In this document: piece by piece, positions 1 through 64,000 of the stretch
How the letters are laid out: each line of letters starts with the position of its first letter
Position numbering within the stretch: position 1 is the first letter of the stretch
Origin: an uncultured Bacillota bacterium
Lineage (GTDB): Bacteria; Bacillota; Clostridia; Christensenellales; UBA1242
Assembly: GCA_946499835.1 (NCBI GenBank)
Contig: CAMMTJ010000002.1
Location: forward strand, 79,368-143,367
Direction: 5' to 3'
Length of the DNA stretch: 64,000 nt
Program-made: the position numbers and the translations under genes
The notes under the pieces: generated by a model
Seen by the model: only the letters and a program-made list of their open reading frames with translations
Databases searched by the model: none
What the model was told of the DNA's origin: nothing

Positions 1-120
1 TATAAACTACTTTTGCATAGAGGCAGGGGGCGTATGCAAAAACAACTTTCTATATGATTATCTTCTTTTTTTGAGTAAAAGTCAAACAAAATATACTTTT
101 TTGAACGAAAAAAGCCTTAG

Positions 121-247
121 TTGTCCACAGAGGAGTTATCCACAATTCCACAACTAAATATTTATACACAACTGCTTATTTTTATGCAAAATGATGAATT
201 TTGTATCGTTTGTGGTTAAAAAATGGCAAGTTATCCACATTTCCACA
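121..247. promoter_or_regulatory. DnaA-box cluster (candidate oriC segment or DnaA-regulated region)
   Basis: TTGTCCACA 121-129, TTATCCACA 136-144, TTATACACA 162-170, TGTGGTTAA (reverse orientation) 211-219, TTATCCACA 231-239. That is two perfect and three one-mismatch matches to the TTATCCACA consensus within about 120 bp. An AT-rich stretch follows at 290-427, and gyrB/gyrA lie nearby. Confidence 0.6.
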
Positions 248-427
248 TCCAATTATTGCGAAAAAGCAAGAATTTTGCGTAGCCCAACCTCAAAATTAAA
301 GATAAAATTTATATAAAAATAACTAAGTGGTTTCGGCTTAAATTCATCGCGTTTTCTACTATACATTTTTTCGACATTCTTGTCAAACAAATGACAAATG
401 TTTTTTAAGAAAATTTTAATATTTTTT

Positions 428-2494
428 TTATTTTTTCAGCCCTTTCAAAAATTTTGAAGGTTGAGTATTGTATAAAAAGTATAATTTATGCAAAGCACGG
501 GTTGAAGAAACATACAAAATATTTTTATCAACGTTGTTGACATAGTTGTCTTGATCGGCATTTGGCACAATTACGCAATCAAATTCAATGCCTTTTGCTG
601 TTGCACAAGTGGTCAGCAAAACTTTGTGGTTATAGTCTTCACTTCTGTCGATTGTGTGGACATCAACATGACCTTTAAGTGCCTTTGCAAGTTCAGAACG
701 CTCTTTATGACTTTTGCAAATGATCGCAATATGATCATACTCATCGTTTTCTTCCACGATTTTTGCAATGTCCTTTGCAATATCTTGACTTTTGATAAGT
801 TCAGGTTCTTGTCCACTTCTGTTGACATAATCAATTCCATCAAGTCCAATCATGTTGTGTGCAAAGCGAGCAATTTCTTTGGTTGAACGATAAGTCTTTG
901 TCAAGGTTATGAGTTTTGTGTTCAAAAATTGTGCAACCTCGTCAAGATACTCTTTTGTAAGAGTCTTTTCAATGCACTGATTTATGTCGCCAACAATAAT
1001 GCTTTGGCAGTTCCATAATTTTTTGAAGACATAAAGGTCAACTGGTGTGAAATCTTGCATTTCATCAATAATAAGATATTTTGCTGAAAAGTCATGCTCA
1101 AAGCCATAGATAAAATGGTTTATGGCAAGCATAACGCCTTTGTCCATATATCTTATGCCACCATTTTTTGGAACGGTCAGTCCCATACGTGCCAAAAAGA
1201 TTTGAGTCAGTTTGTCCGAGTCTTTGATTGGCAAGAAGTTGTATAAAATTCTCTTAAACCTATCACGCAGACCTTTGAATTGGGCTTTGTTATAATGCCT
1301 ACGCTCTGTGAAGACCATAGCATATTGCCATGCAATTTTTGCAATCCTTTCATATATATCCATGTCTTTGTAAGCGTTGAAGAAAAGATCTTTTGTCTGC
1401 TCCTCAGGGAAGGTTATTTCAATTTTTTCATCGTCTGGCGTAAAGCCTATGCAATAAGACAAAGTCTTTGGTGAAAAAGTTTCAACAAGAGGGCCTTGCA
1501 TGAATTTGAGGAGTTCATCAAGATATTCAAAACTGCTTTTGAATGAGATTTCATCAAGTTGCTTTTGAGTTGGTGATGTTGCGATTTCATCAAGCATATC
1601 TTCACGTGTTTGGATAGGCTTATGAAGTTCGACATGACATATGCGATCATAAGTTGTTTCAGCCAGATTGTTTTCCCCAAGTTGAGGCAAAACTTCGCTG
1701 ATATAACTTGAAAAAATGTTGTTTGGTGACAAGATGATGATATCACTGCTTTTTAAGGTTTTGCGGTGTTTATATAATAGATACGCTGCCCTATGAAGCA
1801 CAATAGAAGTCTTTCCTGAGCCAGCGACACCTTGCACGAGCACATTGTCATATTTTTCAGTTCTTACAATGGCGTTTTGTTCTTTTTGGATAGAAGAAAC
1901 AATTTGACGCATCTTTGCAGAAGAGTGTTTTGACAAAATTTCTTGCAAGATATCGTCATTGATTGTGAGGTCGGTATCAAAATATGAAAGCAGTTGCCTA
2001 TTTTCAATTTTGAATTGTCTTTTAAGGCTCATCTCGCCTTCAATGGTATTTTTTCCTGTGGCAAAACTTGCTTTGCCAAGAGGGTAGTCATAATACATTG
2101 ATGAGATTGGTGCACGCCAGTCAACAACAAGAGTGGTTGCTCCGTCAAAGACATTGTTGAGTCCAATGTAAATTTTTTGAGTTGTCTTTTTGCCCTTTGG
2201 AGTGAAATCAATTCGTGCAAAATAAGGAGAACGGAGTTGAAGAGAAAGTCTCTTGTGTTCCAGTTCAAGATTTTGTGCGTTTTCTTCAAGCATGGCAATT
2301 TCGCTAAACTTTTGAGCAAGATCGCCTTCCTTGTCAACATAATAATAATTTTCGCCTAAAAACTTCTTTTCATTTTCAAATGAATGACGTGTGTCAGCAA
2401 GTCTTTTTTCAGTCATATCAATCTTTTTAAGGATTGCTTTCTCTGTCCTTTGCAAATAGTCAAGTTCATGTGGGTCGATGTTGTTTTTTTCCAT
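428..2494 (-). CDS. helD: HelD-like superfamily-1 helicase (helicase IV / RNA polymerase recycling ATPase type)
   Basis: 688-aa ORF. N-terminal SPYFARIDF motif typical of HelD, Walker A GVAGSGKTS, motif II IIDEMQDF, and C-terminal UvrD-like motifs TKTYRST and VSSTRA. Confidence 0.75.
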   Translation of the reverse strand: MEKNNIDPHELDYLQRTEKAILKKIDMTEKRLADTRHSFENEKKFLGENYYYVDKEGDLAQKFSEIAMLEENAQNLELEHKRLSLQLRSPYFARIDFTPKGKKTTQKIYIGLNNVFDGATTLVVDWRAPISSMYYDYPLGKASFATGKNTIEGEMSLKRQFKIENRQLLSYFDTDLTINDDILQEILSKHSSAKMRQIVSSIQKEQNAIVRTEKYDNVLVQGVAGSGKTSIVLHRAAYLLYKHRKTLKSSDIIILSPNNIFSSYISEVLPQLGENNLAETTYDRICHVELHKPIQTREDMLDEIATSPTQKQLDEISFKSSFEYLDELLKFMQGPLVETFSPKTLSYCIGFTPDDEKIEITFPEEQTKDLFFNAYKDMDIYERIAKIAWQYAMVFTERRHYNKAQFKGLRDRFKRILYNFLPIKDSDKLTQIFLARMGLTVPKNGGIRYMDKGVMLAINHFIYGFEHDFSAKYLIIDEMQDFTPVDLYVFKKLWNCQSIIVGDINQCIEKTLTKEYLDEVAQFLNTKLITLTKTYRSTKEIARFAHNMIGLDGIDYVNRSGQEPELIKSQDIAKDIAKIVEENDEYDHIAIICKSHKERSELAKALKGHVDVHTIDRSEDYNHKVLLTTCATAKGIEFDCVIVPNADQDNYVNNVDKNILYVSSTRALHKLYFLYNTQPSKFLKGLKK

Positions 2495-2568
2495 AAGCCC
2501 TCCTTAAAAAAAACTTTTCGTGCTAAATTTTACTACAAAATGCAAAAAATTTCAATAGATTTAATAAT

Positions 2569-2594
2569 AAAACTCCACAAAAAGTGGAGTTTTG
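2569..2594. terminator. Hairpin between gyrA and helD (ACTCCAC-aaaaa-GTGGAGT) with A/T-rich flanks
   Basis: 7-bp perfect stem at 2572-2590. T-rich sequence follows on both strands, and the hairpin sits 36 nt downstream of the gyrA stop. Confidence 0.5.
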
Positions 2595-2629
2595 ATTATT
2601 TTTGTCAAATTTACTAATATTTTTGGAAG

Positions 2630-5188
2630 TTATTCTTCTTCATTTGAAGAAGTTTGACTTTGTTCTGATGCAACGCTTTCTTCAAAGAGTTTGTGCTCAT
2701 CAGATATTTCTTGTTCGCTCTCATCAGAAGTTTGTTCTTCTTTTTGAGCAAGTGCAACGCCTACAATTTTTGCATCATCTCTCAGTTTCATAACGCGCAC
2801 ACCTTGGCTTACACGACTGAGACTGCTTATCTGTGCGATAGGAGTCCTGATAATGACACCATTGTCTGCAATAAGCATAATATCATCTTCTTCTACCGAT
2901 TGTCTGAGTGCAACGAGTTTGCCTGTTTTTTCATTAAACACACCAGCCTTAACTCCCATGCCACCACGAGATTGCAAACGATATTCTTCAATATTTGAGC
3001 GTTTACCATAACCATTTTCACTTATTGTCACGATTTGTGTGTTTGGTTTGACAATTGTCATATCCACGATATAGTCATCTTTGCCAAGTTTCATGCTACG
3101 CACACCTTGACTTGTTCTGCCAACTTCACGCACATCTTTTTCTGAGAAGCGAATGGCCTTTCCTTCATGAGATGCCACAAGGATATCATCTTCACCACTT
3201 GAAACTTCAACGCCAATAAGTTCATCATTTTCAAGCAAATGAATTGCAATCTTTCCAACCTTGCGAATAAGTGCAAATTCAGAAAGAGGAGTTTTCTTGA
3301 TAAGTCCATATTTTGTCGCCATGATAAGATTTCCAGTTGCGTCATCTTTTCTTGGAATGATAGTTGTTACCTTTTCCTCAGGGGACAGTTGAAGCAGGTT
3401 GATGATTGCTCGTCCTTTTGCCGTTCTTTGTGCCTCTGGGACTTCATAGGCCTTTATGCAATAAACTTTGCCAAGATTTGTGAAGAAGAGAAGGTCGTCA
3501 TGAGTGCAGGTGATAAACATTGTCTTGACAAAATCTTCTTCCTTTGTCTTGTGAGCAGTCACGCCGACACCACCTCTGTTTTGCGCCTTATATTCACTTG
3601 TTGACATGCGTTTGATATATCCTTGGCTTGTCATAGAGATGACAACATCTTCTTTTTCGATAAGATCGGCAATGTCAATGCCACCAGTTTCAAGTGAAAT
3701 TTCTGTTTTACGTTTGTCGCCATAAGTTTGTTTAATTGTTTCAAAGCCTTCACGCAAAATTTGAAGCACACGTTCAGGTTTTGCAATGATGTCTTTGTAA
3801 TCAGCGATTTTTGCGTCAAGTTCACGGAGTTCTTCATTGAGTTTTTCAACTTCCAAACTTGTCAGTTTTGAAAGTTTCATTTCAAGAATGGCATTGGCTT
3901 GAATTTCATCAAGTTCAAAGTTTTGAGTCAGTTTCACAACAGCATCTGCTCTATCTTCGGCAGATTTTATGATGCGAATGACTTCATCAATATTTGCAAG
4001 TGCAATGACAAGACCTTTGACAATATGTTCTCTCTCTTCTGCTTTGGCAAGGTCAAACTTGGTTTTGCGGACAAGCACCTCTTTTTGATGTTCAAGATAA
4101 TAATAGAGCATCTCTTTCAGATTGAGTATTCTTGGTTGGTTGTCAACAAGGGCAAGAAAGATTATGCCTGAGCCCTTTTGAAGTTGAGTATGCTTGTAAA
4201 GAGAATTGAGCACAACTTGTGCATTGAAATCTTTTTTGACGTCAACGACAACGCGCATACCTTGTCTGTCAGATTCTTCTTTGATGTCACTGATACCTTC
4301 AAGACGTTTGTTTTTGACCATATCTGCCATTTGCACAATAAATTGTGCCTTGTTGACTTGATATGGAAGTTCTGTGATAACAATTCTGCTCTTTCCGTTT
4401 GAAAGTTCTTCAATTTCAGCACGGCCTCTCACAACAATTCCGCCACGTCCAGTTTTGTAGGCGTGTTTGATAGCCGTTCTGCCCATGATAATTCCGCCTG
4501 TTGGGAAATCTGGTGCAGGGATGATTTTGATAAGGTCATCAATATCTATCTCAGGATTGTCAATCATGGCTTGAAGTCCATTCAAAACCTCAGTCAAGTT
4601 GTGAGGTGGGATGTTTGTTGCCATTCCGACAGCAATACCATCTGCGCCATTGATAAGCAGGTTTGGTATCTTTGCAGGAAGGACGACAGGTTGTTCTTCT
4701 GTGTTATCAAAGTTTGGATAGAAATCAACAGTTTCTTTATCGATATCTTCAAGCATAAGTCCTGCGATTTTTGAAAGACGGGCTTCTGTGTAACGCATAG
4801 CAGCAGGAGGGTCGCCATCGACAGAACCGAAGTTGCCTTGTCCGTCTATGAGTGGATAACGAATTGAGAAGTCTTGTGCAAGACGAACCATAGCGTCATA
4901 GACTGAACGGTCGCCGTGTGGGTGATACTTACCCATAACATCACCAACAATTCTGGCACATTTTTTTGTAGGTTTGTCATAGAAGTTGTTCATTTCGCCC
5001 ATAGCATACAAGATTCTGCGGTGGACTGGTTTGAGTCCATCACGCACATCTGGTATAGCACGGGAAACATTGACAGCCATTGCATAAGATATGAACGACT
5101 TTTTGAGGTTGTCCACAGTGTCAACTTTTTCAATTTTTGTCTCTTGGAAGATTTCTTCCAAAGACTTTTTGCTTTCATGCTTTTCCAT
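2630..5188 (-). CDS. gyrA: DNA gyrase subunit A
   Basis: 852 aa. [19 protein letters not shown], active-site region AAMRYTE, GyrA-box-like QNRGGVG, acidic C-terminal tail. Immediately downstream of gyrB. Confidence 0.96.
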
Positions 5189-5203
5189 TTTGTTCTCCTA
5201 TTC

Positions 5204-7192
<1,989 letters not shown>

Positions 7193-7372
7193 TTATATAT
7201 TATTATAAAGGAAAAAACAAGCGTTTTTTGAAAGAAACTTTTTGCGCGATAGATTTCCTTGCGGGTGCTTTTGCTGGCAAAATAAAGCCCTTCTAACGCA
7301 AAATTTGATATAATAACATTCAAGAAGTTGCAAAAAAATAAACTTTTTGATATATTTAAGGTGGAGTTATAT

Positions 7373-8182
7373 ATGAAAAAGAAGAAAAATGAAGAATATA
7401 CCACGCCAAATGAAGGTAGTATGAGCGTCAAAGAACAAATTATTCAATTTTTGAAGTTTCTTGGCTTCTCAATCTCGGCGGGCGTGATTCAATTTGGTCT
7501 TACAACACTTTTAAGTGAAGTGATTGGACTTATATACTGGCCATCTTATCTTATTGGACTTTTGGCATCTATTATTTGGAACTTTACATTTAACCGAAAA
7601 TTCACATTCCGTTCAGCAAGCAATGTGCCAGTTGCTATGGCACTTGTCCTTCTCTTCTACTGTGTGTTTACACCAATTTCAACCTTTGGAGGAGATGCAC
7701 TTGTCGAAGATCTTGGATGGAATGGGATGTTGGTCACAGCGATCATGATGGTTCTCAATTTCTTGACAGAATACCTTTGGGACAAGTTTGTTGTCTTTCG
7801 CGATGTTTTGCCTTCACACTCACAAGAAAACAAAGCACTCATAGATGAGGAATATGAAACTTTGAGGGCAACGCAAGCTGAGGAAAAGCAAAAGAAGGCG
7901 GAGGCAAAAGCAAGCAAAAAACAAGAAAGACAAAACAGGAGAGCGGAGAGTTATTCAAATCCATATCACAAAGACCTTAAAGACTTTGAGAGCGAGAATA
8001 ATGAGGTTGATAATGGAGAATTTAAGTATTCCGCTTTGGAATCTTTCAAACTGGATGACAAAACATTGCAAGAAAAACAAAAAAGGGTGGACAAAATGCC
8101 ACGCCTTGGACAAATCAATTATGACTCAATGAGAGAAGAGTTTGAACTCTTGCAAGAGATAAGAAAAAGAAGAGGTGAGTGA
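7373..8182 (+). CDS. GtrA-family membrane protein with a long Lys/Glu-rich C-terminal extension
   Basis: Four hydrophobic helices and the WNFTFNRKFTF motif typical of GtrA-like proteins. Start moved to the ATG at 7373, which follows the RBS AAGGTGGAG and is in frame with the track ORF 7328-8182. Confidence 0.7.
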   Translation: MKKKKNEEYTTPNEGSMSVKEQIIQFLKFLGFSISAGVIQFGLTTLLSEVIGLIYWPSYLIGLLASIIWNFTFNRKFTFRSASNVPVAMALVLLFYCVFTPISTFGGDALVEDLGWNGMLVTAIMMVLNFLTEYLWDKFVVFRDVLPSHSQENKALIDEEYETLRATQAEEKQKKAEAKASKKQERQNRRAESYSNPYHKDLKDFESENNEVDNGEFKYSALESFKLDDKTLQEKQKRVDKMPRLGQINYDSMREEFELLQEIRKRRGE

Positions 8183-8186
8183 AAAT

Positions 8187-8759
8187 CTACTCACTTTTTT
8201 TACGTGTGTCCACAAATGAAAAGTTGATATTTTTCAAATTGACCCTATAAGTCTTGTTTTCAATTTCCAGTTCGCCTTTATAGAAAATTTTGGCATTCCT
8301 TTTTTCGTCCTTGCCTTTCTCTTGATATGAAATGTCATAAAAGTTGAACCCCAAAATGTTGAGAAGGGGATTGATATAATAAAGCCCATTGTTGATATAT
8401 ACGATGCCAATAAAAGTCAAAATCATAATATAAACAACAAAACCGCTTATCAAAGACAAATCAAGAGGGATTGCAAAAAACACAAAAAGAGAGAAATAGC
8501 CCAAAAAGTGCTGATCAGTGATATTGTGCTTTGAAAGGATTTCAATTTCTATTGATTGACCTCTGTTGAGTGGAACATTAAGCAAAAAGCCGAGCACGCC
8601 AAGACCAATCAAGAGAATATGCAGAACAAAATTGATTGTGTTGAGCACATTGAAAGTCAAGTTTTGATTTATAAGTTCGATAACAAGTTTAACAAAAACA
8701 AGTGCATACATTGGCACAAAAGCAGAAATATAAAGAAGAAAATTCTTAAAAAACCTCAT
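8187..8759 (-). CDS. Hypothetical multi-pass membrane protein (190 aa)
   Basis: Long ORF with about four hydrophobic segments and a soluble C-terminal roughly 50 aa. No motif recognised. Confidence 0.55.
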   Translation of the reverse strand: MRFFKNFLLYISAFVPMYALVFVKLVIELINQNLTFNVLNTINFVLHILLIGLGVLGFLLNVPLNRGQSIEIEILSKHNITDQHFLGYFSLFVFFAIPLDLSLISGFVVYIMILTFIGIVYINNGLYYINPLLNILGFNFYDISYQEKGKDEKRNAKIFYKGELEIENKTYRVNLKNINFSFVDTRKKSE

Positions 8760-8974
8760 ACTTTATCTTGTGCGGAAAAGTATAAAATATCATTTTTGTA
8801 TTGTTTTTCACTCTGTCAAGCAATTATAAATAAAAAGACTAGGAAGACCTAGCCTTTTTTTTGATAATACAAGAGAATAGCAAAACCCCTTTTCACCTCC
8901 TTTTATTGGTGTCAAAATTGGTGTCAAAAGGCAAATTAAAAAGTTTGAAAATCGCTACATCCCCTTATTTACAA

Positions 8975-9308
8975 TGGTTGTGGGAGTTGGCTGATTCCAC
9001 CTCCCGAACCGAGGTTATATCTTCGTTGCCACTTCGATATAACGCGAAGTAATAAAAAAAAGTTGGAACTATGCCAACTTTTACTTTTTTGGTTGCGGGA
9101 GTTTATCCTAAACCACTCCCGAACCAAGGTTATATCTTCGTTGCCACTTCGATATAACGCGAAGTAATAAAAAAAAGTTGGAACTATGCCAACTTTTACT
9201 TTTTTGGTTGCGGGAGTTTATCCTAAACCACTCCCGAACCAAGGTTATATCTTCGTTGCCACTTCGATATAACCCGAATAAAAAAAGCCCATTCAGGGCT
9301 AATTCTCT
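8975..9308. repeat. Tandem 115-bp repeat (3 copies), each seeded by a copy of the tRNA-fMet 3' end
   Basis: Unit starts at 8975, 9090 and 9205. Each begins TGGTTG(T/C)GGGAGTT, the reverse complement of the ..AACTCCCGCAACCA 3' end of the adjacent tRNA. Units at 9090 and 9205 are identical for about 85 nt. Conserved hairpins: GGTTGCGGGAGT/ACTCCCGAACC and GTTATATC/GATATAAC. The first two units end in AAAAGTTGG-n7-CCAACTTTT with flanking A and T runs. Confidence 0.9.
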
Positions 9309-9385
9309 TGGTTGCGGGAGTTGGATTTGAACCAACGACCTTCGGGTTATGAGCCCGACGAGCTTCCGGACTGCTCTATCCCGCG
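9309..9385 (-). tRNA. Initiator tRNA-Met (anticodon CAT)
   Basis: 77 nt on the minus strand: CGCGGGA...GCTCGTCGGGCTCATAACCCGAAGGTCG...TCCCGCAACCA. Shows the C1xA72 mismatch, three G-C pairs closing the anticodon stem, and an encoded CCA. Close resemblance to E. coli tRNA-fMet as recalled from memory. Confidence 0.9.
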
Positions 9386-9410
9386 ACATCTCGTCATTTG
9401 TGACTTTTTT

Positions 9411-9439
9411 AGTATATGCTCATAACTTGCGTTTGTCAA
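9411..9439 (-). promoter_or_regulatory. Sigma-A type promoter for tRNA-fMet
   Basis: On the minus strand, TTGACA (9439-9434), a 17-nt spacer, then TATACT (9416-9411), about 25 nt upstream of the tRNA 5' end. Confidence 0.7.
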
Positions 9440-9457
9440 GTGTTTTTGCGAAAAAAA

Positions 9458-10129
9458 TTATTGCACAAATATGCTCGATGCAATGCAGATCAAAGATATT
9501 GCTAAAAAGACGTCTGAAAGTATTCTTCCAAGTTTGCTGTCTTTGTTTGAAAAAACGCTAACCACAATTCTTGCGCACAGGAAAACGGCACCTACAAGCA
9601 ACAGAATTGAAGTGAAGGTGTATCTTGAAAGGAAAAGACATGCAAATGATTGGAATAGGAATATGAGAGAGCAGGTTACTGACAAAAATATGAAAAGATA
9701 TTGCACAAAAGACTTATCTCTTTGAAGAATTGCAATCAAGAATGTCAATGCAATGCCAGCACATAAGCCAGTCAAAATACCCCATGGCACAAAAGAAAAG
9801 AGTGATATTCCTGCAAAAGAAAAGAGCAGGAGGGCAACCATTTGGATCAGGCGTGCTGTAAAAAATGTTGCTTTTGTTTGCTGTTGCGCATTTGTGCATT
9901 GAAGTGTTTGGCTTACGATAAGCAGTGCAAGTCCAATGCTGATCATAAGAGTGAGAGCACCATAACTTGATGCAAGGTTTGCACTCACAAGTGCGAGCAA
10001 AAGGGCGGAAACCACAAAAAAGGTTTTGGAAGCGACTGACTTCCAACCATTTGAATAATCTGTCAAACAGTGCATCACTCCCATTATCACAGAAAATGCG
10101 AGGAGACAACTAAAAACTGCAATAGCCAT
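9458..10129 (-). CDS. Hypothetical polytopic membrane protein (223 aa, possibly YhhN-like)
   Basis: Seven to eight hydrophobic segments. The family assignment is only a guess from size and topology. Confidence 0.55.
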   Translation of the reverse strand: MAIAVFSCLLAFSVIMGVMHCLTDYSNGWKSVASKTFFVVSALLLALVSANLASSYGALTLMISIGLALLIVSQTLQCTNAQQQTKATFFTARLIQMVALLLFSFAGISLFSFVPWGILTGLCAGIALTFLIAILQRDKSFVQYLFIFLSVTCSLIFLFQSFACLFLSRYTFTSILLLVGAVFLCARIVVSVFSNKDSKLGRILSDVFLAISLICIASSIFVQ

Positions 10130-10206
10130 AGATATATTTTAACCTAAACTACAAAAATATCAAAACAAAATATCCTTTTTGACAAAAAAAAGATAGGCTT
10201 TGCCTA

Positions 10207-12213
10207 TCAGTTTTTGTTTTCTTTTTTTGCGAGAAGGTCAAGTTGATATTGATGGCGCTTAAAAAAGTCCTCTCGCTCATAAAGTGTTTTGAGTTTTCGT
10301 GACTTTGACATAACATCAAAAATGCTTCCAAAGATATATTGCCAGTCAAAGCATTTTGATTTGTCAAGACCGAGATAATCTGCAACATTCTCCGTTCCGC
10401 TTGGCGCGATAGGGTGGAGAAGGGTGTTTGCCACAAATATCATTTGAGCGGTATTTGCAGAAAGTGTGGCAAGTTTGTCTTTTGAGGTCGCATTTGCAAT
10501 CTCTTTAACCCAATATTTGTTGATATTTCGAATAAAAACATCGAGGGCATTGTAAACTTGATGGAATTTTTTGTCATACATAAACTTTTCAACATCAAGA
10601 ATAACTTTTTTGCATGAAGCAAAAATATTTTCATCAAGATCGGCAAGAGGAAGCACTCCGTCAAAGTTGTTTTGTGTTGAATAGAAAAGTGTTCTCAAAA
10701 TTCTGTTATAGACATTTGTCAAAAGATTGCCTTCCACCACCATTGGATCAATATCATCCTCTTTTGCATCAGGATTAAATGCCTTTGGGCAAAGAGAGAC
10801 ATTGTTGTTTGTCAAATTCATTGCCAAAAAGTGTATGCGGAATTGTTCTGGCGTGTAATACTTCAAAAATTCTTCTGCCATAGGTGGTTTAAGAGCACCT
10901 GACGAACTTGCTTTTTGGTTCATATACAAAATAGATTTGATTGGGCATATTTTTGTCAGTTGAAGATCTCCTTTTTTTGGATGCAAAGAAAAGTTTTTGC
11001 CTTGCATAGCCATAAATATTGCCTGTTGTGCAGGGCCGTAAAAGTAAAGATTGTCTTCGCCCAAAAATTGATATACTTGTGCATCTGGATCAGCCCAAAA
11101 CTTTTTCCACTCATCCTTATCTTTTCCAATCTTTTCAAGATAGGTTTTTGTGAAAGAAATTGGTGCCCAAAGTGATTCTGGCCAAACATAGAAAGTTTGG
11201 TTTTTGACGCCTTGAATTTCTGGACAAGGCACGCCCCAGTCGATATCTCCTGTCAAACGGAAAGGGGTGAGTGTTTTGCCGGTGCGATAGCGTATGTCAT
11301 TCTTTGCCAGCACCTCACAAGCCTTTTCACGAAGTTCAAGTTTGTCAAAAACAATTGTCATGCTTGGTGCTTTTTCATTGCGTTCAAGTTCGACAAATGG
11401 TGGGAGAGAGGCTCTTATCTTTTCAAATTTATCAAAAAATTCGCGTTTGATGTATATTTCCGGCTTTTTGAAAAATTCTCTTATTTCCTTCACCATGAAT
11501 TGTGGTGTGTCGCTGTTTCTTGCGATAGAGTCTATCCATTCTGTCAAAAGTTCATGACACTGTTCAAGATTGAAATACAAGTTTTCAATTTTGACAAGTT
11601 CTGGCTTTTCGCCACTGAGAGAACTTATTGGATCAATCAAATCTTGTGGAAGATATTGATGTCCAAGATCGCACTCATCTGCATAGCCTTTTTCGCTTTG
11701 GCAACCCTCTATTGGGCATTTGCCAACAACCTGTCTACCATTGAGCAAACATTTGTGTTTTTTGTCATAGAATTGCCATGAAGAGTGAACAGAAACCATA
11801 CCAGCCTTGTCAAGAGTTGTGACAAATTCTCGGCTTTCTTCTTCATGAATTTCTTTTGATCTGCCGATGGCCGAACCGCCATAAAGGTCATGCACGATTT
11901 CAAAACGTTTGAAAATTTCTTCCTGTTTGTCATGGTTGCGTGTGACAAAGTCGGTCAATGTTTTGTCGTCAATTTTTCCTTCTTCTTTAAGTTTGCGGAA
12001 TGATTCTATGGCAGGTGAGCCATAACAGTCTGTTCCAGAAACGAAAATAACGTTATCTTTTCCAATGCGGTCACGCAAGAACCTTGCAAAAACGTCAGCA
12101 CGAAGCATCATGCCCACATGGCCGAAATGCAAAAGTTTGTTGCCATAAGGCATACCACCAGTGACGACCGCACGTTTTGGAAAAACAGGTCTTGGTCTAA
12201 CAAAATTTTCCAT
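10207..12213 (-). CDS. metG: Methionine--tRNA ligase, divergent type
   Basis: MPYGNKLLHFGHVG (HIGH region), a MetRS-type zinc knuckle CPIEGCQSEKGYADECDLGH, YVWPESLWAPISF and FLGEDNLYFY blocks collinear with E. coli MetRS. The KMSKS position reads KASSS. Confidence 0.8.
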   Translation of the reverse strand: MENFVRPRPVFPKRAVVTGGMPYGNKLLHFGHVGMMLRADVFARFLRDRIGKDNVIFVSGTDCYGSPAIESFRKLKEEGKIDDKTLTDFVTRNHDKQEEIFKRFEIVHDLYGGSAIGRSKEIHEEESREFVTTLDKAGMVSVHSSWQFYDKKHKCLLNGRQVVGKCPIEGCQSEKGYADECDLGHQYLPQDLIDPISSLSGEKPELVKIENLYFNLEQCHELLTEWIDSIARNSDTPQFMVKEIREFFKKPEIYIKREFFDKFEKIRASLPPFVELERNEKAPSMTIVFDKLELREKACEVLAKNDIRYRTGKTLTPFRLTGDIDWGVPCPEIQGVKNQTFYVWPESLWAPISFTKTYLEKIGKDKDEWKKFWADPDAQVYQFLGEDNLYFYGPAQQAIFMAMQGKNFSLHPKKGDLQLTKICPIKSILYMNQKASSSGALKPPMAEEFLKYYTPEQFRIHFLAMNLTNNNVSLCPKAFNPDAKEDDIDPMVVEGNLLTNVYNRILRTLFYSTQNNFDGVLPLADLDENIFASCKKVILDVEKFMYDKKFHQVYNALDVFIRNINKYWVKEIANATSKDKLATLSANTAQMIFVANTLLHPIAPSGTENVADYLGLDKSKCFDWQYIFGSIFDVMSKSRKLKTLYEREDFFKRHQYQLDLLAKKENKN

Positions 12214-12216
12214 ATT

Positions 12217-12822
12217 TCACCTAAAATCCTTTTTAAGAAATTGTAACTTATTTTTTATTCTTGTCAAAGCATTATCAATACTTTTTTTGCTTTCACCCAA
12301 ATTTGAAGCGATTTCATTGTAAGAATATCCTTGCAAATATTGTCCAAGCACTTGTCTTTCTCTTGGTGACAAGACTTCATTGACAAGAGAGAGCAGTTCC
12401 TCTTGATTTTCCCTTTCAATCACTTGGCTGTCAGGAGATGGCATTTGTGATGGGAGGATAATGTCAGCACTGCTGTCATTTTCATCATCAAAATCACTTT
12501 GTTCGCCAATTGAAAGAGCGGAAGAGAGCACTTTGTTTTTTTCTGCGTTCGCAATTTTGACAGCCGTTTGAATTTGGTGCTTTATGCAAATGGTTGCAAA
12601 TGTCTTGAACGATGCCTTTTTGCCATCAGTAAAGTTTTGAATGGCTTTATACAGCCCGATCATTCCTTCTTGAATGAGATCTTCCACGTCACCGCCTGCA
12701 AGAAAATATGTTCTTGAAAGTTTGTTCACCAAACTCTTGTATCTTGCAAAGAGTTCTGCCATAGCCTCATCATCACCTTGTTTTGCCAGCAAAACAAGAG
12801 TTTCATCTGTTTTTTCGCTCAT
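12217..12822 (-). CDS. sigH: RNA polymerase sigma factor, SigH-like
   Basis: DLIQEGMIGLYKAIQNFTDGKKASFKTFATICIKHQI closely parallels the Bacillus SigH region 2, and a C-terminal region-4 HTH is present. Start set at the ATG at 12822, behind the RBS AAAGGAGA and in frame with track ORF 12217-12837. Confidence 0.8.
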   Translation of the reverse strand: MSEKTDETLVLLAKQGDDEAMAELFARYKSLVNKLSRTYFLAGGDVEDLIQEGMIGLYKAIQNFTDGKKASFKTFATICIKHQIQTAVKIANAEKNKVLSSALSIGEQSDFDDENDSSADIILPSQMPSPDSQVIERENQEELLSLVNEVLSPRERQVLGQYLQGYSYNEIASNLGESKKSIDNALTRIKNKLQFLKKDFR

Positions 12823-12833
12823 AACATCTCCTT

Positions 12834-13556
12834 TCACTTGCTTTTTTGTCTTAGGACTTCAAAAATAACGATTCCGCAAGCAACGCTGGCGTTGAGTGAG
12901 TTTACATTGCCTTTAAGTGGAAGGGTGAGAATGCCGTCACACATATTTTTTATGGTTGGTTTTATCCCTTTTCCCTCAGAGCCGATCACAACAGCAATAG
13001 GTTTGTTGAGGTTTTCTTTGTAAATATCCTTTCCGCCAACCTCTGCACAGTAAACCCATATTCCACGATCTTGCATACTTTTGATTGAGTCTTTGAGGTT
13101 TGTCACCCTTGCAATTTTCATATTGAGTGCAGCCCCTGTGCTTGTGCGGATAACAGTTTCATTGACAGTGCAGGCACGATTTTTTGGTATGATAATTCCG
13201 TGCACGCCAGCACATTCACAAGAGCGGATAATTGCACCAAAGTTGTGCGGATCTTCTATGCCGTCAAGCAGAACGATAAAAGCATCCTCTCCTCTTTTTT
13301 CTGCCTCAGCAAAGATATCTTCCTCAGTTGAATAAGCAAAGTCAACACACTGGGCAATAAAGCCTTGATGATGAGCAGTTGCCGACTTTTTGTCTAGCAC
13401 ATTTTTTGGCAGATATTCAATTTTTATTCTGCTTTTGGTCAAAAGAAAAAGGAGGGGATCTTTGCGGTCACGCAAATTTTTGTCCACCATAACTTTGTTG
13501 ATTGTCAAGTTTGCATCGAGTGCTTCTTTTACTGCATTGCGTCCTTCTATTTGCAT
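12834..13556 (-). CDS. rlmB: TrmH/SpoU-family 23S rRNA 2'-O-methyltransferase (RlmB/YacO-like)
   Basis: 240 aa with an N-terminal substrate-binding domain plus a SpoU methylase core (NFGAIIRS, VIGSEGKGI, LNASVA). Classic position between mrnC and sigH. Confidence 0.8.
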   Translation of the reverse strand: MQIEGRNAVKEALDANLTINKVMVDKNLRDRKDPLLFLLTKSRIKIEYLPKNVLDKKSATAHHQGFIAQCVDFAYSTEEDIFAEAEKRGEDAFIVLLDGIEDPHNFGAIIRSCECAGVHGIIIPKNRACTVNETVIRTSTGAALNMKIARVTNLKDSIKSMQDRGIWVYCAEVGGKDIYKENLNKPIAVVIGSEGKGIKPTIKNMCDGILTLPLKGNVNSLNASVACGIVIFEVLRQKSK

Positions 13557-13558
13557 AG

Positions 13559-13957
13559 TTATTCTTCCTTTTGTTCTACTGAAAGTGAGAGAAATTTGCT
13601 TAGTCTATCTTTTTGCTCTAACAGATATAAATATCCAATCAGTGCCTCAAATGCTGTTGCGTGGATATAATCACTTGTGCTTGCATTTTTTGCTTGGTGC
13701 TTTGGTTTTGCATTCCTTGCCCTTCGCACAATTTCTTTTTCATCATCTGTGAGAAGGGGCAACAATTTTTCAAGAGCCTTGGATTGTGAAGATGCTCTGC
13801 AAAATTTTGATGCGTCTGAGTGATAATTTGTCATTTTGCCATTCTCAGTTGACAAAACATATTCACGCACAAACAGCGTGTGAACACTGTCACCAATAAA
13901 AGCGATTGGCAACATATTTGTTTGAATGAGTTTTTGCAAAAGTTTTTTCTTTTCCAT
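13559..13957 (-). CDS. mrnC: Mini-ribonuclease 3
   Basis: 132 aa with LPIAFIGDSVHTLFVREY and ATAFEALIGYLYL motifs. Synteny with rlmB and sigH as in Bacillus. Confidence 0.85.
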   Translation of the reverse strand: MEKKKLLQKLIQTNMLPIAFIGDSVHTLFVREYVLSTENGKMTNYHSDASKFCRASSQSKALEKLLPLLTDDEKEIVRRARNAKPKHQAKNASTSDYIHATAFEALIGYLYLLEQKDRLSKFLSLSVEQKEE

Positions 13958-15048
13958 TATACATTAAACCTAAAAAGCATAACATCGCCATCTTGAACGA
14001 CATAATCTTTGCCTTCAATGCGGACTTTTCCTTTTTCTTTTGCTTTGACAAAGTTGCCACATTCAATAAGATCGTTGTAAGAGACGACTTCCGCCTTAAT
14101 AAATCCCTTTTCAAAATCGCTGTGAATCTTTCCTGCCGCGCCAGGTGCTTTTGTGCCTTTTTTGATCGTCCAAGCACGCACTTCTTTTTCGCCGGCAGTA
14201 AGAAAACTCATAAGTCCCAGAAGGTCATAACTTGCACTAACAAGTTTTTCAAGACCACTTTCCTTTATTCCAAGTTCTTCCTTGAAAAGCGGACGCTCAT
14301 CAGGGGAGAGGGAAATGAGTTCTTCTTCAATTTTGGCACAAAGGGTGATGACTTTTGCATTTTCTTTTTGAGCATACTCTTTGACTTTCTTCACATAGCC
14401 ATTATCTTCTTTTCCAAGGTCATCTTCGCCGATGTTTGCAACATAGATAAGTGGCTTTGCAGTAAGCAGTTGAAGATTTTTAAGAATCTTTTCTTCATCT
14501 TCATCATAAGAAAGGTTTCTTGCCATTTGGTTGTTTTCAAGGGCAGATTTGATCTTTTGCATAAGATTGACAGAAGCGATCAGTCCTTTGTCGCCAGTTT
14601 TGACAAGTTTTGCATCTTTTTCAAGTTTTTTGCTCACCTGTTCAAGGTCTGCAAGGGCAAGTTCAAGATTGATCACTTCAATATCACGAATTGGATCAAC
14701 TGATCCACTGACGTGAATTATGTTTGGATCATCAAAACACCTTACCACATGCACAATGGCATCAACCTCGCGAATATGACTTAAAAACTTGTTTCCAAGT
14801 CCTTCGCCATGACTTGCGCCTGCCACAAGTCCTGCGATGTCAACAAACTCGATTGAGGCTGGCACTATTTTTTGTGTGTGATAAAGTTCACCCAAGACGT
14901 CAAGTCTTGGGTCTGGGACATCAACGATGCCTACATTTGGTTCAATTGTGCAAAAAGGGTAGTTTGCACTCTCTGCACCTGCCTCTGTGATAGCGTTGAA
15001 GAGAGTGCTTTTCCCTACGTTTGGAAGTCCAACAACTCCGATTTTCAT
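13957..15048 (-). CDS. ychF: Redox-regulated ATPase YchF
   Basis: 363 aa, G1 motif GLPNVGKSTLFNA, TGS-like C-terminus. Its stop overlaps the mrnC start by 1 nt (TAATG). Confidence 0.95.
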   Translation of the reverse strand: MKIGVVGLPNVGKSTLFNAITEAGAESANYPFCTIEPNVGIVDVPDPRLDVLGELYHTQKIVPASIEFVDIAGLVAGASHGEGLGNKFLSHIREVDAIVHVVRCFDDPNIIHVSGSVDPIRDIEVINLELALADLEQVSKKLEKDAKLVKTGDKGLIASVNLMQKIKSALENNQMARNLSYDEDEEKILKNLQLLTAKPLIYVANIGEDDLGKEDNGYVKKVKEYAQKENAKVITLCAKIEEELISLSPDERPLFKEELGIKESGLEKLVSASYDLLGLMSFLTAGEKEVRAWTIKKGTKAPGAAGKIHSDFEKGFIKAEVVSYNDLIECGNFVKAKEKGKVRIEGKDYVVQDGDVMLFRFNV

Positions 15049-15145
15049 AAATTTCTAGTCCTTTTTATCTGTAATATTTGTTTGCATGGAGGTGTAATAG
15101 TTTTTTTAATTAAACATTGCTCCAATTTCTTTCAAGAAAACTCTG

Positions 15146-18100
15146 CTATGAGGCCATTTCTTCCGAACTTTCAGAAGCATGACCAGTCCCTGCTTCTCTC
15201 TCTGCGGCGGCATGGCGCTCGCTTTCTGCCGCAGCAGCAGCCGACTCTCTTGCCTCTGCGTTTGAGATTTCATTATTAAGAGTTTCCTTTGCCGTTTTTG
15301 CTTTTTGTTTGTCAATTTTTCTTTGTTTCTTTTTCTTTTTGATCTTTCTATTTTTTCTTGCTTTTTTCAGTTTTTTCTTGACAGCCTTTTGAAGTTTTGC
15401 ACCTTTCTTTTCTGCCATGGCTGAACACTTGCCAAGTATTTCGTCAATATTACTTTCAGTTATGACAACATTTTTGAGTGCCTTCCAAATGCCAGAATCT
15501 GCTATATCATTCTCATGTTCTGCCATCCAAGCCTTAAACTCAGACAGTTTTGATGCAGAATCAAGATCTTTGATATCTTGTGAAAGTGCAAGGAAGTCGC
15601 TGTATGCCTGTTTCTGTTTGGCTTGATCCACCTTTGCATAAAAGAGAGAATCTTCTTTTTTCTGTTGTCTCTTTTGTGCTCGTGTTAGTTTTGGATGCTT
15701 TACAGAATCTTTGATAATTTCATTTATTTTTTCATTTCTCGCCGTTTCATCTGCTTCCTTTTCTGCATTTTTCAATTTTTTGGCAATTTTGCGATCGCTA
15801 CGTTTTAGGGCAGAGATAAGATGATTTTTTATTGTGTCTGTCTGGTAAATGCCATTGCTGGTTAGCAGTGTCACCTTGTTGCTATCCATAAGAGCGAGCG
15901 CTTGATCAAGGACGCTGTCAACATTTTCAAGGTCTGCGCCTTCAAGATGTTTTACAAATGCATCAACAAATGGTGCAAGTGACTTGTTTGATGAAATTGT
16001 GTTTATCAAAGAGATAACATTTTCTTTTCTTTTTGCTACTGCATTATCATAAGATTCAACCTCATTTGACAACCTTTGCAGTTCATCTTGAAGTTTTTTA
16101 TCATCTGACATTATGGCTTTTGCTGCATCACTTCCATGTCTTAAAGTCAACATTTTGGTAAGATTAGCATCAGCAGTTGCCAGAGCGACACCATTTGCAT
16201 TCATGAGCAAAGTTTGATTTGCAAGAGAACTTATTGTTCCATTTGCGCAAAGTTCGCACAGAACATTGAATCTATTTGTCAAAGAAGGAGTAAAATTGAT
16301 AGCAGTTTTTTTACCTTTTACTAGTTCATTATTGAGATCACAAGTTGCAAGATATCTATAAGCGATAGGTTGAATTTGAGAAATAAGTCGTTTTCTTTCT
16401 TTTTCAAAGTTTGGATTTTTTGCTGATTTATATTTAGTTTTCAAATATTTTCTAACAATTGTATCAATTTTGTCATCAGCGACGTCTTTTGCTTTAGAGG
16501 AACTTGTTTCTTTCAGACTTGTTTGCTTTTCAGAAACTCTTTTATCGACCTTTGATTTGATTTCAGTATTTTTTTCATGTAGATTTTTTAATAGTTGTAT
16601 TTCTTTTGGCAACTCTACATCATTCAAAGCCTTGATAATTTTATTCGTTGACATTTTTTGGCAGTCATCAAGTGACAAACCTTTTGTTTTTGCAAGATAA
16701 CTTGCCATTTGACCATGGACAAAATTGTCAACTTGAACAGAAGATGTTGATTTCAAATCGATCTCGCTGAAAATGTAAGAAGGGGAGCGTGGCATATCAG
16801 TCCAAGCCTTGCCAGATGAGTATTTTTCTCTTGCAAGTGCAATGTCAGAATTGAAAGATGTTTGAGCAAGCAGTTCCTCTCTTTCTATTATCAAATTGGC
16901 GATTTCTTTTTGTGTGTCATCTTCAAATGACGTAAGAGAGGTGATAAAATCTTTGACATGTTTTTGATCTTCTTCTGACAATGCTGAGAGCGAAGCGAGA
17001 GTTGGCATAGATTTTATCTTCTCATCAAGAAGATCCCTTTGTTGGGCGAGATTTGATTTTGCAATAGCGTTATTCAAGATCCTCTTGTTTTCCTGCATTC
17101 TAGTTTCGCTTATTGTTGTAGGAACACTGCGCCAAATGTCACGGAATTTGTTTTCAAGTTTGACCAAACTTTCATATAGTTCTGTAAAACCACTATACAC
17201 TTTCAAACTTCTGCTTGCTTTTTTGAAACCTTTGTTTTCCAAAGAAACATCAACTTCCAATTTTTCTTGTGCTTTCAAAAGAAGTTGTGAAATGTGACCT
17301 CTCTCTTGTTCAGGGAAAGATGAAACAAATGCAGAAAAGTCAAGACTGTCCATATCCGACTCACAAACAAATCTTTCCATAATATCGCTTGCATATCTTT
17401 CAACAAGTTTTTCTCTTTGCGCAGGGGTGAGTTTTGGATTTGCTATCGCTGTGCCAAGCATTCTCTTGTCACCATAGACAAGAATGTTGTGTTGTCTGTT
17501 TTCAAGAGTTTTTCTCTCTGTTATATTGTCTCTTTGTGCTTTGTTGTATTTTGAAAATGCTTGAACGACATTTTTATCAAGGATTGGTTTGTTTGTTTTA
17601 TCAAAGAATTTCCCTTTGATGGCATCAAAAATTTCTTTATCTTCGCCTTTGTATATATGTGTTTTAATGAATGATTCAATATCCTTTTCTTCCAGATGTG
17701 ATGATGTTGATTTATCAATTAAACGTTGGTATTCATTTATTAGATCTGAGCGTTTTTGGATATTTTCTTCACTAATAAAGGAGTTCCAGTCAGGCGGAAT
17801 AACAAAATCTTGTGCATTTTCTTGTGTAACGCCAAATTCTTGTCCATAAAGAAGTGGCTTCTCTTCTCCCCACATTGCATCAAACCCTGCAACGAGACCT
17901 TGAGCCTGTTCGAGATTTTGGTCAAGGGCTTTATCATTTTCCCAAAAAGCCTCTTGTTGATTTTCATATTCACGTTCTTGTTCGTTGAGCGGATCAATAT
18001 ATTTTGTTTTGATTGAGTGGAGTGGATCGTTGAGATAGTCAAGCATCATGATATAGCCTTGTCCACCAAGGAAGGCAACCGCTCCAATGCTTGCAATCAC

Positions 18101-19486
18101 TGCACCAGCGATTGGTCCCAAAAGAACAGAGCACATCATAAGGGCAATTGCAAGAATAGTCACAATATGTCCAGGCATTGGACCATATTTTTTCTGCTCT
18201 GTCACTTTTTTGAGCGGTGTTTTTGTAGGTCCAGGTGGAGGGGGTGGAGGAGGTGGTTCAATGCCCCCAGTTTCTTCCTGCGTGGCAGAGAGTTTGTTAC
18301 GTTTTTCGTTGAGGTTGATATATAAGGTGTTTCTTTTATCTTTAAGTGTTGGATGAACGGTCAGCCCTTCTGCCAATTTGTATCCAGGTGTACTTGTGTC
18401 GTTACGGCAGGTGATAGGTTGTCCGTATTCTTTTTCAGTTTGTTTTTTGCCACTTTGAATAAAGTTTACAAGTTCGTTGAGTGCATTCTTTTTAGCAACA
18501 TCGTCTTCACCTTTACTTTCTGCAAAGTCTGATAGATCACCACCTGTGTTTAATGCATACTCATAACTGTTTTGTCTGTTTGTGGTGGCATTGAAATAAA
18601 GGTTCAATTCACCATTTTTTCCTATGGTTTGAAAGAAGTATTGATCTACAGCGAACCACTTTCCATCACTATAAAAACAAATTCCATTGTCCGGCATTTT
18701 TGCCAAGATTAAAGGATTGACTGCATTTTGTTTATTCTCAGCAGTAGGAGGAGTATAGACAAAATATGACACGCCTTTGTTGTTGGGATTTGGATCTTCA
18801 ATCAGTGTTGTCATCGCCTTGGCTGGATCATGGTTGATGCCTTTTGCTTTGCAGTATGCCAGAGCTATATAGTATGGAGGGAGTTGTGCTCTTGTTTTTT
18901 CAATATCAGTGTTTTTTGCTGGGCTAGGCATAGAAAGAAGCTGATCATTTTGATCACAAAGTCTTTCAATGCACTCGGTAGAAACTGAGGCATCAAGTGG
19001 AATAACTTCACCTTTTTCGTCGACAGAGTTGTATGTGAACACTTGACGGCTGTCACCTTCACCCATTTCAAGTTTTGCACCACCAGCATGGACAAAAAGG
19101 GTGTATTCCTGCCCATCACTACTTTTAATGGTCATTTTTGTCTCATCTTTTGAAAAATCAATAGAGATTGGATTGTCTTTTCCAGTTTTTGTTACTTCCA
19201 GCATGCAAGTGTTACCGATCTTAAAAGTAGGGGGAATTTTCCCGTCACGAGTTGTGAAAAGACTTGCATCAAATGATACATAAGTTTTTCCGTCTGCCGC
19301 TTGTGCAACTTGCAATTTTGTGGTTGAGCCTACGCTAAAAGAGACAAGTGATTTTTGGTTGGCATCAACTACTGTCTTTTGTTTAAGGCCAGTGTGCTTT
19401 TGTCCCTTAACATCAGTGATTGTTGTGTTTCGTTCAACAGTGATAGGCCCCGAGGTTTTTAATACGTCTGCCATGTTTTCCTCCAT
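15146..19486 (-). CDS. Giant orphan membrane-associated protein (1446 aa)
   Basis: Uninterrupted 4.3-kb ORF. A beta-rich N-terminal roughly 400 aa without signal peptide, a PPPPPPPPGP run (about 18224-18253), two adjacent hydrophobic helices (about 18044-18175), roughly 950 aa of helical K/E/D/L-rich sequence, and a poly-Lys then acidic/Ala tail. Confidence 0.85.
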   Translation of the reverse strand: MEENMADVLKTSGPITVERNTTITDVKGQKHTGLKQKTVVDANQKSLVSFSVGSTTKLQVAQAADGKTYVSFDASLFTTRDGKIPPTFKIGNTCMLEVTKTGKDNPISIDFSKDETKMTIKSSDGQEYTLFVHAGGAKLEMGEGDSRQVFTYNSVDEKGEVIPLDASVSTECIERLCDQNDQLLSMPSPAKNTDIEKTRAQLPPYYIALAYCKAKGINHDPAKAMTTLIEDPNPNNKGVSYFVYTPPTAENKQNAVNPLILAKMPDNGICFYSDGKWFAVDQYFFQTIGKNGELNLYFNATTNRQNSYEYALNTGGDLSDFAESKGEDDVAKKNALNELVNFIQSGKKQTEKEYGQPITCRNDTSTPGYKLAEGLTVHPTLKDKRNTLYINLNEKRNKLSATQEETGGIEPPPPPPPPGPTKTPLKKVTEQKKYGPMPGHIVTILAIALMMCSVLLGPIAGAVIASIGAVAFLGGQGYIMMLDYLNDPLHSIKTKYIDPLNEQEREYENQQEAFWENDKALDQNLEQAQGLVAGFDAMWGEEKPLLYGQEFGVTQENAQDFVIPPDWNSFISEENIQKRSDLINEYQRLIDKSTSSHLEEKDIESFIKTHIYKGEDKEIFDAIKGKFFDKTNKPILDKNVVQAFSKYNKAQRDNITERKTLENRQHNILVYGDKRMLGTAIANPKLTPAQREKLVERYASDIMERFVCESDMDSLDFSAFVSSFPEQERGHISQLLLKAQEKLEVDVSLENKGFKKASRSLKVYSGFTELYESLVKLENKFRDIWRSVPTTISETRMQENKRILNNAIAKSNLAQQRDLLDEKIKSMPTLASLSALSEEDQKHVKDFITSLTSFEDDTQKEIANLIIEREELLAQTSFNSDIALAREKYSSGKAWTDMPRSPSYIFSEIDLKSTSSVQVDNFVHGQMASYLAKTKGLSLDDCQKMSTNKIIKALNDVELPKEIQLLKNLHEKNTEIKSKVDKRVSEKQTSLKETSSSKAKDVADDKIDTIVRKYLKTKYKSAKNPNFEKERKRLISQIQPIAYRYLATCDLNNELVKGKKTAINFTPSLTNRFNVLCELCANGTISSLANQTLLMNANGVALATADANLTKMLTLRHGSDAAKAIMSDDKKLQDELQRLSNEVESYDNAVAKRKENVISLINTISSNKSLAPFVDAFVKHLEGADLENVDSVLDQALALMDSNKVTLLTSNGIYQTDTIKNHLISALKRSDRKIAKKLKNAEKEADETARNEKINEIIKDSVKHPKLTRAQKRQQKKEDSLFYAKVDQAKQKQAYSDFLALSQDIKDLDSASKLSEFKAWMAEHENDIADSGIWKALKNVVITESNIDEILGKCSAMAEKKGAKLQKAVKKKLKKARKNRKIKKKKKQRKIDKQKAKTAKETLNNEISNAEARESAAAAAESERHAAAEREAGTGHASESSEEMAS

Positions 19487-19666
19487 GATTATAGTTAATT
19501 TATAATAACATTTAATAACAATAAAGTCAACAAAATATAGAAAGTGAGGGGGTGAGGAGAAAGATTTCTTTTATAATTTTTTCACCGCTTTGTAATGAGA
19601 AATTTTGTTTTTTTTGTTGTCTGTGAGGAAAAATCTTTTCAAAATGGCAATAAAGTCAAAAAGTAT

Positions 19667-19695
19667 TTGAAAAATACAAACTTTTTTGCTAAAAT
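19667..19695 (+). promoter_or_regulatory. Sigma-A type promoter for secA
   Basis: TTGAAA (19667-19672), a 17-nt spacer, then TAAAAT (19690-19695), 28 nt upstream of the secA ATG. Confidence 0.6.
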
Positions 19696-19723
19696 ATTGA
19701 AAAGTGAAACAATAGGAGTGAAA

Positions 19724-22459
19724 ATGGGACTTTTTGGAAATGAAAACAAATCACAAATAAAAAAATTGAAAAAGATTGCCGACAAGGTTATAGCGCTTGA
19801 AGACAAGTATGCTTCTTTTTCAAATGAACAACTTCGTGCCTGCACGGATGAGTTCCGCAATAGATACAAAACAGGGCAAAGCCTTAATGATCTTTTGCCA
19901 GAGGCTTATGCTGTTGTTAGGGAAGCGGCGACAAGAGTTTTGAACATGAGGCATTATTATGTGCAAATTCTTGGTGGAATTGCTCTTCATCAAGGACGTA
20001 TTGCTGAAATGGGCACAGGTGAAGGTAAAACTTTGGTTGAAACACTTCCTGCCTATCTTAATGCCATATCTGGCAATGGGGTGCATATTGTCACTGTCAA
20101 CGAATATCTTGCAAAACGTGACGCCGAGTGGATGGGAAAAGTTTACAAATTTTTGGGGATGAGTGTTGGCGTTATTCTCAATGGACAAAATGAAAAGCAA
20201 AAGAAAATGGCTTACAACGCTGACATAACTTATTGCACAAACAACGAACTTGGATTTGACTATCTGCGTGACAACATGGCGACAAACAGGAATCAACGTG
20301 TGCAACGTGGTCAAAACTTTGCTATTGTCGATGAGGTGGACTCTATATTGATTGATGAGGCAAGGACACCACTTATCATATCTGGAATGGGCTCAAAATC
20401 AAGTGAAGGATATGTGAATGCACAAAGGTTTGTCAAAACTCTTAAAAAAGACCAGGATGTTGAAATCGATGAAAAGACAAAACAACTCAACTTGACTGAA
20501 AGTGGAATTGAAAAGGCTGAAAGATTTTTTAAGATCAACAGTTTGTCTGATGTTGAGAATATTGAACTTAATCACTATATCAACAACGCACTTCGTGCAA
20601 ATTACATCATGTTCCGTGATGAAAACTATATCGTCAAAGATGGCGAGGTAATCATTGTTGATGAGTTTACCGGACGTTTGATGCCAGGACGTAGATTCAA
20701 TGCTGGGCTTCACCAAGCAATAGAGGCAAAGGAAGGAGTTGCAATCAAGGATGAAAATCAAACGCTTGCGACAATAACTTTCCAAAATTATTTCCGCCTT
20801 TACAAGAAACTCTCTGGTATGACAGGAACTGCCAAGACAGAAGAAGGTGAATTCCGCACAATTTACAATCTGGACGTTGTGTCAATCCCTGCAAACCTTC
20901 CAAAGAAGAGAATTGACGAGCCAGACATTGTTTATGTGACCGAACAAGGAAAGATCAAGGCGATTGTTGAAGAGATCAAAGAATGTGCAAAGAAAGGTCA
21001 ACCAGTGCTTGTCGGCACAATCACTATCGACAAATCAGAACTTTTGTCAAAGGCACTCAAAGAGGCAAAGATCAAACACGTTGTTTTGAACGCCAAAAAT
21101 CATGAACAAGAAAGTGAAATTGTTGCACAGGCTGGACGTAAAGGTGCGGTGACAATCGCAACCAATATGGCAGGTCGTGGAACAGATATTTTGCTGGGCG
21201 GAAACCCAGAATTTATGGCAACAAAACGAATGAGAGGTGAAAACTTCACCGAAGAAGAAATCTCATATGCCACAGCCTTTAACACAGTTGATGATGAAAA
21301 GTTAAACAAGGCAAGAGAAAGATACAACGAACTTTACAAAGACTATAAAGTTGTCACAGATCAAGAAAAAGAAGAAGTTAAAGCACTTGGTGGACTTCAT
21401 ATTGTCGGCACTGAAAGACATGAGTCACGCCGAATTGACAACCAACTTCGTGGTCGTGCTGGACGTCAAGGAGACCCTGGCTCATCAGTGTTCTTCTTAT
21501 CACTAGAAGATGACCTTATCAGACGCTTTGGTGGGGATAGATTGAAAAGGCTTGCAATCTTTTTCAGACTTGATGACACAACACCAATTCAACTGAAAAT
21601 GCTTTCAAAGCAGATTGAAAACGCACAAAAGAAGATAGAACTTCAAAACTTTGCACAAAGAAAAATGGTTATCCGTTTTGACGATGTGCTCAACAAACAA
21701 CGTGAGATCATTTATGGTGAACGTAACCGCGTTCTTGATGGACTTCCAGTGCATGAGCATATCATGAAAATGGTTCCAGAAATTGTCAACAAGGTGATAA
21801 GAGAATGTCTGACAGATGAAAAACCATATTATGAATGGGATTTGTCAAAAATCAATATTGACCTTGAAAAAGGACTTATTGAAAAGGGCAGAAACCTCAT
21901 TGATGAAAAGTTTGTGGAAGAGTGTGACGTTGATGATGTGGTTGACAAAGTGCTGAGCAATGTTGAAAAACGCATGGAAGAGCAAAGTAAGACTATAACA
22001 GACGCTGGATACAAGTTTGAAGACCTTGAAAGATCGGTGCTTTTGCGTGTTGTTGATATGAACTGGATGAATCATATCGAAGATATGCAGATTATGAAAA
22101 ATGAAATATTTGCTCGTGGTTTTGGCAATCAAGATCCTGTGCTGGCTTACAAAAAAGATGGATTTGAAATGTTTGACAAGATGATTGACAAAATCAAGGA
22201 AATGACAGTTTATATTCTTCTCAATGTCAAAATTCAAGCTCCACAATCACAAATGAGCGAGCCTGTCCGTCAACAGTCATACAATGTTGTTGTCACTGGC
22301 AAAGAGTTGACGCCAGAAGAGAGAGCAAAACAACGAAGAGAAAACAAACCATTTGTGCAAAAAACGGTGGTAAACACTGAGAAAAAAGTTGGGCGAAATG
22401 ATCCTTGTCCATGCGGAAGTGGTTTGAAGTATAAAAACTGCTGTGGGAAAGATAAATAA
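19724..22459 (+). CDS. secA: Preprotein translocase ATPase SecA
   Basis: Start set at MGLFGNENK behind the RBS AGGAG, in frame with track ORF 19595-22459. DEAD-like motor motifs (MGTGEGKTL, DEVDSILIDEARTPLIISG, TNMAGRGTDI) and a C-terminal zinc finger CPCGSGLKYKNCCG. Confidence 0.96.
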   Translation: MGLFGNENKSQIKKLKKIADKVIALEDKYASFSNEQLRACTDEFRNRYKTGQSLNDLLPEAYAVVREAATRVLNMRHYYVQILGGIALHQGRIAEMGTGEGKTLVETLPAYLNAISGNGVHIVTVNEYLAKRDAEWMGKVYKFLGMSVGVILNGQNEKQKKMAYNADITYCTNNELGFDYLRDNMATNRNQRVQRGQNFAIVDEVDSILIDEARTPLIISGMGSKSSEGYVNAQRFVKTLKKDQDVEIDEKTKQLNLTESGIEKAERFFKINSLSDVENIELNHYINNALRANYIMFRDENYIVKDGEVIIVDEFTGRLMPGRRFNAGLHQAIEAKEGVAIKDENQTLATITFQNYFRLYKKLSGMTGTAKTEEGEFRTIYNLDVVSIPANLPKKRIDEPDIVYVTEQGKIKAIVEEIKECAKKGQPVLVGTITIDKSELLSKALKEAKIKHVVLNAKNHEQESEIVAQAGRKGAVTIATNMAGRGTDILLGGNPEFMATKRMRGENFTEEEISYATAFNTVDDEKLNKARERYNELYKDYKVVTDQEKEEVKALGGLHIVGTERHESRRIDNQLRGRAGRQGDPGSSVFFLSLEDDLIRRFGGDRLKRLAIFFRLDDTTPIQLKMLSKQIENAQKKIELQNFAQRKMVIRFDDVLNKQREIIYGERNRVLDGLPVHEHIMKMVPEIVNKVIRECLTDEKPYYEWDLSKINIDLEKGLIEKGRNLIDEKFVEECDVDDVVDKVLSNVEKRMEEQSKTITDAGYKFEDLERSVLLRVVDMNWMNHIEDMQIMKNEIFARGFGNQDPVLAYKKDGFEMFDKMIDKIKEMTVYILLNVKIQAPQSQMSEPVRQQSYNVVVTGKELTPEERAKQRRENKPFVQKTVVNTEKKVGRNDPCPCGSGLKYKNCCGKDK

Positions 22460-22564
22460 AAATAATCAATAATTAACATAAAAATTGTGAAAAAAGTCGT
22501 GTTTTTGCTTTGAAAACACGATTTTTTATGTTAAAATGAGACTATATTAGGCATAGGAGAAGTT

Positions 22565-22846
22565 ATGCAAGGTTACATCTATCCGGCAATTTTTTATAAA
22601 GATAACGATGATGGTGTTTATAGAGTTTACTTTCCTGACATCGAACTTGCCACAGAAGGCAAGGTCATGGAAGAGGCTTTTCTTTGGGCAAAAGAATTTT
22701 TGAAAGCATATTTTGTCCAAGTTCAAAAATATGGCTTTGAATACAACGAGCCAAGCGAGTATGAAGTTGTGCGTGCCAAGACGCCAAATGAAAGCACTGT
22801 GATGCTTATTGATGCCGTGGTAACAAAGAAAGATTTGAAAAAATGA
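22565..22846 (+). CDS. HicB-like (UPF0150-type) antitoxin-fold protein, orphan
   Basis: 93 aa. The N-terminus YIYPAIFYKDNDDGVYRVYFPDIELATEGKVMEEAF matches the usual HicB N-terminal pattern. RBS AGGAGAAG. No HicA-sized ORF on either side. Confidence 0.55.
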   Translation: MQGYIYPAIFYKDNDDGVYRVYFPDIELATEGKVMEEAFLWAKEFLKAYFVQVQKYGFEYNEPSEYEVVRAKTPNESTVMLIDAVVTKKDLKK

Positions 22847-22877
22847 CAATTTTTTTGAAAAAAGCACTCTTAAATTG

Positions 22878-22906
22878 TTGACAAGATAAGACGGCTGTGA
22901 TAGAAT
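22878..22906 (+). promoter_or_regulatory. Near-consensus promoter upstream of rpmG-secE-nusG
   Basis: TTGACA (22878-22883), a 17-nt spacer, then TAGAAT (22901-22906), with TG at 22898-22899 (extended -10). Confidence 0.7.
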
Positions 22907-22909
22907 GAG

Positions 22910-22941
22910 ACTAACACTTCCACATGGGGTGTTAGTTTTTT
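22910..22941 (+). terminator. Terminator-like hairpin between the promoter and the rpmG RBS (attenuator candidate, or terminator of the upstream gene)
   Basis: ACTAACAC (22910-22917), an 11-nt loop, GTGTTAGT (22929-22936), followed by a T run to 22941. A second GTTAG at 22942-22946 overlaps the RBS. Confidence 0.5.
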
Positions 22942-22958
22942 GTTAGGAGAAGAAAATT

Positions 22959-23120
22959 ATGGCAGCACCAAAACGCAAAAACATAACTCTTGCTTGCACA
23001 GAATGTCAAGAACGCAATTATGCTTCAAGCAAGAATTCAACAGCAAATCCTGAGAGAATGGAAATCAAAAAATTCTGTCCTCGTTGCGGAAAGAGAACTG
23101 TTCACAAAGAAACAAAATAA
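22959..23120 (+). CDS. rpmG: 50S ribosomal protein L33
   Basis: 53-aa ORF below the track cutoff: [53 protein letters not shown]. CxxC...CxxC zinc ribbon, RBS AGGAGA, classic position before secE. Confidence 0.9.
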
Positions 23121-23135
23121 TTTATCGGGGGAAAT

Positions 23136-23510
23136 ATGTCAAAGAAAAACAAGGCTAAAAAAAAGCAAGAAGTTACTGCTTTTGAAGAACCTGCAAAAGA
23201 GATCCCTGTTGCAACAGAAGAGGTGAAAACTTCTTCAAAAGTTGAAGAAAAAGCAAAAAACAAAGACAACAAAGACAAGAAAGTTGACAAAAAGGGTAAA
23301 AAGGAAAAAGTTAAAGAAAAGGGCAAACTTGCAAGAAAGGCAAGAGAAACCACCTCTGAACTGAAAAAAGTCACATGGCCAACATTCAAGGATGTTGTGA
23401 AAAGGACAGGCGTGGTTTTGGCAGTTGTTGTGATTTTTGCCGTTATCCTTTTTGGCATAGATTCCTTGTTTGGGTTTTTGTTTGGATTATTAACTGGAAA
23501 TGGACAGTGA
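23136..23510 (+). CDS. secE: Preprotein translocase subunit SecE with a long Lys-rich N-terminal extension
   Basis: C-terminal ELKKVTWPTFKDVVKRTGVVLAVVVIFAVILFGIDSLF is the canonical SecE TM segment. It is preceded by about 70 aa of K/E-rich low-complexity sequence. Confidence 0.8.
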   Translation: MSKKNKAKKKQEVTAFEEPAKEIPVATEEVKTSSKVEEKAKNKDNKDKKVDKKGKKEKVKEKGKLARKARETTSELKKVTWPTFKDVVKRTGVVLAVVVIFAVILFGIDSLFGFLFGLLTGNGQ

Positions 23511-23520
23511 GGGTAAAAGT

Positions 23521-24117
23521 ATGGATGAAAAAAAAGTAGAAAACGCACCAGAAAAGGACATCATTGCAAAGGAAAATATCAACACAGGAACAAGTGGCTT
23601 GGAAGCAAAATGGTATGCTTTGCACACTTTTTCAGGATATGAAAATGTTGCAAAAGAAAACCTTGAAACAGTTGTTGACAAGTTCAACTATCACGATCGT
23701 ATATTTGATATAGTTATTCCTATGGAAGATGTTGTGGAAGAGAAAAATGGCAAGAAAAAACTTGTTCAAAGAAAAGCATTTCCATGCTATATCTTGGTGA
23801 AAATGAAATATGCTGATGATCTTTGGCACAATATCATAAACACTCGTGGAATCACCGGTTTTGTTGGACCAAACGCAAGACCTTTGGCACTTTCTGATGA
23901 AGAGGTTATGAGACTTAGACTTGAAAAAATCAAAGTTGAAGTTGATCTCAATGTTGGTGACACAATTGAAGTGGTTGATGGACCTCTCAACGGCATGATT
24001 GGAAAAGTTGTTGCATTGAATCCAGAGACGAACGTTGTCAGTGCAACTGTTGAAATGTTTGGAAGAGAAACACAAGTTGACCTTGGCTATGCCCAAGTTC
24101 GCAAAGTGAACAATTAA
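23521..24117 (+). CDS. nusG: Transcription termination/antitermination factor NusG
   Basis: NGN domain (KWYALHTFSGYENVAKENLE) and a C-terminal KOW (VGDTIEVVDGPLNGMIGKV). Start set at the ATG at 23521, behind GAGGG and in frame with track ORF 23500-24117. Confidence 0.92.
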   Translation: MDEKKVENAPEKDIIAKENINTGTSGLEAKWYALHTFSGYENVAKENLETVVDKFNYHDRIFDIVIPMEDVVEEKNGKKKLVQRKAFPCYILVKMKYADDLWHNIINTRGITGFVGPNARPLALSDEEVMRLRLEKIKVEVDLNVGDTIEVVDGPLNGMIGKVVALNPETNVVSATVEMFGRETQVDLGYAQVRKVNN

Positions 24118-24122
24118 AACAA

Positions 24123-24147
24123 AACGCCTCTTAAAAGGCGTTTTTTT
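24123..24147 (+). terminator. Intrinsic terminator after nusG
   Basis: AACGCCT, a 6-nt loop, AGGCGTT, followed by TTTTT. Confidence 0.75.
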
Positions 24148-24213
24148 ATGCAATTGTTGCTTAAAAATAAAAATTGTTTGCCATTTTTTTTCTGTTATTG
24201 TAATATTTAATTT

Positions 24214-25464
24214 ATGAGAAGTATTGCGGAAATAAAACAAGATGAAAAGGTGCAGAGAGCTGTTTTAATCACTCTTAAACTTTTGAAAAAAGTTATGGTG
24301 GTTTTTTCTTCCATTTTTCTGAATGTTTATATATTTCAAGCACTAGACAATGATTTTTCAATGTATTTAATTGGACTGATCAGTGCTATTGTGTTTAATC
24401 AAATTTTTTCACTAGTCATATTTTCAGTATTATCACAAAAAAATGCTATGTTGATTTATAGGGCGAGTTTTGTCTTCGATATATTCTTGATTATACTTGT
24501 GATTTTTATCAAATCACCAACATTGCCAATAATTTTAATGTTTTATGCTTTACAGGAATTGTCAAACAATTGCTTTTATGGTCCACACGAAATTGGCGAG
24601 ATGAAAGCAACAGGTCATAAAAATAGTAGCAAATATTTGGTTATTAGCACGATATTTACATCTATTGTGGGGATTGTTAGTCCATTTTTAAGTGGTCTTA
24701 TAATTGACAAAATGTCTTACACAATTTTGTTTATCATTGTAGGATTTATTGCATTGGTAATGTTTGTGGTTTCAATTTTTATGAAAGATTTTGATATTAT
24801 CAGCAGAAAATTGCAATTAAAGCAATTTTGTCAAAAAGCATTCAAAAAACCACACATCAAATCTTTTTATTTATCATTTACCTTTTTCAGGTTTTCAATA
24901 GGAGGAACTGTTTATTCAATTTTGCCAGTTGTGCTTTTTATGAAGACAAATTCTGAGTTTTCACTTGGCACATATTCTTCAATTTTTGCGTTATTGACAA
25001 TATTGTCGCTGACGATTTTTATGTTTATAAAACGAAAGGATATTGTCACAATCGTGGCAGTGGTTTTTATGTGTGTGGCAAGCATAGTTCTCGCTTTTGT
25101 TAGCACTTTTGCGATGTTTGTTGTTTTTAATGCCATTTACTATTCGTTTGGTAAAATATATGAAAATGAGGTGTTTTCAACTCGACTTAATGTTATCAAA
25201 ACAAAAGAACTAGAAAATTATAAAAAAGAACATCATCTCGTATATGACATTTTTGCAAATATCGGCTATATGTTAGGTTTTTTGCTTATTTTCTTGCTTT
25301 ACAGTGTTATTCCATCGGCAGATGCGTTGACAATAATAATCGGTGGACTGGGTCTATTTATGATCATTTCTCTCGTTCTTCTCATAAGGGCTCAAAATCT
25401 TTATGCAAAAGAAGTTGCACAGGAGGAATTGGCTGAAAGTTTGCCGGCAGAAGATAAACAGTGA
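24214..25464 (+). CDS. Polytopic membrane protein, MFS-like (416 aa)
   Basis: About 10-12 hydrophobic helices in two halves. Very AT-rich coding sequence and no clear SD, so the start is uncertain. Confidence 0.6.
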   Translation: MRSIAEIKQDEKVQRAVLITLKLLKKVMVVFSSIFLNVYIFQALDNDFSMYLIGLISAIVFNQIFSLVIFSVLSQKNAMLIYRASFVFDIFLIILVIFIKSPTLPIILMFYALQELSNNCFYGPHEIGEMKATGHKNSSKYLVISTIFTSIVGIVSPFLSGLIIDKMSYTILFIIVGFIALVMFVVSIFMKDFDIISRKLQLKQFCQKAFKKPHIKSFYLSFTFFRFSIGGTVYSILPVVLFMKTNSEFSLGTYSSIFALLTILSLTIFMFIKRKDIVTIVAVVFMCVASIVLAFVSTFAMFVVFNAIYYSFGKIYENEVFSTRLNVIKTKELENYKKEHHLVYDIFANIGYMLGFLLIFLLYSVIPSADALTIIIGGLGLFMIISLVLLIRAQNLYAKEVAQEELAESLPAEDKQ

Positions 25465-25505
25465 TTTTTATAGCCATAATGCGTCTTTCTTTTGATATTA
25501 CCCTC

Positions 25506-25533
25506 TTGACAAACGTCAATTTTGTGATACAAT
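25506..25533 (+). promoter_or_regulatory. Promoter with extended -10
   Basis: TTGACA (25506-25511), a 16-nt spacer, then TACAAT (25528-25533), preceded by TGTGA. Confidence 0.65.
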
Positions 25534-25551
25534 ATGCTCATGGAGGAAAAT

Positions 25552-26181
25552 ATGGAAGATAGAAAATTTAATGTATTAATGGATAAAAATGGCTATCCAG
25601 ATATTAACTACAATTTTATATTTCATTTGGCAAAATTGGATGATGAAATTGCTTGTGGGAGCGAGCAGTTACCAAAGTTTTTTAGTTGGCTTACAGCTGA
25701 CAAGAAGGGTATGTTTGCAGCATATACTATTTCTTACGTTGCAAAAACATTTGCAGGTGCAGAAGACGTTTTTAGAATCGAATGTGATTATTCAGATGTA
25801 AAAGAAGGAATGAAGGAAGGGGAGGCAATTCTTCTTGGTAAAGATAAAGTTTATGACAGACCTGTTATTATTCACGTGAAAGGAAATGAGGTATGTGGCA
25901 ATTGGGAAAAATATGATGGAAAATCTTTGCCAGTAAGTTATGACCAACTTGTTAAGTTTGCCGAGGAAGAAGAAATCCCAACAATGCATAAATTGCAAGA
26001 AGAGCGTAGGGCACAGCGAAAAGTAAACGAAGGAGACATTGCTGCGCGCGTTTATAAAACCAGACGATTGAAAGAAAAAGAAATAAATGAAGGATATCCT
26101 TTTTATAGAAATCTTGGCAAACAAGTTCAAGAGGGTGGTGAAGGCAATAAAGGAAATACAAGCGATCAAGGTATGCAATAA
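25552..26181 (+). CDS. Hypothetical protein (209 aa)
   Basis: ORF with RBS GGAGGAAAA before the ATG at 25552, in frame with track ORF 25534-26181. The upstream ATG would lie at or before the predicted transcription start. No motif recognised; basic/acidic C-terminal tail. Confidence 0.6.
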   Translation: MEDRKFNVLMDKNGYPDINYNFIFHLAKLDDEIACGSEQLPKFFSWLTADKKGMFAAYTISYVAKTFAGAEDVFRIECDYSDVKEGMKEGEAILLGKDKVYDRPVIIHVKGNEVCGNWEKYDGKSLPVSYDQLVKFAEEEEIPTMHKLQEERRAQRKVNEGDIAARVYKTRRLKEKEINEGYPFYRNLGKQVQEGGEGNKGNTSDQGMQ

Positions 26182-26190
26182 GGGGGAAAG

Positions 26191-26673
26191 ATGGATTGTA
26201 ACGTAAAGAGTTTGATCGACCTCCAAGTAGATTTGCTTTTTAGAGAAGAAAAACGTATTTTTGTTGTCAAAGATGAAAATGATGAAGTTGTGTCAACTTT
26301 TGCAGATTTTGTTGAGGCAAACAAATATGTTTGCGATTTTGGCGGATCACTTTATAGTGCAGATTATGTTCGTGCTTTTGAAGATAAAATAGACCTTATC
26401 TATTTGAGAAGAATTGCAAAAGACAATGATTCTCTTGAAATCATTGCACGCGATCGTGATTGCAACCAATATTATTTGGATGTGCTCAAATACTTAAATA
26501 ATGATAAAAATCCTTGGAATAAGACGATTTATCCAGACTATTATTTTATACAAACAGGCTTTTTTGCACAAGGAACGAAATTTGAAATTGGTATAGATGA
26601 AAGCATGGATCGCCTTGGTCCAAAAGATCCTTGTTATCTTTGGAAAATAGCAACAGAAAGAGGGGAAGAATAA
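26191..26673 (+). CDS. Hypothetical protein (160 aa)
   Basis: ORF starts 10 nt after the previous stop, behind GGGGGAAAG. No motif recognised. Confidence 0.6.
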   Translation: MDCNVKSLIDLQVDLLFREEKRIFVVKDENDEVVSTFADFVEANKYVCDFGGSLYSADYVRAFEDKIDLIYLRRIAKDNDSLEIIARDRDCNQYYLDVLKYLNNDKNPWNKTIYPDYYFIQTGFFAQGTKFEIGIDESMDRLGPKDPCYLWKIATERGEE

Positions 26674-26696
26674 TTTGTCAATTTTTTCAAAAACAC

Positions 26697-26725
26697 TTGA
26701 CAAATTGTATAGAAAAAAATATAAT
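26697..26725 (+). promoter_or_regulatory. Consensus sigma-A promoter for rplK-rplA
   Basis: TTGACA (26697-26702), a 17-nt spacer, then TATAAT (26720-26725). Confidence 0.75.
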
Positions 26726-26871
26726 AAAGACGTTGAAACTAAGGTTTTGACGTTTTTTATTGTGGTATATCGCATTTTATGCTTTATATATTTGAAGGGA
26801 AACCCTTCATCTTAATTGTGGGAGATGGGAACTGCAACCCGTCATAATCACCACTTAAAAGGGAGGAAAAA
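26726..26871 (+). promoter_or_regulatory. About 140-nt structured 5' leader of rplK-rplA (possible L1-binding autoregulatory leader)
   Basis: Nested pairings GTGG...CCAC and ATGGG..CCCGT (26818-26855) just upstream of the RBS GGGAGGAAAA. The assignment is by analogy with L1 autoregulation of L11 operons. Confidence 0.3.
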
Positions 26872-27300
26872 ATGGCAGAGAAAAAAGTTGCTGCAATGGT
26901 TAAACTCCAATTGCCAGCAGGTAAAGCCACACCTGGACCACCAGTAGGTTCTTCACTTGGACCTCACGGTATCAACATCGCTGGTTTTACCAAAGAATTC
27001 AATGAGAAGACTGCTTCTCAGGCAGGGCTTATTATCCCTGTTGTGATCACTATCTATGCAGATAGATCATTCACATTTGTGCTCAAAACTCCACCAGCAG
27101 CCGTGCTTATCAAAAAAGCAATCGGTCTTGAAAAGGGTTCAGCAGCACCAAACAAAACAAAAGTCGGAAAAATCACAAGAGAACAAATCAAACAAATTGC
27201 GCAGACAAAGATGCCAGATCTCAACTGCACATCAATCGAATCTGCAATGAAGATGATTGAAGGCGCCGCAAGAAGCATGGGCGTCACTGTGGTAGATTAA
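26872..27300 (+). CDS. rplK: 50S ribosomal protein L11
   Basis: 142 aa: [26 protein letters not shown] and the rest of the canonical L11 sequence. Confidence 0.97.
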
Positions 27301-27311
27301 GGAGGGCGCTG

Positions 27312-27992
27312 ATGAAACTCACAAAGAAACAAAAACAAGAAGTCTCAATGCTCACACCTGGCGCAAGCGATCTTTCTACTGCTGTTGACAAACTCTTGTC
27401 TCTTCCAAAAGCAAAATTTGATGAGACAGTTGAACTCCATGTTAAACTTGGCGTAGATGGAAGAAACGCTGATCAACAAGTTCGTGGCGTGTGCATACTT
27501 CCAAACGGAACTGGAAAATCTCTTAAAGTGCTCGTTATCGCAAGAGGAGATAAGGCAGACGATGCAGTAAAAGCAGGTGCTGACTATGTTGGCGCAGAAG
27601 ACATCGTTTCAAAAATCCAAGGCGGATGGCTTGACTTTGACGTCTGCATCACAACACCTGATATGATGGGCGTTGTTGGACGTGTGGCAAGAGTGCTTGG
27701 ACCAAAAGGTCTTATGCCAAACCCAAAGAGCGGAACAGTTACAATGGATGTTGCCAAGGCTATCAAAGATGCTAAGGCTGGTAAAGTTGAATACAGACTT
27801 GATAAAAACAACATTGTCCATGTTATTATCGGAAAAGTAAGTTTCGGAAAAGAAAAACTTATCGAAAACTTCAACACTGTTTTGGAAGCGCTTATCAAAG
27901 CAAAACCAGCAGCAGCAAAAGGACAATATCTTAAAAGCGTAACAATCGCATCAACAATGGGACCTGGAATTAAGGTTGCAACAAGTTTATAA
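27312..27992 (+). CDS. rplA: 50S ribosomal protein L1
   Basis: 226 aa: [24 protein letters not shown] and [15 protein letters not shown]. Confidence 0.97.
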
Positions 27993-27997
27993 AATAA

Positions 27998-28023
27998 AAG
28001 ACGGAAAGATCCGTCTTTTTTAT
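27998..28023 (+). terminator. Intrinsic terminator after rplA
   Basis: AGACGG-aaagat-CCGTCT followed by a T run. Confidence 0.8.
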
Positions 28024-28090
28024 TGTCAATAAATTGCTTGAAAATATCTTGCCTTTGTTGTTATTTAGCAAAGCAAGCGAAGAAGTCATA

Positions 28091-28125
28091 AAAAAACTCT
28101 TTCTAGTTTTAGAAAGAGTTTTTTT
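28091..28125. terminator. Bidirectional terminator downstream of the 2931-aa gene
   Basis: AACTCTTTCTA-gttt-TAGAAAGAGTT (28095-28120), flanked by an A run and a T run. Confidence 0.75.
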
Positions 28126-28145
28126 GTTTTAGAATTGCAAGAATG

Positions 28146-31100
28146 TTACTTAACTTTCATGCGTTTTCTAAGTTTAAGTGTGATCAGCACGATTGCAACT
28201 GCTGCCAAAACGCCAAGCACAATGGCAATGATTGCCCACGCGTTGAGTGGATCTGTTTTTACAACTCTATATGAATAGAGAAGTGTTCCGCTTTCAGTGA
28301 AGAGTTGAATGTAATATGTGCCAGAATTTGAAATTGTGATTGTGGCATTTGCAGGGTAGTCTGCCAAAGTCTCTTCATTGAAGTCATATCTTTGATTTCC
28401 AACGATAAGATATGAGTCGCCCACTGCATTGTAAAGGTTTTGCGTGTTGAATGAAATTGTGATTGGGCTTGTTGTTGATGTGTTCTCTGCAACTGAAACA
28501 GAGATTGGTGGAAGTGCTGTGTTGATCCAAACTTCAAAGGTGAAGGTGTCAGAGGTTACTTGAGGGTATGAGGTCTCGTCTTTTGTGAGATAATCACTGA
28601 TACCTGTTTTCATAGTGATGATGTAATGTCCGCCACCAGTTCGCTCATCATAGTATGAGAGAAGAAGTTCGTTGAGATAATTTTCTCCATCAACAGTGAT
28701 CAAGTTGCTTGACAGGAGTGATTTCAAATCTTCTGTTATATCAACGGCGTTTGCTTTATCTGAGGTGTATTTGAGAACGCTTTCAATATAATAATTGCCA
28801 TAAGGCGAAACTTGATATGAGAGAGTTGATTCTCTGTTGTTGATAATGGTGAAAGTGTAAACCTGCTCACGAATTGCAATAGAGTTTGCTCTGTCTGTTG
28901 CTGAGAAGGTCACTCTATAATATCCAGGTTCAGAGAATGTGTATGAATATGAGTTTTGTGTGAAGTTTGTATATTCATTTCCATTTCTTGTCACGTGGAT
29001 GCTTGGATAGCCTGATGGGTTATAATAAGTTGAAAGATCAACAAGCGAAAGGGTGACATCACCATTATAAACCGCTCTATCAGTTGGTTCAACGGTGATT
29101 TGCTCTTGTGAAAGAGCATCTGTGTATGTCACATGGAAAGGCACGGTGTTGAGGAAGATTATGCTTAAATATTGACTTGCGCCAAAGTTGTGAACATTGG
29201 CAGGTGAGCATGAGTCAATAAATTGCAATTGATAACTTCCCGCTCTGTCAATATCGACATAGTTCAAGTTGCCATTTCTGTGAACTTGAAGGTTGATTGG
29301 AACATATTGTCCATTGAAAAGTTTTGAAATAACAACTGTGATTTGATTTTCCTCTATTCCATAATAGCCAGTCCAAGAAAGTCGCATATATGCAGAACTT
29401 GCACCATTTTGATCTGTGCTTACAACGATTGGTGCGCTCGAGCCACCAAGCAATGATTGACTTTGATTTGCACCAGTGGCTGTGTAATCAAGTCGATCCA
29501 AAATTGTTGTGGTTTCTTCAATATAGATTATTGTGAAATAGCCTTCTGACTGATCACAAGTGTAGTGATAAATTTCAACGACAACATTTGTGCCAGTTTG
29601 TTCAGTTCTGATAGGCTCTATCACATCTTCATTGCTGTTTCCGTTGTTGATGATAACGCCAAGTTCTTTATTGCGTTCAATGACAACGCGGGAGTCTTTA
29701 TCGTTGTAATCTACGCTGATGATATAGTTTGTGTCATATTGTCTGCCAGTGCTGTCAGTGTATGTGATATCATTCGCTTCAACTCTAAGTCCGTCAACGG
29801 TGATGAAATAATACGTGGAAGATGAGTTGAGAATAGTGAGATGCAACAATTTGAATTGATCGGTCAAAACTTCATTTGTGTCATATTTGACAAGAATGAT
29901 ATACTCGCCAACACCTCTGATTGCATATCCAGCACTTGCATAACTGTTGACATTCAACCAGTTCTGCCCATTATCTGATGAGATGTAAACGCTGTATGGA
30001 TATTGATCAAGATAAGAATATTCTCCATCTGCCGTTTGTTGCTGTCCGTCGTCGAAACGAAGGGTAACAACGTTTGAATAAGTTGTCAGATATGTCGCAT
30101 GGCTTGTTGTCAGAATTTGTCCATCAAATTCAACTGACAATTCATTTTCGCCAAAGCCATCGATATATTCGTTGTATCTATCTAGGAACCAGATATCGTT
30201 TGCATCGCTTGCTTCGGCAGAAGAGCCAATAACGTTTGGCAAACGATCATAAACACGGACGATGACAGTTCTAACAGGCTCGCTGTTTGTTGCCATAAGA
30301 TTCTCTTCAAGTTCGTAAACGGTGAATCTATAAACTATGTCATAGTTGCTTTCATCACTAGCCACGTCCAAATATTGGATTGTTGTTGTGCCAGAAAGTC
30401 GTGACCAAGAAGGGTTTTCAACTTTTTCAAACTTAAGAGTATCGCTCTTAAATTCTTCAACAACAACATTGTAAAGAAGTTCGTTGTATTGGAAGCGCAA
30501 TGTGTCTGCTGAAAGGTAGGTGGTTGAGAGCATATCATCAGATTCAGTTGTCTGATAGATAGCCGTTCCACTTGGGCTGACAACTTCTTCACAACTTTCC
30601 TCATTTTGGATTTGAACAACGATTGTGCTGTGTCCAAAATTGTCAACGATTGTGTAACGAAGTTTTCCAGATGCAAGGGCGCCAAAGTTTACTGCAAATC
30701 TCAGTCTTCCTGTGCTTGCGTTGTAACTAATGGTTACACCAGGCACTGATGAAGTCCAAAGGCTTGGATTTCCAGAAGGATTTGATTGATGGAAGATTTG
30801 ATTGTAAATGTTGCCAGTGTCACTAAATTGTGCAATCGTTATATCAACAGGGAATATTGTAGCCGTTGTTGTGCTTGCGATTTCGCTTGCAGATGGCACT
30901 CCAATTTCAAAGATTGCCGTGTTTGGTGTGGCAGAATCTTGAATTTTGTATGTTGGAAGTGTGGCATCCATTATTGAAAGGTAAATTCTTGTGCTTTGTC
31001 CACTTTCTCTGTTTGCAAGAAGCATTGTGTGCTTTGTGGTTGAAGAAGGGACATCTGCAAAGATTTGTGATAGTTCTACCACTTGTGCGTTGAGCACGCC

Positions 31101-34100
31101 AGAGTTATTTGACAACAGATAGATTTGGTTATCTTCAAGCAGAGGGCTTGTCATGTAGTAATATCTTGTGTCACTTATTGTCATTGTGTAGAAGCCCCAA
31201 GGATCGCTTTGGAAATTCAAGGTTTGAAGTTCCATTCTGCTGTTTGAATAGATATTGAAACCGTCTTGAATTTCAGCGTTTGTGATAACTTCTGCGTTGT
31301 CAAGTTGTGAATTGGTGTATGAAATTGCAGTTTCATTTTCATTGTTGACTGTGAAATGAACAAGATAAACAGTCATATTTCCAGCCATATCCATTTCAAC
31401 AATTTCACGATATTCATTTGCTATAATTTCAGTTTCATCAAAGTTTTCAACCAGTGTGTAAGCCGCAGGAGCAAAACTGTTTCTTGTCACTTGAACATAG
31501 CCTTCAAGATCATCATAACTTATTGCTTCATTGTTGATATAGATATATTTTGATCCAGTGTTCTGTGCTTGTGCTGAAAGGGTTCGAAGAGTTGCAATAT
31601 AGTCTGTGCCAACATTGTATGCGTATTTGTCAAAGATGCCTTCTGCTTTTGAGTAAGAATAACTTACATTTGCAAGCATCGTGAGAATGTTGTCAGAAGT
31701 CCAAGAAGAGGTGTCGATTATTTCATTGTTATAATCATAAAGATTTCTCATATTGGCTTCTTGATAAAGTCTGTTGAAGAAGTTTGTTGATGTGGTGACA
31801 TTGTTCATAAGAGAGCCAAGGTTATCAAGCGGTGCACTATAATCAACATATACTCTTTTTGTTGTTGTTTCATAATAATTTTCATTGTAGCCTTCATACT
31901 GCATTCTCACTTGAATATAAGCACCATTTCTCCAAAGGTCAGTTCCTTCAAGAGCGTATGAGAATGAGTTTTCAAGTCCGCTGGTATCAATTGTGCCACT
32001 ATAAGTGAAAGTGTTTGTTTGAGTGCCATTGAATGTGGTTATTTGAATGTTTGCTTTGTCAATGTTTGCAATATAATCACTTTCTGAATCATACCATCTG
32101 AAAGTTACAGAAGGTGAGTTTGTGTAAGCGGTTTGAATTGAACCTTCCTCGGTTGTGTCAAGGACGACACCTTGCTCAGTGATAATATCAAAGGCAGGAG
32201 CACTTGATTCAATTCTGAAAGAGAAGGTGTATGATCTTCTGAAAGATTCATTTTGAGATCCTTGATATATCGTCACTTCATAAACACCGCTTTGCCAGAA
32301 GGAAACAGCATTGCTTGCACTTATATCTTCTGGAAGGTCATCTGTTTGGCTGTCAACTGCGAAGAAGAGGAGGTATCTTCCGTCAGATGTTAAGTCACCA
32401 GTCTTATACCATTGTTCTCTGCTTCCACTTGTGAAACAAACTTCTGCATAAAGTTTGTATTCTTCAATTGCAGAGTTATTCAAGACTTGTAGTGCTTGTT
32501 GTTCGGTATCATAACTTCCTACCACAATGCCTTCTGCTGTCTTAACTTGGTATCTGCCACCATTATTAGTTATAGACAAGTCACCATAACTTGATAGAGA
32601 ATTGTTTATATCAACGCTGTATGAGTTGTCTTTTGGTAAATATGTGAAATTGTATGTGTATTTATACTCAGGGATATTTAGGCTGACTGGCAGTTTGTTT
32701 GTTGTCACGCTGTAAACTATTCCGCCAGACGTTGATGATGCAAATGAACCGCTGTTAAGACCATTGTCAATAGAATAATTTGGGAATGAAACTGAAATTG
32801 ATGAGTTGCCATCACCTTGATACATTTGCAACAGCATATCTCCACCGATAATGCTTTCAAGTCCAACGCCAGCACTTTCTCTTTCTGGTTGATCACCTTC
32901 GTTAAGTCCATAAAGGGCCATTTGACCATTTTGCAAAATATAATAAACATCATCTGTTGAGTTGATTTTTTTGTAAAGTGTTATTGTCTGGCCATCTGTT
33001 GTAAGATTGTAAACTTCATATACAGTGGCACTGCCGTCTGAATTTGTGTGGGTGTAGAACTGTCCACCTGTCACAGATTCCTGATCTGAAATGACGTTGT
33101 ATCTATCCACATAGAGAGTCAAATCTCTCTCGAAATAGTCATAAGTTGCAACTGTTGAATCTGTGCGATATTGCCTTATAAACACATATTTGCCAGGATT
33201 GATTGTGCCGTTTGCAACTGATGCAAGGTCATATGTTTGTCCTTCATTTGGTGTATATTCAGTTGAATCATTGTAAGTAAAGATAGGTGTTATGTTTGGT
33301 GTGTCAGAAATGGTGTAATAGTATGCAGTCGCTCCATAAGGGTTTCCATTTCCGTCATACATTATGATTTGTCTTGATTCTTTGACATAAGGGTAGTAAT
33401 ACATTGTCACGCTTTGAACAGTGCTTCCGTCTTCTGCCAAAGGTATGTAATAAAGGTAAAGTGGTGACAGTGAAGTTGGTGAATAATATGCATATCTGAA
33501 TGTCTTGTTAGAAACAGAAGTGTATTCATCGTTTTGAACTTTTGAAAGATTTCCGTTGCTGTCTTCATAGAATGAGCCTATGAAAGAAAATCCTGCGCTG
33601 TCAATAAGAGAATTTGGTTCAGATTGATCTGTGATAACACCAAGCCTTGATGAGTCTGAGGTGATATTGATTGTTGCGATAGCACTTGGATAGGTTGTAT
33701 AGCCATATTCATTTGCCACACCTCTTGTGTTTGATTGGTCACGAAGAAGGAATTTCCATGTGCCTTCTCTTGCCACAGTTTGTCCATTCTCTTCCTTAAA
33801 GAAAGGTATGAGGTGGGATGTAGAGCCAGAGGCTACAATTTCATTTGAGTATGAAGAAGAATCATCATCTTTGACATAGATGTCATCTTCAAGAGGAATG
33901 ATAAGATAATCGCCAGTGTAAGATTCTATGCCAGAAGCAGATGGAGGAGTTGCACTTGAAGTCACTTGCAATCTCTGCACTTGACCGCTATCAGCGAAAA
34001 ATTCTTGGAATTTTTCTGGCCATTTTGCTTTTTCTTCATCTGAAAGCCTATCTTGTGAATAGGTGCCCAAAATGCCAGAAAGAGAGCCAGTGCCAATAGA

Positions 34101-36941
34101 GTTTAATATAGATTGAAGTCCATTTAAGTAAATTGCTTTGTTTTCTCCCCATTCCAAAGTGATTGTATAACTTTCTGACACAGCAATTGTTGTTGATGAT
34201 GAAAGCAATGTTCGAGAAGAAAGTCCACTTTCCTGTGTGTTCAAAACAAAGATAGGTGAAGTGTTGTCGATGAAATATATTTCAAAGGATGCGTTTCCAG
34301 CCTCATCATAAACTTCCACAAAATAGAAGCCTGGTGATGAGAGAACATAACTTGCATCAACAGAATTGTTGAAATCAAGTGAGTTTGTGTATTGTTCCCA
34401 GTTGGATGTGTCTTCATAACTAGAAAGATTTACCACAGCATTTGTTGGCAAGGTTGCCAAATCTTGAACAAACTCACGGAGCAATGAAGAAAGTCCAGTT
34501 GATGGGTAAAAGTTTGTTTGTGTGAGAGGAATATATTGATAATATCCATAAGTAGGAGCCCCACTTGCTTTTCTTTGCCAAGAAAGGACGATAGGTTGAT
34601 TTGTTTTGCGTCCAGTGATAGAAACTGTGGAGTCAATCAAATAGTTTGTTCCAGAAGTTGCAGTCACATTTCTTGCAGTGATTGTGCCAATCTCTGTGGT
34701 GTCAATGGTGAATGATCTTGTGCTGGCATTTTGTGAGTTAGGTCTGTTTCGTATTGAAATCACAAACTTGCAGTTTGCAAATGCGCTGTCACGAGCGATG
34801 TGGAGTCCAACCGCATTTTCAACAATGTATTCTTCTCCATCTTGGATGGAAGGTGGAAGGGTAAGTGTTCCGTCATAGTAGGTTATGCCTTGTGAAGAAT
34901 ATGGATTGTTTGAAGCAAGAAGAGAAATATTTTCAATGTTCAAAACTTGCTGTCCTGAGAAGTTGGTTGCAGTCAGTGAAATTGTGACGTCTGCATCATA
35001 TGGGTTAAGTGATGAGTTGTCAATAAGATAAACACCTTGGTTTGTGTAATTTTGAGTGTAAACTTCTTGACAATCACTGTCTCTCAGCACACTGACAGTA
35101 GGTGTTTCACTTGCAACAGTGAAATAGAACATTTGATAGTGATAATATGATGATTGTCCTGCACCTGTTGGGCTAAGGAAATTATCAAATTTATATTGAA
35201 TTATGTAGAGGTATGTTCCGTTTTCACTTTGATTGAAGCCTTGGAATTGTCCACCACCATCAACAGGTGTAAAGTCACCATTTGAACCTTGTCTAAAAAT
35301 CATGCTTTGATAATGGTTGCTATCATTTTCACGTATGTTTTGCAGATTGACATTTGATCTGAAACTTACAGGTGTTTGATTTGTTCTGAGAGGCTCAATG
35401 CCATGGTTAGATATTGCTGTTGTAGCCATATTAAACAACTCTTGCATTGAATAAGCAGTTTGTTGCGATGGGTTGGTGTCATCAGAACCTTGATTTCTAT
35501 TTACTCTGCTTGTGATATCTGCCGATTCAAGGATTGAATTGCCTTGAATTGTTTTGAGTTCTTTTTGAGTTGTGCTTCCAGTTGTTTCATCGATGTCTGA
35601 AAGGTCAGTGTAGAAAATTTGATAGCCATAAAGTGCAACGCGTTGAGGTTTTGTGTTGTATGGGCTTTGGCTGCCAATATTTGGCAAGTCAAGACTGATG
35701 AGGTGACTTACTTGATTTTGACCATCTGCAAGAGAACTTGTGAAGTTGTAAACAAAGTCAAAAGTTATGTCATAAAAACCGATGTCATTGAAATATAGAT
35801 CAATATTTCCACTTTCGTTGTATGAAGCGAAAAGGAAGATGTCTTCATTTGAGATTGCCGATCCAGTTGCGTCCACGAAAGAAATCTCATTTGTGTCATA
35901 ATCAAACAAAATGGTCGCTCTTGTTTGAACGTCTTGATAATTTGTGTAAGTTACAGTCAATTGATATTGTCTTGGGTTGTATGAGAAAGAAGGCATATCA
36001 ATGGAATCTGCTTGTTGGTAAGAGTAGTTTGAGAAATAAACTCTTGAATAAGATGATGTTGAGTTTGTTGCTGAAACTTGCATTGCCTGTGTTTGAGCAT
36101 TAGGGATGAAAGAGGTGGAAGAAAAATATTGAGATGATTCAAAGATTGCAAATGTGTAATAGAAAGTCTCAGTCCTTGTTGAGAAATTTTGTCCACCATT
36201 TTCTGTCACATAACTTACCACTGGAATTGCAAGGGTGTAAAGTCCTCCATTTTTGAGTGTTACTGTTCCATCAGATATTAAAATGTTTTCTAATTGTGTT
36301 GAATTGATTTTCAAAGTCATTAAAAATTGTTGAGGTATAACAGATGGGTTGCTTGGGACTGGCACGCCATTTTGTTCATTTTCATCAATTTGACCATCAT
36401 TGTCAGTATCATCATGGTAAGGCTTGGCAAAAGACTCAATATCTGCTCCTCTCAAAAGGTTTTCATCGTTTTGGCTGTTTGTGTAATATGTTTGAACTTC
36501 TGTGTTGGTTTTGTTGTAATAAAGAGATATTGATGGTTGAAAGTCGAGGTATGAGAATGATTGTGTGTTGCTTGCGTCTGGCAGGTATGCCCAGTTTGTT
36601 CCATTTTGAGTGGCACCACCAGCAGGGGTGTAAGTTGCTTCAACTTCATCCAAACCGAATTGCAATGTGACGCCTGCATCTGTGTTGTCGAGCAAGAAAG
36701 TCGCGTTGTCAGAAGTTGACCATGCACCTTCACTTAAATTGAGTGAGCCCTCCGAGCCACTTCCGTAATCCCAGAAATATGGCAACGTGTTTGAGATTGT
36801 TTCAGTTTGCAAAACTTCTGCGTCTGATTGATGAGTGACAGTATTTTGAGATAGTGCAAAAGAAAGCAGACCTGTGCCCACAACTCCCATAAACATGAAA
36901 GATAAAATAATTGAATTTAAGATAGATTTTATTTTACTCAT
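28146..36941 (-). CDS. Giant membrane-anchored surface protein (2931 aa)
   Basis: Uninterrupted 8.8-kb ORF with RBS AGAGAGG. N-terminal signal/anchor helix (ILNSIILSFMFMGVVGTGLLSFAL) and a single C-terminal TM helix plus a basic stop-transfer tail (AIIAIVLGVLAAVAIVLITLKLRKRMKVK). T/S/N/Y-rich, beta-type composition throughout, with no LPXTG. Confidence 0.9.
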   Translation of the reverse strand: MSKIKSILNSIILSFMFMGVVGTGLLSFALSQNTVTHQSDAEVLQTETISNTLPYFWDYGSGSEGSLNLSEGAWSTSDNATFLLDNTDAGVTLQFGLDEVEATYTPAGGATQNGTNWAYLPDASNTQSFSYLDFQPSISLYYNKTNTEVQTYYTNSQNDENLLRGADIESFAKPYHDDTDNDGQIDENEQNGVPVPSNPSVIPQQFLMTLKINSTQLENILISDGTVTLKNGGLYTLAIPVVSYVTENGGQNFSTRTETFYYTFAIFESSQYFSSTSFIPNAQTQAMQVSATNSTSSYSRVYFSNYSYQQADSIDMPSFSYNPRQYQLTVTYTNYQDVQTRATILFDYDTNEISFVDATGSAISNEDIFLFASYNESGNIDLYFNDIGFYDITFDFVYNFTSSLADGQNQVSHLISLDLPNIGSQSPYNTKPQRVALYGYQIFYTDLSDIDETTGSTTQKELKTIQGNSILESADITSRVNRNQGSDDTNPSQQTAYSMQELFNMATTAISNHGIEPLRTNQTPVSFRSNVNLQNIRENDSNHYQSMIFRQGSNGDFTPVDGGGQFQGFNQSENGTYLYIIQYKFDNFLSPTGAGQSSYYHYQMFYFTVASETPTVSVLRDSDCQEVYTQNYTNQGVYLIDNSSLNPYDADVTISLTATNFSGQQVLNIENISLLASNNPYSSQGITYYDGTLTLPPSIQDGEEYIVENAVGLHIARDSAFANCKFVISIRNRPNSQNASTRSFTIDTTEIGTITARNVTATSGTNYLIDSTVSITGRKTNQPIVLSWQRKASGAPTYGYYQYIPLTQTNFYPSTGLSSLLREFVQDLATLPTNAVVNLSSYEDTSNWEQYTNSLDFNNSVDASYVLSSPGFYFVEVYDEAGNASFEIYFIDNTSPIFVLNTQESGLSSRTLLSSSTTIAVSESYTITLEWGENKAIYLNGLQSILNSIGTGSLSGILGTYSQDRLSDEEKAKWPEKFQEFFADSGQVQRLQVTSSATPPSASGIESYTGDYLIIPLEDDIYVKDDDSSSYSNEIVASGSTSHLIPFFKEENGQTVAREGTWKFLLRDQSNTRGVANEYGYTTYPSAIATINITSDSSRLGVITDQSEPNSLIDSAGFSFIGSFYEDSNGNLSKVQNDEYTSVSNKTFRYAYYSPTSLSPLYLYYIPLAEDGSTVQSVTMYYYPYVKESRQIIMYDGNGNPYGATAYYYTISDTPNITPIFTYNDSTEYTPNEGQTYDLASVANGTINPGKYVFIRQYRTDSTVATYDYFERDLTLYVDRYNVISDQESVTGGQFYTHTNSDGSATVYEVYNLTTDGQTITLYKKINSTDDVYYILQNGQMALYGLNEGDQPERESAGVGLESIIGGDMLLQMYQGDGNSSISVSFPNYSIDNGLNSGSFASSTSGGIVYSVTTNKLPVSLNIPEYKYTYNFTYLPKDNSYSVDINNSLSSYGDLSITNNGGRYQVKTAEGIVVGSYDTEQQALQVLNNSAIEEYKLYAEVCFTSGSREQWYKTGDLTSDGRYLLFFAVDSQTDDLPEDISASNAVSFWQSGVYEVTIYQGSQNESFRRSYTFSFRIESSAPAFDIITEQGVVLDTTEEGSIQTAYTNSPSVTFRWYDSESDYIANIDKANIQITTFNGTQTNTFTYSGTIDTSGLENSFSYALEGTDLWRNGAYIQVRMQYEGYNENYYETTTKRVYVDYSAPLDNLGSLMNNVTTSTNFFNRLYQEANMRNLYDYNNEIIDTSSWTSDNILTMLANVSYSYSKAEGIFDKYAYNVGTDYIATLRTLSAQAQNTGSKYIYINNEAISYDDLEGYVQVTRNSFAPAAYTLVENFDETEIIANEYREIVEMDMAGNMTVYLVHFTVNNENETAISYTNSQLDNAEVITNAEIQDGFNIYSNSRMELQTLNFQSDPWGFYTMTISDTRYYYMTSPLLEDNQIYLLSNNSGVLNAQVVELSQIFADVPSSTTKHTMLLANRESGQSTRIYLSIMDATLPTYKIQDSATPNTAIFEIGVPSASEIASTTTATIFPVDITIAQFSDTGNIYNQIFHQSNPSGNPSLWTSSVPGVTISYNASTGRLRFAVNFGALASGKLRYTIVDNFGHSTIVVQIQNEESCEEVVSPSGTAIYQTTESDDMLSTTYLSADTLRFQYNELLYNVVVEEFKSDTLKFEKVENPSWSRLSGTTTIQYLDVASDESNYDIVYRFTVYELEENLMATNSEPVRTVIVRVYDRLPNVIGSSAEASDANDIWFLDRYNEYIDGFGENELSVEFDGQILTTSHATYLTTYSNVVTLRFDDGQQQTADGEYSYLDQYPYSVYISSDNGQNWLNVNSYASAGYAIRGVGEYIILVKYDTNEVLTDQFKLLHLTILNSSSTYYFITVDGLRVEANDITYTDSTGRQYDTNYIISVDYNDKDSRVVIERNKELGVIINNGNSNEDVIEPIRTEQTGTNVVVEIYHYTCDQSEGYFTIIYIEETTTILDRLDYTATGANQSQSLLGGSSAPIVVSTDQNGASSAYMRLSWTGYYGIEENQITVVISKLFNGQYVPINLQVHRNGNLNYVDIDRAGSYQLQFIDSCSPANVHNFGASQYLSIIFLNTVPFHVTYTDALSQEQITVEPTDRAVYNGDVTLSLVDLSTYYNPSGYPSIHVTRNGNEYTNFTQNSYSYTFSEPGYYRVTFSATDRANSIAIREQVYTFTIINNRESTLSYQVSPYGNYYIESVLKYTSDKANAVDITEDLKSLLSSNLITVDGENYLNELLLSYYDERTGGGHYIITMKTGISDYLTKDETSYPQVTSDTFTFEVWINTALPPISVSVAENTSTTSPITISFNTQNLYNAVGDSYLIVGNQRYDFNEETLADYPANATITISNSGTYYIQLFTESGTLLYSYRVVKTDPLNAWAIIAIVLGVLAAVAIVLITLKLRKRMKVK

Positions 36942-37129
36942 AAATACCTCTCTTTCGTCAAGTCATCTGACTTAATTTGATTTTATCACAACAAACAAAA
37001 AAAACAAAATAATTTGACGAAATAATAAATATATATATTTAATATATACTATAATCGCGAAAATACTCATTCCCTTTGAAACAAAGGCAAAAAAATATTT
37101 TTTAACAATATTTTTAAGACAAATTTTAT

Positions 37130-37197
37130 AAAAATTAAAAAAATATCAAAAAAATCAATAAAAATTGCAAAAAAAATGCTAAAAAAATAAAAAAAAG
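37130..37197. other. Phased A-tracts (intrinsically bent DNA candidate)
   Basis: A5-A8 tracts start at about 37130, 37137, 37148, 37160, 37169, 37181 and 37190. Spacing from 37137 to 37190 is 9-12 bp, averaging about one helical turn. The tracts lie upstream of the giant-gene promoter region. Confidence 0.5.
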
Positions 37198-37214
37198 AGA
37201 AAATTTTCTCTTTT

Positions 37215-38153
37215 TTATTTTAATTTGAAATTGTCAAATTCAAAAAGTTTATTATCAAGCAATTTTAAGAAATTTTTTCTGTTCACTCCACACATGAGTT
37301 TCACGTTGCCTTTTTTGTGGAAATAAGCAAATGTTTTTCCAGGTTCTTCATCAGTGTCAACCGTCAAATCAGCAGTCATAACTTTGAACAAATGTGGGTG
37401 AGTGAGATAGAGATATGCGCAAGTGTCATTTGTTGCAATGCGTTTATCGTCAAAGCCAGGCTCCCAATAAGCATCAAACAATTCAAAGAGAAATGCACCG
37501 ACTTCATTTCTATCACGAATCTTGTAAACATAATCTTCTGTCAAATATGCTTTTCTTCTTCCTATGTCGCTTGGAGCCATGACAAGAGGAATTTTTGAGT
37601 CAAGCACAATTTTGAATGCTTCCGGATCATTTGAAATATTGAAAGAAATATGATCTGGGAAGCCAGGCACACCATAAGGTGATCCGCCCATAAAAATAAT
37701 TTGAGGAATGAGGTCTTTTGCATCAGGGTGGTCAATCAAAAGTTGAGCAACATTGGTGTGAGGTCCCCAAACATAAATAGTCACTTGACCAGGATTTTCT
37801 TTTATGACTCTATACATTGCCTCAACCGCACTTTCTTTGATAATTTGATGCTTCGTCTTTTTTGGTGGAACATAATTTCCCATGCCATATTTTCCATGAA
37901 TGAAGTAGGCATAACGAGGTTGTCTTTGGAGTGGTTTGCTTGCTCCCTTTGCCACAGGAAAGTCTTTATCAAATCTGTCCAAAAGATGAAGCAGGTTGCG
38001 AGTGCTGTCTTCAATAGCCACATTTCCAGAAACGGTGGTAAAAAGTTTTATATCAAGATCTTGATCAAACATAGCAAAAATGAGAGCGTAGGTGTCATCT
38101 ACGCCAGGATCGGTATCAATGATAACTTTGTATGGTTTTTTGATTTTTTGCAT
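37215..38153 (-). CDS. Nucleoside hydrolase (IUNH family)
   Basis: 312 aa with the N-terminal DXDXXXDD fingerprint (VIIDTDPGVDD). Confidence 0.85.
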   Translation of the reverse strand: MQKIKKPYKVIIDTDPGVDDTYALIFAMFDQDLDIKLFTTVSGNVAIEDSTRNLLHLLDRFDKDFPVAKGASKPLQRQPRYAYFIHGKYGMGNYVPPKKTKHQIIKESAVEAMYRVIKENPGQVTIYVWGPHTNVAQLLIDHPDAKDLIPQIIFMGGSPYGVPGFPDHISFNISNDPEAFKIVLDSKIPLVMAPSDIGRRKAYLTEDYVYKIRDRNEVGAFLFELFDAYWEPGFDDKRIATNDTCAYLYLTHPHLFKVMTADLTVDTDEEPGKTFAYFHKKGNVKLMCGVNRKNFLKLLDNKLFEFDNFKLK

Positions 38154-38296
38154 GCTTTCTCCGTAAGTAATCTAAAACTTATTATAAACAAAAATTGAGT
38201 TTATTCCAAACGAAATCAAAAACTTTTCAAAAATGAGCGTATTATACAAAAAAATATATGAAAAAATTTTGAAATGTGTTATAATCTTGCATGCAA

Positions 38297-38386
38297 GGAG
38301 AGGTGTCAGAGTGGTCGAATGAGGCGGACTCGAAATCCGTTATACAACTTGTTGTATCAGGGGTTCAAATCCCTTCCTCTCCGCCA
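38297..38386 (+). tRNA. tRNA-Ser (anticodon CGA)
   Basis: GGAGAGG acceptor stem, anticodon loop CTCGAAA, long variable arm (TATACAACTTGTTGTATC), T arm AGGGGTTCAAATCCCTT, encoded CCA. A hairpin plus T run follows. Confidence 0.9.
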
Positions 38387-38413
38387 AAATAGGTCACAAA
38401 TATGTGGCTTTTT

Positions 38414-38617
38414 TTATTGACTTACAAGTTGATTTAACCTTACTTTCATGGCGATTGCAATTTTTAAGATTGTTTTTATCCTAAAATGCAAATTGTTGTG
38501 CATGATTTTGTCATAACTGCTTTTTGAAATTTTGCAAAACTTACAAAAAGCGCTGGGAGATAAGTTGTTTTTCTCCATAAATTCAAGAATAACTTCCGTT
38601 TTTATTATATTTTCCAT
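38414..38617 (-). CDS. XRE-family helix-turn-helix protein (67 aa)
   Basis: LSPSAFCKFCKISKSSYDKIMHN is an HTH_3-like pattern. Divergent from a second XRE gene 18 bp away. Confidence 0.65.
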   Translation of the reverse strand: MENIIKTEVILEFMEKNNLSPSAFCKFCKISKSSYDKIMHNNLHFRIKTILKIAIAMKVRLNQLVSQ

Positions 38618-38635
38618 GCGCAGTATAATAACAAC

Positions 38636-38839
38636 ATGAACAAATTTAGTGAAAGATTAAAAGAAGTTTTAAGAGAAAGAGATATGTCACAAGTTGCCTT
38701 AGCGAAGAAGATTGGCATGTCACAAGGAGTTGTAAACAATTATTGCACTGGAAAAAGAGAACCAACGCTTGATGTTCTTGTTTCTATATGCAGGGCTCTT
38801 AATGAAAGTGCTGACTACTTGCTTGATTTGGAGGATTGA
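38636..38839 (+). CDS. XRE-family helix-turn-helix protein (67 aa)
   Basis: RLKEVLRERDMSQVALAKKIGMSQGVVNNYCTGKREP is a canonical XRE HTH. A hairpin plus T run follows at about 38852-38876. Confidence 0.8.
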   Translation: MNKFSERLKEVLRERDMSQVALAKKIGMSQGVVNNYCTGKREPTLDVLVSICRALNESADYLLDLED

Positions 38840-38933
38840 TGAAATAGAGAGGGCGTGAGAGCGTCCTTTTTTGTTGGTTACGCACACTTGTGGAGGATGA
38901 AAAATATAATGCTAATGTTCCACGAGGTGAATA

Positions 38934-40472
<1,539 letters not shown>

Positions 40473-40482
40473 CAAAAAAAAA

Positions 40483-40506
40483 GAGGCAAAAAAAAGCCTC
40501 TTTTTT
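40483..40506 (+). terminator. Intrinsic terminator after the collagen-like gene
   Basis: GAGGC-a8-GCCTC followed by TTTTTT. Confidence 0.75.
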
Positions 40507-40544
40507 GTATTCACAAACGGAAAATTTTATGATATAATAAACTT

Positions 40545-41039
40545 ATGAATACAACAAAACGGTCAATAAAGGAAGAAATGTTTGATTATGTGCAAGGCCA
40601 AAAAAGGTTTGCAGATAATCTTTTGGTGGCTTATACAAAATACAAGGACGAAAAATACAAAGGTCAAGACTATGAAGATTGCACATTTGATGACGAGATA
40701 AAGGGTAGGGTCGTTCATGTTGAAGATATGATTGACAGAATTAAGAAAATTTGCAGTGATGATATTTCTGATGAAGATAAAGAAAAGGAAAAACAAGCAT
40801 ATTTTGTAGATGAGGAAGAGAGAGCCAAGACGCTTAAAAGTTTTGGAGCAATTTTATCAATGGCAGATCAAAAGGGTGTTTTATCAGCAAAAGATTTGAA
40901 AACAAAGTTGCAATTCCGTGTTGGACTTGAATATTTCAAAAATGTGACGAAACAATATAGAGATGGGCTGATTGTGGAATTTTCAATTTTGCAAGCCTCA
41001 ATGGAAAGTGGCACTAAAAAGGGGATTGAAAGACAATAA
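40545..41039 (+). CDS. Hypothetical soluble protein (164 aa)
   Basis: K/E/D-rich ORF followed by a bidirectional hairpin (CTTGCTTTGGAGCAAG, about 41045-41060). No motif recognised. Confidence 0.55.
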   Translation: MNTTKRSIKEEMFDYVQGQKRFADNLLVAYTKYKDEKYKGQDYEDCTFDDEIKGRVVHVEDMIDRIKKICSDDISDEDKEKEKQAYFVDEEERAKTLKSFGAILSMADQKGVLSAKDLKTKLQFRVGLEYFKNVTKQYRDGLIVEFSILQASMESGTKKGIERQ

Positions 41040-41066
41040 AAAAACTTGCTTTGGAGCAAGTCTTTT

Positions 41067-41417
41067 TTATATCAAAAATTTAAGTGCCGAAATCATGCCA
41101 TCTCCTTCTGGTGTTTGTCCAGGCAAGAAGGCATGGAGAATCATTGGCAAGAGAAGATTTATGAAAAGCACAAGGAAAAGCAAGATCGCAACGCCCACAA
41201 TTGTGTTGATAAGACGAGAAGATGCTTTCTTTCTTGCATCTTCACTTTCTGCTTTTGCGAGGTTGACGCCAAGAATAATGGCATAAATCATTCCAGCCCC
41301 GCCTACGCAAGCGAGAATCAAATACAAAATTGTTGGCAGTGTTTCATAGACATCATTCAGCCAAGCATAATCTCCATAAAAGGTATAAGAAACTGCTAAC
41401 ATATTCAAAAATGGCAT
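41067..41417 (-). CDS. Small two-TM membrane protein, paralog 1 (pilin-like architecture)
   Basis: 116 aa from the ATG at 41417, behind AGGAGAG and in frame with track ORF 41067-41468. Layout is an amphipathic N-terminus, TM1, a charged loop (KAESEDARKKASSR), TM2, then a short tail ending MISALKFLI. Confidence 0.7.
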   Translation of the reverse strand: MPFLNMLAVSYTFYGDYAWLNDVYETLPTILYLILACVGGAGMIYAIILGVNLAKAESEDARKKASSRLINTIVGVAILLFLVLFINLLLPMILHAFLPGQTPEGDGMISALKFLI

Positions 41418-41559
41418 ATTCTCTCCTATTCTTAATTGCATTTTATCACAAATGACAAAAATTATCAATTAAAAGAATAGAAAAAATATATTTTTTTCTT
41501 ATATATTTGTTTAATAAAAAAACGCCCAAACTTGTTGGACGAATTTTTTCAGATATTTT

Positions 41560-41913
41560 TTATGAATTAGGAGTAGTTGGCTTCTCACCTGAAATTGCTG
41601 GTGGAATAGTTACAAACGCCTTTACAATTTCTGGCAACAACAAGTTGAAGAAGAGGACAAGCACGATTGTGACAGCAACAGCGATAAGAACAGTGATAAG
41701 GTGTTTCTTTGCATCGTCACGTTTTGATTGTTCATCTGCTCTTGCAAGTTGAACACCAAGATAGATTGCATAAATTGCACCAGCAGCACCAATAATACCC
41801 ATGATTATGTAGAGCACAATAGAAATGGTATTAAAAATGTCGCCCATCCATGTGTATGCAGATCCTTTAAAAACTTCTGACCAACCAGCAGCGAGAGTAT
41901 TCAAAAAGTTCAT
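41560..41913 (-). CDS. Small two-TM membrane protein, paralog 2
   Basis: 117 aa, RBS AGGAGGG, with its own terminator (41519-41545 region). The core IYAIYLGVQLARADEQSKRDDAKKHLITVLIAVAVTIVLVLFFNLLLP is nearly identical to paralog 3. Confidence 0.75.
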   Translation of the reverse strand: MNFLNTLAAGWSEVFKGSAYTWMGDIFNTISIVLYIIMGIIGAAGAIYAIYLGVQLARADEQSKRDDAKKHLITVLIAVAVTIVLVLFFNLLLPEIVKAFVTIPPAISGEKPTTPNS

Positions 41914-42038
41914 ATTTCCCTCCTTTGTTGATTTAACTATAACACATAAAAGATTTTTTTCAAAATAAAATTGTTATATTTTTTATTTTTTTTGATATTT
42001 TTTTATTTAATAAAAAACTGGCAATTAAGCCAGTTTCA

Positions 42039-42437
42039 TTATCTGATAAACATTTGAAGTGCTGAAATCATTGTTTTCCCCTCTTCGCCAGTCATAGATC
42101 CGTCTGGATCACTTATGCTAGGTCCGATGAATGCTTTCACGATCAATGGCAACAACAAGTTGAAGAAGAGAACAAGCACGATTGTGACAGCAACAGCGAT
42201 AAGAACGGTGATAAGGTGTTTCTTTGCATCGTCACGTTTTGATTGTTCATCTGCTCTTGCAAGTTGAATACCGAGATAGATTGCGTAAATTGCACCAGCA
42301 GCACCAACAATACCCATGATAATATAAAGGACGATAGAAATTGTTCCAAAAATTTGTCCCATCCAACCATAGGTTTCATCACTCTCAGGGAACAGATCTC
42401 CCCATCCAGCAAGTAAAGTAGAAATTTTTGTCAACAT
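42039..42437 (-). CDS. Small two-TM membrane protein, paralog 3
   Basis: 132 aa from the ATG at 42437, behind AAGGAGA and in frame with track ORF 42039-42509. About 194 nt of the core (42148-42341) match paralog 2 (41633-41826) with roughly 11 mismatches by hand count. The tail ends MISALQMFIR. Confidence 0.75.
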   Translation of the reverse strand: MLTKISTLLAGWGDLFPESDETYGWMGQIFGTISIVLYIIMGIVGAAGAIYAIYLGIQLARADEQSKRDDAKKHLITVLIAVAVTIVLVLFFNLLLPLIVKAFIGPSISDPDGSMTGEEGKTMISALQMFIR

Positions 42438-42613
42438 AACTTTATCTCCTTTTCTTTTGATGAATTTAATATAACACAAAAAAATAAAAATACAAAACAT
42501 TTTTTGCATTTTTTTGAATTTTTTATTTTTGTCGAAAATAGTGCTTTTTTCTTAAAAAGAAAATTGTGGAAAAATAAAAAATCATAAACAAAAATTTATG
42601 ATTTTTTTTGGCA

Positions 42614-42784
42614 TTAGAAATTGATTCCAGGGCAGGTGTTTTGGCAACATGAACTATTATTGTTCTGTCCATTGAGAGCCAACAAAAGAAGCAACAAGAA
42701 ATTTGTGTTTGTGTTAAGGTCGGCATTTGTTGCTGAACTTAAAATTGACAACAAAAGAACAAATAAAAGGTTGTTTGTGTTCAT
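42614..42784 (-). CDS. Unlisted small ORF: 56-aa hydrophobic peptide with a Cys-rich tail
   Basis: MNTNNLLFVLLLSILSSATNADLNTNTNFLLLLLLALNGQNNNSSCCQNTCPGINF. Strong RBS AAGGAGGA 5 nt before the ATG. Its own terminator (ATCATAAA-n6-TTTATGAT plus T run, 42570-42610) sits directly after the stop. Below the 60-aa track cutoff. Confidence 0.6.
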   Translation of the reverse strand: MNTNNLLFVLLLSILSSATNADLNTNTNFLLLLLLALNGQNNNSSCCQNTCPGINF

Positions 42785-42941
42785 AAATTCCTCCTTTTCA
42801 ACAAAATTATAAAAATCTTTTCAAAATAAACCATTTTTTTATTTTGATTTCTTCTTTTGCTTTGGCAAAATATTCTTGCAAGTGAAATTACATAAATATA
42901 TATGTTGTTGTCACAAGTTGTGTGAAGGAGGTTTTTCAAGA

Positions 42942-43277
42942 ATGCAAAACAGATTTTTGTTGCTTTCAGAAAGAAACAAAAGAGACATACTTGGTTCTAT
43001 GCCAGAGGAGAGGGATATTGCAAAACTTGCAGATTATTTTCAAAACTTTTCAGACTCCACAAGAATAAAAATTCTTTCATGCTTGTCTATGATGAATATG
43101 TGTGTAAATGATTTGTCAACAATTTTGGGAATAAATCAGACAACCATTTCTCATCAACTCAAACAACTTAAAGACCAAAATCTTGTTACATATAAAAGAG
43201 ATGGAAAAATTCTTGTTTATTCTCTTTGCAATCAATCTGTCAATGATATCATGCTTTATGCAATCAATGCTTTTTAA
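42942..43277 (+). CDS. ArsR/SmtB-family metalloregulator
   Basis: 111 aa from the ATG at 42942, behind GAAGGAGG. Contains the HTH CVNDLSTILGINQTTISHQLKQLKDQNLV. An inverted repeat ACATAaatataTATGT (about 42891-42906) lies in the promoter region. Confidence 0.8.
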   Translation: MQNRFLLLSERNKRDILGSMPEERDIAKLADYFQNFSDSTRIKILSCLSMMNMCVNDLSTILGINQTTISHQLKQLKDQNLVTYKRDGKILVYSLCNQSVNDIMLYAINAF

Positions 43278-43329
43278 CGATTGACTTTTTTCTTTTCAAG
43301 TGGCATACTTAAATGCGGAGAAGGAAGTT

Positions 43330-43791
43330 ATGCGACGAGTTATTGAAACACTGAATGAAATGTCTTTTGATTTGCCAGATGGTTTTTTCCTCACGAGTGA
43401 CAAATACTCACTTGACAATGGGCAAGGCTTTATCAACACAGAAAATTATTTGTCAGAATCTGCTGGTGTCATATCTCTTTTTGAGGTGCATCGCGATCCA
43501 GATGAGTTTTTTGTATATTATGACTCTCTTGTCAAAGATTTGACAAAAGTGACTGGCAAGAGTGAACTTAAAGAACAACTTAAACTCAGAATAGGTGATT
43601 TTGTCTTTCCAACCTATGTTATTCGAGGTTTTTCCGGCAAAGTGATTTACACTGTGCAAGTGTTTGTGAATTGTGGAGATTGCCTTGGCTGTTTTATGAT
43701 CAGTCTTGATGATTACAAAAATTTCAAAACCACAATGAAAGAAAGCCCACTTCTTTCAGCACTTGTCAAACTTTTAAGGAGTGTGGAATGA
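43330..43791 (+). CDS. Hypothetical protein (153 aa)
   Basis: ORF with RBS GGAGAAGGAAG before the ATG at 43330, in frame with track ORF 43300-43791. Overlaps the queH start by 4 nt. No motif recognised. Confidence 0.55.
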   Translation: MRRVIETLNEMSFDLPDGFFLTSDKYSLDNGQGFINTENYLSESAGVISLFEVHRDPDEFFVYYDSLVKDLTKVTGKSELKEQLKLRIGDFVFPTYVIRGFSGKVIYTVQVFVNCGDCLGCFMISLDDYKNFKTTMKESPLLSALVKLLRSVE

Positions 43792-44348
43792 AAAAACTTT
43801 TGCTTCATTCTTGTTGCGGGCCATGCTCCACACAAGTTATCGATGTCTTAAAAGATAAATATGATTTGACAGTATATTATTATAATCCTAATATAGATTG
43901 TCAGGAGGAGTTTGCCCATCGCCTTGAAGAGCAAAAGAGGTTTTGTTCTCTTGTAGGCGTGCCTGTCACCCAAGATGGTTATGACGAAATGGAGTTCCTC
44001 TCTGCCGTCAAAGGTCTTGAAAATGAAAAGGAAGGCGGTGCAAGATGTCCTGTTTGTTTTGCTTTAAGGCTGAGAAAAACTGCACAAAAAGCAAAAAGTC
44101 TGGGTTTTGATGTCTTTGCAACCACTTTGACAGTCAGTCCATACAAAAACAGCACAATCATAAATTCCATCGGAAAGCAAATTGAAACAGAGGAGGGTAT
44201 TGAATTTTATGATGGCAACTTCAAAAAGCAAGATGGATATAAAAAAAGTATAGAGTTTTCAAAGAAATACAATCTATACAGACAAAATTACTGCGGATGC
44301 ACATTCTCTAAAAAAGAAAGGGAGACAAAAGTTGGAAAAAAATTATGA
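43788..44348 (+). CDS. queH: Epoxyqueuosine reductase QueH (DUF208 type)
   Basis: LLLHSCCGPCST at the N-terminus, CPVCFALRL, and C-terminal YRQNYCGCTFS. These are the characteristic Cys motifs of QueH. Confidence 0.85.
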   Translation: MKKLLLHSCCGPCSTQVIDVLKDKYDLTVYYYNPNIDCQEEFAHRLEEQKRFCSLVGVPVTQDGYDEMEFLSAVKGLENEKEGGARCPVCFALRLRKTAQKAKSLGFDVFATTLTVSPYKNSTIINSIGKQIETEEGIEFYDGNFKKQDGYKKSIEFSKKYNLYRQNYCGCTFSKKERETKVGKKL

Positions 44349-45180
44349 ATATTATCAAACAGAGAAAGAAAACAAAAAGATAGGCAAAGTTTTCAACATT
44401 TGTCTTACAGTCTTTATCATTCTCTTTGTGATAGTGGGGAGTTTTTCAATTTGGTTTAATGTTACATTCAGGTTTTACACCGTTTCTGGCACAAGCATGA
44501 AGCCAACGCTTAACCCAGATGTCAATGGCTCAGGCTTTCAAGACGGCGTTTATGTAAGCACAAATTTCGACCTTGACTATGGAGATATAATCGTTTTGTA
44601 TAGACCAGATGACACAGAGCATAGACAAAACACGATTATCAAACGGGTTATCGCCACTGAGGGCGACTATGTGACAATAAAAATGGTGGACACAAGCCAA
44701 GGACAAAGATATAAGGTTTTTGTTCAGCGTGCAGGCTCTGACCAAATTGAAATGCTTGAAGAGGAATATATCTACACTGGTGGACTTGACTGGTCAACAA
44801 ATTTGAGTCCACGTCTTGATATAGAGACAGGGGTGCTTTATGAACCACGCTTCTATGCAACCTTTTTGCAAGGCGCGGACACAGAATTTGATAACAAATA
44901 TGTGCTTGAAGATGGCGCGCTTTATTATAAAGTAGGAGAGGATCAAGTCTTTTTCCTTGGCGACAACAGATTGGTAAGTTCTGATGCCAGAGTGTATGGA
45001 TGTGCTGATGTCGATGATGTTGTTGGCGAAGTTGTGGTGGTTATAAATGACATCAAGCAATATTTTGTCCAAAATGAAAATGGCGCATGGGAAAGCACGG
45101 GAGAGTTCTGGTTTGTCAAGATGAGAGCCATTTTTGGCTATATTTTCGATAAAATAGTTGAATTTTTCTCTTGGAATTAG
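44332..45180 (+). CDS. lepB: Signal peptidase I
   Basis: N-terminal TM segment, catalytic SGTSMKPTL and GDNRLVSSDAR boxes. TTG start behind GGGAGA, overlapping the queH end by 17 nt. Confidence 0.85.
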   Translation: MEKNYEYYQTEKENKKIGKVFNICLTVFIILFVIVGSFSIWFNVTFRFYTVSGTSMKPTLNPDVNGSGFQDGVYVSTNFDLDYGDIIVLYRPDDTEHRQNTIIKRVIATEGDYVTIKMVDTSQGQRYKVFVQRAGSDQIEMLEEEYIYTGGLDWSTNLSPRLDIETGVLYEPRFYATFLQGADTEFDNKYVLEDGALYYKVGEDQVFFLGDNRLVSSDARVYGCADVDDVVGEVVVVINDIKQYFVQNENGAWESTGEFWFVKMRAIFGYIFDKIVEFFSWN

Positions 45181-45263
45181 GCGTTTTTGTTTGGTTTTTT
45201 AACTTTTTTGTGCTATATTGAAACTAAGGCAAAAGCCTAATTAAAGAAAAGGAGATATGGTAA

Positions 45264-45536
45264 ATGAACAAACAACAATTTATCAAAGCATTCGCAGACA
45301 AAGCAAATTTCACACAAAAAGATGCAGGAATTGCTTTTGACGCTATGGTCGCAACTATTGCTGACACACTTAAAGGAGGAGACAAAATTCAAATCGCTGG
45401 TTTCGGCACTTTTGAACTCAAAACAAGAGCAGCAAGAACTGGTATCAATCCTCTTACAAAGCAAAAAGTTAAAATCAAAGCGTGCAAAGCACCAGCATTC
45501 AAATTCGGAAACAGTTTTAAGGACCTTTTTAACTAA
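45264..45536 (+). CDS. hup: DNA-binding protein HU
   Basis: 90 aa with the canonical HU sequence (GFGTFELKTRAARTGINPLT). A bidirectional terminator follows at about 45548-45575. Confidence 0.95.
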   Translation: MNKQQFIKAFADKANFTQKDAGIAFDAMVATIADTLKGGDKIQIAGFGTFELKTRAARTGINPLTKQKVKIKACKAPAFKFGNSFKDLFN

Positions 45537-45573
45537 TAGGCTTTCAAAAAACACGGCGACTATGCCGTGTTTT

Positions 45574-46167
45574 TTATATTTGCATTTTTGCTTGTGGCAC
45601 TTCCACATAGCCTTGACCATAACCGCAAAGAGGGCAATTTTGCCAAGCCTCTTTTTTCGTTTCACAGTGTCCGCAGTTTGAACAAGTCCACATGATTTTT
45701 TCAGGGTTTTTGTATAACTTGTTTGCTCTATATAGGTTTGCAAGTGCTTTGAGTTTGTCTCTGTGCGTTTCCTCAACTTTTGCAATAAGAGAAAGTGCTT
45801 CCGCTATTTCTGGGAATCCCTCATCTTTTGCTATCTTTGCAAATGCTGGATAAAGACTGGTTGCTTCATTGTCTTCAATTTCACTTGCGATTTTTAGAGA
45901 TGTTTTAAGTTCAGACTTCTCAAAAGGATATCCTGCTTCGATTGGGACATTGTCCTTGCCATTTCCAATATATTTCACCATCAATGAATAAAGTCTTGAA
46001 GCATGAGCCATTTCATTTTTTGCAAGAATTTTGAGTTGGTCTGAGATGAAGGAAAAGCCTTCGCTTACTGCTGACTTTGCCATAAATTGATATCTTGCAC
46101 CATCTTGGCATTCTCCTGCAAATGCTCTTGCAACACATTCTTTGGTTTTGCTTGAATTAAAATCCAT
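45574..46167 (-). CDS. rbr: Rubrerythrin
   Basis: Start at the ATG at 46167 behind GGAGG. Diiron four-helix region (FAGECQDGARYQF, NEMAHA) plus a C-terminal rubredoxin-like CSNCGH...CPLCG. Confidence 0.85.
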   Translation of the reverse strand: MDFNSSKTKECVARAFAGECQDGARYQFMAKSAVSEGFSFISDQLKILAKNEMAHASRLYSLMVKYIGNGKDNVPIEAGYPFEKSELKTSLKIASEIEDNEATSLYPAFAKIAKDEGFPEIAEALSLIAKVEETHRDKLKALANLYRANKLYKNPEKIMWTCSNCGHCETKKEAWQNCPLCGYGQGYVEVPQAKMQI

Positions 46168-46266
46168 ATTTTGCCTCCTAGGAATATTTATAACCAAAAA
46201 AAATAAAGATAAACATTTGCTTTTTTTTTCGATAATGTGTAAACTAAATCTATCAAGGAGTGGGAA

Positions 46267-46995
46267 ATGAAATCAAATGATAGACTTGAAACAGAAAAAG
46301 TCAAAAAAGTTCATTATATTTTGATTGGAAATGATTTCAAGAAAGTTTTGAAAACTCTTGACAAACGTCTGCATTTTTATCGCTTTTTGAATGAGGGGAA
46401 ATTTAAGGGTGATGAAATAATTTATGATGTGCCAAGCAATATGTTATCAAATGCAGGACTTGTGCTGAGCAAACAAAACGAAGAGGACAAAACATATTTC
46501 AAAGTCAGAAAAATCAGCACTCTGCCGGGCGGATACAAAAGACCAAGTCAAAAATTTAGCCTTGGTGAATGTGAGGGGACGGAAGAGCCAAAAGATTTCC
46601 CAATTCAAATATCAAATGCTATTTCAAACTCTTTCTCAAATGCCTTTACCATTGACCTTGTCTCTGTCGTAAGACAAACGGTGCCAAAAATTCAAATCAC
46701 AGTGACAGGACAGAAATACAAAATCATCAGTGGTGATGGTTTTGAGGCATATATGCTTTATGAAAAAGCAATTTATAAGGACATTGCAACAAAGAAGAAA
46801 GTCAAACGTTATGGCGTGACTTTCAAACTCCCAAAAGATGAAAAATGGGACAAATGGAACAATGAGATTTTGCAGGCGGTGGAGCATTATTGCAAAGAGA
46901 TGGTCTCATATGAATCCAGCCGTTTTGAAATTGCACAAAGACTTTTGTATCCAAAACCTTATGTTGAAGAAAAGAAAGAAGAGAGTGAGGAGTGA
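46267..46995 (+). CDS. Hypothetical protein (242 aa), possibly CYTH-like
   Basis: ORF with an N-terminal LETEKVKK segment loosely resembling the CYTH ExExK signature. The assignment is weak. Confidence 0.5.
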   Translation: MKSNDRLETEKVKKVHYILIGNDFKKVLKTLDKRLHFYRFLNEGKFKGDEIIYDVPSNMLSNAGLVLSKQNEEDKTYFKVRKISTLPGGYKRPSQKFSLGECEGTEEPKDFPIQISNAISNSFSNAFTIDLVSVVRQTVPKIQITVTGQKYKIISGDGFEAYMLYEKAIYKDIATKKKVKRYGVTFKLPKDEKWDKWNNEILQAVEHYCKEMVSYESSRFEIAQRLLYPKPYVEEKKEESEE

Positions 46996-47041
46996 CCTCA
47001 CTTTTTTCATATATAAAAGTTTGTCCTCATAGACTTTTCCT

Positions 47042-48469
47042 GTGAAGAAGATGAATTTTTCAACCAGACTATGTTACAGCGTAGGCGCGCTGGGATATGG
47101 CTCAATGTCTCAAACATTGGGCAATTTTATAATGTTTTTTGGCACAAGTGTTATGGGCGTTTCTGGCTCGCTGGTTGGAATAGCAGTCGCAATTTCTTCA
47201 CTCTGGGATGGAATAAGTGATCCGCTTATTGGGCATCTTTCTGACAACTGTCAAAGCAAATATTTTGGCAAAAGACTTGGGTTTATGCTCTTTGGCGTGT
47301 TTGCTATTGCACTGATAAACATCCTCATCTGGTCAATGCCAAGTTCTTTGAGTGAAGGGGGGAAGTTTGTCTATCTTCTTCTTTGTATGCTTGCGATAGA
47401 GTCCTCAAACACCTGTTTCAGCACGCCATATTCGGCACTGGGTATTGATCTTGCGCCTGATTATAACGAACAATCAAAAATTCAAGGCTTCAAGACAGTT
47501 TTTTCAATTATGGGAATGATTTTGCCAAGCGTGCTTATGTATTTTTTTATGCCATCTATTTCAATCGGCATCCAAACTGACTTTTCACAAGAAGGGTATA
47601 TCAATATTGCGCTGATCAACTCTTCTCTTCTGTTGATATTTGGACTGATCACAATTTTTGGATCTCTTCGATACATTAGGGCAAACAGAAAAACATTTAT
47701 TGCAAGTTTTGAAAGAGAAAAACTAAACTTTGGCAAACTTATGTCAGGATATATGGAAGTATTGCGCAAAAAAGACTTTCGCTCAGTCGTGCTTGGCTAT
47801 TCATGTGCGACAATAGCCTCCGCCTTTTTAACTTCTGTTGGTATGCACCTGTTTACCTATTGTTATCACTTCTCTTCCGCTCAAATTTCCATTGTGCTCA
47901 TCTCTTTGTTTGGCGGGGCAATCATCAGTCAGCCACTTTGGGTTTATCTTGCAAAAAGACTAGATAAAAAGCGTTCACTCATCATATCTCTCTCAACCAT
48001 TGTTTTTGGCATATTTTTGACAGTGCTGACCTTTCTTTTCAGGTCATATATTCCAACCCAAGTGATGTTTTTTATTGCACTTCCGTGTATCTTTTTCTGT
48101 GGGGTAGGTGCTGGCGCAATGTATAGTTTGCCTTTTTCAATGTATGCCGATGTGGTCACCATGGAAATGTTCAAAACTGGAAAAAATAATGCAGGGTCTT
48201 ATACTGGGTTTTATACCTTCACTTACAACGTGGCAAATTCGCTTGCACTTCTCATGATTGGGTTCTTGCTTGACATAATCAAATTCGACTCATCTCAACC
48301 AGTTCAAGCACAGTCTGTTCAAAATGGGCTTGGGATGATAATCTTCTTTGGGTGCTCAATCTTTCTTGCACTTGCAATTCTTTTGTTTTCAAAATATTCA
48401 ATCAAGCGCTCAGACGTGCTTAAAGCACAAATGATACTCAAAAGAGAAGAAAAAGTAGATAATTTTTGA
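47042..48469 (+). CDS. MFS transporter, glycoside-pentoside-hexuronide (GPH) family
   Basis: 12 TM helices and the WDGISDPLIGHLSDN motif typical of GPH/MelB-like carriers. Start uncertain (GTG at 47042 or ATG at 47051). Confidence 0.8.
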   Translation: MKKMNFSTRLCYSVGALGYGSMSQTLGNFIMFFGTSVMGVSGSLVGIAVAISSLWDGISDPLIGHLSDNCQSKYFGKRLGFMLFGVFAIALINILIWSMPSSLSEGGKFVYLLLCMLAIESSNTCFSTPYSALGIDLAPDYNEQSKIQGFKTVFSIMGMILPSVLMYFFMPSISIGIQTDFSQEGYINIALINSSLLLIFGLITIFGSLRYIRANRKTFIASFEREKLNFGKLMSGYMEVLRKKDFRSVVLGYSCATIASAFLTSVGMHLFTYCYHFSSAQISIVLISLFGGAIISQPLWVYLAKRLDKKRSLIISLSTIVFGIFLTVLTFLFRSYIPTQVMFFIALPCIFFCGVGAGAMYSLPFSMYADVVTMEMFKTGKNNAGSYTGFYTFTYNVANSLALLMIGFLLDIIKFDSSQPVQAQSVQNGLGMIIFFGCSIFLALAILLFSKYSIKRSDVLKAQMILKREEKVDNF

Positions 48470-48491
48470 TAAAACTGCAAACACTAAGCCT

Positions 48492-48983
48492 ATGAAAAAG
48501 ATGTTTGTTGTTTTGGGTATGATTTTGTCCTTATCACTTTTCCTAAGCGGTTGTGGTGAGGATGTTTTGCCATTTGCTCTTATTGAGCGCGATGGTGCTT
48601 TCACTGGCGGAGGCATTTCTTTTGCTTATGACCAAGAAAACGGAAAAGTATATTTTGGTGGTGAGGGTGAGTGTGTCCAGTTTTATGAGGCTGATATAAC
48701 AAAAGGCTGGCAAGAAGCAGGAAATAGGGTTGGCTTAAAGATAAATCCTCCAATAAAAATTGAAGATAAAGGGGAGATAGAGGTTGTGCTTGACGGACAG
48801 ACGCAAAATGTGGACAGCCTTTTGACCCTTTCTTCCGCTCAGCCGACAGGGCAACTTAATATATATCCACTTGTAAGTGAGCAAAAAAAATCCCTGACAC
48901 TTAAAATCAAGTGGTCAGGGGGCACGGCATGGCAAGAATATCAAATAAGCATCAAAGATGGCACAATTTTCATGAATAGGTGA
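48492..48983 (+). CDS. Lipoprotein (163 aa)
   Basis: Signal peptide with the lipobox LFLSGC. Confidence 0.7.
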   Translation: MKKMFVVLGMILSLSLFLSGCGEDVLPFALIERDGAFTGGGISFAYDQENGKVYFGGEGECVQFYEADITKGWQEAGNRVGLKINPPIKIEDKGEIEVVLDGQTQNVDSLLTLSSAQPTGQLNIYPLVSEQKKSLTLKIKWSGGTAWQEYQISIKDGTIFMNR

Positions 48984-49739
48984 TTATTTGATGTTTTTTA
49001 CCAAAAATTTGCCTAAATTTTCGTTGCAACAAGCAATATTATATTTTTTTGAAAGAATTGTTCCACTAAGGCAAACGGCACCTGCCTCTTTGCAGATAAA
49101 CATGCCAGGCATATAATCCCATTCATTGTTTGTGACAAGCACATAAGCACCAACTTTTGATGATGCAACGGCTGAATAACTGCAACAAGCCGCACCAAGC
49201 ATCCTTATGCAAAGAGTTTTTGTGGCAACTGCTTTTGCAAATCTAAAATAGAAATCATAATCGGCATCATTATGTTTTGGATCGCTTGTGCAAACTATTG
49301 TGTTTGCCATTTCAACATTTTTGTCAACAACAATTTGTTTGCCATTGAGATAAGCACCACAGCCGTTTTGTGCAAAGTAAAATTCATTTGTGCGTGGGAG
49401 AAAAATAAATGCAAACTGAGTTTCTCCTCTATCATAAAATGCCATTTGTATTCCAAAAAGAGGAAGCCCTTGCATAAAGTTTATCGTTCCATCAATAGGG
49501 TCAATGATCCAAGTTCTGTCTTGCAAAGTTGCATCATGAGAAAATTCTTCTGTCAAAAAATTATCTTTTGGAAAATGCTTTTTGATGACTTTTGTCAAAT
49601 ATTTTTCACAGGCAAGATCGCTTTCCGTGACAAAGTCGAACGAACCTTTTGCCTTCTTCTTTACATGATAGTCACCTAAAAACTTTTTTGCTGCTTTTTT
49701 TATGTGTTTTGTCATAAGTTTTATTTCTTTGTTATACAT
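48984..49739 (-). CDS. Inositol monophosphatase family protein
   Basis: WIIDPIDGTINF motif and IMPase-type length. Confidence 0.85.
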   Translation of the reverse strand: MYNKEIKLMTKHIKKAAKKFLGDYHVKKKAKGSFDFVTESDLACEKYLTKVIKKHFPKDNFLTEEFSHDATLQDRTWIIDPIDGTINFMQGLPLFGIQMAFYDRGETQFAFIFLPRTNEFYFAQNGCGAYLNGKQIVVDKNVEMANTIVCTSDPKHNDADYDFYFRFAKAVATKTLCIRMLGAACCSYSAVASSKVGAYVLVTNNEWDYMPGMFICKEAGAVCLSGTILSKKYNIACCNENLGKFLVKNIK

Positions 49740-49825
49740 TTTTTACCTCTTGCAAAAATAATATCATTTTACTTTTTTTATGTCAAACAATCAAAAGACA
49801 AATTCTTGCAATTTTCGAAAGTACA

Positions 49826-49994
49826 TCGTCACAAACGTCGCTCATACAAAGTTTTGGCAAACTTGTGCCCATTCGCTTGTTTGCTCCTCTTCCCAAAAAT
49901 CTTATGATTTTCGGGAGCCCTATTTTGAGGGGTTCGACTCTTCTCGGTTGAATATGTAACAAAAAAACGGAGCACATTTACTCCGTCATTCTCT
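49826..49994. repeat. tRNA-Glu-linked conserved element, copy 1
   Basis: The first roughly 135 nt match 59888-60022 with about 5 mismatches by hand alignment. Ends in the tRNA terminator hairpin (CGGAGCA..ACTCCG). Confidence 0.85.
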
Positions 49995-50069
49995 TGGTAG
50001 CCTCAAGGGGAGTCGAACCCCTCACTCCGCCGTGAAAGGGCGATGTCTTAACCGATTGACCATGAGGCC
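49995..50069 (-). tRNA. tRNA-Glu (anticodon TTC)
   Basis: GGCCTCATGGTCAATCGGTTAAGACATCGCCCTTTCACGGCGG...GGGGTTCGACTCCCCTTGAGGCTACCA. Resembles Bacillus tRNA-Glu. CCA is encoded. Confidence 0.9.
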
Positions 50070-50091
50070 ACAATTTGTGAGATACTTGCTC

Positions 50092-50120
50092 ATTATACGA
50101 AAAAAGGAATATACTGTCAA
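50092..50120 (-). promoter_or_regulatory. Consensus promoter for tRNA-Glu(TTC)
   Basis: Minus strand: TTGACA (50120-50115), a 17-nt spacer, then TATAAT (50097-50092). Confidence 0.75.
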
Positions 50121-50138
50121 GCATTTTTTGAAAAAAAG

Positions 50139-50894
50139 TCATTTTTTATCCACTTTTTCAAGCGGATTTCTTGCAATAGCACTCACATAAACGGCAGAAC
50201 AGTGATAATGTTTCAATAAACTAGCACAAGCATTCAAAGTTGCACCTGTGGTCATGACGTCATCAACTACCAAAATCTTTTTATCTTTTACAAAATTTTT
50301 GTCAGTTAAAGAAAGCGTTCCAGCAAGATTTTGTTGCCTTTGTGCAAAGTTTAAATTCTTTTGAGCACTGCTTTCTTTGATTTTGAGAAGCAGGTCAGTG
50401 CAGACTGGCTTATCCAGCAGTTTTCCAAGTTCGTTTGAGAGAAGTTCTGATTGGTTATACCCACGCTTTGCCAGTTTCTTTTTGTAAAGTGGCACAGGAA
50501 TAATTATGTCAAAATCAACTTTCTCATCTTGAATGCGCTTTGCCATATATTTTGCAAATGTTGGAGCAAGATACCTTCCATTGTCATCTTTAAGTTTCAA
50601 GATTGCACTTCTTACCTTTCCGGTGTAAATGAAAGGACAAAATGCTTTGTCAAAAGACTTATGTTTTTCTTTGCAAAAGTCACAGACTTTGTTGCCATCA
50701 AGTATGGGATTGTCACAATAAACGCAACGATTTGCGTCATTGAAAATGCCTTCGCTCAAACAGTTTGAACAAAACGGAGAGTTTTCAAAATCTGGCACAT
50801 CACGTCCACAAAGTATGCACTTGATAGAAGAAGGGAAAAGTGCTTCTAAGATGACATCTTTTGTTTTTGTGATGATTTTCATTATTTTTGACAT
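50139..50894 (-). CDS. comFC: ComF-family protein (ComFC-like phosphoribosyltransferase-fold)
   Basis: N-terminal Cys4 finger (CILCGR...CSNC) and a C-terminal PRTase loop ILVVDDVMTTGATL. Immediately downstream of recD2. Confidence 0.8.
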   Translation of the reverse strand: MSKIMKIITKTKDVILEALFPSSIKCILCGRDVPDFENSPFCSNCLSEGIFNDANRCVYCDNPILDGNKVCDFCKEKHKSFDKAFCPFIYTGKVRSAILKLKDDNGRYLAPTFAKYMAKRIQDEKVDFDIIIPVPLYKKKLAKRGYNQSELLSNELGKLLDKPVCTDLLLKIKESSAQKNLNFAQRQQNLAGTLSLTDKNFVKDKKILVVDDVMTTGATLNACASLLKHYHCSAVYVSAIARNPLEKVDKK

Positions 50895-50898
50895 AATT

Positions 50899-53142
50899 TT
50901 AATTAAAAAGTTCGTTTATCTTTTGATCAGTTTGAAGAATAAGGTCTTTGAGAAGTGTGAAACGTTGAACGGTGTATGAGTTTGAGACCATGCGTTTCAA
51001 GTTTTTCTTTTCGCCTACAATAACAACCATTTTTTTGGCACGAGTTACTGCGGTGTATATGAGATTTCGTGTCAAGATCATGCTTGGCCCAGCGATTGCA
51101 GGAATTATGACAACATCAAACTCACTGCCTTGGCTTTTGTGAATTGTGATAGCATAGGCGAGAGAAAGTTGGTTTATGTCAGTGCGTGGATAAACACAAA
51201 CTCTTCCATCTTCAAAAACGACTGTTGTTTCACCAGTTTGATAGTCAATCGCTTCAATATATCCTATATCACCATTGAAAACGCCTTCGCCTTCTTCCTC
51301 CAAAAAGCCATTCATTCTTTTCCAAACGAGGTTGTAATTGTTTGCAGTTTGCATAACCTTGTCGCCAACGCGGAAGATTGTTTCGCCGACTGCAAGTTCC
51401 ATTTTTTTGATTGATGGAGGGTTGATTTTCTCTTGCAAGATTTTGTTAAGGTTGTCAATACCACACAGTCCTGCTTTTAGGGGAGCGAGCACTTGAATTT
51501 GTGCACTTTCAAGCCCTGTAAATTTTGGGAGCCTTTTTGTCACCATATTGACAATAGATTGCATGGTCTGTGACAATTCGCTGTGCTCTTCAAAGAAAAA
51601 GTCTTTTGAAGAATTGTCAATTACTGGCATTTTGCCAGAATTGATAAGGTGGGCGTTGGTGATTATCAAACTGTTTTCTGCTTGACGGAAAATTTTTGTC
51701 AGCATTGACACAACAATTTTTCCACTTTTGAGTATGTCACCAAGGACATTGCCTGCACCCACGCTTGGCAGTTGGTCTTTATCACCCACGAGGATGAGTT
51801 TGCAATCTCTTGGAAGTGCTTTGCATAGACTGCTCATAAGAGCGACATCGACCATAGAGACTTCGTCAACAATGACGGCGTTTGTTTTGAGTGGGTTATT
51901 TTCATTGTGGACAAACCTAGACAGACTGCCACCATTGTTTTGTCCAACTTCAAGTGCACGGTGTATCGTTTTTGCCTCTTCACCTGTGCTGTCTGCAAGG
52001 CGTTTTGAGGCTCTGCCAGTTGGGGCGAGAAGCATATAGTCTTGTTTGTTTTGTTTAAGTATTTCAATGATACATTTGATAATGGTTGTCTTTCCTGTTC
52101 CGGGGCCACCAGTAATGACAGAGACGCCACTATTTATTGAACTAATAATCGCATTTTTCTGCTCTTGGTGAAATTTGATTTTATTCTTCACTTCAAACGC
52201 TTCAATCTCATCATCCAGTTTTTGCTGTTTTGTCACAACTGAACGGTTGAGCATGCAAAGTTTTTGTGCAACCGAACTTTCATAAAAATAGTATTTGCTC
52301 GGCATGACTATTTCACTGCCGTTATGAAACATTGTCTTAAATGTTTTGTCAAGAGTGAGAGAGTCAAGTGCCTCGGCAAAAGTTTGAGAGTGCTTTTCTT
52401 GATCAAGTTCCAAAACCTGTGAGGCAGAAGAGAAAAGCATTTCTTTTGGCAGATATGTGTTGCCAGTGCGATCTACTGCCATATTCATTGCATGAATTAT
52501 GCCCGCTCTCACTCTAAACTCGCTGTCGTGCGGTATTCCAACGCTTTGAGCGATGCGGTCTGCCGTCAAAAAACCTATGCCGTCAATGTCTTCAAGCAGT
52601 TTGTAAGGGTTGTTTTTGACAATGTCAACAGTTTTGTCTTGATATGCCTCATATATTTTGAGGGCCATATTTGTTGAGATGTTATACTTTTGCAAAAACA
52701 TGATTGAGTTTTGCATTTTTTTGAGTTCTTTGAATTTTTCTCCAATTTCGAGTGCCTTTTTTGGACTTACGTTGCGCACTTCTGCAAGGCGTGACGGTGC
52801 CATTTCAATAATATCAAAGGTATCCTTGCCAAAATGTGAAACGATGTTGTGAGCGGTGACAGGCCCAATGCCTTTTATAAGCCCAGAAGAAAGATATTTT
52901 TCAATCCCTGCAAGAGAAGTTGGAAGGACGATTTCATATGATGAAAAGGAAAATTGATAGCCATACTTTGAGTTGTTGACATATTCGCCTTCAAGAGCCA
53001 CATTTTCGCCGACATTTATTTCCACCATTTTGCCAACGGCGGTGACGAATGTGCCTCGAAAGTCAATTATTGCCACAGTATAGCCATTTTGTTCATTTCT
53101 AAAAATGATTTCTTCAACACTTCCTTCAATTCGCATAGTCAT
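50899..53142 (-). CDS. recD2: SF1B ATP-dependent DNA helicase RecD2
   Basis: 747 aa. N-terminal EEIIFRNEQNGYTVA OB-like start, HhH region, Walker A GGPGTGKTT, and C-terminal AITIHKSQGSEF. Confidence 0.9.
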   Translation of the reverse strand: MTMRIEGSVEEIIFRNEQNGYTVAIIDFRGTFVTAVGKMVEINVGENVALEGEYVNNSKYGYQFSFSSYEIVLPTSLAGIEKYLSSGLIKGIGPVTAHNIVSHFGKDTFDIIEMAPSRLAEVRNVSPKKALEIGEKFKELKKMQNSIMFLQKYNISTNMALKIYEAYQDKTVDIVKNNPYKLLEDIDGIGFLTADRIAQSVGIPHDSEFRVRAGIIHAMNMAVDRTGNTYLPKEMLFSSASQVLELDQEKHSQTFAEALDSLTLDKTFKTMFHNGSEIVMPSKYYFYESSVAQKLCMLNRSVVTKQQKLDDEIEAFEVKNKIKFHQEQKNAIISSINSGVSVITGGPGTGKTTIIKCIIEILKQNKQDYMLLAPTGRASKRLADSTGEEAKTIHRALEVGQNNGGSLSRFVHNENNPLKTNAVIVDEVSMVDVALMSSLCKALPRDCKLILVGDKDQLPSVGAGNVLGDILKSGKIVVSMLTKIFRQAENSLIITNAHLINSGKMPVIDNSSKDFFFEEHSELSQTMQSIVNMVTKRLPKFTGLESAQIQVLAPLKAGLCGIDNLNKILQEKINPPSIKKMELAVGETIFRVGDKVMQTANNYNLVWKRMNGFLEEEGEGVFNGDIGYIEAIDYQTGETTVVFEDGRVCVYPRTDINQLSLAYAITIHKSQGSEFDVVIIPAIAGPSMILTRNLIYTAVTRAKKMVVIVGEKKNLKRMVSNSYTVQRFTLLKDLILQTDQKINELFN

Positions 53143-53231
53143 ATTTTAATACCTAAAAGTGTAAAAAATCAAGCAAAATGCTTGCAACTTGCAAAAATTT
53201 CATATATACTATCACCTGTAAGAGAAAAAAT

Positions 53232-53615
53232 ATGGAACGGGCAAAAAAAGTTATCGAAATTGAATCATTGACAGAAAATTTGCTGAAAAGTTGCAAAAAC
53301 AGCACCATGTTGCGACTGAAAGTTTTGTATTTCGCATCAGTTTATGAAAACTTGTCTGTAAGCATGATTATTGAAAAACTAGGACTTAAAAAATCTAATT
53401 TTGCACTTTTGACTGCCGAACTTGAAAAGGAAGGTCTTATACAGATCAAACAGGCAGAGATTGACAGGCGATGTCGCACTATCAGTTTAACGGAAAAAGG
53501 AAAGGCTGAACTTGCAAGTTTTGAAGAAGCACTTGAAAAACAACTTGGGGCAACTTCGGTGGAAGTTGACAAGGCGCTGGACACTTTGATGAATTTTTTG
53601 AATAAAATAGTATAG
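53232..53615 (+). CDS. MarR-family transcriptional regulator
   Basis: Winged-helix pattern (SVSMIIEKLGLKKSNFALLTAELEKEGLI...DRRCRTISLTEKG). Start uncertain (track ORF begins at 53178). Confidence 0.7.
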   Translation: MERAKKVIEIESLTENLLKSCKNSTMLRLKVLYFASVYENLSVSMIIEKLGLKKSNFALLTAELEKEGLIQIKQAEIDRRCRTISLTEKGKAELASFEEALEKQLGATSVEVDKALDTLMNFLNKIV

Positions 53616-53628
53616 GGAGATTAAAACT

Positions 53629-55044
53629 GTGAAAATATACAACACGCTCACAAGAAGAAAAGAAGAGTTTGTGCCTATTTCTTCTGGCAAAGTGGGAATG
53701 TATGTTTGCGGACCGACAGTTTACGGAATGCCTCATGTTGGTCATGCAAAAAGTTATATCAATTTCGACATCGTTCACCGCACTTTCAAAAAACTTGGTT
53801 TTAAGGTCAAGTATGTGCAAAATATAACAGATGTTGGGCATCTTGTTGGTGACGGCGATGAGGGGGAAGACAAAATTGCAAAACAGGCAAGAATAGAAAT
53901 GCTTGATCCATACGAGATTGCATATAAGTATGAGGTTGAGTATTTTGATGCAATGGACAAACTCAATGTCCTTCGTCCAAGTATATCTTGCCGTGCGACA
54001 GGCTTTATTCCAGAGATTATCGATGCCGTGCAAGAGATAATTGACAAAGGTTATGGCTATGTGACAAAGGAAGGCAATGTTTATTTTGACGTGCATGCTC
54101 TTTCAAGTTATGGCATGCTCTCAAACCGCACTCTTGACAAAACTCTGAGCGGAGAGAGAATTGAAGTCGCTGATGATAAAAAACATCCAGAAGATTTTGC
54201 TCTTTGGAAAGCGGTTGAGCCAAACACCCTTATGAAATGGAAGAGCCCTTGGGGAGTGGGTTGCCCAGGTTGGCATATTGAGTGTTCTGTGCTTGGCAGA
54301 AAGTTTTTGGGTGAGCAGTTTGACATACATGGCGGAGGAATTGACAATCTTTTCCCTCATCATGAATGTGAATGTGCACAAGGAAGAGTTTTGACTGGAA
54401 ATGTGCCAATGCACTATTTCATGCACAACAATCTTGTGACAGTCAATGGCACAAAAATGGGCAAAAGCCTTGGAAATTTCATCACTCTCAAAGATTTGTT
54501 TGCAAAATATGATCCAATGGTTGTGAGATATTTCATCGTGCAATTCCATTATAGAAGTGCAGTTGATTTTAATGAAGATGGACTTGTGCTTGCAAAAAAA
54601 CAATTTGAAAAGTTTGAAGAACTTGCCAGCAATGTGAGAAATTTGACAAAGGATCAAAAAATGCCGACAGGTGAACTTGAAGAGATTTACTCATCTTCGC
54701 TTGACGCATTGCAAGATGATTTCAACACACCAGTTGTTATCGCGCAAATGTTGAAGTTTGCAAAAATATCCGCACCTCTTGTTTCAAAAGGGGATAAGGA
54801 AAAAGCAAAGGAGGCAAATTTCATCATAAAAAACATTTTGGAAGATGTGCTTGGGCTTGTGTTTAAGGAAGAAATGAAAAAGGAAGAGGAAATTTCACAA
54901 GAGGTGAAAGACCTTGCCGAAAAGCGTATGCAGGCAAAGAAAAACAAAGATTATGCACTTGCAGATAGTCTGAGGTCTGAAATCACACAAAAAGGTTTTA
55001 TCATCATAGACACCAAAGACGGATTTGAACTCAAAAAGAAATAG
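53629..55044 (+). CDS. cysS: Cysteine--tRNA ligase
   Basis: GTG start behind GGGAGA. HIGH region (PHVGHAKSY), WGVGCPGWHIEC, KMGKSLGN. Confidence 0.95.
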   Translation: MKIYNTLTRRKEEFVPISSGKVGMYVCGPTVYGMPHVGHAKSYINFDIVHRTFKKLGFKVKYVQNITDVGHLVGDGDEGEDKIAKQARIEMLDPYEIAYKYEVEYFDAMDKLNVLRPSISCRATGFIPEIIDAVQEIIDKGYGYVTKEGNVYFDVHALSSYGMLSNRTLDKTLSGERIEVADDKKHPEDFALWKAVEPNTLMKWKSPWGVGCPGWHIECSVLGRKFLGEQFDIHGGGIDNLFPHHECECAQGRVLTGNVPMHYFMHNNLVTVNGTKMGKSLGNFITLKDLFAKYDPMVVRYFIVQFHYRSAVDFNEDGLVLAKKQFEKFEELASNVRNLTKDQKMPTGELEEIYSSSLDALQDDFNTPVVIAQMLKFAKISAPLVSKGDKEKAKEANFIIKNILEDVLGLVFKEEMKKEEEISQEVKDLAEKRMQAKKNKDYALADSLRSEITQKGFIIIDTKDGFELKKK

Positions 55045-55073
55045 ACTGACATATCGCTGTCAGTCTTTTTTTT
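55044..55073 (+). terminator. Intrinsic terminator after cysS
   Basis: GACTGACA-tatcgc-TGTCAGTC followed by T8. Confidence 0.85.
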
Positions 55074-55320
55074 GCTTTTTTGCACCAATTTGTTTGATAG
55101 AAATAAGGCTTTTGTGATACAATAATTTTGTCGAAAAGTGTCGCAATCGTCTTTTATCGACAAAAGCACGTCTATCCCATGAAAAATAGGGCGAAAAATA
55201 AAATCAGAAAAGGTGGAATAATGCTCAATTTTGCTTGATTTTTTGCAGTGACGGGTGATAAACTTGAACTGCGACAAGAAAGTGACAAAAATTTGACAGA
55301 AATACGCAAGGGGAAAATAT

Positions 55321-58300
55321 TTGAAGCAAAAAAGAAAAATATTATTGTGTGCATTGTCTTTTATTGCAGTTGCCCTATTTTCATGTGGCATTGCTTTTTT
55401 GCCACTTGACGCTTTTTCTCCATCAAATGAAAATCAAGAAGAAACAACGGAAGCAAGAGATTTTAGCGTGACTGTAAGTATGGGGACTATGACACTCTCT
55501 AGTGATTTTTTGGGATATGGTGGCAATACAAATGCAGACTATACATATACCACAGAGACAGGATATAGGATCACAGTCCAAGGCCCAAGACTTAAATTAC
55601 ATATTCATGCGGGAAGGACGATTAATAAGCCGGCCCGCAATATAACATTAACAAGTTATCAGTCAAGTTATTCTGACAATTTTTCTGAAAGTGGTATATT
55701 GAACAATTCAAAATATCAAATTTGTTGGGAAATTGCTGGTAATTCCTCTTATTATAATTATGCATTCGACGAGCCAAGTATATCAATAGATCCACAAGGA
55801 TCTGTAACATCTGACCACTATTCATGCTCTTTACCATTGGATCATTGGGTGACATATAATACAGGAGATAATGGAGACTCATCTTGTTCTGTAAGTTGGT
55901 TTGCTCCGGCTCAGTCGGTCATTACGAGGTTTGTTATAATAAGAGATGGACAGCAAGTCGATACATTAACAAGAACTGATTATTATCGAGAATTGACCGA
56001 TCATCCTAGTTATCCAACATACACAGGTTATACACTTCAAGGTGTATATAATGGAACAACGACATCCTCATCCAAAGTTTACAACACAACTGAGCGTGTT
56101 GTTAGCGATGGCGGAACATATTATGTGATTTACACAAGAAACAGTTATTATGTTGATGTAAACAACTATTTTAACGGAAGCAACGATGGTGCCGTAAATC
56201 TTGGCTTTTCATTTAATGTCAGAATAAACAATGTGGCAACTGGCGGTGATATTCAAGATTATTACACTCAACAACCATACCAAACAAAGTTTGAGGTGTA
56301 TGATATAAGGATCAATGCTGGTTATCATCTTGACCACTATACAATTTCAGTGAGTGGTATTGAGCAGTCGGGCAGTTCGGCGAGCAACATTATTATCACC
56401 ACGCCGGCACAGGCGGTGACCATATCTTTGTATTTTGTCCCCAATACCTATTCAGTCCGGTTTAACCCAAATGGGGGAAGTGGAAGTGCTGTCACTCAGA
56501 CAGGATTTAATTATGGACAATCGACCGCTCTTCGTGCAAATACCTTTACAAGAGAATATTACACATTCTTGGGCTGGTCAACGAGTCCAACGGCAACTTC
56601 TGCCACTTTCACGGATGGTCAATCGGTAAGCACACTCACAACCACAAATGGAGGTATAGTCGATCTTTATGCTGTATGGGTACAAACCTCATTTGCTCTC
56701 ACAATTGATCCAAATGGTGGAACGTGGAATGGATCAACAAATTCACAGTCATTTATTCAAGAAGATGGAACCTCGCAAGACATTGCCGTGCCAACGAGGT
56801 ATGGCTACAACTTTGCAGGCTGGGCAATCTCTGGCGGTGATGGAAGTTTGTCAACCTTTGGAAATATATATTCAAGAAGCACAGATCCATTCTTTATCAG
56901 TAGCAACAATAATGTGGATGTTTACAACAATGCAAAAGATGGTTCAGTAACCCACACACTCATTTCATCAACAAGTGCAGGACTTGATGACTGGATAAGC
57001 GGTGGAAGAGTTTTGCGAGTCAGATATACAGGCTCTTGCGTATGGGGAAATGGGCTTGTTCAATCGATAAGCACAAGTGCAAACAAAGTTTTCTACACAA
57101 TGATTTATGCAAAAGTGCCAGTCGGCTACACATTAGAGCCGGCATACAATGCTTCTGGTGACGGTGCGACAAGGACATGGATGACATCAAATCAAGGCAC
57201 AGGCAACTGGCAAACATATGTTATGCGATGGAATTGTGGATCGTCAGGGACGTTCAGCGATGTTGGATATTGGTATCTTTCAGGGCCATCAGCATCCTCT
57301 TCAAACCCAGTAGATTTGGATATTGCATATCTATGTTCATTTGATGCAACAGGACTTTCAGTAAGTGGGGTTGCAACCAATTCAACGACATACACATATG
57401 GTTCAAGCAATGTCACTCTTTTGGCACTTTGGGAAGACACATGGATCAACCACACAACTCCTTTCTCAGGTTCAGGAACAGAAGAAGATCCATACATAAT
57501 TGCAAGTGCAGAAAATCTTGCATATCTTTCAGAACAGGTTTATGATGGCTTTTCAAAATTTTATAATAAATATTTCAAACAAACAGCAAACATTGATTTA
57601 ATGCAGTACAACTGGCAACCAATAGGGGTGGAAATAAACAGATCAAATTCTAATGTGTATTGCTATTTTGGTGGATCATATGATGGAAATGGTTATACCA
57701 TTTCAAACCTTCACACACCATATGGCACGACAGGTGCTTATTGCTATCAAGGTTTGTTTGGACTTACATATACATACACAGACTCCTCTTCAACGATAAA
57801 AAATATCACAATGAAAAATGTAGATATCAGAGGCAATGCCTATGTAGGTGGAATAGTTGGCTTGTGGATATCTAGCACAGGAACAATTCAACTTGACAAT
57901 TGCTCAGTTGACGGAAATGTATATGGCGATGTAGGTGTTGGAGGGGTTGTTGGAGAAGCAAGTTCAAGAGAAATAGGCAATATTATTATGTCTGATTGTC
58001 TTTCAAACGCTTCTGTTAGTGCCAGTGGCAATAGTGTTGGAGGGCTTGTTGGTAGTGCAAAAGTATTGAGTACAGGCTCTATTCGAATTGAAAATAGCGT
58101 AAATAATGGATCAGTAATTTCTACAACTTCTTCATATGTTGGAGGTGTAGTTGGATCAGTATCCTCAGGGACAACAGTTGATGCTTGCATAAACAATGGT
58201 TCAGTCAGTGGACGTGAGTTTGTCGGTGGAATTGCTGGAAGTGTTGCTTGGAGCGGTGCAACCGTCAGAAACTCAACCAACAACGGTGCTGTAACTGGAA

Positions 58301-59637
58301 CGCTTGGATCAATTGGTGGAATTGCTGGTATGGGACTATCTTATGCTCTCATAGAAGGCAATACGAATTATGGCGATGTCATTGCAACAGGAGCATACTA
58401 TGTTGGAGGTATTGTTGGAAGTCTTTCTAATGATAGCAGTGCAAGTTCTTTCAATTACACTATCAACAAGAACGCAAACTATGGCACTGTTCAGGGGAAG
58501 AATGATGTAGGTGGAATTGTTGGATCATCAAGGGCAAATGCAACAATATCAAACAATCATAACCTTGGAAATGTTTCAACATCGAATAGTGCAGATTCAG
58601 CAGCGGGTATTTCAGGATACTTTAACTCTGGCACAATGACAGGCAATACAACACGTGGCAATGTGACAGGGACAAGATATGTAGGTGGACTTGTTGGATA
58701 TTTGCAGAGTGGCACATTCAATTCAAACCAAGTTGAAGGGGTGATTTCTGGGACAAACAATGTAGGAGGAATTACTGGTTATGTGGCAGCGGCTTCATCA
58801 TTTGAAAATATTGGCGTAAATGCAAGAGTAGAAATGTCAAACTTGCCAAATTCAAATGGACTCATTGGACAAGGAAGCAACCTTGAGATAACAAATTGTT
58901 ACTTTATCGGAGAGTTTGTTGATCACAGCGGAAATGCACAAACGATGTCAGGCTTTGTTAGTGCAGGCTCAACAAATATGGTAACCGATTCATATTTCAT
59001 TGCAAACGGCAGAAAAGTGATGCAAAACACAAACAACTTTGAAGACTGGACAATAATACCAAATCTCAATGATGGCAATCCAATACAAAAAGAACTTTAT
59101 CACCTTGCAGGCATCGGTGGTGATGATGAATTGCTTGATGCATGGGTGAAGACAAACAATATTTTGACCGATTCAAGTTTTGAGTATGGCGATTGGTCTG
59201 CACAGATGGGCACAAGTGGATTGAGCACTGAACATGCAAGAAGCGGACAACACTCTTGGAAGATTATAGGAGAATCATCAAGGGGGGAGACATTTAACCG
59301 CACAGTCACGACTTATGAAATCGACTCAACACATATATATTTTGTAAGAATGTATGCATATCAAGAAGTTCATGTGGGAGAGATACAAGCCTATTGGAAA
59401 GATAGTGATCCAGCGGTAGGGAATGCAACACTTGGAACGGCAGGGCAATGGAATATGTATGGATGGAGATTTGATAGAGTTGGATTTAGTGGATCACATC
59501 CATTTCGAATTGATTTTGACAACCACAATCAAGTAGGAGAACTTTGGGTTGATGATGTATTGCTTATTGACCTCACAGAAATGTATGGTGCAGGCAACGA
59601 GCCATCACAAGAAGAATGCATGAGATTGTTTGCATAA
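55321..59637 (+). CDS. Large surface lipoprotein with Listeria-Bacteroides-type repeats, a GLUG-like beta-helix region and a C-terminal CBM-like domain (1438 aa)
   Basis: TTG start behind AAGGGGA and a signal peptide with lipobox LFSCG. FNPNGGSG...YTFLGWS...DLYAVW and YGYNFAGWA repeats around aa 375-520. Dozens of G-G-[IV]-[VA]-G turns (VGGIVG, VGGLVG, IGGIAG) at about 57800-58800. The C-terminal DSSFEYGDWS...HSWKI region has a galactose-binding/CBM-like pattern. Confidence 0.85.
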   Translation: MKQKRKILLCALSFIAVALFSCGIAFLPLDAFSPSNENQEETTEARDFSVTVSMGTMTLSSDFLGYGGNTNADYTYTTETGYRITVQGPRLKLHIHAGRTINKPARNITLTSYQSSYSDNFSESGILNNSKYQICWEIAGNSSYYNYAFDEPSISIDPQGSVTSDHYSCSLPLDHWVTYNTGDNGDSSCSVSWFAPAQSVITRFVIIRDGQQVDTLTRTDYYRELTDHPSYPTYTGYTLQGVYNGTTTSSSKVYNTTERVVSDGGTYYVIYTRNSYYVDVNNYFNGSNDGAVNLGFSFNVRINNVATGGDIQDYYTQQPYQTKFEVYDIRINAGYHLDHYTISVSGIEQSGSSASNIIITTPAQAVTISLYFVPNTYSVRFNPNGGSGSAVTQTGFNYGQSTALRANTFTREYYTFLGWSTSPTATSATFTDGQSVSTLTTTNGGIVDLYAVWVQTSFALTIDPNGGTWNGSTNSQSFIQEDGTSQDIAVPTRYGYNFAGWAISGGDGSLSTFGNIYSRSTDPFFISSNNNVDVYNNAKDGSVTHTLISSTSAGLDDWISGGRVLRVRYTGSCVWGNGLVQSISTSANKVFYTMIYAKVPVGYTLEPAYNASGDGATRTWMTSNQGTGNWQTYVMRWNCGSSGTFSDVGYWYLSGPSASSSNPVDLDIAYLCSFDATGLSVSGVATNSTTYTYGSSNVTLLALWEDTWINHTTPFSGSGTEEDPYIIASAENLAYLSEQVYDGFSKFYNKYFKQTANIDLMQYNWQPIGVEINRSNSNVYCYFGGSYDGNGYTISNLHTPYGTTGAYCYQGLFGLTYTYTDSSSTIKNITMKNVDIRGNAYVGGIVGLWISSTGTIQLDNCSVDGNVYGDVGVGGVVGEASSREIGNIIMSDCLSNASVSASGNSVGGLVGSAKVLSTGSIRIENSVNNGSVISTTSSYVGGVVGSVSSGTTVDACINNGSVSGREFVGGIAGSVAWSGATVRNSTNNGAVTGTLGSIGGIAGMGLSYALIEGNTNYGDVIATGAYYVGGIVGSLSNDSSASSFNYTINKNANYGTVQGKNDVGGIVGSSRANATISNNHNLGNVSTSNSADSAAGISGYFNSGTMTGNTTRGNVTGTRYVGGLVGYLQSGTFNSNQVEGVISGTNNVGGITGYVAAASSFENIGVNARVEMSNLPNSNGLIGQGSNLEITNCYFIGEFVDHSGNAQTMSGFVSAGSTNMVTDSYFIANGRKVMQNTNNFEDWTIIPNLNDGNPIQKELYHLAGIGGDDELLDAWVKTNNILTDSSFEYGDWSAQMGTSGLSTEHARSGQHSWKIIGESSRGETFNRTVTTYEIDSTHIYFVRMYAYQEVHVGEIQAYWKDSDPAVGNATLGTAGQWNMYGWRFDRVGFSGSHPFRIDFDNHNQVGELWVDDVLLIDLTEMYGAGNEPSQEECMRLFA

Positions 59638-59641
59638 AAAA

Positions 59642-59665
59642 AACTAGGAGTCTTCCTAGTTTTTT
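59642..59665 (+). terminator. Intrinsic terminator after the 1438-aa gene
   Basis: AACTAGGA-gtct-TCCTAGTT followed by a T run. Confidence 0.8.
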
Positions 59666-59866
59666 GTTTTAGAAAACCACTGGACAGTGTTTTTATTTCG
59701 CTGACAAGCGAAACTATTGCAGAGGCGCAATTAAAAAAGACTTCTTTGCATTTGCTTCATTGCAAACTCACAATAAATGCGTAAGCATTTTTGTGAATAG
59801 AGAAAACTGAGCGCCACCGCCGTAACGGCTCGAAAAGAGCCTAGGCAGAAGCGCAGTTTTTTCTCT

Positions 59867-59887
59867 TGGTAGCCTCAAGGGGAATCG
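59867..59887 (-). repeat. Orphan 21-nt copy of the tRNA-Glu 3' end (att-like direct repeat)
   Basis: TGGTAGCCTCAAGGGGAATCG is identical to 60059-60079 of the intact tRNA-Glu(CTC) gene. It is preceded by the same TTCTCT flank seen at the other tRNA 3' ends. Confidence 0.9.
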
Positions 59888-60058
59888 TCGTCACAAACAT
59901 CGCTCATGCAAAGTTTTGACAAACTTGTGCCCATTCGCTTGTTTGCTCCTCTTCCCAAAAATCTTATGATTTTCGGGAGCCCTATTTTGAGGGGTTCGAT
60001 TCTTCTCGGTTGAATATGTAATAAAAAAACGGAGCATGCTGACTCCGCAAAATTGCTT
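59888..60058. repeat. tRNA-Glu-linked conserved element, copy 2
   Basis: See copy 1. Bracketed by the 21-nt tRNA 3'-end repeat on the left and the intact tRNA on the right. Confidence 0.85.
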
Positions 60059-60133
60059 TGGTAGCCTCAAGGGGAATCGAACCCCTGATTCAGCCGTGAG
60101 AGGGCTGCGTCTTAACCGCTTGACCATGAGGCC
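60059..60133 (-). tRNA. tRNA-Glu (anticodon CTC)
   Basis: GGCCTCATGGTCAAGCGGTTAAGACGCAGCCCTCTCACGGCTG...GGGGTTCGATTCCCCTTGAGGCTACCA. CCA is encoded. Confidence 0.88.
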
Positions 60134-60226
60134 TAATTTTTAGGCAAGATTATATTAGCATATTTCTTTTACCAAAATCAAGGGTTTTTGATCAAATTTC
60201 AAAAAAAAGACGACATCTTTGTCGCC

Positions 60227-61528
60227 TTATTTTATCTGTTTAATAAAATTCTTTAAGTCAAATTGAGGTTTTTGATCGCTTATGATGACAACTATTGGTT
60301 TTTCATCAGAAAAATGATCAACTATCTTTTTGACATCTTCATATTTTGCATTTTTTGTTGCATTCCAAACATTTTGCAAATATTTTTGATTGTAAGTCAT
60401 ACCAAAAAGTTCATCTGTTTCAGGTAGGGTTCGTTTTAGATTTCGCATTGGGACCACATCATTATTAAGCATCAACAAACGTCTGTTTTTATACAATTCA
60501 AATTCTTCTTTTGAAAATTCAGACTTGATTCTATGTATGCAATCTGGTAAAGTGGAGATAACTTTTTCAAGATTCTTTTCAAGACATTCAATATTTAAGG
60601 TGTAACATGAAAGACCTTGAAGATTAAACATAAATCCCATTCCACTAAAATAAGATAGTCCGTATTCTTCTCTTATGATACTTAGCACTTTGCTTGACAT
60701 ATAGGAATGTGCAATCAAATTTTCATGTAAAAATTTGAGGGAAGGTTTTTGATTTGAAGAAGATTTTGGAAAATATATGTCCATAATAGCATTCTCTTTT
60801 TCAACGCTTTTTTCATAAATAACTTGTGACTTTGAAAACTTTGAAATGATATTTTCACTAAATCCAACTTTCTCCCCATCGTTGAGGTGAGGGTAAAGGT
60901 ATTTGTAAACAAGTTTTTTAGCCTCTCGTGCTGTGATATTGCCAGTGATTGCAACGCAATTTAGATTTTGTTTTGTAATGTAAGTTTTTATGAAGTTTTC
61001 AACATCTTTTGGAGTTATTGTCAAAACATCCTCATAAATTCCGTCTGGTAATCCAAAAGAATTTTTGAGTTGTTTGCAGTCATACACTTTTTTGTCACGA
61101 ATGATAAATGATTGCAATTTGTTTGTTTTTACTCGTCTTTTTATTTCGGTGCCAACAATATTTTTTTCTTGTTCAACTTCTTCTTTTGTCACGATAAGTT
61201 GGTCAAAGTTATGGCAAATATATTCAAAATATTCTTCAAAATTGTCACGAGTTGCTTGCAAGTTGAAGTTCATATTAAAACAAGATGTGTAAGCGTTTGA
61301 ATTAAAGTGTGAACTTTTATATTTGCGTTTTTCCAGCCTTGTTGCAAACCTTTTTGTTGGAAATGAAAAAATTGCATGTTCACAAAAATGGGCAAGCCCT
61401 TGCTTTCCTTTTGGGTCGTTGATTGAGCCTGCATTGAAGTTGATGTCAACAAAAATTCCTTTAACCTGTTTGTTTGTGCAGACATAAAGTTTTGCATTGT
61501 GTTGTAGTGGTATAATCGAACTTTTCAT
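60227..61528 (-). CDS. M16-family (insulinase-like) zinc peptidase
   Basis: Inverted zinc motif HFCEH near the N-terminus and a two-lobed length (433 aa). A terminator hairpin plus T8 lies directly downstream. Confidence 0.75.
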   Translation of the reverse strand: MKSSIIPLQHNAKLYVCTNKQVKGIFVDINFNAGSINDPKGKQGLAHFCEHAIFSFPTKRFATRLEKRKYKSSHFNSNAYTSCFNMNFNLQATRDNFEEYFEYICHNFDQLIVTKEEVEQEKNIVGTEIKRRVKTNKLQSFIIRDKKVYDCKQLKNSFGLPDGIYEDVLTITPKDVENFIKTYITKQNLNCVAITGNITAREAKKLVYKYLYPHLNDGEKVGFSENIISKFSKSQVIYEKSVEKENAIMDIYFPKSSSNQKPSLKFLHENLIAHSYMSSKVLSIIREEYGLSYFSGMGFMFNLQGLSCYTLNIECLEKNLEKVISTLPDCIHRIKSEFSKEEFELYKNRRLLMLNNDVVPMRNLKRTLPETDELFGMTYNQKYLQNVWNATKNAKYEDVKKIVDHFSDEKPIVVIISDQKPQFDLKNFIKQIK

Positions 61529-61628
61529 AATTTGCTCCCATCAATATTTTATCATAATTTTATCAACTGCCAAAACATATTTTGTTATTTGCAAAAAAAA
61601 TGATATACTATAAACCAAGGGAGAAGTT

Positions 61629-62459
61629 ATGTTTAGACGAGACAAAGTGAAAATTGGTATCGCTTTTGGTGGCGGTGGTGCAAGAGGTTTTTCTCATCTG
61701 GGTGCAATCAAAGCGTTTGAAGAGTTTGGCATAAAGTTTGACTATGTTGCAGGGACAAGCGCTGGCAGTTTGGTAGGGGCGTTTTATGCAGCGGGTTATT
61801 CTTTCCAAGAGATGTATGACGTTGTCAAAACAATGAGGGTGAAGGATATTCGAAAAAATGTGCTTCCATTCACTCCATCAAAACTCGATGGACTGATCAA
61901 TATCGTCAAAGGTAGGCTTGGGGATATAAACGTCCAAGATTTGCCAAAACCCTTTTCTGCGGTTGCAGTTGATCTCAAATCGACAAAGGAGGTCTGCATA
62001 AGCAAAGGCAATCTTGCGAAAGCACTTGCTGGGAGTTGTGCCGTTCCTGGTGTTTTTCAGCCAGTTGAGTTTGAAAATATGCTTCTTGCTGATGGCGGTT
62101 TGCAAAACACAATTCCTGCTGATATTCCAAGATATTTTGGTTGTGATTATGTTGTCAGCGTTGATGTCAACAAATCACGCAGTTATGGCACTGACAGCAA
62201 CAAGTTTATCGATGTGATTATGTGCTCAATCAGAATACTTATGAAAAGCAATGCTGTGCGAGGCTATGTCAATTCAGATGTGGTTATTGCACCAGAGACA
62301 AAAAGGTTTAAGGCGACAAAAACTGACGGGCTTGATGAAATGATAGAAGAGGGCTACAAGGCGACAATTGATGCTATGCCTGCCATCATGGAACTTTTTA
62401 GAAGAAAGCGAAAAAATAGATGCAAAACGGTGCCAAAAGATATAATTTTCTTAAAATAA
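61629..62459 (+). CDS. Patatin-like phospholipase
   Basis: GGGARG oxyanion motif, GTSAGS nucleophile elbow, and the DGG catalytic Asp motif. Confidence 0.85.
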   Translation: MFRRDKVKIGIAFGGGGARGFSHLGAIKAFEEFGIKFDYVAGTSAGSLVGAFYAAGYSFQEMYDVVKTMRVKDIRKNVLPFTPSKLDGLINIVKGRLGDINVQDLPKPFSAVAVDLKSTKEVCISKGNLAKALAGSCAVPGVFQPVEFENMLLADGGLQNTIPADIPRYFGCDYVVSVDVNKSRSYGTDSNKFIDVIMCSIRILMKSNAVRGYVNSDVVIAPETKRFKATKTDGLDEMIEEGYKATIDAMPAIMELFRRKRKNRCKTVPKDIIFLK

Positions 62460-62514
62460 TGCAAAATTCAGCAAAAAATTTGTCTTTTTTGACAAAAAAT
62501 TATATATTGTTTGT

Positions 62515-63600
62515 ATGGCAAAAAGAAAAAGAAAAATTCAAAAATCAACCTCATCCAAATCTTTTTGGGTGAGGTTTTGTTTGTCTATTATTATCATAGT
62601 GGCAACGGCTTGTGTATTTTATTTTGGTGGAGGACTTGACCTTTTCAAAGAGTATGCGCCTTCAGAGGAGATGGGCAGATTTGATTTTGAAGTCCATTTT
62701 ATCGATGTGGGGCAAGGTGATGCAACTCTTATTCGTTTGCCAGATGACAAAACTGTTTTGATTGACACAGGTGAGAGCGAAGCAGGTGAAAGCCTTGTGT
62801 CTTATGTAAGTGATGTTTTTGATTATCACAAACTTTCTGTCATTGATTATCTCATTTTGACACATCAAGATGACGATCATATAGGAAGTGGCGTTGAGAT
62901 TTTGAATCGTTTTCAAGTGAACTGCGTTTACCGTCCTATGCAAAGAGCAAACTATGAGGTTGAAAATTTTGGGGAAGAATATTTGTCAAACTATCCTATT
63001 TCAACCACAAAGGCATATTCGGCAGTTATTGAAGCGGTTTACAATGAGCCCAACTGTGATATTAAATTTTCTAGGGAAGGGGAAAGCATCGTTGGAGAGA
63101 ATTATTCATTCAACTTTTTGACACCTTTCAGTGTTTCCTCTTCCACTGACAACAACAATTTCAGTCCAATTATCATGCTTGAATATAACGGCGCAAAAAT
63201 TTTGTTTACTGGTGATGCTGAAAGCGAAGTTGAAAGGGAGGCAGTTGAGCGTTATGGAAATGACTTAAAAGCAGATGTGTTAAAAGTTGGTCACCACGGC
63301 TCAAATACCTCCTCTTGTCAAACTTTTCTTGACGCAGTTATGCCAAGTTATTCAATCATCTCAGTTGGACAAGACAATCAATACAATCTCCCAAGCAATG
63401 CTGTGGTTGAAAGGCTGAAAAGTTCAGGTTCACAGGTGTTGTCCACTGCCGAAAATGGCACCATAGTGTTGACAGCCCAAGATGGTGAAATAATTTTCAT
63501 CTCTCATCACGTGCCAAACACAAATATTATCATCATTGTGTGTGCTGGGTTGGTGCTTTTGATGCTTGTTTGGGGAATAAGAGTGAAAAAGAAAAGTTGA
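62515..63600 (+). CDS. Membrane-anchored metallo-beta-lactamase fold protein (ComEC/Rec2 C-terminal-domain-like)
   Basis: N- and C-terminal TM helices flank an MBL core (HQDDDHIGS, GDAESEVE, KVGHHGSNTS). The competence channel domain is absent. Confidence 0.75.
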   Translation: MAKRKRKIQKSTSSKSFWVRFCLSIIIIVATACVFYFGGGLDLFKEYAPSEEMGRFDFEVHFIDVGQGDATLIRLPDDKTVLIDTGESEAGESLVSYVSDVFDYHKLSVIDYLILTHQDDDHIGSGVEILNRFQVNCVYRPMQRANYEVENFGEEYLSNYPISTTKAYSAVIEAVYNEPNCDIKFSREGESIVGENYSFNFLTPFSVSSSTDNNNFSPIIMLEYNGAKILFTGDAESEVEREAVERYGNDLKADVLKVGHHGSNTSSCQTFLDAVMPSYSIISVGQDNQYNLPSNAVVERLKSSGSQVLSTAENGTIVLTAQDGEIIFISHHVPNTNIIIIVCAGLVLLMLVWGIRVKKKS

Positions 63601-63678
63601 AAATTCAATTTCTGACAAGGCAATCAAATTTTAGGTAAATAATTTGGACAATTTATTTTTTTGTGATATATTATATTC

Positions 63679-64000
63679 ATGAAAAGGGAAACATCGCCAC
63701 TTAATATTGTTTTGCTTTGCCTTGACCACACTTTTTGCAAGAGTGTGGCAGGTGAGTTGTCATCAAGGCTTGGTATGTTTTTTTCTGATTGTAAAGACCT
63801 TATTGAATACGACCTTGTGGACAGTCAAGCCGTCCTTGCAAATTGTGGAATAGTTTATTTGAAGGAAAGGGAAAGGAGTGCAATAAAAAATATGCTGAAC
63901 TTTTCTAGTTCAGTGCTAAGTTGTGATTTTGACATTTTCAAGCATAACAGAAGATGCTTTACAAAAAAATCACTCCTAGTTTTTTTGAGACTGCCACAAA
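63679..64000 (+). CDS. Partial ORF, shikimate-kinase-like fold with a degenerate P-loop (runs off the window)
   Basis: Open frame from the ATG at 63679 to the window end. NIVLLCLDHTFCKSVAGELSSRLGMFFSDCKDLIE is collinear with the AroK pattern NIVLIGFMGxGKTTxGxxLAxxLGxxFxDxDxxIE, but the Gly/Lys P-loop residues are replaced. Confidence 0.45.
   Translation, partial: MKRETSPLNIVLLCLDHTFCKSVAGELSSRLGMFFSDCKDLIEYDLVDSQAVLANCGIVYLKERERSAIKNMLNFSSSVLSCDFDIFKHNRRCFTKKSLLVFLRLPQ

Follow-up and report, generated by a model that had tools for sequence, protein, structure and literature searches.

Why does the 3' end of an initiator tRNA gene recur several times in tandem behind the gene itself, and what are the repeats that carry it? 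The locus lies in a 64-kb stretch of DNA from an uncultured gut Clostridia bacterium, referred to here as the window, and the array under study occupies positions 8975-9308. tRNA genes are classic landing sites of mobile DNA, and the partial copies left over usually pass for inert scars. In this locus, such "scars" constitute a conserved family in which the anticodon hairpin has been remodelled; their number and order vary between strains, and they sit beside structured non-coding modules. As detailed below, the locus has the look of a tRNA-gene recombination hot spot and does not amount to proof of a new RNA. The explanation that we tentatively favour, with somewhat less than even confidence, is that the array consists of partial-tRNA repeats of the att type, located at a recombination hot spot 3' of tRNA-fMet.

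The array comprises three tandem units of 115, 115 and 104 bp that adjoin the tRNA gene (Table 1). A sequence-only reading of this DNA had described three head-to-tail 115-bp units, which is right as to their number and tandem arrangement, but the unit proximal to the tRNA measures 104 bp and has a different terminator. Tandem Repeats Finder reports positions 9001-9286 with a period of 115, 2.5 copies and 97% matches. The plus-strand form of the tRNA 3' end, TGGTTGCGGGAGTT, is found in the 64 kb only at 8975 (with one mismatch), 9090, 9205 and 9309. As had been stated earlier, these occurrences are in register; four matches were reached in 0 of 100 shuffles. Both ARAGORN and Rfam bear out the intact initiator tRNA gene on the minus strand, the initiator traits of which can be read from its sequence, i.e. 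a C1/A72 mismatch and a GGG/CCC anticodon stem with three G-C pairs. On the tRNA strand, the order of elements is tRNA, terminator A, psi1, terminator B, psi2, terminator B, psi3 and flank, every unit closing with the final 14-16 nt of tRNA-fMet. The promoter scan places a single promoter upstream of the array on this strand, that of the tRNA itself. A plus-strand promoter proposed previously does not hold up: its spacer is 19 nt long, it is absent from the scan calls, and it lies within a flank that the empty site described below shares. The proximity of metG, likewise remarked upon before, plays no part in any of the findings.

Table 1. Features of the tRNA-fMet array and of the tRNA-Glu(CTC) island in the window.
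Feature	Position	Strand	Basis or remark
Initiator tRNA-Met(CAT), intact	9309-9385	minus	ARAGORN; Rfam tRNA 64.2 bits; last 14-16 nt form the repeat core
Sigma-70-type tRNA promoter TTGACA-17-TATACT, 11/12 consensus	9411-9439	minus	promoter scan
Unit 1, 104 nt	9205-9308	minus	R1 87.2 bits
Terminator A (unit 1)	stem 9286-9300, T-run next	minus	promoter/terminator scan, folding
psi1	hairpin 2 9243-9273; hairpin 3, X-type loop, 9205-9241	minus	ends in AACTCCCGCAACCA
Unit 2, 115 nt	9090-9204	minus	R1 81.9 bits
Terminator B (unit 2)	stem 9173-9197	minus	reads GTTGG-7 nt-CCAAC, T-arm-like
psi2	hairpin 2 9128-9158; hairpin 3, X-type loop, 9090-9126	minus	
Unit 3, 115 nt	8975-9089	minus	R1 77.3 bits; core with one substitution (ACTCCCACAACCA)
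Terminator B (unit 3)	stem 9058-9082	minus	
psi3	hairpin 2 9013-9043; hairpin 3, Y-type loop, 8975-9011	minus	
Conserved chromosomal flank (TTGTAAATAAGGGGATGTAGCGATTTTC...)	8860-8974	minus	strain comparison; abuts tRNA CCA in L003 (empty site)
tRNA-Glu(CTC)	60059-60133	minus	followed by a 192-bp non-coding island
Type 2 module in tRNA-Glu(CTC) island	about 59889-60012	plus	

By sequence comparison, each unit is a terminator joined to a 5'-truncated pseudo-tRNA-fMet, termed psi, that matches tRNA positions ~27-76. This assignment follows from three lines of evidence. First, the covariance model R1, built de novo from psi units alone as had been proposed earlier, scores the units with 47-87 bits and also picks up all genuine tRNA-fMet genes with 23-24 bits, the match covering their 3' 53 nt, which run from the anticodon stem to CCA. 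Second, pairwise alignments of the psi 3' part with the tRNA, starting from ATAACC in the anticodon loop, are identical in 29-39 of 42 columns. Third, other tRNA-derived features recur in the units: the left arm of psi, TTCGGGTTAT, is the exact reverse complement of ATAACCCGAA in the tRNA (inverted pair I12), terminator B carries a T-arm stem GTTGG/CCAAC with a 7-nt loop (repeat family D4), and the psi 3' end reads …CGCAACCA. The likeness to tRNA had initially been put at 14-16 nt, which is correct for the exact core, but according to both the covariance model and the pairwise alignments the homology covers the 3' ~53 nt.

Psi differs from a tRNA in the region of the anticodon, the position of which is occupied by a quasi-palindromic insert of 10-76 nt. 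The psi form can be written as GGGCT-AT[ATC...GAT]AT-AACC; with the anticodon swapped for this insert, the anticodon stem is turned into a long hairpin. An alignment of 13 distinct units from nine lineages (A2) gives the common architecture, namely TTCGGG-N-TATATC, the variable insert, GATATAAYC, and then a tRNA-alignable part that runs from the variable loop to CCA. The psi units are devoid of the 7-nt anticodon loop, and most also lack the 5' half. None is called as a tRNA: ARAGORN reports only 9309-9385, and the Rfam tRNA model has no match in 8975-9308, even at E ≤ 5. In L018, a related lineage, GCGGGA precedes the anticodon stem of unit 1 by exactly 20 nt, which is the spacing in the tRNA itself and may point to an ancestor that was a complete copy of the gene. 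The terminal block of psi is identical to the local tRNA over 11-32 nt in every lineage and follows the species-specific acceptor bases of that tRNA (CCTCCGC in L012, CCCCGC in L170).

Within the species, the array can be compared among contigs that encode an exactly identical 223-aa neighbouring protein. L003 has no unit at all, and the CCA of its tRNA directly continues into the flank TTGTAAATAA. A single unit with terminator A and loop Y is found in L007, while L002 carries A then B, L001, L004 and L006 carry B then A, L005 carries C (a third terminator type) then B, and the window A, B, B. Unit number and order thus differ among strains. The comparison of copy number suggested by the sequence-only reading hence yields 0, 1, 2 or 3 units in differing orders, with the absolute numbers being uncertain because the loci stem from short-read metagenome assemblies, whose contigs often end at the tRNA or within the array (L008-L010, L156-L158, L160). 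The junction types (tRNA to A, B, C or flank) should be reliable, since they span merely the 14-16-nt common core. L003 represents a precise empty site next to the tRNA, and a deletion between repeats would yield an identical junction. No strain difference requires insertion: starting from a longer ancestral array, deletion or unequal crossing-over would be enough to produce all of them. Comparable variation is seen beyond the species. In L165, one unit is bracketed by a 60-nt direct repeat (core, terminator and TTCGGGTTAT); L164, L166 and L169 are without this unit, which deletion between the repeats explains equally well. The related lineage L154 carries a single A unit, and in L159 the tRNA and the units are both missing.

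More distant relatives were gathered via metG (66-78% amino-acid identity), which is the better handle, homologues of the 223-aa neighbour forming only two clusters. Related units occur behind tRNA-fMet in at least eight lineages (present in L012, L013/L015, L018, L019, L165, L170 and L161) and are missing from at least five (L011, L017, L174, L176 and L178), where a zeta-toxin-like gene lies directly 3' of the tRNA. The terminators are species-specific and hairpin 3 varies among lineages, whereas hairpin 2 is conserved, even where the neighbouring intergenic DNA cannot be aligned. Only about 35 nt of the unit, never whole units, are shared across species. In addition, psi of different species have derived characters in common that do not occur in the tRNA, i.e. 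the ATC...GAT insert and CCTCGTTTTCGG. Together with the conserved hairpin 2, these derived characters identify the psi units as a lineage of their own.

This recurrence bears on the simplest origin, that the units are plain decayed tandem duplicates of [tRNA-fMet + terminator], functionless and formed without site-specific recombination. Several observations are in keeping with such decay: the units are tRNA-derived throughout, including the T-arm stem of terminator B, unit 1 of L018 retains the acceptor 5' strand at tRNA spacing, the terminator past the last psi in L019 is a diverged copy of the unit terminator, and the direct repeat extends through the terminator in L015 and L165. A precedent for tandem initiator genes exists in E. 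coli metZWV, the copy number of which is altered by recombination. The present array resembles metZWV in its tandem tRNA-fMet-derived units and in the presumed inter-unit recombination that changes their number, yet only its first copy is a tRNA, while the others are without 5' half and anticodon and each have a terminator. The decayed tRNA-Met genes contemplated by the sequence-only reading are therefore upheld as to their descent from tRNA-fMet but not as to random decay, since the same remodelled anticodon hairpin and derived characters recur in at least eight lineages. The loss of the 5' half from nearly all units, and a tRNA-Glu island with the same partial-tRNA-bounded layout but unrelated content (see below), likewise do not sit well with decay alone, to which we give little credence.

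The units are also tightly bound to one place. All R1 matches of at least 47 bits in 384 kb of related loci lie directly after tRNA-fMet, and so do those of a hairpin-2 regular expression; no unit away from tRNA-fMet was detected in about 450 kb examined. A generic dispersed REP or MITE, which had been named as the identity that would overturn a link to tRNA loci, is rejected on these grounds, and so is a BIME, as the 64-kb window contains no further unit copies and R1 finds none off tRNA-fMet in the 384 kb. Searches farther afield gave similar results: the hairpin-2 pattern has 98 matches in JGI metagenomes, all by chance and 0 with the tRNA core, unit-pattern scans of IMG/VR returned nothing apart from one chance match in GC-rich DNA, two units compared by blastn with collections of phages and plasmids had no match, and Rfam 15 at gathering score reports tRNA genes only, with permissive scans at chance level. 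In the literature, nothing closer was found than the general concept of partial tRNAs left by successive integrations, as in the partial-tRNA repeat arrays of tycheposon islands (bioRxiv 10.1101/2020.12.28.424599).

It is this concept that fits the locus best, judging from the sequences compared. The integration reading is supported by the homology of psi to the tRNA, by the polymorphism within the species including the empty site of L003, by the terminal block that follows the local tRNA, by the restriction of the units to this site, by the layout of L161, by partial copies of like layout at prophage ends, and by a second case at tRNA-Glu. L161 has, behind the tRNA, at least six ~108-nt modules of a different kind in tandem and then a psi whose 3' 42 nt agree with the tRNA at 38 of 42 positions, an arrangement that is, as far as its sequence organization goes, the textbook attL...island...attR layout. 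Viral contigs in IMG/VR contain partial tRNA-fMet copies, many of them near contig ends, that begin at CTCATAACC in the anticodon loop, 3 nt upstream of the point where psi homology starts (ATAACC). As with prophage ends on tRNA-fMet, psi homology therefore begins in the anticodon loop. Like the attL/attR repeats of tyrosine integrases, the locus presents an intact tRNA followed by at least one copy of its 3' part, and it shares with integrase att sites a new terminator after the restored tRNA as well as presence or absence that varies by strain. Hence, three hallmarks of att repeats can be recognized, namely a direct repeat of a tRNA 3' segment, a canonical sublocation start and a precise unoccupied site. 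Williams reportedly distinguished, in 2002, sublocation classes for integration in tRNA genes.

The founding step may thus have been the site-specific integration of an element into tRNA-fMet, in the manner of the classical anticodon-loop class. Such an event would leave a partial tRNA downstream of the restored gene, with the element bringing in a new terminator, and the attP of the responsible integrase would carry TTCGGGNTAT…ATAACC. Later, the tRNA 3' end may have recombined with psi 3' ends, thereby amplifying, shuffling and deleting units by unequal crossing-over or deletion, possibly aided by an integrase acting in trans. Recombination of this kind would also keep the terminal block of psi identical to the tRNA.

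Several points weigh against integration. No recombinase was found in the window (Pfam, 20 ORFs) or beside the tRNA (gene tables, about 25 loci), and element genes are likewise not found, the "islands" between the repeats being merely 35-200 nt of non-coding DNA. In contrast to integrase att sites, the repeats are spaced by only 104-242 bp, an insert occupies the crossover position, and the partial copies form an old, conserved lineage. An att scar should have a 7-nt overlap where psi has its insert of 10-76 nt, and a neutral scar does not predict a conserved hairpin 2 or psi-specific derived characters. Moreover, a double-stranded circle of 104-115 bp is an unlikely integrase substrate owing to the stiffness of DNA. 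The possible full-length ancestry of unit 1 in L018, and the fact that none of the strain differences demonstrates a gain of units, also count against it. The integration scars envisaged in the sequence-only reading thus offer the best fit in view of the partial copies, the empty site L003 and L161, but an integrase and element genes did not turn up. Confidence in the hot-spot reading is kept below even because it leaves unexplained the insert at the anticodon, the age and conservation of psi, the absent integrase and the tiny islands.

A second case in the window shows the same organization at another tRNA. The non-coding island behind tRNA-Glu(CTC) closes with a 21-nt copy of the tRNA 3' end that starts in the T-loop (59867-59887), and it differs strongly among strains with an identical neighbouring gene. 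It harbours a module, designated type 2, that is present again downstream of tRNA-Glu(TTC) (49827-49950) and, in the other orientation, within the tRNA-fMet arrays of L013 and L018. The tandem modules of L161 are related to it by a long hairpin in common. The type 2 fold has three conserved domains with nine compensatory pairs across three lineages, and the module has no Rfam match. Taken together with the tRNA-fMet array, the tRNA-Glu case indicates that short structured modules bounded by partial tRNAs are a general feature of this organism.

The occurrence of the type 2 module in fMet-core islands (L013, L018) and, oppositely oriented, in a Glu-core island (window) could also suggest active non-autonomous cassettes. 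Hairpin 2 and the tRNA 3' end would then form a folded single-strand site, similar to attC, and an unlinked recombinase would insert the cassettes at the attI-like 3' end of tRNA-fMet, giving rise to an integron-like non-coding array. The variable order of units (A-B versus B-A), with three terminator types, would be accommodated by such a mechanism, and so would the variable tRNA-terminator junctions, in which unique sequence around the 14-16-nt core makes confusion of the assembler unlikely. The same holds for the conserved hairpins, in which the loop varies and a base is mismatched or extrahelical, and for a distribution that is patchy while the sequence is conserved, as in mobile DNA. Like integron cassettes and CALINs, the units are arranged head-to-tail at one fixed site with varying order and number, and each ends in an imperfect-palindrome hairpin with a variable loop and an unpaired base. 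CALINs are clusters of attC sites without an integrase, and integrons are, to our knowledge, not known from Firmicutes. Unlike in integrons, the psi cassettes are non-coding and anchored at a tRNA 3' end instead of attI, and IntI was not found in the window and related loci. The attC R-box rule (RYYYAAC...GTTRRRY) is also violated, as both strands read GTT...AAC in reverse order. A genuine integron attC was accordingly rejected, hairpin 3 being TGGTT...AACCA on both strands with GTT 5', AAC 3' and a misfit of RRR/YYY. Furthermore, the recombinase was not found in the loci searched, the repeat length of 11-32 nt is unlike a fixed target duplication, only about 35 nt rather than whole units are common to species, and homologous recombination from a longer ancestral array yields all of the polymorphisms. 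Active cassettes of this type are consequently considered quite improbable.

Each psi is predicted to fold into two hairpins, with z-scores of -4.2 to -5.8 (terminators included), i.e. hairpin 2, GGTTATATC...GATATAACC, and hairpin 3, TGGTTCGGGAGT-loop-ACTCCCG(C)AACCA. Hairpin 2 is maintained in at least eight lineages with a loop of 4-76 nt, a variability that is in keeping with a folded single strand and not with a dimer site in double-stranded DNA. In two of its inner pairs, both partners change (GC/AU/UA and UA/CG), a covariation that amounts to 9 cells, was matched by 0 of 500 shuffles with far lower values in slid controls, and rests on few independent lineages. At the stem base, L013 and L165 have G.U pairs on the tRNA-sense strand, where the other strand would give A.C. 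A complement to the acceptor 3' strand is always there and is matched to the local tRNA (CGGGAG in the window, GCGGAG in L012, GGGGA in L170), and in nearly every psi a terminal CCA is immediately followed by a terminator, as in a tRNA gene.

All of these features, i.e. the covarying hairpin 2 with its loop, the G.U pairs, the acceptor complement and the CCA-terminator ends, would be in keeping with functional tRNA-derived RNAs, as would the neighbouring type 2 module, which resembles a genuine structured RNA. Such RNAs would mimic the top half or acceptor of tRNA-fMet, with a long arm replacing the anticodon, and would arise from transcripts that start at the strong tRNA promoter and read through, to be freed by tRNA-processing enzymes. 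They would resemble the tRNA-like domain of tmRNA, Y RNA/YrlA and viral 3' tRNA-like structures in possessing an acceptor/T-arm-like helix, a CCA end and a long arm for the anticodon region. Unlike these, however, psi has neither a match to tRNA or any other Rfam family, even at E ≤ 5, nor a promoter. The promoter scan calls no promoter for any unit, and a strong terminator lies 5' of each on the tRNA strand, which makes it improbable that the units are independent genes. The tail used by RNase P, the CCA-adding enzyme and synthetases is NCCA, 4 nt long, whereas the window-form helix is predicted to either pair the CCA or leave a 6-nt tail. The units are also dispensable, being missing from at least five lineages and some strains, and compensatory-looking changes in a quasi-palindrome can come from template-switch "correction" without selection, which can mimic covariation, the more so with few independent lineages. 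The acceptor-mimic small RNAs raised by the sequence-only reading thus gain conserved, covarying hairpins and CCA-terminator ends but are faced with missing promoters, preceding terminators and an ill-fitting tail; overall, this joint reading of mimic and read-through appears unlikely.

Conceivably, the two latter proposals meet in a broader one, which is likewise doubtful: in this clade, tRNA 3' ends may anchor arrays of short structured non-coding cassettes (psi, type 2), each having a terminator, that are either inserted or shuffled by an unlinked recombinase acting on hairpin sites or expressed as tRNA-derived regulatory or decoy RNAs. If the cassette or RNA reading were true, the locus would amount to an integron-like system for non-coding RNAs built of tRNA parts. 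As recombination substrates or RNAs, the units would reveal a new route for recycling tRNA sequence into mobile or regulatory elements. Should they be no more than scars, they still offer a useful strain marker and a warning to assemblers and annotators about tRNA-fMet repeats in this clade.

A number of further identities were considered and rejected. IS200/IS605-type ends do not apply, as the left and right hairpins are unrelated to one another, nor does a casposon- or CRISPR-like target duplication, because the repeat length varies (11-32 nt). There is no dif-like 11-6-11 arrangement that would indicate a Xer/dif site. L170 contains ACTTGATAT, which resembles the CTTG|ATA nick site of phiX174/pC194; other lineages have GAAGATAT in its place and no Rep gene is linked, which speaks against a rolling-circle nick site. 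Repeats of the ToxI type from type III toxin-antitoxin systems are excluded by the fact that each unit has its own terminator and the downstream gene its own promoter. This downstream gene encodes a protein of 190 aa that has no Pfam match and is tagged as KwaA-like in a precomputed table.

A conserved, structured module of approximately 125 nt, referred to here as type 2, occurs twice in the window. It combines a long-range stem (CAAAC/GTTTG) with a 10-bp hairpin of the form CCCCA(C/A)AAATC-loop-GATTT(G/T)CGGGG and is closed by a terminal hairpin, and compensatory change is found at nine of its pairs. When the top two pairs of the 10-bp hairpin are opened, an anticodon-like 7-nt loop, CU-NNN-GA, results. 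The module had no match in Rfam and lacks an obvious promoter; possibly, it represents an unknown small RNA. Type 2 modules are also located within the fMet arrays (repeat units 3' of the tRNA-fMet gene) of comparison loci L013 and L018, and related modules are arranged in tandem in L161 (9840-10450).

A non-coding island follows the 3' end of the tRNA-Glu(CTC) gene. Its far end is a 21-nt direct repeat of the tRNA 3' end that begins in the T loop. Content and order of this island vary among strains that share the same neighbouring peptidase gene (L183, L186, L187 and L191).

Coordinates of the features discussed in the text
Feature	Sequence	Positions	Strand
tRNA-Glu(CTC) gene	window	60059-60133	minus
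Non-coding island 3' of tRNA-Glu(CTC), 192 bp	window	59867-60058	
Type 2 module	window	59889-60012	plus
Type 2 module	window	49827-49950	plus
Perfect 12-nt tandem duplication, ATTGGTGTCAAA x2	window	8905-8929	
Rep-encoding element	L003	6969-12672	
Rep-encoding element	L159	3842-6080	

The stretch between the fMet array and the downstream KwaA-like gene is itself variable (L005 7028-8542; L154 2203-2943), and in some strains carries small insertions with genes for an HTH_3 regulator and for proteins of unknown function. The flank, the chromosomal sequence next to the array, contains a tandem duplication on the array side of the KwaA-like gene's promoter. This duplication might serve as an operator, and its sequence differs among strains (TTGACACC vs. 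TTGCTCGCC).

Lineages that lack psi units (a terminator plus a 5'-truncated pseudo-tRNA-fMet) carry a zeta-toxin/AAA_33-like P-loop kinase gene directly 3' of tRNA-fMet on the same strand, with no partner antitoxin gene evident in these lineages (L011, L017, L164-L169, L174, L176 and L178). Psi units are likewise absent from two strains, L003 and L159, in which the KwaA-like gene is replaced by an element that lies just past the terminator located approximately 190 bp 3' of the tRNA-fMet site. Both elements encode a Rep protein (PF02407, Viral_Rep, plus a superfamily-3 helicase), and that of L003 additionally encodes a Zot-like NTPase. In L159, a single contig from the same species as the window, neither the tRNA-fMet gene nor any unit is present (3700-3730); 14 nt of the flank are missing as well, and the promoter is directly joined to ATGTAGCGATTTTC. 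Either the deletion is real, in which case a further initiator tRNA gene would be expected at a different site, or it is an assembly artefact.

Follow-up and report, generated by a model that had tools for sequence, protein, structure and literature searches.

The window analysed here (the whole stretch of 64,000 nucleotides) comes from a chicken-gut bacterium that belongs to a lineage of gut Clostridia, so far without cultured members, whose genomes measure about 1 Mb. Between ychF and secA, and divergent from the latter as an earlier note on this DNA had described, lies a single uninterrupted ORF encoding a giant protein (P0001), which can be laid out as follows.

13957–15048, minus strand: ychF, neighbour of the P0001 gene
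15146–19486, minus strand: whole ORF of P0001 (1446 codons plus stop, uninterrupted)
15149–15286, minus strand: Ala/Glu/Ser acidic end, residues 1401–1446
15317–15379, minus strand: polybasic stretch KKKLKKARKNRKIKKKKKQRK, residues 1370–1390 (K/R at 16 of 21 positions)
15380–16993, minus strand: clade-specific helical tail, residues 832–1369
16994–18040, minus strand: conserved helical core, residues 483–831 (juxtamembrane stalk and helical domain 548–750)
18041–18175, minus strand: predicted hydrophobic hairpin, residues ~438–482 (two arms about Gly457-Pro458)
18176–18271, minus strand: linker, residues 406–437 (poly-Pro, then basic patch TKTPLKKVTEQKK)
18227–18256, minus strand: PPPPPPPPGP, residues 411–420, inside the linker
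18272–19486, minus strand: head, residues 1–405 (mainly beta; family-conserved, of varying length)
19474–19472, minus strand: likely true start ATG (Met5)
19484–19480, minus strand: Shine-Dalgarno GGAGG, 5 nt upstream of the Met5 ATG and within codons 1–3
19502–19530, minus strand: predicted sigma-70-like promoter (TTGACT, 17 nt, TG-n-TATTAT; consensus scan only)
19595–22459, plus strand: secA, neighbour of the P0001 gene, divergent from it

Since the GGAGG is located 5 nt upstream of Met5, and since six of nine aligned homologues begin at this residue (with MAD or MAK), which forms an invariant column in all nine, translation probably starts at Met5 and not at codon 1. The predicted promoter further upstream matches the consensus at 10 of 12 positions and has an extended –10 element, and would put the 5' end of the transcript near 19495. 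Two chicken-gut metatranscriptome runs, both from one study, yielded contigs that cover the gene at 100% identity, and one of these contigs (737 nt) spans the end of the P0001 gene and the start of ychF, with the reservation that carried-over DNA may be the source of such RNA-library contigs. A replication origin in the spacer between secA and P0001 was also considered and rejected, as the spacer holds no DnaA box.

On the Kyte-Doolittle scale (19-residue windows), values above 1.4 were obtained only for windows starting at residues 434–464 (best elsewhere, 0.86), so that P0001 has a single hydrophobic region, its N-terminus is not hydrophobic and a signal peptide is absent. In the AlphaFold2 model of the head, strands prevail at residues 12–345 next to some helices (pLDDT of 70–90 at residues 12–200 and 52–78 at 200–345), and the head motifs SxDGxxY, AxG and YGE are conserved family-wide. 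The linker is disordered in the model (pLDDT below 50 at residues 407–436). The hydrophobic segment is broken at 456–457 into helices 438–455 and 458–539, the second of which extends as a stalk up to the domain at 548–750 (pLDDT mostly 81–94). Everything C-terminal to residue 539 was modelled as helical, with the tail (mean pLDDT of 79.9, pTM of 0.61) taking the form of many packed helices of 4–49 residues. Residues 493–1446 consist of 12.4% K, 9.2% L, 9.1% A, 8.8% E, 8.7% S and 6.8% D, and the final 46 residues contain 11 D/E vs. 3 K/R. The earlier note had read much of this from the letters, and its uninterrupted 1446-aa frame (apart from the start, probably Met5), missing signal peptide, beta-type head of about 400 aa, PPPPPPPPGP run and polybasic stretch followed by an Ala/Glu/Ser acidic tail were all recovered. 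For the very long Lys-, Glu-, Asp- and Leu-rich helical region that it described, composition and helicity stood, but the model shows no single long rod.

The same note had proposed two back-to-back hydrophobic helices that put both large domains on one side of the membrane, and features of the family favour this arrangement. Among 88 distinct hairpin cores of the family (median length of 43 aa, range of 32–51), a Pro was found within the central 14 residues in 76, and in 63 both flanks carry at least two K/R within 15 residues. As basic flanks mark the cytoplasmic side according to the positive-inside rule, such flanks on both sides point to a hairpin with both ends in the cytoplasm, and both large parts of P0001 would by this reasoning lie inside the cell. 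The C-flank of the P0001 hairpin itself is net acidic (DYLNDP...), unlike that of most family members.

Neither Pfam (E up to 0.1), NCBIfam, PHROGs nor PADLOC scans yielded a match to P0001, in line with the earlier view that it holds no recognisable catalytic or adhesin domain. The profile and structure comparisons which that note had suggested likewise returned no significant match to a known family: none was found among PDB sequences, and neither Foldseek nor VIA gave a significant fold match to the models (best Foldseek E-values vs. the PDB of 7.6e-3 for head, hairpin and core as one model, and 9.8e-2 for the tail model), while the ESM Atlas offered no usable match for residues 1–405 or 483–1130. 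The best PDB sequence row, ribosome recycling factor (profile A4, E-value of 0.0057), was set aside as noise, since no stretch of it passes alone. A full-text literature search found no described family of this kind, as had been supposed.

The protein is nevertheless not the orphan it had been called. A single-sequence search of genome contigs with P0001 found no relative, but the phyletic survey (equally proposed beforehand) revealed that all 34 congeneric genomes inspected carry a similarly built gene between secA and ychF, at one copy per genome, with an open frame of 741–2222 codons in the 33 complete orthologues (the 34th is ended by a contig edge). A profile of the hairpin and the next 350 residues retrieved 70 clusters among 1.84 billion proteins, without any credible family match beyond the genus. 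Six extra-genus matches from a search of 290 genomes of the order (E-values of 1.5e-5 to 5e-4) were discarded as hydrophobic noise, because they cover only profile positions 2–146 (i.e., the N-terminal third with the hairpin) and because the two that were inspected are 4-TM proteins (831 and 795 aa) in unrelated contexts. On these sequence grounds, P0001 is a member of a new, genus-wide, positionally fixed and lineage-specific family.

Across congeners, identity to the window copy is only about 21% for the giant protein vs. 81% for YchF and 73% for SecA. Those members that the profiles recognise retain a conserved hairpin and core, and the core (residues 483–831) is the only part of P0001 that can be aligned family-wide. 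The tail (residues 832–1369) is recognisable in 14 close relatives only, and the acidic end is almost invariant in the close clade, even in P0015, whose remaining sequence is about 36–38% identical. No significant internal repeats of the core were detected within the tails, save that in some relatives one module is partly duplicated in tandem.

The charge pattern at the C-terminus recurs more widely. Of 107 rows of the family (without dereplication), 92 have a net negative charge over the last 25 residues and 82 a net positive one over the 45 residues before these. The last 110 residues are moreover enriched in a cationic amphipathic 11-mer (mean best hydrophobic moment of 0.52 vs. 0.30 in control windows); they score above each of five controls in 32 of 76 members, where about 13 would be expected by chance. 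P0001 itself lacks such an 11-mer and has only the poly-Lys stretch.

Taken together, we tentatively favour, with confidence somewhat short of even, a scaffold that is specific to this lineage and attached to the membrane at its inner face. The 45-residue hydrophobic segment would enter the cytoplasmic membrane as a helical hairpin, and the beta-rich head and the helical part of about 950 residues would in consequence both stay cytoplasmic. The second hairpin arm would extend as a long stalk helix into the conserved helical domain of about 250 residues, the putative invariant core of the family, with the remaining tail as a helical body specific to the clade. Near the C-terminus, the polybasic stretch, for which most relatives would have a cationic amphipathic helix instead, may return to the anionic membrane surface or bind nucleic acid, and the acidic end might be a free peptide for partner binding or self-masking. 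The head could serve as an exchangeable binding module. The likeliest role of such a protein would be to hold a cytoplasmic assembly at the membrane, e.g., in division, sporulation or nucleoid anchoring.

Several observations were counted for this scaffold: the missing signal peptide, the one hydrophobic region, the hairpin statistics and the AlphaFold2 break at 456–457; the C-terminal charge pattern and the amphipathic 11-mer enrichment; and the presence in 34 of 34 congeners, together with the promoter, Shine-Dalgarno and RNA contigs. Also counted were an FtsK_gamma domain, the cytoplasmic DNA-binding module of FtsK, at the N-terminus of one relative (P0064; 45.3 bits vs. a Pfam cut-off of 30.6), and the absence of wall-anchor, S-layer or sortase-type domains from 63 Pfam-scanned members (P0001, 52 representatives of the family and 10 positional orthologues of divergent sequence). 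Finally, the genome (99% complete, about 900 proteins) encodes MreB as well as two PBPs, yet DivIVA (PF05103) matched neither P0001 nor anything genome-wide at E ≤ 0.001, and EzrA (PF06160) gave no match to P0001 and none above cut-off in the genome, where the sole weak match (17.3 bits vs. 39.6) is on contig C5 and is not P0001. Counted against it were BspA-type LRR_5 (PF13306) domains at the N-terminus of two relatives (P0049 and P0050), Pro/Thr-rich runs resembling wall-spanning linkers at the end of two divergent positional orthologues (L071 and L079), the acidic C-flank and missing 11-mer of P0001, the possible DNA origin of the RNA contigs, and the low identity of the giant protein relative to YchF and SecA, very fast divergence being no less characteristic of surface or interaction proteins than of internal scaffolds.

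For the proposed mode of action, the nearest analogue would be EzrA of Bacillus and Staphylococcus, likewise a cytoplasmic scaffold of Firmicutes that is anchored in the membrane, all-helical and poorly conserved. Within about 560 residues, EzrA comprises a single TM helix at the N-terminus and spectrin-like repeats. It is without the head domain, hairpin, polybasic stretch and acidic end that P0001 combines, and the hydrophobic region of P0001 (438–482) is not N-terminal but sits behind a 405-aa head. TipN is a membrane-tethered polar landmark scaffold of Caulobacter. HubP is a polar landmark scaffold of Vibrio (PMC8789113). Both resemble the proposed P0001 in being large, membrane-tethered, lineage-restricted and fast-evolving, and in recruiting other assemblies through extended helical or acidic regions in the cytoplasm; they differ in belonging to Proteobacteria, in being anchored by N-terminal TM helices and, for HubP, in a LysM domain, and the searches run found no sequence or fold similarity to P0001. 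Bacterial dynamin-like proteins, mitofusins and flotillins are hairpin-anchored membrane remodellers, and share with the proposed P0001 a hairpin anchor that is flanked on either side by large helical regions in the cytoplasm. However, P0001 has no Dynamin_N, GTPase or SPFH domain, as judged from the empty Pfam scan, and its sole Foldseek row for a dynamin pair has an E-value of 0.95.

Alternatively, P0001 might be a surface-exposed protein for contact with a partner or host, its variable parts touching other cells on which a bacterium with a reduced genome depends. Its hydrophobic region would then be a single signal-anchor that keeps the head inside and leaves the helical tail outside the cell; otherwise, some unknown route would export both parts. 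The extreme interspecies divergence at a fixed locus and mosaic alleles seen by alignment inside the close clade would suit this possibility, as would the Pro/Thr-rich ends and the LRR_5 heads, since such domains are usually found at cell surfaces. The LRR_5 domain is however an add-on, present in 2 of the 52 family representatives scanned and absent from P0001. Partner dependence and a life at the expense of other cells have moreover been proposed for a similar group, the reduced-genome gut Christensenellales of family UBA1242, which have many unknown membrane proteins (PMC12306168). Nevertheless, a core of 43 residues with central Pro and basic residues on either flank is more in keeping with a hairpin than with one membrane span, the FtsK_gamma head suggests a cytoplasmic location, and neither a signal peptide in P0001 nor a wall-binding domain in the 63 scanned members was found. 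To our knowledge, Firmicutes have no route for exporting an N-terminal domain of 430 residues that lacks a signal sequence. Strain-level hypervariability is not apparent either, with 27 differences over 3122 nt in the giant gene vs. 25 over 1382 nt in secA from the same DNA run. We regard surface exposure as unlikely.

A more speculative variant of the scaffold, which we hold to be a long shot, is that the family underlies, from the cytoplasmic side, an apparatus for cell contact or feeding that is private to a partner-dependent, genome-reduced Clostridia lineage. Much like the terminal-organelle cytoskeleton of Mycoplasma beneath its adhesins, the hairpin-anchored giant would organise from the inside putative giant, fast-evolving envelope proteins encoded elsewhere in its genome, and its rapid divergence would follow changing partners.

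Delivery as an effector that inserts its hairpin into the membrane of another cell, like chlamydial Inc proteins, appears more improbable still. The Inc hallmark is a bilobed hydrophobic hairpin (40–50 residues here, about 40–60 in Inc proteins), which places both flanking parts on one membrane side, combined with the lack of a signal peptide, and fast evolution and add-on LRR domains would agree with such a function. Inc proteins are however type III substrates of obligate intracellular bacteria, with many paralogues per genome and mostly below 400 aa, and effector repertoires are usually multi-copy and variable. P0001 is in contrast encoded by one copy per genome of a Clostridia bacterium, in a housekeeping slot fixed in all 34 congeners inspected. 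Nor is there a sign of a type VII system, given that WXG100 (PF06013) has no match in the genome and that only one strong FtsK/SpoIIIE-domain match (PF01580, in a 1007-aa frame) was found besides two weak ones in other frames.

A mobile-element remnant (e.g., a tape-measure-like phage protein, likewise long, helical and poorly conserved in sequence, with hydrophobic hairpins in the interior) or a decaying, functionless gene is scarcely credible, for although a tail tape-measure fragment heads the Foldseek rows from BFVD (E-value of 4.2e-4, rmsd of 29 Å, TM of 0.07–0.09; TM of 0.07–0.13 over the weak top rows of this kind) and one relative (P0071) has a sub-threshold TMP_3 match (19.8 bits vs. 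a cut-off of 41), PHROGs and Pfam gave no match to P0001, a single chromosomal copy is kept between secA and ychF in every genome inspected, the frame remains open in all complete orthologues, and hairpin and core are conserved.

This genome has shed most biosynthesis and yet keeps a 4.3-kb gene in one housekeeping slot, for a giant protein without detectable homology to anything of known function or fold. Its retention in all 34 congeners inspected, combined with a divergence far faster than that of its neighbours, suggests that the protein is important to the particular way of life of this lineage. The family would add a structural type composed of a hairpin, a conserved helical core and a basic/acidic end, and its topology and partners would reveal how such minimal Firmicutes organise their membrane, and could also reveal how they organise contact with partner cells.

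The giant gene is a single unbroken frame of 1446 codons (window 15146-19486, minus strand), and reading of this frame together with a composition and hydropathy check recovered every feature that the earlier note had listed for it. The encoded window protein has a non-hydrophobic N-terminus and a sole hydrophobic region, in which 19-residue windows above 1.4 on the Kyte-Doolittle scale begin at residues 434-464 (best value elsewhere, 0.86). Its further features, all on the minus strand, are:

Residues 411-420: PPPPPPPPGP
Residue 493 to the end: region rich in K, L, A, E, S and D
Residues 1370-1390: polybasic stretch KKKLKKARKNRKIKKKKKQRK, with K or R at 16 of 21 positions
Last 46 residues: acidic end, with 11 D/E and 3 K/R

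Downstream and on the same strand lies ychF, followed in order by genes for mini-RNase III, a SpoU-type rRNA methyltransferase, a sigma factor and a class-I tRNA synthetase, while secA diverges from the giant gene at a distance of 108 bp. The gene order of window 10207-15048 (minus strand) resembles the Bacillus cysS-mrnC-rlmB-yacP-sigH region, and the order of ychF, mini-RNase III and SpoU-type methyltransferase was kept in most of the loci inspected in congeners (i.e., other genomes of the source genus). Two more very large ORFs are present in the window, at 28146-36941 (minus strand, 2931 aa) and 55321-59637 (plus strand, 1438 aa).

Five DnaA-box-like sites, two of them perfect TTATCCACA, fall within 120 bp at window 121-239; window-wide such sites occur at chance frequency (20 found vs. 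19.3 expected), the clustering alone being notable. Plus-strand GC skew (window 1-22000), slightly negative at first, becomes strongly positive over ca. 12-19 kb and remains positive across a large minus-strand gene. Because of the clustered sites and this shift in skew, a replication origin may lie near the window end holding the cluster; dnaA is located on another contig (C8).

A promoter scan revealed a promoter-like site at 19530-19502 (minus strand), with TTGACT and TG-n-TATTAT separated by 17 nt (10 of 12 positions matching). GGAGG is situated downstream of the first ATG, within codons 1-3 and 5 nt ahead of the second ATG (Met5), and Met5 is the start in six of nine aligned homologues, its column being invariant in that alignment. 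Since both the GGAGG placement and the homologue starts point to Met5, the window protein is probably 1442 residues long. No terminator-like site was found by a minus-strand scan between the giant gene and ychF. The DNA is present in chicken-gut metagenomes, 19 of the 23 runs listed (nine studies) containing it. Moreover, two metatranscriptome runs, both belonging to one study, gave contigs that covered most of the gene without mismatch, and a 737-nt metatranscriptome contig (14534-15269) bridged the giant gene/ychF junction. Since metatranscriptome libraries can contain DNA, these contigs are suggestive, rather than proof, of transcription of the giant gene and of its co-transcription with ychF.

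A word-indexed search returned 14 relatives of the window protein, i.e., nine proteins with 81-96% identity over the full length, four with 44-69% identity (best local alignment), and P0015 (900 aa), without the head (residues 1-405) and hairpin (the hydrophobic stretch at ca. 438-482). Used alone as a query, the window protein matched just 4 of 24 congeneric genomes, and those weakly, in ORFs of 1328, 1574 and 2217 aa that have the same build and are each located between secA and ychF. A four-sequence profile of residues 1-800 matched 51 of 101 genus genomes (37 of the 73 high-quality ones), in frames of 454-2252 aa, mostly longer than 1,000 aa. In all 23 profile-positive genomes inspected, ychF and/or secA adjoined a giant ORF that has a single long hydrophobic stretch, both flanks being visible in 21 (one remaining locus ends at a contig edge, and in the other secA lies outside the stretch inspected). 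The slot also held ORFs of 741-1034 aa in six of six genomes with only weak hairpin matches, and of 908-1570 aa with a hydrophobic stretch of ca. 40 residues in five of five without a profile match, one of the latter ending at 687 aa at a contig edge. The earlier note had called this protein an orphan, which is refuted by the relatives found and by a giant ORF of the same build occupying the slot in 34 of 34 congeners inspected (23 + 6 + 5).

No gene of such build was present upstream of ychF in the five genomes inspected outside the genus (two from other genera of the same family, three from other families). Profile A4, built from 24 sequences and covering the hairpin together with the 350 residues that follow it, retrieved 70 clusters among 1.84 billion representatives, 60 of which span 994-2701 aa; the other ten (86-900 aa) are probably fragments. 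Run against 301 genomes of the order, A4 yielded six matches among the 290 genomes outside the genus, all of them weak and all falling within the profile's N-terminal third, where the hairpin lies. Two of these were inspected and rejected as relatives, being unrelated proteins with four TM segments. The giant gene defines an unnamed family that is genus-restricted, positionally fixed and very fast-evolving, with an architecture of variable head, linker, hairpin, conserved helical core, variable helical body and basic/acidic end.

Nine of the 23 loci from relatives hold an additional gene (486-816 aa) in the interval separating secA from the giant gene, on the same strand as the latter:

L007: 5242-6933
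L046: 2000-4237
L047: 9659-11920
L048: 9225-11504
Further loci: L052, L053, L054, L058, L060

Eight of the encoded proteins were compared and form families of their own, and several begin with an amphipathic helix (MGLFKNI... or MGFLKNI...). Pfam returned zero matches for four of them, and no copy was found in the window's genome using one such protein as query.

Across 33 congeners, the median identity to the window's copies was 81% (YchF), 73% (SecA) and 21% (giant protein). Family-wide, the giant protein can be aligned only over its head motifs, its hairpin and a core of ca. 350 residues. Between strains the giant gene is not hypervariable: one DNA run had 27 differences over 3122 nt of it, and 25 over 1382 nt of secA. 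The alignment of close relatives is a mosaic, with almost no variation from the linker through the hairpin to ca. 70 residues beyond it, nor in the polybasic stretch and acidic end (AEREAGxGxASESS[ED]EMxS), and with head identity falling to ca. 45%. The family member P0011 joins a window-like head to a core resembling that of another member (P0012) and bearing a 100-residue duplication. P0015 is only ca. 36-38% identical overall, yet its last ca. 80 residues are almost identical to those of the window protein (window 15149-15400), which points to either recombination between diverged alleles or a strong constraint on the C-terminal peptide. A C-E-L-C (CxxC) motif (residues 1077-1080, window 16246-16257) and Cys1049, which may constitute a metal site, hardly vary within the close clade and are missing from P0015.

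An AlphaFold2 model of residues 1-831 (29-row alignment; mean pLDDT 72.1, pTM 0.43) predicted a mainly beta head (12-345; first half at pLDDT 70-90), a disordered linker (407-436), a hairpin of helices 438-455 and 458-539 whose second arm extends into a long stalk, and a helical domain (548-750; pLDDT mostly 81-94). A second model, of residues 800-1446 (12-row alignment; mean pLDDT 79.9, pTM 0.61), contained ca. 30 helices, each 4-49 residues long, along with two small beta hairpins, and terminated in two long helices bearing the polybasic stretch; the tail is accordingly modelled as a packed helical body and not as a single coiled-coil rod. Foldseek searches of the PDB with the two whole models, the head being covered as part of the first, revealed nothing above background (best E 7.6e-3 for 1-831 and 9.8e-2 for 800-1446). 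The best BFVD match, a tape-measure fragment, reached E 4.2e-4 yet a TM of 0.07-0.09, and was rejected as not above background.

Among the family's 88 distinct hydrophobic cores the median length is 43 residues, more than a single span would take up and suited to a pair of short ones; 76 have a Pro within the central 14 residues, and 63 have at least two K/R within 15 residues on both sides. Moreover, the member P0064 carries an N-terminal FtsK_gamma domain (winged helix, above Pfam cut-off), a DNA-binding module acting in the cytoplasm. Because of this core length, central Pro, two-sided K/R and FtsK_gamma domain, we favour a hairpin with both ends cytoplasmic. Contrary to such a topology are the N-terminal BspA-type LRR_5 blocks of two further members (two in P0049, one in P0050), the Pro/Thr-rich runs in which two divergent orthologues terminate, and the acidic C-flank of the window protein's own hairpin. 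Family heads can gain extra N-terminal modules, and no signal peptide was found in P0049, P0050 or P0064.

For a Christensenellales family of animal guts with genomes below 1 Mb, dependence on partners and a wealth of unknown membrane proteins have been proposed (PMC12306168). The main rival reading, set against the favoured cytoplasmic topology, is a role at the surface or in partner contact, albeit a less likely one. Delivery as an Inc-like effector appears unlikely; searches of the genome for type VII components revealed no WXG100 protein and one strong FtsK/SpoIIIE match only, so that no secretion route of this type is indicated. Also unlikely, and the least credible, is a mobile-element remnant, in a gene holding one chromosomal slot throughout the congeners inspected.

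For the cytoplasmic reading, it also counts that most members possess a basic segment (net positive in 82 of 107 rows) and, after it, an acidic end (net negative in 92 of 107), in rows that were not dereplicated. The basic segment is frequently a cationic amphipathic helix (e.g., FKKLANLFNKA, LGKIFGNMARK or FFRRFARAVAK), resembling the sequences that target MinD and FtsA to the membrane and that act at its cytoplasmic face; the window protein instead has a poly-Lys stretch. The last 110 residues are enriched in helices of this kind, the best moment averaging 0.52 there vs. 0.30 in controls, and they outscore every one of the five control windows in 32 of the 76 members. The source genome (0.996 Mb, 99% complete) encodes MreB and two penicillin-binding proteins, and neither DivIVA nor EzrA was detected above cut-off in it. 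Read from its anatomy only, the window protein would tentatively act, as the best-supported mechanism, as a cytoplasmic scaffold that the hairpin tethers to the membrane and that the basic C-terminal segment would perhaps tether a second time.
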